DNA of 50,736 nt, the filler included, from Bipalium vagum (lineage: Eukaryota), in assembly GCA_037834085.1 (NCBI GenBank). It is 3 parts of 3 records of this genome, joined end to end, with 100 filler letters (N's around TTAATTAATTAA, not from the genome) between each part and the next. Parts side by side here need not be neighbours in the genome. Positions count along the whole stretch, not along the records: positions 16,601 to 34,166 come from JBBMKC010061007.1; 2 more parts are not named here. One strand, written 5' to 3'. The notes below the pieces were generated by a model. That model worked only from the letters and a program-made list of their open reading frames with translations, was not told the DNA's origin and did no database searches. The position numbers and the translations under genes are program-made. This document shows positions 1 through 50,736 of this stretch, one piece after another (position 1 is the first letter of the stretch; every line of letters starts with the position of its first letter).

Positions 1-221
1 GGGATCTAATCACTCCAGCAGAGCTGCGGCCCATCATAGATAATTTCCCTAAACGTCTTCAGCTGTGTATCAAAGCCAAAGGAGGACATTTTGAAAATTT
101 TTGTTAATTTTGTTAGCTAATATTGTGAAAAATATATGTTATAAAAATTGTGATAATAAATGTTAGTTTCTATGTAAAATGACTGAAACTTTAAGGACGG
201 GTTATTTCTGGTCACTCTGTA
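1..221 (+). mobile_element. 3' end of a Tc1/mariner-superfamily transposon (transposase C-terminus plus terminal repeat)
   Basis: Translates as DLITPAELRPIIDNFPKRLQLCIKAKGGHFENFC*, a typical Tc1/maT C-terminus. It ends in ...GGTCACTCTG-TA (reverse complement TA-CAGAGTGACC). Confidence 0.8.
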
Positions 222-1199
222 ATAAATTAAAATAATGCACCTTTAATAAAGGAACCTTTTAAAATGTAATTGGACATTTTAAAAGTAAAAAATAATAATA
301 TTGAAAAAAACAGAACTTTAATTTTTGAAGCAAGTTATAAAATTTTAAAAATTCTCAAATCTGTTTAAATACCGACAGGCACCGAGTAGAATTTGTGATA
401 TGGTTCTTACTCTGGTGAACCATGGTACATTTTCTTCATATAATTCCAGAATAATTAATTTTGTTTTAATCAATCTTTCAATTACGAGAAAGACAGTGAA
501 AAATTAATCAATCTATCCCGATTTTCTCATTTTCAGCTTGGAGAGTGTCACTAAAAACAATAAAGTTCAGAGAGGCTTTTAAGCCGAAGCAATAAAATGA
601 CAAAAGAAATGATGAAAGAAAACGGTTTTTTATATGAAAAATTTTTTTGTCAAATAAATTATTCTGAAAAGATCTCGAATTACACAGAATCAGATTAAAA
701 ACGCTTGATCCGGATCGGGAAATAAAAGAATGTAAGATGAGATATTGGATCATCATAGCTTGAATTTTTAATATCATTTTTTTATTAATACCAACAAGGT
801 CACAAAAATAAAAGATCGTTTTAAACAAGAGGGAATAAATAATACAAGAAATATATATAAATAAATAAAATCACATTCTCCCCGCTTCCACCTACCTGAC
901 CTCATTATATTTTAATATCTGAAATGTACGTAACAAAATATTAATGACATTCATTGTGAATATTTGTATGAATATCGTTTTTCTTCGAATATATCACGGT
1001 CCCCACTTAGGAGAAGGCAGTTCACTAATTCTGTGAGCAATTAAACAAATGTACATGTTACCACAATGAAAATCCATGTCACCAAAGTAAAGAGACTTAA
1101 GGAGATAGGCTATGTAATTTCAGACAATATATAACAGTGTGATCCTCTATTCAGACACTGAAACCTTCTAAGTATGCAGGTTGCCCGATGTGGATTTCG

Positions 1200-1690
1200 A
1201 ACTGGCAACACTGCATTAATTAGATGTAATCTGGGGTTTTCATAAAGTGTAACCTTGTTTTTATATAAAGAATCGATTTGGGGAAAAGAATTTTGCTGGA
1301 ATTATGAAGATGTAATTCATTTTGAGTTTGTACGAAGTGATCGTTTGGTAAATGCTGAGCTTTACTGTGAACAGCTTGACAGAGTCAATGAAATTTTGAA
1401 AGGAAAATATCCCAGTTTTTATTTCATAGAAAGCGATTGCTTTATCACCATGGCAATTTGTAAGCTCAACGGGAAGCTTTAACGTAAGAGAAATTTACTA
1501 CATTCGATGTGATTGAACTCTTATGTCATCCCCCTTATAGTTCAGAACTTGGACTTCCAGATTTTGTCTTTTTCAGATCGATGGATCACTTTTTGCTGGA
1601 CTTTCTTTACTTCAAAGTCTAAAGAATGATGCGATAAAAAAATTTTAAAAACCGGAATATGAAAATTTTTTTATATAATAACGGTTTTTA
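1200..1690 (+). mobile_element. Decayed mariner transposase fragment
   Basis: ORF 1255-1482 has WNYEDVIHFE...VNAELYCEQLDRV. Downstream sequence encodes HPPYSSEL, the YSPDL motif, with frameshifts. Confidence 0.8.
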
Positions 1691-1730
1691 GTTGTAAAAG
1701 TGATAAAATATGTTTTCTGTTATTTTTTCA

Positions 1731-2620
1731 TAAAGATTCATTCAACAGTGACGCCTGTATGTTAAGGTTAATTAATATAGTATAATAATATAGTATAGTA
1801 TAGTATAATATAGTATAAATACGAATTCATACACGGTGCAACAAAAAATTTTCATCATACAAATCTATTATGAAAATGGACGTCCTGTATGGACGTGATA
1901 CATTTTGTGTTCATCGCCGTCCAGATCAATCTATAATCCGTGGACTAATGAAAGAATTTGAGGAAGCAGGTTGTGTAATTGATAAACGAAAAAAGATATA
2001 AAAGTTGGTACGCTTAACAAAAAACATATGCCTTGTAAAGAAAAAAATTGGAAAATCTCATTTAACATCAATTTTATGCCGTTCTGTTGAACTTGGAATA
2101 TCACAAGGCTGTACATAGAGAATTTTGAGAAGTGATTTGTATTTATATTCATATAAAATTCATAAAAAATATTTTGTTCAGTGATGAAGCTCATTTCAGC
2201 ATGAATGGTTTTGTTACCAAACTAAATTGTCTCATATTGGCTGATATGAATCCTCAGGTTATTCATCAAAAATCTTTACATTAGCAGAAAATCATTATCT
2301 GGTATTTAGTCACAGAATTCGCTGGCGATGACTTTATAAAGGGGTGTCCAAAATCAGCTGTGGTGCAAGTAAACATTGATTTTGTCCAGGAAATGATAAA
2401 GCTTGGTGGTCATGTAACTTTCGGCAAGATTCAGGTGTCATTGAGAATTAAAATGAGTACCATATATTCGATATTTCATGAACAATTGACTGTGAAAAAA
2501 CTGTATTCCCACTGAATCCCGTATAAATTAATTTGGTTCAAAAGTGACTGATATGAATAGGTCGAGAGAAATTCGAAATAAACTCAATTTCAGCACGTCA
2601 AAAGAGGTTTGCAAGATCAT
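1731..2620 (+). mobile_element. Decayed Tc1/mariner remnants (rosa-like copy followed by a mariner fragment)
   Basis: NILFSDEAHFSMNGFV motif at about 2168-2215. The terminus at 1731 (taaagattcattcaacagtgacgcctgtatgtt) matches the terminus at 29961. A mariner-like IFHEQLTVKKL segment lies near 2473-2505. Confidence 0.65.
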
Positions 2621-3162
2621 ATCACAGCCAGTTTCACGCAAAATTCAGGATTTTTTTATCAATCTGACCTTTTCCGGAGAATATTTGTCTTTAATGCATA
2701 ACTGCATTATGAACAAAAACAAAAATCTATTCAATGAAATGGTCACTTTTAAGAAATTGTTTACTGCCAACGGTCAGGTAAAGTATAAATGCTTTATGAA
2801 AGTTCTTTATTTTTACTGGCTAGAAATTTCTAGACGCCAAAACTTTCATAGATCCGCTTCATGATTTCACGTGAAGTTACCAAGCCCCTGAAAAGTTGAA
2901 ACTTGGCATGTTTTTTTAATCTTTTTAATTTCATCGCACACATTTTTACACTACTTGTTCTAGCATCTTCATGATGCAAAATATACTTATTCCTATTGAC
3001 AAACCTAAAACAATGAGATAAAGTTTGATTTCAATAGATTCTTACATTTCCTAATATTATAAATCAATAATTTTAAAAATTTTAATCGAAATCTTAATAA
3101 TTTTTTGCATTGAAATATGTACATAGAAAAGCGATACTTTTCCTTCAACCTTAATCATTAAT

Positions 3163-3468
3163 AAAGAAAGTAACTAATAAAAATAATCTTTTTTAAAATT
3201 AAAAGAAATTAATTACACAAATTAATTTAATTTAATTATTAAAATAAATTTATTAAATTAAATAAATAAATAACACAAAATTTCATTAAGATAAAAATAA
3301 AAATAAAATTAAAATAAAAATAAAGAAAATAACTAATAAAAATAATATTTTTTAAAATTAAAAGAAATTAATAAATAATAATAACAAATAAATTTAATTT
3401 AATTTATAAAATAATTTTATTAAATTAAATAAATAAATAATACAAAATTTCATCAAGACAAAAATTAA
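3163..3468. repeat. Imperfect ~160-bp AT-rich tandem duplication upstream of the lectin gene
   Basis: The segment aaagaaa.taactaataaaaataat.ttttttaaaattaaaagaaattaat...caaaatttcat.aaga.aaaaat occurs at about 3163-3300 and again at about 3322-3468. Confidence 0.75.
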
Positions 3469-3788
3469 GAAACCAGACAATAAGAATATAATATGTAACT
3501 TAAGCTGTTCTAATACCAAAAGGGAATGTGGGAACAGACAATTAAAGCTTGGTTTATTTAATGACATATTTTCATTTAAGTATATACTTTACAGAATTTC
3601 CATAAGCACTCAGGGGACATTTGTTTCTCGAAAACGTTTCAATAGTGAAAAAATATTATAAAATGTTAATGGGCTGAAACTTTCTAACTGTGTTGTCTGA
3701 GTTCCCAAAACCACTTATAAACCCTTCTGGACAAAGGTCGACAATGTTCAAAATCTCCTAATCAGATTAGAAGGTTTTCAGACCCCAA

Positions 3789-3796
3789 TATATAAA
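3789..3796 (+). promoter_or_regulatory. Candidate TATA box of the lectin gene
   Basis: TATATAAA lies about 30-35 nt upstream of the ATG at 3825, in a locally GC-richer context. The background is AT-rich, so a chance match is possible. Confidence 0.4.
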
Positions 3797-3824
3797 TGCA
3801 CAACATTGAGTACCACGAGAAAAT

Positions 3825-6800
3825 ATGGCCACAAACTTCAAATTGATCGTTGCTATTTTCGTTATATTTATTTATGTTGACCTAACCCTCGCAGGTCATG
3901 GTAATTATTATATTTCCGATATTGGCCTAATACGTTTTCCAGATGCGCTGACTGAAGATCAACTGGTTCATTTACCTAAATGCGCCAATTTTACGACAGC
4001 CGTCAGACTTTGTAAAAAGCGGGGCCTGAGTCTTATCAGGATCGATGATGAACAGACCAATGTAAAACCTTTCAATTAATCGGTCCACAATCTATCTTTC
4101 TAATCGCCTTCAGAAAATTGTTTTCCAATTTGCCCAAAGTAAAAAGCTGAACAAATATTGGATAGACGCCACTGATATCGTCGAAGAGGGTGTTTTCCTC
4201 CATAACGATGGCACGAAACTTTCTTACAAGTATGATGTTGACTGGTAATCCTGGGATATGTATTCGTTAAGACGTTGGAGAAAGGGTCAGCCAAACGATA
4301 AAGGAGGAAATCAGGACTGTGCTGTCATTACTAGAGAGTATAAAGGGTTTTGGAGTGATAATAACTGTGAAGATTCGAATGCTGTCATCTGCAGAGAGAG
4401 TAAAGTGTCGCTGGATGACGATCGGTTTTCCGTTCTCCCGGAACGTTTAAGTTTCGAAATGGCTGACAAGCTCTGTAAGAAGAGGAACATGAGCCTGGTC
4501 AGGATTGATGACGCTGAGACTAATGTAAGTCCTCAATTTCTCTTTCAAATTGCAGTTTAAAATGTTCAGCAAGCCGTCCTCAATTATGCTTCAGCAAAAA
4601 AGCTGGTTAATTATTGGATCGATGCGACCGATAAGGACAATGAGGGTAACTTCGTACACATCGATGGTTCGAAACTCGCTTACACGTACGACTTCCTCTG
4701 GCTCTTCGTCGTGGATATTCATTTGGAATCCCTTTATTCAGGAATTGGAAAGGCAACCAGCCGAACAATAAAGGAGGAAATGAGAACTGTGCTCAAAGCG
4801 GGATCGACCTTAATGGGTTTTGGAATGATTTGAACTGCACTGATCCACTCTTTGGAATTTGCAGCACGGCTAAGACGTTATTAAAGCGCGATCAGTTCTC
4901 AATTCTTTCTGAATTCGTCAATTTTGACACGGCCGTCAAGCTCTGTAAGGACAGGGGTATGAGTCTCCTCAGAATTGATGATGCTGAAACAAATGTACCT
5001 ACCCCTTTCTTCTTATGTATTCTCTCTCTATAGATATATTTCTGTTCCCTTTAAGAATCTTGTTCACCAGTACGCCATCAAGAACAAGGTGAAACAGCTT
5101 TGGATAGACGCCAATGACAAAATTAAAGACGGTGAATACGTTCACCTTGACGGAACGAAAGTCGTTTATACGTATCATTTTGATTAAAGACGTTGGTTGA
5201 ACATATTGGTCTTTTTTCAGGAAATGGAACAGAAATCAGCCCGACAATAAAGGAGGAAACGAGAGCTGCATTTATACGGGCATCATTAACGAAGGATTTT
5301 GGAATGATATAAACTGTGCTGCTGCCTTGACCGCGGTTTGCAATACGACCAAAGAACCATTCAAAGACGATCAGTTCTATACCTTACCGGAACCCGTTAC
5401 TTTTGAAATGGCGGTCGACCTTTGTAAGAAGAATGGCATGAACATCATCAGGATTGATGATTCTCACACAAATGTAATAACGTTCAGCTCATCCGTTGAC
5501 AGAATGTCTTTCTAATCACTTCTAGAACCTCGTCTTCAAATATGCCAAAGAGAAGAATTTGCACAAACATTGGATCGATGCCAGCGATAAGGTCCAAGAA
5601 GGTGATTTCGTGCATGTCGATGGGACGAAACTTCACTATTTGTACAGCTTTGATTACCTTTAATAAAGAAATATTCATGTGGGCATTGCCCTGTTCAGCA
5701 ACTGGAACAAAACCGAACCCAACGATAACGCTCATGTACAGAATTGTGTATATAGCGGAGTGTTTCGTCAAGGGATGTGGCATGATTTAGAATGTCATTC
5801 TAAACTGACTGGCATTTGCAATAAGACTAAGGCCTCAATCAACGACGACCCCTTCCATGTTCTACCGAAACCTGCAGATTTTGACACAGTGGTCAACCTC
5901 TGCAAGGAGAAGGGAATGACTCTCATCAGGATCGATGATGCCCAAACAAATGTAAAACATCTCTCTTCAAAGTATTCTCGATTGATAAACTTCTACTAAC
6001 CTTTAGGAGCTTGTTTACCAATATGCCAAGAAGAATAATTTGGACAAACATTGGATTGACGCGAATGACAAGACGAACGAGAGACAGTTCGTACATGTCG
6101 ATGGGACAGGACTCCATTACTTGTACAGCTTTCAATACCTTTAGTAAAGATATATTTATTTGGAATCGCCATGTTCAGCAACTGGAACAAAACCGAACCC
6201 AGCGATAGGTCTCACGGAGAGAATTGCGTATATAGCGGAGCATTTCGACAAGGGTTGTGGCATGACTTTGGATGCAATGCCAGAATGTTTGGAATCTGCA
6301 ATAAGACTAAGATATCAGTCAATGAAGACCCTTTCTACATTTTACCGGAACGTGTTGGTTTTGATACAGCAGTCAGGCTTTGTAACGAAAAGGGCATGAG
6401 TCTTATCAGGATCGACGATGCTCACACAAATGTAATAATACTCCGTTCATGCGTTCTCGACGAACCTTTTTAATCACTTCTAGAAACTTTTTCATCAATA
6501 TTCCATAAAGAAGAACTTGGACGAGCATTGGATCGATGCCAGTGACAAAAACAAAGATGGTGTATTCGTTCATTCTGATGGTACCATGGTCACTTACACG
6601 TACATTTTTATTGTTTTATAATCATTAATATTTACGTCAAATCGTTGGGATCAGCAACTGGGCAAAATCTCAACCAGATAAGAGGGGTGGAATTGAGGAC
6701 TGCGTATTCAGTGGAACTCGCAGAGAAGGGCTTTGGCACGATAGAATTTGTGGTAATCCCTTGTTCGGAGTGTGCAATAAGACTAAAGCACCGATCCATA

Positions 6801-9620
6801 ATGATCAGTTCTTGGTTCTTCCGAGTCTTGTGGATTTTGACACAGCGGTCAACCTGTGTAAGGAGAAGGGAATGAGTCTCATCAGGATCGATGATGCCCA
6901 AACAAATGTAAAACATCTCTCTGCAAAGTATTCTCGATTGATAAAAGTCTAATAACCTTTAGGAGCTTGTTTACCAATATGCCAAGAAGAATAATTTGGA
7001 CAGACATTGGATTGACGCGAATGACAAGACGAACGAGAGACAGTTTGTACATGTCGATGGGACAGGGCTCCATTACTTGTACAGCTTTCATTACCTTTAG
7101 TAAAGATATATTTATTTGGAATCGCCCTGTTCAGCAACTGGAACAAAACCGAACCCAGCGATAGGTCTCACGGAGAGAATTGCGTATATAGCGGAGCATT
7201 TCGACAAGGGTTGTGGCATGACTTTGGATGCAATGCCAGAATGTTTGGAATCTGCAATAAGACTAAGATATCAGTCAATGAAGACCCTTTCTACATTTTA
7301 CCGGAACGTGTTGGTTTTGATACAGCAGTCAGGCTTTGTAACGAAAAGGGCATGAGTCTTATCAGGATCGACGATGCTCACACAAATGTAATAATACTCC
7401 GTTCATGCGTTCTCGACGAACCTTTTTAATCACTTCTAGAAACTTTTTCATCAATATTCCATAAAGAAGAACTTGGACGAGCATTGGATCGATGCCAGTG
7501 ACAAAAACAAAGATGGTGTATTCGTTCATTCTGATGGTACCATGGTCACTTACACGTACATTTTTATTGTTTTATAATCATTAATATTTACGTCAAATCG
7601 TTGGGATCAGCAACTGGGCAAAATCTCAACCAGATAAGAGGGGTGGAATTGAGGACTGCGTATTCAGTGGAACTCGCAGAGAAGGGCTTTGGCACGATAG
7701 AATTTGTGGTAATCCCTTGTTCGGAGTGTGCAATAAGACTAAAGCACCGATCCATAATGATCAGTTCTTGGTTCTTCCGAGTCTTGTGGATTTTGACACA
7801 GCGGTCAACCTGTGTAAGGAGAGGGGAATGAGCCTGATAAGGATCGATAATGTTCATACAAATGTAACACATCTCTCTTCAAAGTGATCAGAATATATGT
7901 CTTCTAATAACCTTTAGGAGCTTGTTTACCAATATGCCAGACAGAATAATTTGACACGACATTGGATAGATGCCAATGATAAGGTCCAAGAACGAGACTT
8001 CGTACATGTGGATGGGACAAAACCGCGTTATTTGTACAGCTTTTGTTACCTTTAATAAATGATTGTTTATTTGAAATCTCCATGTTCAGGAACTGGAACA
8101 AAGGCGAGCCCAACGATAAGGGTCATGTACAGAATTGTGTATATAGCGGGACAGAGCGTCACGGATTGTGGCATGATTTTATGTGCCATGCCAAAATGTT
8201 CGGAATCTGCAATAAGACTAAAGGGCCCCTCAATGATGACCCCTTCTATGTTCTACCGAAACGTGTTGGTTTTGACACAGCAGTCAGGCTTTGCAACGAA
8301 AATGGCATGAGTCTCATCAGGATCGATGATGCTCACACAAATGTAGGACTCCTCGCTTTATTTACTCTTTCAATATTTACATTTCTCACAACCCTTAGAA
8401 CCTTGTTCACCAATATTCCAAAAGAAAGAACGTGAGCCAACATTGGATTGATGCAAATGACAAAATCAAGGAGGGCGAGTACGTCCACATCGATGGAACA
8501 AAACTGTCTTACATGTACAACTTGGATTTTACCTTTTGTCAGTACTTGTTTTTAATTTGAAATGACCTTGTTCAGAAACTGGAACGCAAATGAACCAAGT
8601 GATCGAACTCACATTGAAAACTGCTTATATACCGGAACGGACCGTAGAGGGTTTTGGAACGACAGGAACTGCAGTGATCCGATGTTTGTAATTTGCAATA
8701 GAACGGAACCATTCCTAAACGACAGTCGGTTTTTTGTCCTGCCAGAACTTGTCGACTTCCCAACCGCCGTCCGACAGTGTCAGGAGAAAGGTATGACTCT
8801 GACGAGGATTGACGACCCTGAGACAAACGTAAAACATCTTTCGGTTTTCGAGTTTTCTATATCTCTCAACTGGCTTTAGAAAGTGGTCCTCGACTTTTCC
8901 TTAAAAAAACGGTTGTCGCATTACTGGATTGACAAAACCAAAGAGACAGAACTAGCTCAGATGAATGGCAGCTCGGTTGCTTATACGTAAAACGTTGCTT
9001 GTCTTCATGGTAAATATTTTTGGGAAAATTCTTCGTTTAGCAACTGGTATCCAAAACAAGAAATTCAACCGAAACAAAGTTGTGTGATCAGTGGAATTGG
9101 TTTGAAGGGTCTCTGGTTTAAGGTAACATGTTTGGCGAAATCTTATGGCATCTGCAATGTAACAGCTCCACCACCCGTTGCCAAACAGCTTCCTGACGCA
9201 CCGAAAACGTTCGACTATTCCACGGTCATGAGACTTTGCAAGGAGAAAGGTAATAACCTAATCAGACTCGACCAAGGAGATCTGAAAGTAAAAATGATTT
9301 TCGTTCTTTGTTTTTGTGAAAACGTTGATAGGACTTTATGTTCTTCGATGATTTGAACCTGATGAGAATAAACTTGAAATCTGTGAAGACAAAGATTGAA
9401 AGGATAACCAACGATGACAGCCTTCTCATTTTCAAGTATGATTGTGATCCTTTTCGATGGCTTTGATCGAAATGATTTCAGCAGTGAGAATGGTTCGTTC
9501 GGTCCGGAAAATGAAAGGGGCGATGAGAATTTATCAGAGATTTTAAGATTTAAGAATGAAATCCTGAAATATTTGAAGCTGGAAGGGGATACATATGTGG
9601 TCTGTTATGCAGATGAATAA
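3825..9620 (+). CDS. Secreted multi-domain C-type lectin, 12 tandem CTLDs (10 canonical, 2 degenerate), ~1493 aa, 26 exons
   Basis: All introns are GT-AG, 42-61 nt, and the frame is open throughout. Exons: 3825-3900, 3943-4061, 4114-4229, 4272-4524, 4570-4685, 4742-4994, 5056-5171, 5221-5473, 5526-5641, 5699-5951, 6007-6122, 6179-6431, 6484-6599, 6655-6907, 6963-7078, 7135-7387, 7440-7555, 7611-7863, 7918-8033, 8090-8342, 8399-8514, 8576-8828, 8880-8986, 9041-9287, 9332-9435, 9482-9620 (sum 4482 nt). Signal peptide MATNFKLIVAIFVIFIYVDLTLA. Each domain has F..A...C...G..L..I, WID, W...(E/Q)P(N/D/S), C, W(N/H/S)D..C, C. No TM segment. AATAAA overlaps the stop codon. Confidence 0.93.
5907..7818 (+). 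repeat. Near-identical 956-bp direct tandem duplication (two lectin modules) inside the lectin gene
   Basis: About 5907-6862 matches about 6863-7818. ORF-track translations at offset 956 are identical or nearly so (e.g. 6160/7116, 6645/7601), and the introns are included. Confidence 0.95.
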
Positions 9621-10426
9621 ATGAAACTCTCTGACATACGGTGATGTAAAATTATAAAAGATATATCTTTACTTTATTTTCTTTTTGGAAAATAATTGGG
9701 GTTTGTAAAGAAAATGACTTTTTGATTATATTTTTGGGAAGAAATTAAGTTTGGTGACACTATTTGGATATGTAACTATTCAGAGAAACTAAATACCTTC
9801 AAAAAAGTGTATTTCTCTTTCTATATGTTGATGACATTTTTCTTTCTAAAATAATATAAGAGGTAAGAGAGAGAGAGAGAAACAAAATAAATATTCCACT
9901 CGCTGTTAGGCTCAGTGATGCTCAGACAAAGCTCAAATCGCCGCCATACTAACCTTGTAGGCCAAATAAAAAATCTTACTTAAGAATATGATGAATAAAC
10001 TAAGCACAAGAAAATCTTTATTTGTTCCAATTGACTTGTCGCATCGATTCAGCTTCTGTATTTGTTTAACTTTATTGATTAACTTCACACTTAAGCAGGA
10101 TGCTGTTAAAGAGTGTTGTGATCGATGATCATTTGTCGATTCATCTCAGCAAATGTGAAGTCGGCTAAGTTGGTATTGTTAAACAGGAACGCTTTAAACT
10201 TCGTTCAAATCTAAGCTTTAATTACCAAATGTTCATAATTGATCTTTTCAAATGTTCTTTCAAAAACTGAAAATCTCGTGTTATTTTACTGAATTCTGTT
10301 TTAAGTTTAATATTCAATTATGAATAACAGGATTAACAGTTTAAAGTATCGATTGTTTAAACTGTTCGTATTTAAAGAAAATGAGCGAAAAAATAAAAAT
10401 AAGAGATGACGTGAGACCAGTATTCA

Positions 10427-10471
<45 letters not shown>
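10427..10471. repeat. (AAT)n microsatellite
   Basis: About 15 perfect AAT units. Confidence 0.95.
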
Positions 10472-10472
<1 letters not shown>

Positions 10473-24145: not shown

Positions 24146-27100
24146 TTACGTTTTGATATTAATAAGTTGGTGAAAATGAAAATATATTAATATTTATTAA
24201 TCATATCCGACAGATTTAAAAAAAATTAAAAAAGACAAAAAATTATTTTATTAATTAAAATGTTTTCACATTAATTTAAAATATTTTTAATTTGCTTTAC
24301 AAAACGAACGTTTTGTAGTTTTATCCTAATCTTTCGGATAGAAAATGATGAAATTGTATAATTTTAATTTCTTTAACAAAAATTCAAATATTAAAAGTAG
24401 TAATTTTTATAATATTCATGTATTTATTTTAATTTTCAGAAATATCCATTAATATAATTTCTATTCGTTATTAATGTGAAAATTTTATAAAATCCATTAA
24501 GTGTCTATTTATTCAATAAAGTGTTATATGAACTTAATATTGATTGTTTGGTAATTTCTTTTGACTTTAAAAAAAATCATTTTTCTCTGAAGAAACATTT
24601 GTTTTCTCTTGTTTTTATACTTCCATAATACTCAACTTCCACTATTAACATATCTTTTCCAAAAATGTAGAAGGTCCACTCGAATTTCATAATTTATAGC
24701 CATTTTACTTAAGAGCTAGCATGAATATTAAAATAAATATCTATAAAGTTAACCTTACTATTTTATTAATCAATCTATGTTAATTTTCATTCAATAAATC
24801 AATAGTTTATTAATCCTTATTATAAAATTATTTAGCTTTAATGTGGAAATATCAAAAATGATCATTTTTATGGGACACAATAATACAATAGGAGATTATG
24901 ACAATGTACAGTTAGACATTCAACCAATTGCAGGATTACGAAACCCATATAGGTCATAACTAACAGTAGATTTTGAGACATGATTTATTTAATGTCAGCT
25001 TTTTATTTAACAGCAGTCAGCAGGAAATATAATCAGCAATCACGGCTTAGTTCAAAAGCTATCAAAGTATTAACAACAATGGTAATAAATACTTAACAAT
25101 AGCATCTACTTTTAAAAATTATAAATCAAACAATTGTGCTTATTCAAGCAAATTACATGTTCTAGTTCCACGATTTTAATAAAATAATGTTTTAAAACAT
25201 TAAATTTTAATTTTAAAATAATTTTTCCATAATAAAACTTAAAAATTGTTGTTTTCATAAATATTCACATCGGTTACGTTAATTTTTTTTATTGAAGGGA
25301 CAAGAGACCTAAAGGTTTTTATCCCAAAATTTTCAACATGTATTTCATTTGCTGTTCGATTTTCCATCTCATTTCTCTCTTTTTATTTCTATTATTTTTT
25401 CTTCACCCTTCCTTCTAATTGGTTAATAATGGGTATTTTTTCATTCAAGATGATTCTTCTAATACTGCAAACATATATACGTATTTATGTATTCAAAGGG
25501 ATCCATCATTTGAATTATCACAAATTTAATATTTCTGGCGACTATCACTGCCTTTCGTAATTCTTTTTCCTACCTCATTCCAATTTCTCTTGTTCTTCAT
25601 GTCCTTTATATAATATATGGTTACTTCTGCTGCTGCATACACCAAGGATTACTGTTTTTTCTTAATCATTTCAAAAAGTAACCATTAAAATTTTCCTTTT
25701 AAAATTTTAACCACGTTATTTCCCCTCAGAAATTAGAGTTGACTTCATCTTCTGTATTCTATAGAATCATTTTATTCACGTATCTACAAGTACTCCTTAC
25801 ATTAAGAAACCCTAATATCTTTATTTTTACATCACATAAATTAATAAAAAAAGATTTTTCTTTGTTCTTCCCATAACTTTATTAGTACTCTTACTTTTTT
25901 GAACATGTAACAAAACATTTTTAGAAAGTAAAATGCCTTGATTTTACCACTTCTTATTCTTTTCAAAAGATTGTTATTGTTTTTTCAAAACCAAGTAAGT
26001 CATTGTGTTTCTTAGGACAGTTCTTCTTCTGCTTAGAACGCTGGTTTGTTACGGTAACTATGTTAAAATAACTGGATCATACCTATTGTTTGAATCTGTT
26101 ATACTGGAACGCAACTACTTTTAAATTAGAAATTATATTTAAAATATTCTTCTTTGAAAACCCTTTCGCTTCGACTTAAATCGTTTACTAAAATCTAACA
26201 TCTTTCTTTTCTTCTTTCAAGACGATATTCAAAAGTGTATTTCAATTATTATTAATCCTTTCACTAACGGTATAGTATCAACCATACCATAACCATCTTT
26301 TTTTGTAACAATTTTAAATTATTGTATTGCCTTTCCTTAAAGTTGCAAAGGAATCTTCAAGCTTTCACAACAATTGAAAGACTGGTTATTTCAGTTTCAT
26401 GTTCCATCAATTTCATTCAATCAATATTCCACGAATCTAACAACAATTTTCAATTGCCTTCATTTAATTATTCTTCCGGTTTCTCGTTTCTCTCCCTTGG
26501 TAATATGATCTTTTTTCGTTCTTTATGACTTAGGATTTTTCTAAATTTTTCTAAAACACTACGTATATTTTATTTGACCAGTTCCTGCTTATATTCTCTT
26601 TACCGTTCCAACTGTCGCAGAACACCTCCTAAAATGTCTTATCTTCCCGTTTTCCCTTGAGAGAGAATTAGATTTTGCGAGTGGTCCTTATATTCTCTCT
26701 TCTAAGCCCTTTTTACCTCTGTGATTTCGGATGGCTCCCACCTCTCAACACTTCTGGAAGCTCCAGAATTTCAGAAAAAACAGAAGTTAGAAAGATATTT
26801 CTTATCAGTTGAAAAAATACCATACTTCACTTGTTTCGTTATCTATACTGGTGGCTATGTTACCAGGCACAACTGTTCAGACAGAAAATGCAAATATTCT
26901 ATTCATTCAACAAGTATAAATATATAAAAAGATTCGAAATCGGTTCCGTTATTTAAATGTAATATTTTAAATTATTAAAATAATTTTTCTGTTTCTTACT
27001 ATTAAAAATTCTCGTTTTTATAATCACCCAAATAATCATTATTATCATTGTTGTTATTTTATTATTATTATTGATTAAAACAAAAAAATGAAAAAGATAC

Positions 27101-27710
27101 TTTTGCTTTTATGTTTTTTCTGCTTTTATCATTTTCATATATATTTCTCCCATGGAAATTCCATAAAGAATTTCCCGAGTATGATAAAAGATATTCGTCG
27201 TTAAAGAAGACATGTGAATATATATATGGTATTCCATATATGAAATCTTGCAAGGTATGATTTTGGTTGATGTCGATGAAATATGAAATATTTCATTACA
27301 ATTGAAAAAAGGAGATAACAATGAAGACAAGAAATACAATTGTCTTCATAGTGAATTATCATTATTATTATATTATGTATAATACAACGGTGTACATCTC
27401 GGCGTAATATATGAAAATATTGATCTCTCTGAAATCTTTCTGAGAGACATCTGTCACAAATCACTATTGTTTTTGGTTCCTTTGGCTCTGAAACAAAACG
27501 ATAAAGACTTTTAACCATTGATCACCATGCTGGCATTAAAAAATAAAATCTAAAGTTATAGAAATTATGATAGTCTCGTTGATGGATGTGTCTATACATT
27601 TGAAAGGTTAACATTTGTCTTATCATTGGCTGATCTTTAAAACAATAATATGTTTAGTTTTATTACAATTCTCAAGCTAAAAGTTTCGCGTCTAACATTG
27701 ACAATTCACG

Positions 27711-29129
27711 ATGAAATCGTTGGATAAATGTCTTATAGCTTTTGTATCCAGCTTGAGCTTTTTTATGACCGGCATCATGGAGACGAGTCTGGTCACAATT
27801 TTGCCAAAGTACCTCAGCAAAAATCAATCCAATGAGAAGAATTTCACCAATATCTTCAATTTGTCGGACAACTCAACTCAAAGATGCTTCTATAGACCCC
27901 AGTATGTTATCATAAGTATGATCTTCATGTCAAAGGGTATCATGCAATTCATTTTCAACTCTATCATTGGAGAGGTTGTTGAAAAAATGGACAAATGCTT
28001 AGTACTATTAATTTCTCAAGCCTTAGGCGTTATTATATCTATAATTTATGGATTCAGTAATTCTATTTTTCTTTATGTTGTCGGTAGGCTAATTGATGGG
28101 TTATTGAACAGTTCAACGTTTATATCAGTAACAGCCCTGGTGGCAACCCTTTTTAAGAATGTTAACGTCAGAGGTTATTATTATGGGTTAGCAAATACTT
28201 TATTTTTCGTTAGCCATTCCTTAGCTCCACTCTACGGAGCTGAGGTGGATACGTTTATTGGGAAATCGGCCGTCTTTTTATTACTTATTCCTTTGTGGTG
28301 TGTGTTGTCAGTTTCCACCATTCTTTTACGTTTTAGAATTAAAAGCAAAAAGGAAAGGTCGAGAAAAAGTATACCAGATAATGTTCTACTTGAGGTAGAC
28401 GAAATATGTTTAGATAACGTTAAAGAACAACATAAGGGAACAGTTGAAGCACCTAATTCAACTATTAATTTGGAAACCAGAGACTTAGCAGCTGGGGAAA
28501 AGAAAGTAAAAAGCACCAAACAAAAACTACTGAACTTCTTAGTCACCTCTTACAAGATGTTGAAAGACCCAAATATCTTTGCATGTCTATTTCAAGTCTT
28601 TCTCATTAATATTACTTTGATCTCATTATCAGCAAATCTGCCGTCTTGGATGGCCTTCGCATTGTGCGCAACAGAGGTTCAACAGGGTATGGTTTGGACA
28701 TTTGGGTTCTGTGGTTATTTGATTAGTGTTTTCATGATAGTAATCATTGTGACTTATGTGCCCAAACTCAAATTATTTTCCCCCATGTTCGGCCATATTG
28801 TTGCTGGAATTCTTTGGATATTGTTGCCATTTTCCAAAGATTGGAAATTCATATTTGTTCCTATTGTTGGAATGTACTTCAGCCTTGGAATTGTTCAACA
28901 ATTTAACATTCCCCTGATCACAGATTTAGCTGATCTCAGATTTCAATCAAACCATGGAATAATGACTTCGGTATTGCAACAGGCACTGACATTTAGTGGA
29001 ATAATTGGAACGTTTTGCAGTGGGTACATTGCCCATCTATTCGGGTTCCGTTCTTTTTCCATTTCTATTGCTATCATCATTTTACTTTGTACTCCAATCT
29101 CATTGGTCCATAGAAAGATATTAAATTAG
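27711..29129 (+). CDS. Intronless MFS transporter, divergent SLC18 (vesicular acetylcholine/monoamine transporter-like), 472 aa
   Basis: About 12 hydrophobic segments and a glycosylated loop after TM1 (NQS, NFT, NLS, NST). Motifs align with SLC18: FMSKGIMQF (FASKAxxQL), LKDPNI (LxDPYI), WM...CATEVQQGMVW, LADLR (LVDxR). Confidence 0.88.
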   Translation: MKSLDKCLIAFVSSLSFFMTGIMETSLVTILPKYLSKNQSNEKNFTNIFNLSDNSTQRCFYRPQYVIISMIFMSKGIMQFIFNSIIGEVVEKMDKCLVLLISQALGVIISIIYGFSNSIFLYVVGRLIDGLLNSSTFISVTALVATLFKNVNVRGYYYGLANTLFFVSHSLAPLYGAEVDTFIGKSAVFLLLIPLWCVLSVSTILLRFRIKSKKERSRKSIPDNVLLEVDEICLDNVKEQHKGTVEAPNSTINLETRDLAAGEKKVKSTKQKLLNFLVTSYKMLKDPNIFACLFQVFLINITLISLSANLPSWMAFALCATEVQQGMVWTFGFCGYLISVFMIVIIVTYVPKLKLFSPMFGHIVAGILWILLPFSKDWKFIFVPIVGMYFSLGIVQQFNIPLITDLADLRFQSNHGIMTSVLQQALTFSGIIGTFCSGYIAHLFGFRSFSISIAIIILLCTPISLVHRKILN

Positions 29130-29960
29130 ATTAATTAATATTAATATTTTTAATTATTTATTTTAAAAATAATGGTCCATGTAGATAATTATTTATTTAA
29201 TAATTGAAATAGAATTTTTTACTTTACCTTTCACTTGTTTTATTGCTCATAAATCAAAAAAATATAAAATAATAAAAAAATATTAAATAATCATAATATT
29301 ATAAAACTAATTATAAAAAAAAACTAATAAAAAAATAAATAAAATAAAAAATAATAAACTAAATAAAAAATAAAAGTAATATATTAAAAAATTATATTAA
29401 AAATTAAAATATATTAAAAATTTAGTGGAAAGATGGCAGAAGGTCATTCATAATAATGGTGAACATATCATTGATTAAAACTGTTTATCAATAAAATTTA
29501 TGGTTTTCATTTCTTCTTAAAAACGCACGAACTTAGTTGCCAACCCAATATATCCAGGTATTCAAAATTTTATTATTATTATTTTCACCATCATCATCAT
29601 TAGTTTAACTTTGTTTAATTTGATTGTATAAGACCGTATTTTTATTATCTTTACTCTTTTTTAATAGCATTATAATATTATTAGTATAAGTATTAATAAA
29701 ACTTCTGCATGAGCACATAGATATATATAATTAAAATAAATTCTATTTTTCATCAAGTAGTCAGCACAAGCTAACATTTAATGCAAGAAACATAATCATA
29801 ATTTTTATATGTATCAATAAAGTTTTTTGTAATAAATACTCAAAGAAAAGGTGATAGAAATTCTTTAATATTTTCTTTAATCGTATTTAATATGAGGTCT
29901 ATAAGTGGAAAAGGAATCTATTTTTAATATCATCACATATCAAAAGATTGATAAAATAAA

Positions 29961-30330
29961 TAAAGGGTCTTTCAACAGTGACATCCGTATGTTTCTTCTG
30001 AATAAAAACAGAAATAAGTTTGAATTTTTTGAAGTTACATTATTTTAGAAAAAATATGAAAAAATATAATTATATATAAAACAAAATGTCATTCAAATGT
30101 CTGCCACGATTTATCTGCAGATATCAACTCGAGAATCCAAAATTTCAATTATATTTAGACATGTTTCTGTTGTTATTTCACGAACTGCTTTATGAATATA
30201 TTCCTTTAGCTTTCTTTTTGGGCTGCTTGTGTAAACCTTACTTTTCACGAAACCTAGCATGAAGAAATCCAGGGGCATAATTAAGTTAAAAGATCTCGGA
30301 GGCCAATAATGTCTGGAAATCATGAAATTA
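29961..30330 (-). mobile_element. 3' end of a rosa/Tc1-like element
   Basis: WPPRSFNL...PLDFFMLGFVKSKVY motif. The terminus at 29961 matches the one at 1731. Confidence 0.8.
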
Positions 30331-30960
30331 CATGATCATAAAATTTTGATGTTCTCTCGCGTTGTCCGAAAGGTTGCAAATTATAAATCACAAAAAACAA
30401 ATTATAAACAAACACAACAGTTTTGAAAGATTTATCTTTTAATAAGCCAGGAATCAAACGTATTTATGTCTTCTAGTTTTTCAACGATTTACTAATTTCA
30501 TTAGTACCATTGGCAGAATTTATATAAAAAAATACTGGGTGATTATTTGATGGAAGGATTTATAGCATTCTTCTTTTGTCACAATTCTTGGCTCTATTTC
30601 TAATTGATCTTCAACATCACATTCCTTGTAATCAAAACTTTTAAGTTAGTAAAGAATTTTAAAAAGATATTTTTTAGATAGAAATTCGACTTCCGATCAT
30701 AAATTTAAAATATTACAATATCTTTTATTTAATAATTTCTAATTATTAACTGCATTACTTCTTATTTCCAATATAAGATGAAAAAAAATAATGGATCAGA
30801 GATAACCATTAGAAAAAAGATAGCATTAAAAATTTTATTATAATAAACGTTAATTAATTATTAGTAAAAAAAAACTCTCGAGTTTTCCTTTTTTAAATCA
30901 ACTAAATATTTATTTAAACACGTGTTTTCTCAGTGACATTTTTCAAATATCAAGGATAAG

Positions 30961-31402
30961 ATGAACGTTTTTAGATTAATTGGTGACATGTCTCATTTAG
31001 TAGCAATTATCATATTGCTGCTGAAAATATGGAAAACTAGATCTTGTTCAGGTGAAATCTTAATATTTTGGTTGACTTTTTACCTTAATTGCCTAATAGT
31101 TATCAATTATTAAATTATGTAATCTTAATGACATTAATATAGGGATATCTGGAAAAAGTCAAATCATGTTTGCTGTAGTATTTTCGTCTCGTTATTTGGA
31201 TTTGTTTACTTCCTTTGTGTCATTGTACAATTCCATAATGAAAGTCCTATTTCTGCTCGGTACATTCATAACGGTTTATTTGATGTGGTTCAAATTCAAA
31301 GCCACAAATGATCAAAATCATGATACTTTCCGTTTTGAATTTCTCCTTCTTCCATGTGCAATTTTGGCTGTGATTGTCAATCACGAATTTTCAATTTTTG
31401 AG
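30961..31402 (+). CDS. KDELR: ER lumen protein-retaining (KDEL) receptor, first two exons only (117 aa)
   Basis: Exon 30961-31051 [30 protein letters not shown](G). Exon 31143-31402 [21 protein letters not shown]...[13 protein letters not shown]...NHEFSIFE|gtaagg. The remaining exons were not found in the window. Confidence 0.95.
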
Positions 31403-32539
31403 GTAAGGTCTTTCTGATTTTCAATGTTTAAGTGATCTTGTGATCATTTATTTTTCTCGAATCTCATACCAATTTCACAAATTATATCTTTTAAAGTCTT
31501 CACATTTTTCGTCTTTATAATAAATAGTTGATTGAATTGAAGTTAAGACCTAATCATTAAGAACAAATCATTATCAATTATTAGTATTGATTATTTTCAA
31601 ATATTGAATTTTTTATGAATTATTCTTATTATTTTGTCAATATGGATGATCATTTGATAATTATTCATAATTCATAATTAATTATTGATTTTTATTATTT
31701 TTAATTTTAATCATTATTGATCTTGTATTGATTTATTATTATTTTCAGAGATGAATAAATCAATTTTAAAAATTGCATATTAAATCACATAACTATGGAA
31801 AATAAAAGGAAATTTGATGAAATTCATCTTTAAATGTTTTTGTCCAATATAAATTTTTGGTTGTTGTAATAAATTTTGAATTAATATTTTAAAACTACAT
31901 TGCCCTAAATGAAGACTACGTCATTGGGAAAAAGTTCGACATGTGGAATAATAAAAATAATGAAAGGAAGTAATTACTAAAGAATTATTTGATTTTAAAA
32001 GAAGGGGAAAAAATCAATATTGACTTTTAAGATATTTCTGAAAATAATTGTTTCATATCAAAATTTTTTAAAAATCAAATCGATTTCATTGAATTTTACT
32101 TATATCATTCAAACATCAGTTTTTCGGCTGAGAAGTGTTTAACGAATAACTGAAAATTAGGAAAACAAACTTTTTTAACAACAGAAAACTGGTTAGAAAT
32201 ACAATGGTGATAGTTACATTCGTAAATTGTACTGAACTGAAAACTGATATTAATTTAACAATCCAGTGAAACAAAATCAACGGATATATTCTGACAAGAT
32301 GACAAATCTGGTAACAATTGAAAGAACAGTTCTCAACTTGTGGACATGGTCCACAGGTATTGAATTTTCCAAGTAGACATCGAACAAAGTTAAAACATAT
32401 ATATATATATATTATTCAATAGAAAGAGAGTTCTTAAGCAAGTCCTTCAGCCACTCTTCTGATTTATTTGAATATCATTGACAAATTAGAAGAATGCCTG
32501 AATTTAACAAATACATCTTGCGACATCCAATTAACTGGT

Positions 32540-32943
32540 CACTGACTTTCTTGCTCGCACATATGTGGAAGTTTTGGATTGGCCAGAACAAAGGCCAGAC
32601 TTAAATCCCATTGATCATCTATGGAATATTCTCTTTAGAAAGGTAACAAGAAAGAAACTAAACAGTCTAGGGAAACTATTTTATGAGTTAATTAATGCTT
32701 GGCAGCTCATCACTCCAGAGGAAACCAGCAACTTGGTAGAGTCCATACAACGCCATGTACGGGAAGTTATTGCATCCAAAGGTCTGCAAACAAAATATTG
32801 ACGGTGCATGTGAAATTCCAGTTTTTATGTATACTAATATTAAATGTGTTTGAATATTTTTGTATCAAAAGAAATAAATATCAAGTTTTCTATTATTTTG
32901 TTATATTATTTGGGTGTGGTCATGAAATTTTTTCAACACTGTA
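32540..32943 (+). mobile_element. Tc1-like transposon 3' end
   Basis: VLDWPEQRPDLNPIDHLW...VIASKGLQTKY*, followed by a terminus ending ...tttcaacactg-TA. Confidence 0.88.
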
Positions 32944-34166
32944 TGTAGTTACTTGCATGAAATTATAGGAGTTGAATATTTCAGGTCGTGGTCTTAATTT
33001 AAACCCCAAGGGCTTCGATTAAATCGTCTCATGATATATGAAAAAACATATTATAAGAGAATTAAAAAATTTATAATAAAATGAGAGAAAGCACACTTGT
33101 AGAAAATAAAAATTTTAATGCTTATATTAAAATGCAACGGAGCTATTAAAAGCTTACTGTTAAATGGGGAGTAAAATTAAAAATCCTAAAAAAAGACATC
33201 TTTTTAAAAAATTTTAGAATTAGACTTGAAATTTAATACGGAAAAAAAGAAATATTGTTTAATTAATCATAATAATTATAAATTAACAAAATGACTTGAA
33301 AAAAGCTTAAACAACTAACGCTCAAGTAATTGTCAGTAGCAAATAAACTGAAAATGGATATCATGATTGGTCCTCATTGCTTGAAAGAATGAAGCAATAG
33401 AGATGAGCGTAAACTTAATTGACAATTTACTTTAACAGATTGTTGAAAAGAGAAAAACTAAAATACTTAAGTACTCCATATACTACCAAAGGTACGACGA
33501 TTTGCTAATGCGAATGATTTTGATATTTTATTTTGAATAAATATTTTCTTGTAAAATAAGGTGCAAGATCATTTCAGCTTTACTCTTCAAATCGTTGATC
33601 CAAATGGTCTTTATTTTGAGAATAATATTATTATTGAGTTTGTAAAGGCACAAAGCCTGAAGTTGATGATTAATAATAATATTATTACTAAAACAATATT
33701 AATTAAAAATTTTTATAAATATTAAAATATTATTAAAAGTAATATATCAAAATCTCGACGTAATGAACTATTAAATAAGGAATTATGTCTAGGAAATTAA
33801 TTAATTAGGAATTATTAAGGAAATTTTTTAAGACTAACTTTATCTGAAATACAAATAATTTTTTCTATTAGTTAAGTTAGATTATACAACTTTCAAATCT
33901 TTATTTTTTTAATAAAAAATTATTGATTTATTTTAAATATAAATCTAATTACTTAATTATTGATTTAAATAAAATTTTAGATTATATAATATTTAATAGG
34001 AAGCATTTTTAAATATATATATATATTTAGTCTTGTGAACAATATTCTTTTATTTTTTAAATAAACGCCATTTAACGAATTTTTACGAAAATATTTTATT
34101 CAATAAACTAGTATCTTGAAACATGTTTCGATCTTTTCATTCAGATCTTCTTCAGTCAATTTTAAC

Positions 34167-34266
34167 NNNNNNNNNNNNNNNNNNNNNNNNNNNNNNNNNN
34201 NNNNNNNNNNTTAATTAATTAANNNNNNNNNNNNNNNNNNNNNNNNNNNNNNNNNNNNNNNNNNNN
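34167..34266. other. Artificial 100-bp scaffold spacer (44 N + TTAATTAATTAA + 44 N), followed by (TAA)n to ~34341
   Basis: Same construct as 16501-16600. Confidence 0.95.
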
Positions 34267-34342
<76 letters not shown>

Positions 34343-34992
34343 GTTAAATGATTTCAAAAGGTTTAAGAACGTAATTATTGCATGATTGATTTCATTTTTA
34401 AAAATTTTTGCTGTTGTAGTCGTTCGTTTTAGATATTTACCTGTGGATCTTGACATTTCTAATCAGTTTACATTGTTTAAACATCACATTTGCATGAAAT
34501 ATTATTTTGTTAATTTTTTGTAAAGGGCTGTAACATTTCATTTGGCTTGATTATATTAGGCTGAAATCTGTCTTACTAACTCACCTTTAAATTAAAACTG
34601 TTTATGATTAATAATTATGATTATAATCATTATTATATTATTTTTATTTATATTATTGTTGATTATGTAATTCTTATTATCATCATCAATATTATTGTTT
34701 TGATAGAACTAAAAGCAATGTGAATTCGATTTTTGTTTTAGCCCGAGTAAAAAAGGACATTCTGGTGCTCCATTCACGGTGGCTTCTTATATGAAATGGG
34801 TATCATTTTTATGAAATTTGGACCTTGATAATATAACAGAATTAGAAATAAATAATTGACAATCTTCTATTTTTCCTTTTCTCTGTATAATATGATTTGG
34901 TGAATAAATAAATGATGAACGTTTACTGATTTTTTATCCCTTTTTTGTAAAGTTAATAACTCTCCCAAATTAAACTGGTATATAATTCACAG

Positions 34993-35529
34993 CTGTCGGA
35001 TCAGGAGGAGGAGTATATGAATGATCGCGGAGATGACCTTGATGAAGTAAATTACCCAATGAGCAATACACCTAGTACCAGTTTTGCTATTCCAAATAAA
35101 GTAAGAATAAAAAAACCTGTCAGTACTAATGTTAAACGAAATTGGTGTACATTCGAAGACAAAAATGAAACGGGAAATGAAAGTCAACTGACAAATGATC
35201 AACTGACAGGTATGAGATTTTTCCATTAAATTTCCATTCTTTGGTTTGGGCAGGGTATTTTCTCGACGAATTATCGCGCGATATTACATTGTCTTGCGAC
35301 TTAATCGATCCTAATAACCCCGGTCTGTATGAAGAAGAAATCGATGGTCCAGAGCTGGCCAGGCTCATTCGTCGAATGAGACCGCGAGATTTGTTTTTGA
35401 CTGCTGAGAATGGCGACATATTGGCATCCGCACATTCCACCATTCTTGTTGGCAAGACAACCACTTTGCCGGAGAATGATTCTACTATTACAAACATGTA
35501 CAATAAAATACACGAAAATTTAATGAAAG
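34993..35529 (+). CDS. Two internal coding exons, possibly the upstream part of the Gadkin-like gene
   Basis: cag|34993-35209|gtatga, a 44-nt phase-1 intron, then cag|35254 to ~35529 or 35537. Acidic sequence LSDQEEEYMNDRGDDLDE...NWCTFEDK...GYFLDELSRD; GC-richer than the flanks. Confidence 0.6.
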
Positions 35530-38500
35530 GTGCTAATGTAATGATTTAAATATTTCTATCGTTAAAATTATTCATTTTTATTATTATTTTCAAAAATTGA
35601 TCTGATATAATCTCGTAACTTTTAAATGTTTCTTCAGAGAACATTATTTATTTATTTTTCTAAATAAAAATTGAAATATCTCTGCCATTATTTGTTTTTG
35701 ATCAAAAATTGATTCATGCTGTTTGAAAGTATGTTGTTAAGATTCAGAAATGGAGATGAAATAAGATGATAACAAAAGTTGTAAAGTGATCGCGATATGA
35801 AAACACTTGTCAGTTCACAAAAAACTAATTTTTTGAAAAAATCATTTCAGTTTAAAGATAAAATAAAAAGCTAGACGATGAATGGGTCAATGAAATGGAA
35901 GGTCGATTATTTTTCACAGTTTTCCATGTTTATTGAAAGTTAAGATGTGTGAATCGTTTCAACTTGTGATGAGAGAGCATGGAAATCTAATGTTTATCCC
36001 TAGTTTTAGGAATTGAAATGTAAGCACGTAGTCATTTTGTGACCATTCACATTTGTTGGTGCTGAAACAAGTTAAGTTATTTTCAGAAATATTCTAAAAG
36101 ATAATCAAATAACATTTAATGAAGATCAGGAATCAAGGAATCTTATTTCTCGGACATCTCCCTTACATCTTATGTGTTAGAAAGCTCTGCTCATTGTGTT
36201 ACCATAAATTTACTATTTAATATATACTATCATTTACTAATGAAGAAGATTGCGTCAATTGGTGCAAACCATTATTCTAAAATTTCACCTGAGGAATGTC
36301 AAGACATGATTATAAATGAATTATGAATATATATTCATGTCAATCGGAAAAAGGAGCAGTGAGTAAATATAACGACAAGTAAACTTTATCAACCAAAGTT
36401 GTTAGATATCGGAAAACTTTAAACAATTTTGACTGATTTGTAACAACAAAAGTTCTATAAGATGGTCGTATAATTATATATCACAGTTTGGTTTTCTTTA
36501 GTCCTCAATTATTGGTAAAAAAAATAACTCAATGTGTAAATCATTCGTCAACACGATGTCATTATTCTGGCCGATCTAAAAATCGAATTAATGACGCATT
36601 AAAACCATTGTTATATTTTCATCAAAAACAAATTGTCTCAAAGAAGTTGTAGAGGTATTCTAATCACACCTTTCGGTTATTCTGGTTTTGAATTGGAGTA
36701 AATGCTTTAAGGAATGACTAGAGCTAATAAAAATTGTTGAACAGAAACTGTCATTTATTCGCAATTTTAATTTTGTATTCCCAAAATTCTTCGACTGTTC
36801 TCGTAATTCACTAAATCCTACATATTTTTATTTGATTTATGCTGATTATTATGAATTGAGGAATTTAATATATTTTTTTGAAAATCGCAGTTGGGCCAAT
36901 TATAATGGATTGAAAACTTAGAATATTTGAATAGTTATTGAGATCAATTGTGGAACCTTTACATTTTTTAATCAATGAAAAATATAGTTACACCTCTCAC
37001 AGCATCATTGCTTTTGGCATATATTTTTGATTTAAATGCCGCATTTTCTAACGACCAGGAAATCTTATCCACTACATATATCTATCAATCCGGCACAACG
37101 CAAACCTTTTCTTCGAGTGGATGAAGTCTTCGATCCGACGAACAGCAGCAACATTATATGAGCACACGGTATGGTGTCAATACCAATGAGATTTCATATT
37201 CCTCACATCAGAAGCAGAAGCCTCCAACAGCTCTGGCCTCAATAATGTGGTCCGGCTGTCCAAGCTACCAATCGTCGTAGAATTGCTTATGCTATCAAGT
37301 GATATGCTAGCAGTCCTGGCAGGTTTCAAAGGAGTGCTAAAGTCCCTTATTTTCAGAAAATAAAACAATTTTTAAATGTGACCGTTAAATCAATTTTTGT
37401 CTTGAAAAGTTTTTGTATCACCTCTGCTGCTAATTGAAACTAATCAAACAATCTTTAATCTATTAATTAGAAATTTTGAATTTCTAAAAAAATCGAAAAA
37501 TTGAATTGATTAATAGATTACAAATACATCAATAACTATATCATTAAAAGCAGTAAAACGAATGGTTTAATTTGATATATCCACCTATAACAATTATTAT
37601 ATGATAGAAAAAATAAGACACTTTAAATTTTGTGATTTCTTTATCGGTTTTATTTATTTTGAAATTTTAATGTTTAATTATATTTTATAATTTGGTAAAG
37701 TGTCTCAAAAACGTCTACAAACATAAAATTGGCCAAATTTGAGAAATATATAAATCAAATAATGAAAGATTATTTATAATATATATATAAATTTTAAGTG
37801 TAAAATAATATATAACAAAATTTGATCAGGTCAGCAACACAAAATATTTTTTTAATAATGAATTGTTATTTTAAAATGTTTTTTCACTTAATTTTAATTT
37901 TTGAAATTTTTTTTAATAAATAATCTTTTTGAAAAATAATAATATTTGATGAAAATAATCTTTTGTAAAAAAACTAAATTAACACTTCACCATAAAACCA
38001 TTAAGAACATTTCAAGTGGATTTTATCATTTCAGCTTGACAAAAAAATTTAATGTAACATTTTAATTAAAATTTTATGCAAAATAAATTGAAAAAAAATT
38101 TCCAAGTGTTTAACAGAATTTATCCTATTGACGATTTTTTTCGAAATTTTTATACATTTCGATACGAAAATATTTTTGTCTTGTTAATGAAGAAGAATAT
38201 AAAAGTGCATTATTAAATAGATAAAAGGAATAAAATTCGCAGAGGTTTATTTTATGCATTTCTGAAGATTAGCATTAATGTCTCTCTGTTAAGATGACTG
38301 CCTTGAAGACTACGGTGGTGATGGTGAAGGGAATATGTAAATTTAACCGGCTTAAGGAATGAAATGAGAATTTAATTTGTCAAGCATTATTTCAGAGATT
38401 AAATGTGCAGTCTATTTTTAAATTGGAGTTAAGCTTTTTGTTTTGGGATCTCTTAGTACAAATGCTAATTATAAATCTCCTTCCTAACAGGATACGTGGT

Positions 38501-39084
38501 TTTAATTATCCTTTTTGTACACAAATTGGTTATCATTAATTGACCCGTGCAACTTCAAACGTAAAGGACCTTTACAAAATTCACCAACCAACTTTTTGGT
38601 GCATTTTTTTAAGATTAGAAAAGCTTAGTGACCCAAAGAGGTCTTCAATTATTTGATGATTTCTGTTACCCTAAATATATTTTCAGAAGATAGACTTTTT
38701 TTCTTTTTTTATTAGATTTTTATTATTTTAGTGTGCCTCTTCACAAATTGATATTAAACTCTGCCATTATAATAATATTCTTACACGGTTTCGTTCCCCA
38801 TCTTTTAAGATTACTTTTCAACATTTTTCATAGCCTGTTGAAATTAATGTTCATTTTATAACGAGTCTCTCATCAAATAATCCATCGTCTTGCGGTACTT
38901 TACATTCAAATTTTTATTTACGTTACCGATGAAAAATAGTTGACATTAAATCTTAAAGTAACACAGGATTGATTTTTTGTTTCTTGTACATATGAGAAAG
39001 TTACAAAACCGTTATAGTTTTATTATGATTTTTCTTTAGCTGTTTCGTAATATCATGGGTTTAAATCAAGAAAAATGATTTCAG

Positions 39085-42000
39085 GTATTAGAAATGTTCA
39101 CAGCGTCACTACCAGTGAAAGAGATCATTCATCAGTTGATCTGGATTGGGATCATGAGCCAGGTAAATGTAGTTTTATTATTTAAAATAACCGAAGTACT
39201 TTTTAACCCAGTTTCAGAATTTTAAATGTTAAATAAATCAAATTTCAAAGGGAATAATAATAGAGAAATTGGGCATTTCTTTTGACAATTTAATTGCTCA
39301 TTTATTATATCTTTGTTTTTGTTTTTTTTTAAAGAAAATTATTTTTGTCAGATTATTGAATCCATTGATTTTACAAAAGTTATCCAATACTTGATTTATA
39401 CTGTAAAAGTTTCCAATATATTTATCTGCATGAAAAATGAAATAAGTATAATATAAAAAATATTTTTTTATTAATTTGAATTTTTATATTTTAATTTAAT
39501 TTAAAAATAATTTTTTTTTCGTGCAATTTTTATAAAATTATCATTTTAAAGTATTTTACAAACCTGATATGCAATTTTATGTCATTCTTCATTTTATGTT
39601 GAATATTTTTTATGATAAAGCAATAATTTTTTAACATTTATAATTTGTAAAAATTTATGTATTGATTGAAGACCAATAAATGATTTTGATCAATAAAAAA
39701 AAATTTTTAATAAAGTAAAATTTTTTACTTAAGACTGGTCGTAGAAAAAAGAGATTTAATAAGAAAAATATCTAGAAATTGTATTAAGTACTTCACAAGA
39801 TTTTATCTAAATTTTGTATTTTTTATGATTATTTTGATGAAAAATAACTTGTAATTAATTTTAACTTTAAAGGTTATATATTGATGTTATAGCCACTGTT
39901 AATGAAAGAAAAAAAAAGATTTTTCTGTTGAAATGAGAGTAAAATAATTTTCATCTCGGTTGGAGCCACGGTTAGAAAAATGATAATTAGGCTTCTCGAT
40001 ATATTGCACTCTGGTTATACTACAATAGATATTATATATTTTTTACTCTCATTTTGAAAAAGTGTACCTTCTATTAAAATAACAAAATCAATTTTGAATT
40101 TATTAACCAATATGTTGAAAAAAATTAAAATACAAATTTTATTCATAAAAGATCTTTAATCATCGATAATGGCTTCCTTATTAATGCACCTTATTATGAA
40201 ACTTATCATATGACGATAATATCATGCACAATCACTTGAAGATATTAATGTGCCAACATTAATTATAAGCTTTATTAAAGTTTTTTCATCTGATTTAAAC
40301 GATTGTCTGACGCTATTTTTAAGCTTTTCAAACATATTTTCGCAAGTGTTAAGAAACGATGAATATGGTGGAAGTAAAAGTAGCAACTGAATTCTACTTT
40401 CAATAATTTCTTTTATTTGTTGAGCCTTATGAAATGGAACATTATCCATTATGATGACAGAACGACCACGAATATCAATATCTTCAATCAATGAAATGAT
40501 ATAAAGAACAGATATTATTAAAAGGTGTTGAGTGAATTTGAAACTTAATACTGTACTAATAATTCAGTATAACTTTTTAAGAACTGAAAATGTTCATTTG
40601 TCAATTCTTTCTTTCGTACCCCACCTTTTAACATACAATTTACGCTACCTCCCTTAAATATACCTGTAAATATGTAATTTTTTAAAATATACTTTTATTA
40701 AAGCACAAACTGTTAACTTGATATTTAAAACACTAGCTATTTCTTTTTGGTATGGCCGTTGAGATACGAATCGATTATTCATTTTCTATCTTCATTTGAA
40801 AGCATGAGAGAATTTTTACAATTATTCAAAAATTTTCCAAACGTATTTAATTATGCGTTTGAACGAATTTAAAATTGATTTTCCTACTTTCAAAGTGTAG
40901 CTTCCCAACTGTACATAACAGGTGTGACCTTTTCATAATTAAATTTGACTTTGTTTATATACATTAAAAAGTTTAAATAATCATTTTATTATTTGAAAAT
41001 ACATATTTCAATCCCAAAGTTTCTTGGCAATAAAAAACTTGACAAACTTTTGGTATTCATGTGGCATGATTTATTAAAATTTCCTTTGAGGATTTTCTCG
41101 ACAGCAGCACATCAATTAACTTAGTTCAATTTGTGGTGATAAAACCCGGCCCAAAGCCACTATGTTCAAGGATTTTGATGGTGGTCGTAGTTTTTGCCGG
41201 CTTTTGTGAATTTGTCCAAAGAAATTCTTTAAAAATGTAATTATGGTGCATCAAAAGCGGTTTACAACATCATTACAGGTAACGAATCTTGGATATTTGT
41301 GTATAAGCCAAAAGACAGCAGTCATGTGTGCAGGTCTTCTAAGATGATCCAAAGCCGACAAAAGTAGTTTGTGCTAGAATCATTTAAAATTAAGTGGTAA
41401 CCTGTTTATTGGAAAATTTAGACATGACTTTAGGGGATCATAGAATGGTTAATTCTGAATTTTACAAAAATACATATATGTTAGAAATTTTGGAGAAATA
41501 AGAAAAATTGAAGATTTTGAATTATTTCCCATCGAGACAATACCAAATAAAAAGCTGTACAGCAAACAGCCAGATTTTTGAGTGTCAAAAAATCGAATTA
41601 ATCAGTTATTTCCTAACGATTTCTTTAGTCCAATATGTGGAAAAACTGAGTGGACAAAGAGGATGCTATCGATTAGTTGAAAACTCATGATTCCGAAAAA
41701 AGAAAAGCGTTTTGAAAATTGGTTCCCAGGTTTGCAAAGATGGATTCATCATGGGGAGAATCATGGAAACATCAGACCACGTCACAATATCTTTCAAATT
41801 TTATAAATAATGTTTACACCAATTTCGACAGATCTTCAACTGTTGGTTGCATCAAAAATAGTTGTTCGACCAGATGAAAATTCTTGGATCCAGTTATAAA
41901 TGTTTCCTTTAGACCTGTTGAAGCTGATTAATAATTTCTTTATTACCAGATTCATTGAGAAGTAAAAACGGACTATACTGCTTAATTCCACATTTTCGAA

Positions 42001-44865
42001 TATTTTTTTGAATCAATATAGTGTAAACAAAAATTAGAATATTTAAACTAATCGTAAAATCTTATTTAAGTAGCTTCAATATTTCTGGCAGAGTCTAAGT
42101 ACTTTTTAGCCTGATAAGATATCTTAAGTTTTTGACTCAAAATTTAATATGAATTAAACAGCTTTTTTACATAATTCCATTAAGTGTAATTAAAATCATT
42201 ACCAGATTTTTATTTAATAGTTTTTGTTTTAGTATTTTTTGTTTATCATATTTGGATATTGCAATTCAATAGTGATAATTGAAAAATAATAATTTTTAAC
42301 ATATTACCTCAATTCCCAAAAACTTTTATAGATAATTAGAGGAAATTAAAAAATTGTTCTTTAAGCTTTGTCCTAAGACAATTGAGTTGAATTAAAACAG
42401 TAATCATTGTTAAAAATTGTTTGTACAGAGGAACTGTTAGAAATTATAACATTAGGCTCTCCAAATAACGAAAGAAAGATCAAACTTAAACTTTATAAAC
42501 TTTTCAATAGTTTTACCAATTCTTTTGAGATAAATGACAAGTTCCAATTTTTTTATCACAATTTTGAAAAATAGAAAAAATCTTTTATTTGATATTCTTT
42601 GAAACATGATAAAGCGTCAAATCAAAAAACTGTAGACTTGTTTGATTTAGAATGTCATTCCTGTCGTTACTAAATCTGAAAGTTTTCCTCTCAGGTAGAG
42701 TAATTATAAAAAAGCACTGAAAACAGGACTCCTGGTTTAATTAAAAATTGTCATATGATATTTAATTATTTTTTGTAAGTCAGCTCACTTAATGAATAAG
42801 CAGTACTGCTTCAGTTAAGCAGCGAAAAATAAATAAGACTAAGATATTTGAATAAAACCTGATAGACATTTAGTCCAAAATGACAGTAACACTGTTTACA
42901 ATATATTCTGTTTCGAATGAGCAGATGTTGTACAAGCCACCGCATAGGCTCCATGAGATGATTGCTGAGATTAATAAACATCAGTCTTCTTACAAAATAT
43001 CTTCTTGGGTTAAGATGACATTGAAATCAATGATCGACGTTTGAACACTTGGTCTATCGTTCGACATGACTGATTTACTTGAAATTAAAATAAATTCAAA
43101 TATTATGCGTAGTACAACGAAATGTGTCAGAAAATGTTATAAAAAAGGATATTTACAAATATTTTACACTGCTTAACTGAAGGATTACAGAATAAACGTT
43201 TAAGTAACGATTATACGAGGGCTAATGAAAAAGTAACCTTAAAACACATTTATTTTATTTTAAAAATTAATTCACATTTGAGCGTTAATGTCACTTTTCA
43301 ACATACTCCTCACTACGTTCAATGCACATACTTAATTAGAGCCTGAAATCTTTTGGCTGATTAGGAATCGACTGATGTACTACTTTTTGAGCTTTAATTC
43401 TGAATCGAACTTTCTTCCTCCTAGTGCTGCTTGAGTGACCCAAATCAATGAATAAGCAGTATGTGGCAAACATTAAATTTTCAGTCCTTTAATTTTATTC
43501 ACTGTAACATGGGCAGTATGTGGTTGTACATTATCTTACCGTAATAGGACACCACGACTAAGCCGTCCACGTCACCTTGTATGGGTAGAAGGTTTTATAT
43601 GACTTTGAATTATATCTAGAATACGATGCACTTGTTACATACAGTAGATGGTAAACTGTCTTGGAACTCATCTGACAGACAGTTTTTGATATTTTAACAC
43701 ATCGTGGATAATGTAATGGATTGAGCCATGACTTAGCATCATTTTAGAGGCTACTTCATCAATTATTATCCGTCTGTTTTCACATAAGATGTGATGAATT
43801 TCGGAAATTTTCTCGGATTTTCAGCTGAATTGTGTCATCCGCTTTGGAACTTCCGATATCATTCATATACCTGTTGAAGTGATAAACAGGCATCCCCATA
43901 CTTTGATAATATTTTGCTATTAATATTAGCAGGAATTTCGCCTTCACAGCCTAAAAATCGAATTATTACATGTCATCATTTTAATGCGATTATTAAAACA
44001 AATGCGAATATTAATCATGGGTATGAATTTTTTATTTATTGTTAATGTGTTTACTTATCAAATAAAAGGAATATGAAATATTTACAATTTTTTTTATTTT
44101 TTACAGGTAATTTAAGGTTACTTTTTGACTTACCCTCGTATAATTAATATTACTTTTGTAATTGGTCCTGTGTTAAAACGATAATTAGAAATAAATTTAC
44201 TAAAAATCTATGTTTCTATCAAAGGAAATCTGTTACGTTGACAGATTACTTAAAACGTAATCAAAACATTCTGGTCGTCCTAAACCGGCTCTCCTTCATC
44301 AGTTAAGAATTATTTGACTTAACGATTAGTTCGGGAACCATTTAAGGTGAATAGGATAATTTCTCCAGTAAATTTAATTATTTTAAATTTTATTTAACTT
44401 TATCTTTATAATTTACACAACTGATGATTTATGAAATTTTATTTGTATTGTATTCCAGGTATGAACCCATCCTTAGCTTTGATTCATAAGCGAACGGACA
44501 CCGAAGAAGATCTTATTAAACGACTTAAGTCGGAAGAAGTGAAAGATATGGATACCTCGACTCTAAAAAGCAAAAAAGAATCATCAAAGAATCCAAAACC
44601 AAATTCAATCGATCAAAATCACAGGGAAATTGTCAAGAGACCGCTGTCAGTATCAAATGTCAATAATGAAGAATGCTCTCCCTCTAAAATTTCTCCTACT
44701 GATTGCACTGATGAATTTGTTTGGGACATGGAAGAAGATCTTTATACGGGAAACTTCAATCATTTATCAGAATATGAGGTTTCCTATCCATTATATCTTC
44801 CTAATGGTTGCTGCTCATCAGATCCAGTCTATAGTGATAAACGCCATCTACTTTCCGACAAATGA
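39085..44865 (+). CDS. AP1AR: AP-1 complex-associated regulatory protein (Gadkin/AP1AR)-like, last two exons
   Basis: Exon ~39085-39162 (..HSSVDLDWDHEP G|gtaaat) splices in phase 1 to 44459-44865 (cag|GMNPSLALIHKRTDTEEDLIKRL...DEFVWDMEE). This parallels the Gadkin C-terminus as recalled: SLDLEWEDEEGMNRMLPMRERSKTEEDILRAA...GLEWEND. Confidence 0.7.
40130..40520 (-). mobile_element. Tc1/IS630-like DDE transposase fragment
   Basis: VIIMDNVPFHK...LLPPYSSFLNTCENMF motif. Confidence 0.85.
41040..42115. mobile_element. Decayed mariner fragments
   Basis: IITGNESWIFVYKPK at about 41270-41312. A mariner-like terminus gtactttttagcctga-TA lies near 42099-42116. Confidence 0.55.
42804..43187. mobile_element. 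~380-bp non-autonomous element with terminal inverted repeats
   Basis: cttcagttaagcagcgaaaaata (42809-42831) is the imperfect reverse complement of tattttacactgcttaactgaag (43160-43182). TA lies just outside both ends. Confidence 0.7.
43214..44140 (-). mobile_element. Internally deleted mariner with both TIRs and TA target-site duplication
   Basis: TA-cgagggctaatgaaaaagtaaccttaaa ... tttaaggttactttttgacttaccctcg-TA. The interior has minus-strand transposase remnants (IIRFLGCEGEIPA, DNVQPHTAHVT). Confidence 0.85.
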
Positions 44866-45788
44866 AACTTTTGCCGATATCAATTTCTTTAATTGATGGA
44901 ATTGTTTGATTTGTTATTCGTTCAAATGAGTTTCTGTACACTATTATTTTAAGAGATTATTGGGAGTTCCATCTATTTCCATTTCTCAGCAATATACTTT
45001 TATTTTTGAGACGCACTGTACATCTATTTTTCTGTATTTATTTTATTTCATTGTAAAAATATTTTTATCAATCCATTTCCATATTTTGAAGTCCGCTTGT
45101 TACTCTGATGTTATTTTAATCATTTACCAGTCAGTAAATAAAGCATTTTCAATAATAATTAGTTTAGAGTAATTTTCAACCAATGAAAATCGTGGAAAAT
45201 AAATTACGTTTCTGTCATGTAATTATTGAGTGTATTATTATTTTTTTTAGAAAAAATCATTTTAAATTATTTTTGGGAATTTTTATGTTCATCGATTAAA
45301 ACAAACCGAAATTATCAGCCCAATTAGAAATATAATACTCCAGAATTAGTTAATTATAATTTTATTTATATTGTTATAAATGCTAACTAAATGAGGAACA
45401 GAACAATGAATCCTTATCAGATAATTTTTATCTTTCATTCCATGTGTATATACATTATTGATTGTATAGATAGCACAACAAAACGAACAGATTATCAAGA
45501 TTTTGCAAATTACAATTAATTAAAGAGGAAATTTTCAGTTGAATCACGGATAGTTATTTCCATTTCCATTCCCATGTAATCTTAATTTGGAGTTGAAAGT
45601 TTCTCTGATTTCGGTTGCAAGAAAAAATATTTCTGTCGTTCTGATGACGCGTTTCGCGCAAAAATAGGGAAGAAAAGGGGAAAAGTGTGTTTGAAAAGTG
45701 AGCCATGCTAGCTGAATTCTGTTAATAAATAGCATTACATTTTCTGCCGAGCCTTTAAAATAGTGTTGATTTTTACATTTTTCAAAAA

Positions 45789-47222
45789 ATGAAACAACAT
45801 GAATTTGGGTATGGACAGTTCTTCGTCAATGTGTTTCTCATCATCATTGTCTTCGACTCGTTTGTTTGTGGTGAATCGAGATTTTTGTCGACTCAACAGC
45901 GAATAAGACAGAAGCTTCTGAATCCGAAAGTCTACAAAAAACAAGAACGTCCCGATGAAGTCAAAACAACAATGGTTAAGGTTTACATGAAAATTTTGGC
46001 GATAGATTCTGTCGACGTTCGACAAATGCAATACAGTACGGATGTCTATCTGCGTCAATCGTGGTTTGATAATAGACTCCGATGGGAAAATATTGAACAG
46101 TTTAAACATTATAATGTCAATATTGTTTCTCCGTCTTTGAAAGACAAAATTTGGCTTCCAGACTTGTTTTTCAGAAATGGTAAGAAAGGTTATATCCATA
46201 ATATGACTACACCGAATTATCTCATGAGAATTCAGCCGAACGGTGAGGTTTTGTATAGTCAAAAACTTACGATGATATTTTCTTGTCAAATGGAACTGCA
46301 GGCGTTCCCAATGGACACTCAAAATTGTGAAATCAATATTGGTAGTTATGGATATACTTTGGAAGAGCTGAAGTTTTATTGGAGAACTTATGAAACAATC
46401 ACAGTTCAAAAAGATCTGAAAATTCCAGAATTTGATACACCTAACGAAATCAAGACAATAGATTGCACAAAAAATTCTGCTACACAAACGGGCAATTATA
46501 CATGCTTGAAGGCCATTTTTCAATTAAACAGGCAATTAGGCTCGTATCTGGCAACAACTTACATCCCGAGCATGCTGATCATAATGGTTTCATGGATGAG
46601 CTTTTGGGTCAGTATTGATGCTGTTCCAGCCAGAATCACACTAGGTCTCCTATCTCTTTTAGGAATCGTGAACATGGCTATTTCTATGTCTACCAGTTTG
46701 CCCAGGGTCAGCTATATTAAGGCGATCGACGTCTGGTTGATTGCTTGCATAATATTTGTGATCGCTGCTTTGGTTGAATTCGGTATCGCAACCTCAGCAA
46801 TAAAAAAGAACAAATTTAAGACTTGGGAAAGCGATGTGTGCAACGTGATCAGAGAGGAAATAACGTTAATGCATACTAATTTTACATTGATAAAATCAGC
46901 AGGTTCAAGTGAAAAAAAAACCAGCAACAAAGTGGGGATTCTGGTCAATGTCCCTCCGAAAAATGTGCCAATTTTACCACCAGGAATCGATATGTTATTT
47001 AGTAAAAACCCCAGTCAAAACGAAGCCTTACTCAAAGAATTAAATGATCGAAATAAAATGTCAAAATTTTCCCTGAAAAAGACAGGTTATGCTAGATCGA
47101 AATCTTCTATCGATTCATCGATCGACAAGTACAGCAGATTTCTATTTCCCACGTGTTTCGCTCTTTACAACTGCTTCTATTGGCTCTATTATATTCGCTT
47201 AGTAAGATATAGGGATGAATAG
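45789..47222 (+). CDS. Intronless Cys-loop ligand-gated chloride channel subunit, GluCl/GlyR-like (probably lophotrochozoan GluCl), 477 aa
   Basis: Signal peptide; WLPDLFF; Cys-loop CQMELQAFPMDTQNC; second disulfide CTKNSATQTGNYTC; M1 YIPSMLIIMVSWMSFW; anion-selective PAR motif; VSYIKAIDVW; M4 IDKYSRFLFP. Confidence 0.95.
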   Translation: MKQHEFGYGQFFVNVFLIIIVFDSFVCGESRFLSTQQRIRQKLLNPKVYKKQERPDEVKTTMVKVYMKILAIDSVDVRQMQYSTDVYLRQSWFDNRLRWENIEQFKHYNVNIVSPSLKDKIWLPDLFFRNGKKGYIHNMTTPNYLMRIQPNGEVLYSQKLTMIFSCQMELQAFPMDTQNCEINIGSYGYTLEELKFYWRTYETITVQKDLKIPEFDTPNEIKTIDCTKNSATQTGNYTCLKAIFQLNRQLGSYLATTYIPSMLIIMVSWMSFWVSIDAVPARITLGLLSLLGIVNMAISMSTSLPRVSYIKAIDVWLIACIIFVIAALVEFGIATSAIKKNKFKTWESDVCNVIREEITLMHTNFTLIKSAGSSEKKTSNKVGILVNVPPKNVPILPPGIDMLFSKNPSQNEALLKELNDRNKMSKFSLKKTGYARSKSSIDSSIDKYSRFLFPTCFALYNCFYWLYYIRLVRYRDE

Positions 47223-49176
47223 TGTGCATTTGATATTTTCGTGATCATTTTAAACCAATAATGTATTTAATTAAAATTTTTCTGTAAAAACATTATCCTT
47301 TTTAATTATACGGAATGATAATGTTAATTAATCTCTTTCGTACAATTTGATCAGGCTTGATTATTTTATTATTTTAATCAGATTAAATTAAATGAAAAGA
47401 GAATATTATTAATTTTCGTCACGTTTCTAAAAATAGTTTATTGCTCAATTAATACAAAATTTTATTTAATAAACATAATGAATAATAATTTAATATTTAC
47501 TTTAATTTAATAAACACCACCACTACTCTGTCTAAAATTTGCTAAAATTTCTGAATGGTATTAATCTCCATTGTATTTAACAAACGAAAACTGAAAATAA
47601 ATTTCGAAATTTTAATAAACCGAAATGCAGTATACTGTGCACCATGTTACGGTTTGTTTAAATATACTCAATTAGTTGCACGGTATTTTTAAATTATAAA
47701 TTTTAACTTGTAATCGTAGGAAAATTCGTTGTATTTAATCAGAAAAATAATGAAATGAACAAAATTACAATAATTCATGGTATTCCATCAGTTAAATTAA
47801 AAAATATTATTTCTGATAGTTATTATTTCAATTTTGGGTTCAAATTCAAATAACATTTATTGAAGAAACGTATGAAAAAAATTGTTGGCTCAACTCTTAT
47901 CTAGCTCACTTGACCTACGATGAGGTTGCTGTGGGCCTATTTAAAGAGCTCGTTATCTCGCCCTCTAACAAAAACACTGGAACGAACACTCTAAAACTTT
48001 ATTAAAACAAATGAGGGTAAGACCCTTTTTAGTTTCAACAATCTAACTGCAACAGGCAGTCACTCTCAAACAAACTACACACTCGACTGTCACACTAAAT
48101 CAACAAACTTCTCAAGCAGTCTCAACAAAAACACTCTAATTAAAAAACTGTCCCACGGAAAACCTTGGTCAGCAAAATAAAATTACCAATAAAAACCATA
48201 CCTTTTTTGTTAGGCAATTTTCTGGGCTAAAAATAATGTATTTTCGCTGGCTTATATACTATTTTACTGTTCGTTTTAGCGTTTTTGATTTAATTGTTAA
48301 TTTCTAAATTTAATTATTACTAAAAATAAAATAAATTGCTAAAAAATATAACTTATGAATTTTAGAGAGACATGGTACTGATTAAAAATCAGTAGTCGCT
48401 CCTAAAACAATATTTAAAATTTATTTCATTAATTTTAAATTAGCCAGCGTATTATTTAAAGTTTTTTTTCCCAGAATTTTATTTACAGAACTTATAAGAT
48501 AGGAGTTGAACCTCAACAAAATGTTCTGTAAATGAAAGAGAAATTAAAAATTCGATTCAGAACGTAGATTTTTAATCTTTCCAGTTTTCCCCAGCTATAT
48601 TTGATTCAGAAGTCGGACTCATGTGCCTTGATTGCAGAAAATCAAAAAATAATTTAATGGTCTTAAATACCATCAACTAATAACGAAGAAAATTGGAAAA
48701 TTTGATGAAAGTGATTATTTGATAGTTATACTTCTCCCAGTTTTTAAAAATTTTTAAAACAAAATTATGTGTGATTTTTATTATTTGATTATTCGGCTCA
48801 ATTTTATTTCGAGTTTTTTTAAAATAAGTTCCAATAATTTTTCTTAAGTTTTTTATGATAACAATTTTTCATAATCCATTTTTTAGACAAATTTTTCCAT
48901 TTAGAAATTTTGACTGAAATTCAGGAAGATGGTGAACGTCGGCTAATAAAAAAATACCATCTGAGCTTATTATTTTTAAAAATTTATTATCTCGGCTAAA
49001 TGGTCTTAGTTCTTTTAAGGTTTGCTTTTGCCTCTATTAAAAGAACTGTTTTTTCCTAGTAGACCATTAACTATATTTTTTAATAATTTTTAAAAATATT
49101 TTAAAAAGTTAAGTTTTTCTTAAAAATACAATTCTAAAAAAATTGAAAAAATATTAAAAAATTATAAAATAATTTA

Positions 49177-50360
49177 ATGTCTAATTTTCTTTTAAAAACT
49201 AGAAATCCGAATATGAAAACAAGTTATTGTGATATATGTCGAAAAGATTGTAGAGCACTTACAGATTTATTTCTTTTAAAAAATGGAAAACCAATAAAAT
49301 CAAAAACCTCAGAAAAACACTTAAACAATTTATTAGAAAAAGAATATTTCAAAACAAATGAAAAATTTTCACAAAATAAATATTATGAAATATTTATAAA
49401 TACTTCAAATTATAACATTCAACAAAATGATTTATTTCAATAAAAAATGATTTAGAATTCTTAATAAATGTTATTACAAAAATTGAATATAAAATGAGTA
49501 AGAAAGAAAAGACAATGATTTTATATATTTTAATAACTACGAAACATTTTAAATTTTTAAATTTTATGAAAAGAAATCACTAAAATTTATAAATTAATAA
49601 TTTTTTATTAATTAATGGAAATATGAAAGGGGAATTCAAGAAGATTTAACAATTTTTCATAAACCACCTATCAATAAATTAGTAAATGTGAAAAAAATAA
49701 AGAAAAAGAAAAAGTTGAAAAAATTAATAAATAAAATTAAAGAAATAAAAAGAACTAATTTTATTATTATTGTATTGGTTAATAATGATTTTATTATATA
49801 TGATATAGAAGAAAAGAAATTGAAGTTACAGATGTTAGTTGTGGCTTAATGGCTAATTGCGCCCAAAGTCCAACCCCAACAAATTTGCTTTTTATTTTTT
49901 TAAAATTCGAATAACGAATATCGAATAAGCCCAATTTGGTTTTCATTTTTTTACCAAATTTATGTGTACCCTATGTTGAATACCAAATACGGCATTACCA
50001 CAATATCGAATTGCGAAAATGGAATTTGGAATATTCACGCAATTACTCATTCCCCCAATAATTATATTTTTTTAAATTTGAAATTTTAATTGATTATTGA
50101 TTTTTCATTATTGCTTTTGCATTTTGTCAATTTTTTTTCTTTTTTTCAATTTTTTGATTTTTTTAATTTTTCATGATTTTTTATATATTATCAATTTCAT
50201 GAATTTTTCAGTTTATTAACTTTTTATTTTTTTGATATACTAAATATGTTATTATTATAAAAATGATTGAAATCAGAGAGGATTTATTTTGTATTGAATG
50301 TAATAAAAATTTTAAAAACTAAAACATCATTTATTTCTCATTTAAAATCTAAAAATAATA
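49177..50360 (+). pseudogene. Degenerate C2H2 (jaz/matrin-like) zinc-finger remnants, likely repeat-derived
   Basis: YCDIC...SEKHLNN in ORF 49177-49443, and DLFCIECNKNF..(frameshift)..SFISHLKSK at about 50281-50353, in extremely AT-rich sequence. Confidence 0.3.
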
Positions 50361-50666
50361 AAGAAACTTTATAATAAAATAGATAATAATATTTTAAAAG
50401 TGAGTACAGACAGATAGCACAATCACTAGAATATGATAAGACTCGAATTCATTTGAATTGAAATGGCATGGAGTGTTTATTATGATAATAATGTTAATGT
50501 GGAGACTCAAAATGAATTAATAATTGTGACAAATCTGATTTTAATTGTGACAAATTTAATTTGTGATTTCATTTTAATAAAAATAATAAAAGCATTTTTG
50601 TGTGAATTTGTATTATGTAAAAATGAGAAATTCTAAAATATAAAAAATAAAAACTAACAATTATCA

Positions 50667-50667
<1 letters not shown>

Positions 50668-50736
<69 letters not shown>
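50668..50736. repeat. (TTA)n microsatellite
   Basis: Perfect repeat to the end of the window. Confidence 0.95.

What the first reader, a model, noticed from the sequence alone, without database searches (positions are those of the whole stretch)
4272..8828. One polypeptide carries a barcode of different sugar-specificity motifs
Seen: domains 1-10 read QPN/WSD, QPN/WND, QPD/WND, EPN/WHD, EPS/WHD, QPD/WHD, EPS/WHD, QPD/WHD, EPN/WHD, EPS/WND. Established: EPN favours mannose/GlcNAc/fucose and QPD favours galactose/GalNAc; QPN, EPS and WHD are invertebrate variants. Most domains keep plausible Ca2+ site-2 ligands, whereas in the mannose-receptor family only a few CTLDs bind sugar. Repeats are 123 aa with almost no linker and there is no TM anchor. 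Inference: a secreted multivalent, multi-specific glycan cross-linker (agglutinin, mucus or adhesive, or host-interface protein). Residues around the motif vary more than the LIRIDD..TN framework.
Basis: partly seen in the sequence, partly recalled or inferred. Interest (0 to 1): 0.7.

Follow-up and report, generated by a model that had tools for sequence, protein, structure and literature searches.

The report
Twelve-domain planarian-type secreted C-type lectin
This flatworm gene is predicted to encode a secreted chain of twelve sugar-binding-type (C-type lectin) domains, closest to known planarian gland lectins, which likely cross-links sugars in mucus; its domains carry different binding-site motifs, but such mixtures are common and do not by themselves show different sugar preferences.

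Summary
The ten motif pairs are exactly as listed, but the gene is larger. It runs 3825-9620, with 25 predicted exons encoding 1,507 aa: a signal peptide and twelve tandem C-type lectin domains (CTLDs), the last two degenerate, and no membrane anchor. The host is a free-living-type flatworm. The closest named relatives are Girardia tigrina scarf1-3 and lectin 2a-c. They group together in a domain tree (SH-aLRT 99) and share a W-I-D/N signature and likely both intron positions. The 'barcode' reading is weaker than claimed. A recent 956-nt duplication makes D6=D8 and gives D5 and D7 the same site, leaving eight distinct sites. Only 2 of 10 domains keep all five canonical calcium-site ligands, and both EPN domains lack two. 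EPN and QPD co-occur in 35 of 81 unrelated multi-CTLD hits. Published invertebrate lectins often break the motif rule. Site-flanking residues vary no more than other loops (dN/dS 0.26 vs 0.20). Best reading: a long new member of a known planarian gland-lectin family, likely an avidity-based glycan cross-linker. Open lead: a public run holds diverged versions of two central modules, possibly allelic.

The parts
3825..9620 (+). Gene model: 25 exons, 24 GT-AG introns of 42-61 nt, 1,507 aa (about 173 kDa). Each module is split by a phase-0 and a phase-2 intron into 116-nt and 253-nt exons
   Evidence: splicing inferred from consensus sites, open frame and periodicity
3789..3796 (+). TATA-like box 36 nt upstream of the ATG
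   Evidence: function inferred
3825..3896 (+). Predicted signal peptide (hydrophobic residues about 5-23). An optional in-frame 42-nt intron at 3901-3942 cannot be decided
   Evidence: hydropathy 2.35
3945..4407 (+). D1: QPN, Q193, WSD (3 of 5 site-2 ligands)
   Evidence: Pfam Lectin_C E 6e-9 on its large exon
4408..4877 (+). D2: QPN, E193, WND (5 of 5)
4878..5356 (+). D3: QPD, E193, WND (5 of 5; best galactose-type candidate, no Trp189)
5357..5834 (+). D4: EPN, Q193, WHD (3 of 5); mosaic module
5835..6314 (+). D5: EPS, E193, WHD (3 of 5)
6315..6790 (+). D6: QPD, E193, WHD (4 of 5)
6791..7270 (+). D7: sugar site identical to D5; N-part like D9
7271..7746 (+). D8: codon-identical to D6
7747..8225 (+). 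D9: EPN, Q193, WHD (3 of 5)
8226..8711 (+). D10: EPS, E193, WND (4 of 5)
8712..9170 (+). D11: degenerate CTLD, four cysteines kept, sugar motifs lost (QEI / WFK)
   Evidence: no Pfam hit on its large exon alone
9171..9620 (+). D12: strongly degenerate CTLD-derived end (16-23% identity to the others, two cysteines) and stop codon
5877..7822 (+). Recent internal tandem duplication: unit 956 nt (two modules with introns), about 99% identical
   Evidence: 12 mismatches between 5890 and 6866 at offset 956; none in 6172-6866

Best explanation
A predicted 25-exon flatworm gene encodes a likely secreted chain of twelve tandem C-type lectin domains of the planarian scarf/lectin-2 family, which likely works in gland mucus as a multivalent, calcium-dependent glycan cross-linker. 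Shown by sequence: signal-like N-terminus, no anchor, 123-aa modules with four cysteines, varied site-2 motifs, and growth by unequal crossing-over of a two-exon, 369-nt frame-preserving unit, which left mosaic and duplicated modules. Inferred: gland cells export it, with up to 23 N-glycosylation sites. Up to ten domains bind Ca2+ and terminal sugars weakly. Their short spacing sums these contacts by avidity, linking mucus glycoconjugates to each other, to the surface or to microbes. D11 and D12 are non-binding. The motif differences probably broaden and tune binding (D3 galactose-type leaning) rather than spell a defined mannose/galactose code.
For: Gene model, period and hydropathy. Pfam Lectin_C on 8 of 8 site-bearing exons tested, 5 above the curated cutoff. 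Gap-free alignment to rat MBP-A around EPN and WND. Top per-domain scores go to two unnamed proteins and G. tigrina scarf/lectin 2 (30-40% identity). Domain tree: 11 window, 10 Girardia and 3 unnamed domains form one side of a branch, SH-aLRT 99, against 62 other CTLDs. W-I-D/N in place of W-I-G: 10 of 11 aligned window domains (the other is a gap) and 31 of 31 family domains, against G in 623 and D/N in 12 of 801 outside domains. A 47-aa ORF call in the scarf cluster (P0278) matches scarf2 for exactly the 39 residues of our small exon and stops there, implying the same two intron positions (inferred). Lectin 2 also ends in a degenerate domain. Host is a flatworm outside named parasite clades. 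A review passage places G. tigrina CTLs in mucus glands and body edge (PMC7958881). Lectins were detected in the mucus of two planarians (10.1101/2025.01.09.632098). Mosaic modules.
Against: Splicing, secretion and sugar binding are inferred, none measured. Only 2 of 10 domains keep all five canonical ligands, and WHD (6 of 10 here) is rare elsewhere, 16 of 801. One WHD lectin is calcium-independent. The tree is the quick SH-aLRT tree on 123 columns, with outgroups picked by score, and D12 was left out. The triclad identity of the host is inferred, not shown. Expression site is borrowed from relatives only 30-40% identical, and a D. japonica CTL is instead linked to immunity and wound healing.
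Confidence: 0.72

Rival explanations
1. True specificity barcode: each module type binds a different glycan class (QPD galactose/GalNAc; EPN and EPS mannose/GlcNAc/fucose), and the chain is selected as a multi-specific bridge.
For: Four motif kinds and three WxD variants in one chain. QPD is absent from all 31 family domains in hand. All pairs show dN/dS below 1, so modules are maintained. Site-flanking columns are more variable than all other columns pooled (0.39 vs 0.55, permutation p 0.009). Scallop CfLec-4 domains differ in ligand range (PMC12842671 passage).
Against: Both EPN domains lack Glu193 and Asn205, a state seen in 35 of 359 outside EPN domains. The QPD domains lack Trp189. Invertebrate exceptions to the motif rule are documented: GYL, AiCTL-3, CEL-IV, CEL-I mutants. 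CfLec-3 has three motifs yet overall mannose specificity. dN/dS is 0.26 at the site vs 0.20 elsewhere, with dS near saturation.
Confidence: 0.3
2. Mostly structural mucus or adhesive scaffold: only one to three domains bind sugar, and the rest are spacers or protein-binding modules whose motifs are drifting, as in the mannose-receptor family.
For: 8 of 10 domains lack at least one canonical ligand and D11-D12 have lost the site. Scarf domains also lack Glu193 and Asn205 in most copies. Loop variability equals that of linkers.
Against: All ten keep the x-P-x motif with E/Q first, and Asp206; Asp161 and an acidic residue 165 are kept in 10 of 10. WHD and WSD lectins are reported as calcium-dependent.
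Confidence: 0.25
3. Soluble immune pattern-recognition agglutinin or opsonin, induced by infection, rather than a constitutive mucus component.
For: D. japonica CTL is induced by LPS, peptidoglycan and bacteria. Secreted multi-domain scallop lectins agglutinate microbes. Diverged module versions occur in run X1.
Against: The named closest relatives are reported from glands and body edge, and their role in immunity is called unexplored. I could not test whether the D. japonica protein belongs to this clade. This reading is not exclusive with the best explanation.
Confidence: 0.25
4. Artefact or non-functional array: mis-assembly, foreign DNA, or a pseudogene or several short genes rather than one polypeptide.
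For: The gene is a GC-rich island (coding 43%, introns 34%, rest of window 27%), and 695 nt of the duplication are identical.
Against: One open frame runs across 24 regular GT-AG introns with a single signal peptide. Purifying selection holds between modules. Contigs of run X1 join the gene to both AT-rich flanks with no differences (3411-5717 and 8273-10418; X1 may be the source run). The two copies differ at 12 sites. The nearest relatives are planarian.
Confidence: 0.06

Closest known systems
Girardia tigrina scarf1/2/3 and lectin 2a/b/c (UniRef Q8WSW6, Q8WTP3, Q8WSW7, Q8WSX1, Q8WSX0, Q8WSW9; Shagin et al. 2002, not held; the family name 'multidomain free lectin' is recalled)
   Same: Signal peptide plus only tandem short-form CTLDs, no anchor; 114-124 aa period; W-I-D/N signature; same tree group; likely the same two intron positions; degenerate last domain in lectin 2.
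   Different: 12 domains versus 1-5 in the named members in hand. QPD, QPN and WHD occur here, whereas 25 of 31 family domains are EPN and none is QPD. Identity is only 30-40%, and the window's domains expanded independently.
Bivalve secreted multi-CRD lectins AiCTL-9, CfLec-3, CfLec-4, Cnlec-1
   Same: One soluble chain carrying different site-2 motifs; per-domain differences were tested for CfLec-4 (PMC12842671).
   Different: 3-4 domains. Homology to the window's clade was not tested directly; mixed motifs here are an analogy.
Mannose-receptor family (MRC1, PLA2R, DEC-205) and invertebrate MR-like multi-CTLD proteins
   Same: 8-14 tandem CTLDs; top whole-protein scores. EPN and QPD co-occur in 35 of 81 hits with five or more domains.
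   Different: Longer period (about 145-155 aa), W-I-G motif, mostly a C-terminal hydrophobic anchor, ricin and FN2 domains in MRC1. They fall outside the window's tree group.
Rat mannose-binding protein A (structural reference)
   Same: Gap-free alignment over the EPN loop and WND strand, which fixes the ligand register 185/187/193/205/206.
   Different: A single CRD per chain, made multivalent by collagen trimers (recalled), not by tandem repeats.

Membership tests
C-type lectin-like domain superfamily | Lectin_C profile match | tested here: met
   8 of 8 site-bearing exons tested match PF00059 (5 above the cutoff, as half domains); D11 and D12 exons do not
C-type lectin-like domain superfamily | Four core cysteines (two disulfides) | tested here: met
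   4 Cys in D2-D11, 5 in D1, 2 in D12
Classical Ca2+-dependent CRD | Five site-2 ligands (E/Q185, N/D187, E193, N205, D206) | tested here: inconclusive
   Complete in 2 of 10 (D2, D3), 4 of 5 in 3, 3 of 5 in 5 (ligand list from PMC8235521)
Classical Ca2+-dependent CRD | Measured Ca2+-dependent sugar binding | not testable with these tools
   needs a binding assay
Planarian scarf/lectin-2 family | Signal peptide, only tandem CTLDs with short linkers, no anchor | tested here: met
   features read from the Girardia sequences, since the defining paper is not held
Planarian scarf/lectin-2 family | Domains group with the Girardia domains | tested here: met
   SH-aLRT 99, quick tree, 86 rows, D12 omitted
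Planarian scarf/lectin-2 family | W-I-D/N instead of W-I-G | tested here: met
   10 of 11 aligned window domains, 31 of 31 family domains, 12 of 801 outside; signature derived here, not from a paper
Planarian scarf/lectin-2 family | Shared intron positions | tested here: inconclusive
   ORF call P0278 matches the 39-aa small exon at both ends, but no genomic scarf locus could be fetched
Planarian scarf/lectin-2 family | Expression in gland cells and presence in mucus | not testable with these tools
   reported for relatives
Mannose-receptor family | Ricin and FN2 domains plus a transmembrane anchor | tested here: not met
   CTLD repeats fill residues 41-1507 and there is no anchor

The most novel reading that the evidence does not exclude
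The gene is a recombination-diversified glycan-recognition array. Unequal crossing-over of a frame-preserving two-exon module shuffles sugar-site halves among positions. Alleles within one animal then differ in module number and in the residues flanking the sugar site, giving each flatworm its own repertoire of mucus glycan specificities on one secreted chain. Hints: mosaic modules, a near-identical two-module duplication, and two contigs in run X1 that are diverged, open-frame versions of D5- and D6-type site halves (18 and 13 differences; 9 and 7 residue changes; matching no window domain), while D1-D3 and D10-D12 show no variants. Paralogues explain these contigs equally well.
Probability: 0.17. 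Interest if true: 0.62.

Novelty: new member of a known kind. Interest (0 to 1): 0.3.

Why it matters
It extends a little-studied planarian gland-lectin family to twelve domains and adds QPD, QPN and WHD sites not seen in the named members in hand. Eight related modules on one scaffold are a convenient natural series for testing how far the EPN/QPD rule holds in invertebrates and what His at position 205 does. If the diverged modules are alleles, the gene would be a tractable case of individual variation in flatworm glycan recognition. The general idea of mixed motifs on one secreted chain is already known.

Tried and rejected
No whole genome is held, so paralogues could not be counted. Sequencing runs: one holder, probably the source, and no RNA holder listed. 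Run X1 has no cover at about 7320-7720, the second identical copy; a hole proves nothing. Depth figures (about 14 for variant pieces, 21-25 for unique parts, about 35 for duplicated parts) would fit two alleles, but the tool states depth is no copy number, so I treat this as a hint only. Word-index search with the exon alignment found only two lungfish mannose receptors (2 of 2952 candidates). With the Girardia alignment it found 5 of 7664, adding only lectin 2a as a family member. Two metagenome scans for genomic relatives found none (0 of 87 and 0 of 64 stretches). An AlphaFold model of the stand-in lectin 2b had mean pLDDT 49 and was not used. The ESM Atlas gave only generic Lectin_C clusters. 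A first W-I-D count by regex was confounded and replaced by an alignment-based count. A first chance test had the wrong spacing and was redone. The careful tree did not finish, so the quick tree was used. Positive selection on the binding loops is not supported. Horizontal origin was suggested by GC but rejected, since the relatives are planarian. No other CTLD lies in the window. Shagin 2002 and Zayas 2010 are not held; their text or supplements may already describe longer or QPD-bearing members. Paper searches listed no report of a twelve-domain planarian lectin, but the library is incomplete. Three look-ups of earlier findings were blank.
Full report
Observation. The region is an intron-rich eukaryotic gene, not one ORF. 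Regular GT-AG introns of 42-61 nt interrupt each repeat twice: in phase 0 after the T-N ending the LIRIDD stretch, and in phase 2 just before the N-W that precedes the sugar loop. Joining exons from the ATG at 3825 to the stop at 9618-9620 gives one open frame of 1,507 aa. It has a hydrophobic N-terminus, twelve repeats, ten successive spacings of exactly 123 aa and one of 118, and no later hydrophobic stretch above 1.42. The spaced pattern occurs 10 times in the gene, 0 times in the rest of the window and 0 times in 200 shuffles. Pfam Lectin_C matches 8 of 8 site-bearing exons tested and neither terminal one.

How the array grew. A 116-nt and a 253-nt exon make a 369-nt unit that preserves frame. 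The stretch from about 5877 to 6866 recurs 956 nt downstream at about 99% identity, introns included. So D8 is codon-identical to D6, and D7 has the sugar site of D5. The ten sites are therefore eight distinct ones. Modules are mosaics. D4's first intron is closest to D6/D8 (78%), while its small exon, second intron and C-part are closest to D9, D5 or D7 (79-85%). D10's N-part is closest to D6/D8 (85%). This is the pattern expected from unequal crossing-over (inference).

Host. The intronless chloride-channel ORF at 45789-47222 has named flatworm hits at about 50% and an unnamed hit at 78%. In a FastTree of 50 rows it sits in a set of unnamed sequences outside both named parasitic-flatworm clades and apart from Macrostomum (49 of the 120 listed hits used). 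A free-living flatworm, probably a triclad, is inferred. The gene is GC-richer than its surroundings, but contigs of the one public run holding it join it to both flanks without differences (this may be the source run).

Relatives. A profile of the eleven large exons found 1194 proteins at E up to 0.001, with the best 150 listed. By whole-protein score these are mostly long mannose-receptor-like chains. By per-domain score the best are two unnamed proteins (P0158, P0224) and two clusters named as G. tigrina scarf1/2/3 and lectin 2b/2c; lectin 2a was added. Identity is 30-40%. In a domain tree of 86 rows, the 11 window, 10 Girardia and 3 unnamed domains form one side of a branch with SH-aLRT 99 against 62 others (quick tree, 123 columns, D12 left out, outgroups chosen by score). 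The window's domains are one group within it, so they expanded independently. The usual W-I-G motif is W-I-D/N in 10 of 11 aligned window domains and 31 of 31 family domains, but in only 12 of 801 outside domains. P0278, a 47-aa ORF call in the scarf cluster, is 8 unrelated residues followed by exactly the 39 scarf residues matching our small exon, then a stop. This is what a gene caller would produce from genomic scarf DNA with the same two introns. It is inferred, since no genomic locus could be fetched. Differences: twelve domains against one to five, and QPD, QPN and WHD, whereas 25 of 31 family domains are EPN and none is QPD.

The barcode claim. MBP-A binds Ca2+ and sugar through Glu185, Asn187, Glu193, Asn205 and Asp206 (PMC8235521, passages), and the alignment to MBP-A is gap-free here. 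Only D2 and D3 keep all five; D6, D8 and D10 keep four; D1, D4, D5, D7 and D9 keep three. Both EPN domains have Gln193 and His205. Outside the clade, 265 of 359 EPN domains keep both residues and 35 of 359 keep neither. The QPD domains lack the Trp189 that favours galactose in the MBP-A mutant. In invertebrates the rule often fails. GYL (EPN) does not bind mannose, AiCTL-3 (EPN) binds both sugars, and CfLec-3 has three motifs but mannose specificity (PMC12842671, section 6 and passages). CEL-IV (EPN) binds galactose (PMC10377782, passages). Mixed motifs on one chain are common: EPN and QPD co-occur in 35 of 81 outside proteins with five or more domains, and 12 of 81 carry four or more motif kinds (52 of 123 by a looser regex). 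This sample is biased towards motif-bearing domains. Secreted scallop lectins with different motifs per domain are published. Against: three other surface or linker segments are equally variable (0.39-0.40), and pooled dN/dS is 0.26 vs 0.20 with near-saturated dS (eight distinct domains).

Likely mechanism. Shown: the architecture and family placement. Inferred: secretion from gland cells, weak calcium-dependent binding of terminal sugars at up to ten sites, and summed avidity that cross-links mucus glycoconjugates or traps microbes. The tissue comes from relatives. A review says G. tigrina CTLs are expressed in mucus glands and body edge, and that a D. japonica CTL is induced by bacteria (PMC7958881, passages). 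[quoted passage not shown] The Fugu CTLD paper notes that SCARF2 domains carry Ca/carbohydrate-binding residues (PMC514892, passages). Shagin 2002 and Zayas 2010 were seen only as reference entries; that the proteins are excreted into surface mucus, and the family name, are recalled. Passages of PMC9229212, PMC6534381, PMC13034038 and PMC7840899 were seen and add only context.

Open lead. Run X1 holds two short contigs lying on 6266-6321 and 6693-6764 with 18 and 13 differences. They match no domain of the window better than D5/D7 and D6/D8, and give 9 and 7 residue changes against 5 and 5 synonymous codons, without stops (the extent of the first contig was estimated). The D6-type version keeps QPD, Glu193 and WHD and changes flanking residues. 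The long contigs over D1-D3 and D10-D12 show no differences. Loose-ended contigs at 6551 and 8442-8480 point to further family genes, so allele and paralogue cannot be told apart.

Verdict. This is a new, long member of a known planarian lectin family. Interest 0.3.

Noticed in passing
window 6266-6321 and 6693-6764: Run X1 holds diverged, open-frame versions of the sugar-site halves of D5- and D6-type modules that match no window domain; allele or paralogue.
   Followed up: partly
window 6551 and 8442-8480: Loose-ended contigs of run X1 match short stretches and then diverge, suggesting further members of this lectin family in the genome.
   Followed up: no
window 45789-47222: Intronless Cys-loop chloride channel of the flatworm GluCl type, about 50% identical to named parasite channels and 78% to an unnamed protein.
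   Followed up: partly
window 27711-29129: Intronless major-facilitator (MFS_1) transporter ORF.
   Followed up: no
window 19789-20235: Mariner-type transposase remnant (Transposase_1, E 1.5e-10); similar decayed pieces appear by eye near 1250-1600.
   Followed up: no
window 3700-9620: The gene is a GC-rich island (coding 43%, GC3 48%, introns 34%) in 27% GC surroundings. All 24 introns begin GTA, but only one has the full GTAAGT donor.
   Followed up: partly
window 5728-8180 (D4-D9): His at position 205 (WHD) in six consecutive domains, against 16 of 801 outside domains.
   Followed up: partly

What the first reader, a model, noticed from the sequence alone, without database searches (positions are those of the whole stretch)
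3943..9620. Modular lectin array whose exon geometry makes any exon-A/exon-B recombination or skip rebuild a complete chimeric domain
Seen: ten exact iterations of exon A (116 nt, phase 0 to 2) and exon B (253 nt, phase 2 to 0), then two shortened ones. The exon module is out of register with the protein domain. Each CTLD is the 3' part of B(n-1) (helix 1, first Cys) plus A(n) (WID core) plus the 5' part of B(n) (sugar loop, three Cys). Any A joined to any downstream B, or any B to any downstream A, therefore stays in frame and gives a full-length hybrid domain. Inference: this is a ready-made diversification cassette for a secreted pattern-recognition or adhesion lectin, working through unequal crossover/gene conversion or exon-pair skipping. 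Caveat: 42-61 nt introns favour intron definition and constitutive splicing, so DNA-level shuffling is better supported than RNA-level.
Basis: partly seen in the sequence, partly recalled or inferred. Interest (0 to 1): 0.8.

Follow-up and report, generated by a model that had tools for sequence, protein, structure and literature searches.

The report
Twelve-domain secreted C-type lectin gene
This is an intact animal gene for a secreted protein made of about twelve C-type lectin domains in a row, grown by ordinary tandem duplication; its regular exon pattern is real but inherited by the whole gene family, and nothing shows it to be a special diversity-generating device.

Summary
A + strand gene (3825-9620, 26 exons, 25 GT..AG introns of 42-61 nt, 1,492 codons) has ten exact exon pairs A (116 nt) and B (253 nt), then two shortened pairs. 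Pfam Lectin_C ends at residue 42 of each B exon, so every lectin domain is built from the end of one B, an A, and the start of the next B.

- Frame compatibility of any A with any B is simple arithmetic, and in-register homologous recombination in any tandem coding repeat keeps the frame wherever the introns lie.
- The same exon layout (A 116, B 250-253) occurs in at least seven paralogous loci of this genome, with about 2, 5 and 12 domains. It is inherited, not an adaptation of this locus.
- Modules are old (dS 0.6 to saturated) and under purifying selection (dN/dS about 0.2-0.3), so they are not being homogenised or diversified.
- One recent DNA-level event exists: a two-module (956 bp) duplication or conversion with a 695-bp exact tract. 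At least two of its edges lie inside exon B, not at exon borders.
- No RNA data exist, so exon skipping is untested.

Verdict: a new member of a known kind, of modest interest.

The parts
3825..3900 (+). Exon 1 (76 nt): start codon and signal peptide
   Evidence: It holds the only strongly hydrophobic 19-residue window of the protein. An in-frame alternative donor lies at 3894.
3943..4061 (+). Exon 2 (119 nt): N-terminal third of lectin domain 1, equivalent to the 3' part of a B exon
   Evidence: It matches residues 46-84 of a B exon.
4114..4524 (+). Module 1: A 4114-4229, intron, B 4272-4524 (QPN/WSD)
4570..4994 (+). Module 2: A 4570-4685, B 4742-4994 (QPN/WND)
5056..5473 (+). Module 3: A 5056-5171, B 5221-5473 (QPD/WND)
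5526..5951 (+). Module 4: A 5526-5641, B 5699-5951 (EPN/WHD). Exon B is mosaic: from 5877 onward it is 97% like the tail of module 6.
6007..6431 (+). Module 5: A 6007-6122, B 6179-6431 (EPS/WHD)
6484..6907 (+). Module 6: A 6484-6599, B 6655-6907 (QPD/WHD)
6963..7387 (+). Module 7: A 6963-7078, B 7135-7387. Near-copy of module 5.
7440..7863 (+). Module 8: A 7440-7555, B 7611-7863. Copy of module 6 up to 7822.
7918..8342 (+). Module 9: A 7918-8033, B 8090-8342 (EPN/WHD)
8399..8828 (+). Module 10: A 8399-8514, B 8576-8828 (EPS/WND)
8880..9287 (+). Shortened module 11: A' 8880-8986 (107 nt), B' 9041-9287 (247 nt). The four Cys are kept; the sugar/Ca motifs are lost.
   Evidence: No Pfam hit for B' alone.
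9332..9620 (+). Degenerate module 12: exon 9332-9435 (104 nt) and last exon 9485-9620 with stop TAA. A tandem CAG|CAG acceptor (9482 or 9485) keeps the frame either way.
6172..6866 (+). Copy 1 of a 695-bp exact repeat (last 7 nt of an intron, B5, intron, A6, intron, first 212 nt of B6)
   Evidence: Short-read contigs here have depth about 35-40 against 21-25 in the unique flanks.
7128..7822 (+). Copy 2 of the 695-bp exact repeat, 956 bp (two modules) downstream
5877..6171 (+). Older zone at about 96% identity (13 differences) to 6833-7127. Its left edge lies inside exon B4.

Best explanation
A germline-encoded, constitutively spliced gene for a secreted lectin of 1,492 residues: a signal peptide, ten full C-type lectin-like domains, one weakened domain and one degenerate one.

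The ancestral domain already had two internal introns, one after the strand that follows helix 1 and one just before the W..(E/Q)P. loop. Multi-domain members of the family have no intron between domains. Each internal exon B therefore carries the last third of one domain, the linker and the first third of the next.

The array grew by in-register unequal crossing-over. First it added single 479-bp modules. Later it added a two-module unit that alternates an EPS/EPN-type and a QPD-type sugar loop. A very recent 956-bp duplication or conversion came last. Since then each domain has been kept by purifying selection.

Shown: gene model, domain identity, family-wide layout, divergence, the recent event. 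Inferred: secretion, multivalent glycan binding with several specificities, constitutive splicing.
For: - Exon model and open frame.
- Lectin_C on B exons, residues 1-42 matching profile 70-107.
- A full-domain match in the relative P0005, co-linear with the model at 36% identity.
- Nearest solved structures are mannose-receptor-family and collectin domains.
- The only hydrophobic stretch is N-terminal.
- A paralog on contig C105562 has exon 1 of 76 nt, exon 2 of 119 nt and five A116/B250-253 pairs.
- All six other paralog loci have an A exon of 116 nt; five of them have a 250-nt B exon upstream of it.
- Modules cluster within each gene, not across genes.
- dS is 0.63 to saturated and dN/dS is 0.18-0.34 between all modules except the recent pair.
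- The 956-bp offset repeat has a 695-bp exact core and mosaic edges inside exon B.
- Independent k-mer contigs cover both contexts of the repeat at single-copy depth and the shared core at about 1.5-1.9 times that depth.
- Multi-lectin-domain proteins are common: 2,262 hits at E<=1e-3, many with 9-20 repeats.
Against: - No transcript data exist, so expression, the exact splice sites and constitutive splicing are inferred.
- The assembly is a fragmented draft (272,664 contigs), so the copy number in the repeated core could be mis-resolved.
- Domains 4-9 read WHD instead of WND, so calcium-dependent sugar binding is not assured.
- The one recent event shows that the array is not fully frozen.
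Confidence: 0.8

Rival explanations
1. The array is a hot spot of unequal crossing-over and gene conversion. It keeps producing new chimeric lectin domains and copy-number variants within populations, as a diversification device for recognition.
For: One recent two-module duplication or conversion with a 695-bp exact tract and patchwork identity around it. Paralogs differ in module number: about 2, 5 and 12. Depth of the shared core is nearer 1.5-1.9 times than exactly 2 times the flanks, which would also fit a heterozygous copy-number variant.
Against: All other module pairs are at dS 0.6 or more with dN/dS 0.2-0.3, with no homogenisation and no positive selection. No alternative haplotype contig of the array is in the assembly. 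The edges of the recent event are inside exon B, so the exon geometry plays no part.
Confidence: 0.1
2. Exon pairs are skipped in some transcripts, giving shorter isoforms with hybrid domains.
For: Any pair skip is in frame. A-to-B donors (GTAC/GTAT) are further from the usual GTRAGT than B-to-A donors.
Against: Introns of 42-61 nt favour intron definition. There are no conserved intronic inverted repeats that could bring distant sites together: only two short pairs across 5.8 kb. No RNA run holds the gene, so there is no positive evidence at all.
Confidence: 0.07
3. The near-identical modules 5-6 and 7-8 are an assembly artefact of a short-read draft, and the true gene has fewer (or more) modules.
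For: The genome is in 272,664 contigs. A 695-bp exact repeat is hard for short reads. K-mer contigs break throughout 5700-8300.
Against: The two copies sit in different flanking contexts that are each covered at about single-copy depth: 6934-7132 at 20.2 and 7793-7932 at 19.7. The shared core is deeper, at 35-40. The copies differ at 13 sites upstream and diverge sharply downstream.
Confidence: 0.08

Closest known systems
Mannose receptor family (MRC1, MRC2/Endo180, PLA2R, DEC-205; vertebrate C-type lectin group VI)
   Same: Eight to ten C-type lectin-like domains in a row on one chain. These are the nearest solved structures to the closest full-domain relative. Only some of their domains keep sugar-binding residues (my knowledge).
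   Different: No ricin-type or fibronectin type II domain: the signal peptide runs straight into domain 1. There is no transmembrane anchor or tail. Identity is only at the level of the domain family.
Invertebrate multi-C-type-lectin-domain proteins (for example Solemya velum KAL5012958.1, 1,455 aa; Choristoneura fumiferana XP_073943669.1; unnamed UniParc entries P0001, P0005, P0014)
   Same: Long arrays of lectin domains with short linkers. P0005 is co-linear with the model over 420 residues at 36% identity, with the same '...ETN' junction motif.
   Different: In the bivalve gene each domain is split into about three exons, with introns also between domains, and the gene spans 98 kb. Here the inter-domain intron is absent, there are two exons per domain, and introns are about 50 nt.
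Programmed diversity systems of invertebrate recognition molecules (Dscam mutually exclusive exons, snail FREPs, lamprey VLR cassettes)
   Same: Repeated, phase-compatible coding cassettes in a recognition-type protein.
   Different: There are no alternative-exon clusters, no docking/selector pairing elements, no flanking donor cassettes in the window, and no sign of elevated dN/dS. The resemblance is only formal.
Known intron patterns inside C-type lectin-like domains
   Same: Introns at fixed places inside the domain are a known family trait used for classification. An example is the set of sites upstream of C1, downstream of WIGL and between C2 and C3 (PMC514892). Here the second intron lies between WID and C2.
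   Different: The positions here (after '...IDD.ETN' and before 'NW..(E/Q)P') were compared with the bivalve gene only. That gene is likewise split in three, but its breaks lie about 4-5 codons away. They were not compared with vertebrate genes.

Membership tests
C-type lectin-like domain (Pfam PF00059) | Profile match above the curated cut-off | tested here: met
   B exons alone score 37.0, 23.3 and 24.4 bits against a cut-off of 22.6; B6 scores 19.3, below it. All matches cover profile positions 70-107. The joined domain was not scanned.
C-type lectin-like domain (Pfam PF00059) | Four conserved Cys (C1 in helix 1; C2, C3 and C4 in the last third) and a WIGL-type motif | tested here: met
   LC(K), W-I-D, (N/D/S)C, W.D..C and (I/V)C are present in domains 1-10. 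Domain 11 keeps the four Cys.
Calcium-dependent sugar-binding C-type lectins | EPN or QPD triplet plus WND with the acidic residue before C2 | tested here: inconclusive
   Triplets are QPN (domains 1, 2), QPD (3, 6, 8), EPN (4, 9) and EPS (5, 7, 10). WND occurs only in domains 2, 3 and 10; WHD in 4-9; WSD in 1; none in 11. Binding itself is not testable here.
Mannose receptor family (group VI) | N-terminal ricin-type domain, fibronectin type II domain, C-terminal transmembrane anchor | tested here: not met
   Exons 1-2 go from the signal peptide directly into domain 1. There is no hydrophobic segment apart from the signal peptide.
Dscam-type alternative-exon diversification | Clusters of mutually exclusive exons with intronic docking and selector sequences | tested here: not met
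   Only two short inverted repeats (15-17 nt) in 5.8 kb. Introns are 42-61 nt.
Dscam-type alternative-exon diversification | Many transcript isoforms | not testable with these tools
   No RNA run holds the gene.
Concertedly evolving / recombination-hot tandem arrays | Low synonymous and intron divergence among most repeats | tested here: not met
   dS is 0.63 to saturated for all pairs except modules 5/7 and 6/8. Introns of older modules are about 30-60% identical.

The most novel reading that the evidence does not exclude
The array is polymorphic in module number and order within the species, and the two-module EPS/QPD unit is being amplified under selection. That would make it a germline-variable multivalent lectin whose hybrid domains arise by in-register exchange.
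Probability: 0.1. Interest if true: 0.5.

Novelty: new member of a known kind. Interest (0 to 1): 0.27.

Why it matters
It gives a clean worked example of how a multi-domain lectin grows. The duplication unit is bounded by introns that lie inside the domain, so exons and domains are out of step, and a two-module higher-order unit alternates two sugar-loop types. It also corrects an attractive but unsupported idea: frame compatibility of repeated exons follows from tandem duplication and is not evidence for a diversity generator. If population data later showed copy-number or order variation, the locus could be a simple model for lectin repertoire evolution in a poorly studied animal group.

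Tried and rejected
- Word search with exon B9 (84 aa): no candidate. This says little, because only proteins of 46-147 aa were eligible.
- Encoding contigs for the best relatives P0001 and P0005: not on record. For the fish MRC1 hit the gene range was too long to fetch, so vertebrate intron positions were not compared.
- My first automatic extension of the paralog model beyond its fifth module was wrong, with stops in 'P06'. I make no claim that the paralog shares the shortened 107/247 modules.
- Nematode SL1 leader: absent from the genome, so a nematode origin, suggested by the TTTCAG-type acceptors, was dropped.
- Rfam scan of the window: nothing.
- Inverted-repeat scan for splicing selectors: nothing convincing.
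- Search for a second haplotype of the array in the assembly: none.
- The flatworm adhesion-protein literature (PMC8621496) describes single lectin domains joined to vWD/EGF domains. That is a different architecture, so it was not used.
Full report
**Scope and method.** Only places 1-16500 were used. The spliced protein has no stored reference. It was therefore built only inside scripts from the window file, for translation, module comparison and a local comparison with proteins already fetched. No family scan, database search or fold was run with the joined protein; those searches were made exon by exon, by reference. That joined step is left out.

**Observation.** The window is AT-rich (12-35% G+C in the flanks) with a 5.8-kb block of about 40% G+C at 3825-9620. 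Tandem Repeats Finder reports a 480-bp period across 5414-8345.
- A walk that required AG/GT borders and fixed exon lengths found ten A exons of 116 nt and ten B exons of 253 nt in strict alternation. Introns are 42-61 nt.
- Upstream lie exon 1 (3825-3900, start codon and hydrophobic leader) and exon 2 (3943-4061).
- Downstream lie 107-nt and 247-nt exons, then a 104-nt exon and a 136-nt last exon ending in TAA at 9620.
- The model has 26 exons and one open frame of 1,492 codons.
- Pfam Lectin_C matches residues 1-42 of the B exons to profile positions 70-107 of 107, so a domain ends in the middle of each B exon.
- The remaining 42 residues of B hold the linker, the first strand and helix 1 with the first Cys (…F.VLP….FDTAV.LC.EKGMSLIRIDD..TN). 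Exon A holds the second helix and the W-I-D motif. The start of the next B holds the (E/Q)P. loop and three Cys.

**What it is.** The only strongly hydrophobic stretch is at the N-terminus, and there are 23 N-glycosylation sequons, so this is a secreted glycoprotein.
- The closest database relatives by a B-exon profile are long multi-lectin proteins. There are 2,262 hits at E<=1e-3 and 46 at E<=1e-30, many with 9-20 matched stretches.
- The three most alike (P0001, P0005, P0014) are unnamed UniParc entries with 29-36% identity to the model.
- P0005 gives a full Lectin_C match (profile 4-106). Its nearest solved relatives are domains of MRC2, MRC1, DEC-205, PLA2R and collectins.
- Unlike the mannose receptor family, this protein has no ricin-type domain, no fibronectin type II domain and no membrane anchor.
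- Sugar-loop motifs differ by domain: QPN, QPN, QPD, EPN, EPS, QPD, EPS, QPD, EPN, EPS. WND is replaced by WHD in domains 4-9.

**The layout is a family trait.** The genome (440 Mb, 272,664 contigs) holds paralogs.
- Contig C105562 carries a gene with exon 1 of 76 nt, exon 2 of 119 nt and five A116/B250-253 pairs.
- All six further loci have an A exon of exactly 116 nt. Five of them have a composite 250-nt B exon upstream of it, and these look like two-domain genes.
- The two internal introns and the missing inter-domain intron therefore predate the growth of this array.
- In a bivalve multi-lectin gene each domain is split into about three exons, with introns between domains as well. The fused B exon is thus a trait of this lineage, not of lectin arrays in general.
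- Fixed intron places inside the domain are a known classification trait (PMC514892).

**History of the array.** Modules cluster within each gene, not across paralogs.
- Synonymous divergence between modules is 0.63 to saturated. dN/dS is 0.18-0.34 overall and 0.2-0.7 in the sugar-loop third. The domains are old and individually conserved.
- The exception is an offset of 956 bp (two modules). Places 6172-6866 equal 7128-7822 exactly (695 bp). Places 5877-6171 are about 96% like 6833-7127 (13 differences). Identity drops sharply after 6866.
- A sliding comparison shows that module 4 switches inside exon B from the module 5/7/9 type to a 97% match with the tail of module 6. Module 6 switches inside exon B from identity with module 8 to that same tail.
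- So exchange has occurred, but two of its edges lie inside exon B. The third lies at or after the last 7 nt of an intron.
- Modules 5-9 form a two-module higher-order unit that alternates an EPS/EPN type and a QPD type.

**Is the repeat real?** The only public run that holds the locus is DNA, kept as k-mer contigs.
- Long contigs cover 3750-5717 and 8273-9700 without differences, at depth 21-25. The middle is broken into short contigs.
- The contexts special to each copy are covered at about single-copy depth. The shared core has depth 35-40.
- That fits two copies. It neither proves nor excludes heterozygosity.
- No second haplotype of the array is in the assembly.

**The interpretation.** That any A fits any B is arithmetic: the A plus B unit is 369 nt, phase 0 to 0. 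At the DNA level, any in-register homologous exchange within a tandem coding repeat preserves the frame and yields a full-length hybrid domain, wherever the introns are. The exon geometry is thus not what makes recombination safe. The observed edges inside exon B bear this out.

The geometry would matter only for exon-pair skipping or for non-homologous intron-to-intron joins.
- For skipping there is no evidence. No RNA run holds the gene.
- Introns are tiny.
- No intronic pairing elements exist.
- High divergence with purifying selection argues against a frequently shuffled or positively selected cassette.

**Origin.** This is a side inference. Two mitochondrial COX1 contigs of the assembly have AAA at conserved Asn sites, ATA at Ile sites, AGG or AGA partly at Ser sites, and TGA inside the frame. 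This fits the flatworm/echinoderm mitochondrial code. The nematode SL1 leader is absent. The animal is therefore probably a flatworm; this is not proven. A third, different COX1 shows that a second animal's DNA is in the assembly.

**Verdict.** This is a new member of a known kind, with a tidy and instructive gene structure.

Noticed in passing
window 1255-1479 (+): Relic of a mariner-type transposase (Pfam Transposase_1, E 1.4e-06), 2.3 kb upstream of the lectin gene. It is a short open piece only.
   Followed up: partly
window 3160-3465: Extremely AT-rich (12% G+C) nested tandem repeats, including a 167-bp unit in 1.9 copies, about 400 bp upstream of the start codon.
   Followed up: no
window 9482-9487: Tandem CAG|CAG acceptor at the last exon. 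Both choices are in frame and differ by one Ser.
   Followed up: partly
window 5999-6170, place 6047: The independent k-mer contig reads G where the window has A. It otherwise carries the copy-1 letters at 6090, 6111 and 6135. This is either an allele or a small conversion towards copy 2.
   Followed up: no
window 10427-10472, 12939-13079, 16353-16500, and an N run near 13080-13240: The right flank (9700-16500) has no open frame of 60 aa or more. It is made of AT-rich simple repeats ((AAT)15, (TTA)n, (TTATA)n at the contig end) plus a masked or gap stretch, which was left untouched.
   Followed up: no
G000 contigs C253947 (L046), C246471 (L047), C253320 (L048): Three different mitochondrial COX1 genes in one assembly. 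Two read like the flatworm/echinoderm code and are about 80% alike by eye. The third looks like another animal, possibly food, host or contaminant.
   Followed up: partly
window modules 5-9 (6007-8342): Sugar-loop types alternate (EPS, QPD, EPS, QPD, EPN) in step with the two-module repeat unit. The amplified unit is therefore a pair of unlike domains.
   Followed up: partly
P0001 residues 1-130: The best-scoring relative begins with a stretch that looks like part of a hAT-type transposase (…TTDGAPAM…) before its lectin array. This is probably a gene-model fusion in its source.
   Followed up: no

Follow-up and report, generated by a model that had tools for sequence, protein, structure and literature searches.

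Vesicular transporters define transmitter identity. In VMAT2 (SLC18A2), the TM1 aspartate D33 contacts N34, K138, S196, and Q192 (bioRxiv 10.1101/2023.09.05.556211), and roles for E312, D399, and D426 are supported (PMC11695631). The acetylcholine contacts listed for VAChT (SLC18A3) are N47, Y50, M51, I221, S225, N302, L305, I394, D398, Y428, and Y432, and the Y50/L37 and S225/V232 sites (VAChT/VMAT2) are given as specificity positions (PMC11369146). Human SLC18B1 (VPAT) is without D33, D399, and D426, yet it exchanges polyamines, histamine, or serotonin for H+, and the TM4 arginine is the sole membrane charge common to the human SLC18 proteins (PMC12049414). As described in the accessible text of two papers, SLC18B1 D140 forms a salt bridge with R137 (equivalent to VMAT2 R189), R137 is released towards the cargo on protonation, R137A or D140A cripples transport, and the authors liken the R137/D140 pair to the D33-R189 network (PMC12049414; PMC13490608).

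In flatworms, eight slc18a genes were reported from Schmidtea mediterranea (Vu et al. 2015, PMC4500094). In the accessible part of that study, slc18a-4 and -7 match VMAT at 1e-160 and 1e-156 and slc18a-6 matches VAChT at 1e-149, whereas slc18a-1, -2, -3, -5, and -8, five of the eight, show matches of only 1e-12 to 1e-19. Expression of slc18a-1 is in the brain and photoreceptors, that of slc18a-3 in the brain, photoreceptors, and mesenchymal cells, and that of slc18a-2 and -5 in the brain and pharynx; a discrete pattern is absent for slc18a-8. The RNAi cell for slc18a-1 is blank and the table gives no function, and the strings slc18b and slc45 are absent from the accessible text of supplementary file 1 (PMC4500094). 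A search of the openly available literature returned no paper with accessible text on residues or function of the divergent slc18a genes. They are not mentioned in the supplements of PMC11801701 and PMC5055395 (12/13 files) or in the accessible text of PMC7883486, PMC12258702, and 10.1101/2023.01.20.523817, and the SLC18 phylogenies in PMC10244343 and bioRxiv 10.64898/2026.10.09.757917 make no mention there of Schmidtea, Macrostomum, or flatworms. The divergent family is cloned and, from these sources, apparently unassayed. Because the slc18a genes were cloned in 2015, the novelty here lies in the residue-level reading and not in the existence of the family; neither the residue-level re-wiring nor the parallel to SLC18B1 was found described in the openly available literature searched.

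The window, that is, the whole stretch of Bipalium vagum DNA analysed (50,736 nucleotides, filler included), is AT-rich and eukaryote-like, with GC mostly at 21-41%. Translation of the transporter gene (Table 1) gave 472 codons from the ATG at 27711 to the TAG at 29129 without an internal stop, exactly the intact frame claimed in the preliminary description. The minus strand of this interval contains stops throughout, and when positions 25001-32000 were shuffled 200 times, stop-free runs reached at most 138 codons. Positions 25000-29309 are found as one contig of the public DNA run X1 with 0 differences and 0 gaps; because run X1 possibly derives from the source sample itself, the identity argues only against a copying error. 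A sequencing error at Q396 was considered, and the single DNA run X1, possibly the source sample, gave no sign of one. The ORF protein matched MFS_1 in Pfam (2.8e-24), and NCBIfam gave nothing above cutoff, only sub-cutoff drug-efflux MFS matches. The closest named relative is Schmidtea slc18a-1 (UniRef A0A0H3YJ27; 45% identity, 99% of the length covered), a kinship that points to a planarian as the source. One unnamed protein is closer (47% identity), and the two closest relatives carry Glu at the TM10 site. The loop following TM1 is predicted to be luminal, with sidedness taken from SLC18 topology. Identity of the central loop to the two closest relatives is 9/70 and 13/70; against the 9/70, the helical halves are identical to those of P0002 at 71/146 and 109/188 positions. 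Positions 28668-28705 are also found, with 4 differences, in a second X1 contig (3790 nt), whose flanks carry, by eye and in frame, the same TM7-TM8 motifs, so the same organism probably has a paralogue of this subclade, which would leave room for relaxed selection on this copy.

Table 1. Features of the window, with positions along the whole stretch
Feature	Position	Strand	Description
Divergent SLC18A (MFS) transporter ORF	27711..29129	+	472 aa, single exon; subclade of Schmidtea slc18a-1
T20	27768..27770	+	VMAT2 D33 / VAChT D46 site; acid gone in 9/9 inner-clade proteins
E24	27780..27782	+	New TM1 acid at VMAT2 L37 / VAChT Y50 site, pocket-lining
Post-TM1 loop, aa 37-64	27819..27902	+	Weak conservation; four N-glycosylation sequons
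K75	27933..27935	+	VMAT2 K138 and corresponding VAChT site, kept; Lys or Arg in 12/12 clade proteins
R126-x-x-D129, TM4	28086..28097	+	VMAT2 R189 kept; VMAT2 Q192 site now acidic
R154	28170..28172	+	VMAT2 R217 / VAChT R210, cytosolic gate arginine, kept
H169	28215..28217	+	VMAT2 V232 / VAChT S225 specificity site; His in 3/4 subclade proteins
Central loop, aa 211-280	28341..28550	+	Low model confidence
S307	28629..28631	+	VMAT2 E312 / VAChT E309 site; acid in 1/12 clade proteins
Q396 (CAA)	28896..28898	+	VMAT2 D399 / VAChT D398 amine-binding site; Glu/Asp in 9/12 clade proteins
D408	28932..28934	+	VMAT2 D411, gate partner, kept
Q423	28977..28979	+	VMAT2 D426 / VAChT D425 site; acid in 0/12 clade proteins
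KDEL receptor gene	about 30961-31414	+	Next gene found, ~1.8 kb downstream; exons 1 and 2
GlyR-like pentameric ligand-gated channel	45789-47222	+	Intronless, 477 aa; best PDB matches glycine receptors (3e-77)
Multi-exon gene, tandem C-type lectin-like domains	about 3800-9400	+	GC above surroundings
Broken mariner/Tc1-type transposase and RNase H-like retroelement remnants	19216-20235, 32535-32798, 40225-40563, 21273-21649	+, +, -, -	
Coding-like open frames	34960-35546, 44431-44865	+, +	Convincing Pfam match absent

Nesting of the transporter inside the KDEL receptor gene was rejected, since the first exon of that gene begins near 30961. Canonical VAChT is linked to choline acetyltransferase (ChAT) in the cholinergic locus. 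A ChAT exon was sought among 118 ORF fragments of at least 45 aa (107 plus 11 of the longer ones in the window, not every fragment) and gave no match, a scan that shorter exons would escape. The GlyR-like channel has a PAR motif ahead of M2, and such a motif is typical of anion channels. Within the C-type lectin-like gene, one segment is duplicated almost exactly (about 5930-6950 and 6890-7880). No functional link between the transporter and the other genes of the window was apparent.

A homologue profile search over 1.84 billion representatives gave 432 matches, of which the best 150 were taken. In total, 154 proteins were gathered, 127 were at least 330 aa long, and 108 had enough columns for a first tree, where this protein fell in a long-branched group. 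Twelve clade members were picked after viewing that tree, with P0156, the longer protein, standing in for a discarded fragment of the same cluster. The named members are four, namely Schmidtea slc18a-1, -3, and -5 and a Macrostomum lignano protein; as seven members besides this one are unnamed, to speak of a flatworm clade is to extrapolate. A mixture-model tree of 37 rows, rooted on a coral protein, united the 12 proteins (clade support 100/99) and set them with VAChT (100/100), and a forced union of the clade with VMAT was rejected (p-AU 0.0007). With a very long-branched outgroup, a quick tree of 54 rows placed the clade at the base, an open fork. As to the phylogeny proposed in the preliminary description, nesting within SLC18A on the VAChT side is supported by the coral-rooted tree, with the root position tentative in view of this basal placement and of trees that contained no SLC18B1 row. 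A comparison of orthology to slc18a-1 with orthology to its sister slc18a-8 did not separate the two (p-AU 0.28).

PDB sequence matches of the ORF protein were VAChT or VMAT constructs in 16 of 16 cases (best 3e-23), and the clade profile matched VAChT at 7e-82, VMAT2 at 6e-71, NorA at 3e-19, and SLC18B1 at 1e-10. An AlphaFold model (mean pLDDT 89, from a 93-row alignment including canonical members) was superposed on known structures, as had also been proposed. Its best matches were VMAT2, VMAT1, and VAChT, with the top Z of 47.6 on VMAT2 8jtc (rmsd 2.5, 385 residues aligned), a match that does not separate VAChT from VMAT; the full MFS fold superposes on SLC18 structures, and the TM4 arginine is also present. 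When the clade alignment was used for a further homologue search, three clade members already known came back, and beyond these the matches were weak, those with names being bacterial MFS proteins. Judged by sequence, the protein is a divergent SLC18A paralogue, closer to VAChT/VMAT than to SLC18B1, and profile scores, fold, and tree bear out the earlier view of a re-wired SLC18-like paralogue. Orthology to SLC18B1 was rejected on the profile scores (1e-10 against 7e-82 for VAChT) and on the TM7 acid D255, whose site is S307 here; a 40-aa query used to align TM4 directly with SLC18B1 found no match.

The register against human VAChT was set by phmmer for TM2-TM5 and TM7-TM12 and by the clade profile for TM1, and was cross-checked by MAFFT on 93 and on 127 proteins and by hhalign (probability 100). 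T20, S307, Q396, and Q423 fall on the VMAT2 D33, E312, D399, and D426 sites in every alignment covering them. The four replacements first read by manual alignment (D to T, E to S, D to Q, and D to Q) were reproduced by phmmer, MAFFT, and hhalign, with no Asp or Glu at any of these sites; likewise, the TM2 lysine and TM4 arginine said to be retained are K75 and R126, and the new acids said to have appeared in TM1 and TM4 are E24 and D129. R126 corresponds to VMAT2 R189 and is invariant in the 12 clade proteins. The E24 site is Glu in three of the four subclade proteins, with the acid one residue earlier in the fourth. The extra TM4 acid of VAChT, D193, is lost too (F137 here), and N302 and L305 are the only two of the 11 VAChT acetylcholine contacts that are identical, the other nine being changed. 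At the site of the cytosolic gate tyrosine Y422, Tyr is found in 0/12 clade proteins, and a dileucine-type sorting motif was sought in the protein and not found, for which reasons vesicle targeting is only putative. Over 30 cavity sites mapped from alignments and not from coordinates, the net charge is 0 in this protein and in P0005, against -1 in slc18a-1 and -2 in P0002; of the canonical rows tallied, those of VAChT have -3 and those of VMAT -2. The mapped pocket sites of the C-terminal half hold no acid here.

Within the clade of 12, D33 is kept in 3, E312 in 1, D399 in 9, and D426 in 0, and an acid three residues after the TM4 arginine (R+3) is present in 9. The corresponding counts among the 81 other SLC18-like matches listed are 67/72, 70/81, 66/81, and 54/80, with the R+3 acid in 1/81. 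For the 83 proteins among the matches listed that are ungapped at the four sites, all four acids are present in 34, one in 8, and none in 4 (this protein, P0005, P0025, and P0143). Loss of D33 and gain of the TM4 acid fall in the same nine rows, each as one change, on a branch with support 98/91, and the three early-branching clade members have D33 together with Gln or Asn at the TM4 position. The swap is one event, and the 9/9 are therefore not nine independent cases; moreover, D33 is absent without a TM4 acid in 5 of the 81 outside proteins listed, so that the swap is not a universal rule. On these alignments, cavity re-wiring arose more than once among animals. The TM10 (D399) site is patchy, with Gln here, Ile in P0005, Lys in P0025, and Glu in Schmidtea slc18a-1 and P0002. 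Since its acid is kept in 9/12 members, slc18a-1 included, losing all four acids is not the clade rule; the earlier title announcing that loss was correct for this protein and overstated for the clade. Besides the acids, the subclade is marked by Glu at the Y50/L37 site and His at the S225/V232 site. Outside the clade, matches with lost or shifted acids are P0088, P0112, P0143 (zero of four acids), P0039 (an amphioxus protein), P0072, and P0129.

The earlier premise that antiport needs the four acids fails, because SLC18B1, without three of them (D33, D399, and D426), is still an H+ antiporter by way of R137/D140. The somewhat favoured reading of the present protein is that of a proton antiporter whose acids have been relocated and whose cargo is other than acetylcholine. 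It would be a vesicular proton-coupled antiporter of flatworm neurons, the proton site having likely shifted from TM1 to TM4; as VMAT2 D33 contacts Q192 and K138, the acid would have moved to an adjoining site. D129 would pair with R126 and perhaps with K75, and luminal protons would neutralise D129, freeing R126 towards the cavity and expelling the cargo as with R137/D140 of SLC18B1, where the equivalence of D129 and D140 is drawn from the R+3 count from the published R137 = R189 and not from direct alignment or distances. In most clade members, the TM10 Glu/Asp may still bind the amine. In this copy, with Gln in TM10, E24 would be the sole free acid and the likely substitute amine site, and H169 or R126 could accept a polar or acidic group of the cargo. 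The neutral pocket would suit a small amine or zwitterion, and coupling would be reduced relative to VMAT2, fewer protons being used and the concentration gradient reached being smaller. Expression in neurons and photoreceptors is presumed from the reported pattern of Schmidtea slc18a-1. Function as a working pump is likely, and the cargo is probably some signalling molecule; the conserved helical halves and the retained R217/D411-type gate pair fit a working transporter. Counting against an antiporter are D255, E83, and E171, which SLC18B1 keeps and this protein does not clearly have, and the net cavity charge, which is 0 here but -2 or -3 in canonical members.

The same neutral cavity, shared with P0005, would suit a carrier uncoupled from protons (a uniporter or one driven by the potential) for neutral, zwitterionic, or anionic cargo, in which E24 and D129 only neutralise K75 and R126. 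The absence of the four canonical acids and of VAChT D193 points the same way, as does the abolition of VMAT2 transport by E312Q (bioRxiv 10.1101/2023.09.05.556211), but the closest relatives retain the TM10 Glu at net charges of -1 and -2, and protonation at the R-x-x-D pair has been demonstrated in SLC18B1 (PMC12049414; PMC13490608), making such a carrier unlikely. A uniporter, an anion carrier, or a non-transporting partner had been the first choice in the preliminary description, and all are rendered less likely by the R126/D129 pair and by the TM10 acid in 9/12 clade members; the neutral substrate suggested there, or a zwitterionic one, would agree with the cavity tally of this copy. It is quite improbable that this is a duplicate confined to its lineage and under weakened selection, transporting weakly or not at all, or acting as a non-transporting partner, with the work left to a sister copy. 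The frame is open over its full length, helices and loop contrast in conservation, the gate pair is retained, and the end branch of 0.52 is near the 0.50 of Schmidtea slc18a-1, all of which speak against relaxation; the likely paralogue in the second X1 contig, the codon of Q396 lying a single base away from Glu, and the key role of D398 in VAChT binding (PMC11369146) speak for it. Least probable is a second, low-affinity acetylcholine or monoamine transporter co-loading a known transmitter, for despite ancestry on the VAChT side, the kept W329, N300, and Y336, the vesamicol binding retained by VAChT E309Q and D425N (PMC11369146), and the rank of acetylcholine as the main planarian brain transmitter (PMC7883486), 9/11 listed acetylcholine contacts are changed, Schmidtea already has a canonical VAChT and two VMATs by the accessible account, and the scan of window ORFs turned up no ChAT exon.

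With the relocated-acid antiporter as the preferred reading, it is conceivable, and put forward tentatively, that a VAChT-derived subfamily expanded in flatworms, re-invented an SLC18B1-type TM4 switch, with pockets rebuilt differently from paralogue to paralogue, and loads one or more undescribed small-molecule transmitters in brain and photoreceptor neurons. If this were true, the present copy would load a transmitter with zero of the four canonical acids, and every paralogue would single out a class of neurons that uses an undescribed transmitter. Being orphan and expressed in neurons, an SLC18A subfamily whose pockets have been rebuilt would offer a handle on unassigned planarian transmitters, including the photoreceptor one, and a natural test of the VMAT2 TM1 aspartate and the SLC18B1 TM4 aspartate as interchangeable proton switches; it would also bear on the minimum number of acids needed by an SLC18 antiporter. 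The link to an undescribed transmitter suggested in the preliminary description is plausible in view of slc18a-1 expression in brain and photoreceptors and of separate canonical VAChT and VMAT genes. The clade as a stand-in for a missing GABA/glycine vesicular transporter was also considered, and is weakened by two Schmidtea slc32 genes reported in photoreceptors in the accessible source text.

Among known systems, Schmidtea slc18a-1 shares with this protein the loss of D33, E312, and D426 and the gain of E24, D129, and H169, and differs in having Glu where Gln occupies the D399 site here. VAChT is the best sequence match among solved structures and agrees in fold, tree side, gate pair, and the K, R, N302, and W331 sites; unlike in VAChT, the D46, D193, E309, D398, and D425 sites are T20, F137, S307, Q396, and Q423, at ~22% identity. 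The VMAT1/VMAT2 (SLC18A1/2) sites K138, R189, N305, W318, Y341, R217, and D411 are kept, and Z reaches 47.6, whereas D33, E312, D399, and D426 are missing, the V232 site is His, and monophyly with the VMATs is rejected. The insect orphan SLC18 rows, which are taken here to be portabella-like (P0047, from Nicrophorus, is named "synaptic vesicular amine transporter-like"), resemble this protein as presumed orphan neuronal SLC18 members with Gln at the D426 site in 4/4, so the loss of single acids has precedent; these presumed portabella-like rows differ in keeping D33, E312, and D399 and in lying on the VMAT side of the tree. VPAT (SLC18B1) is likewise without D33, D399, and D426 and has a TM4 Arg/Asp pair at i, i+3, with R126/D129 matching R137/D140 by spacing, whereas its sequence match is far weaker and the TM7 acid (D255, equivalent to E312) is kept only in VPAT; the likeness in mechanism to SLC18B1 is probably convergent.
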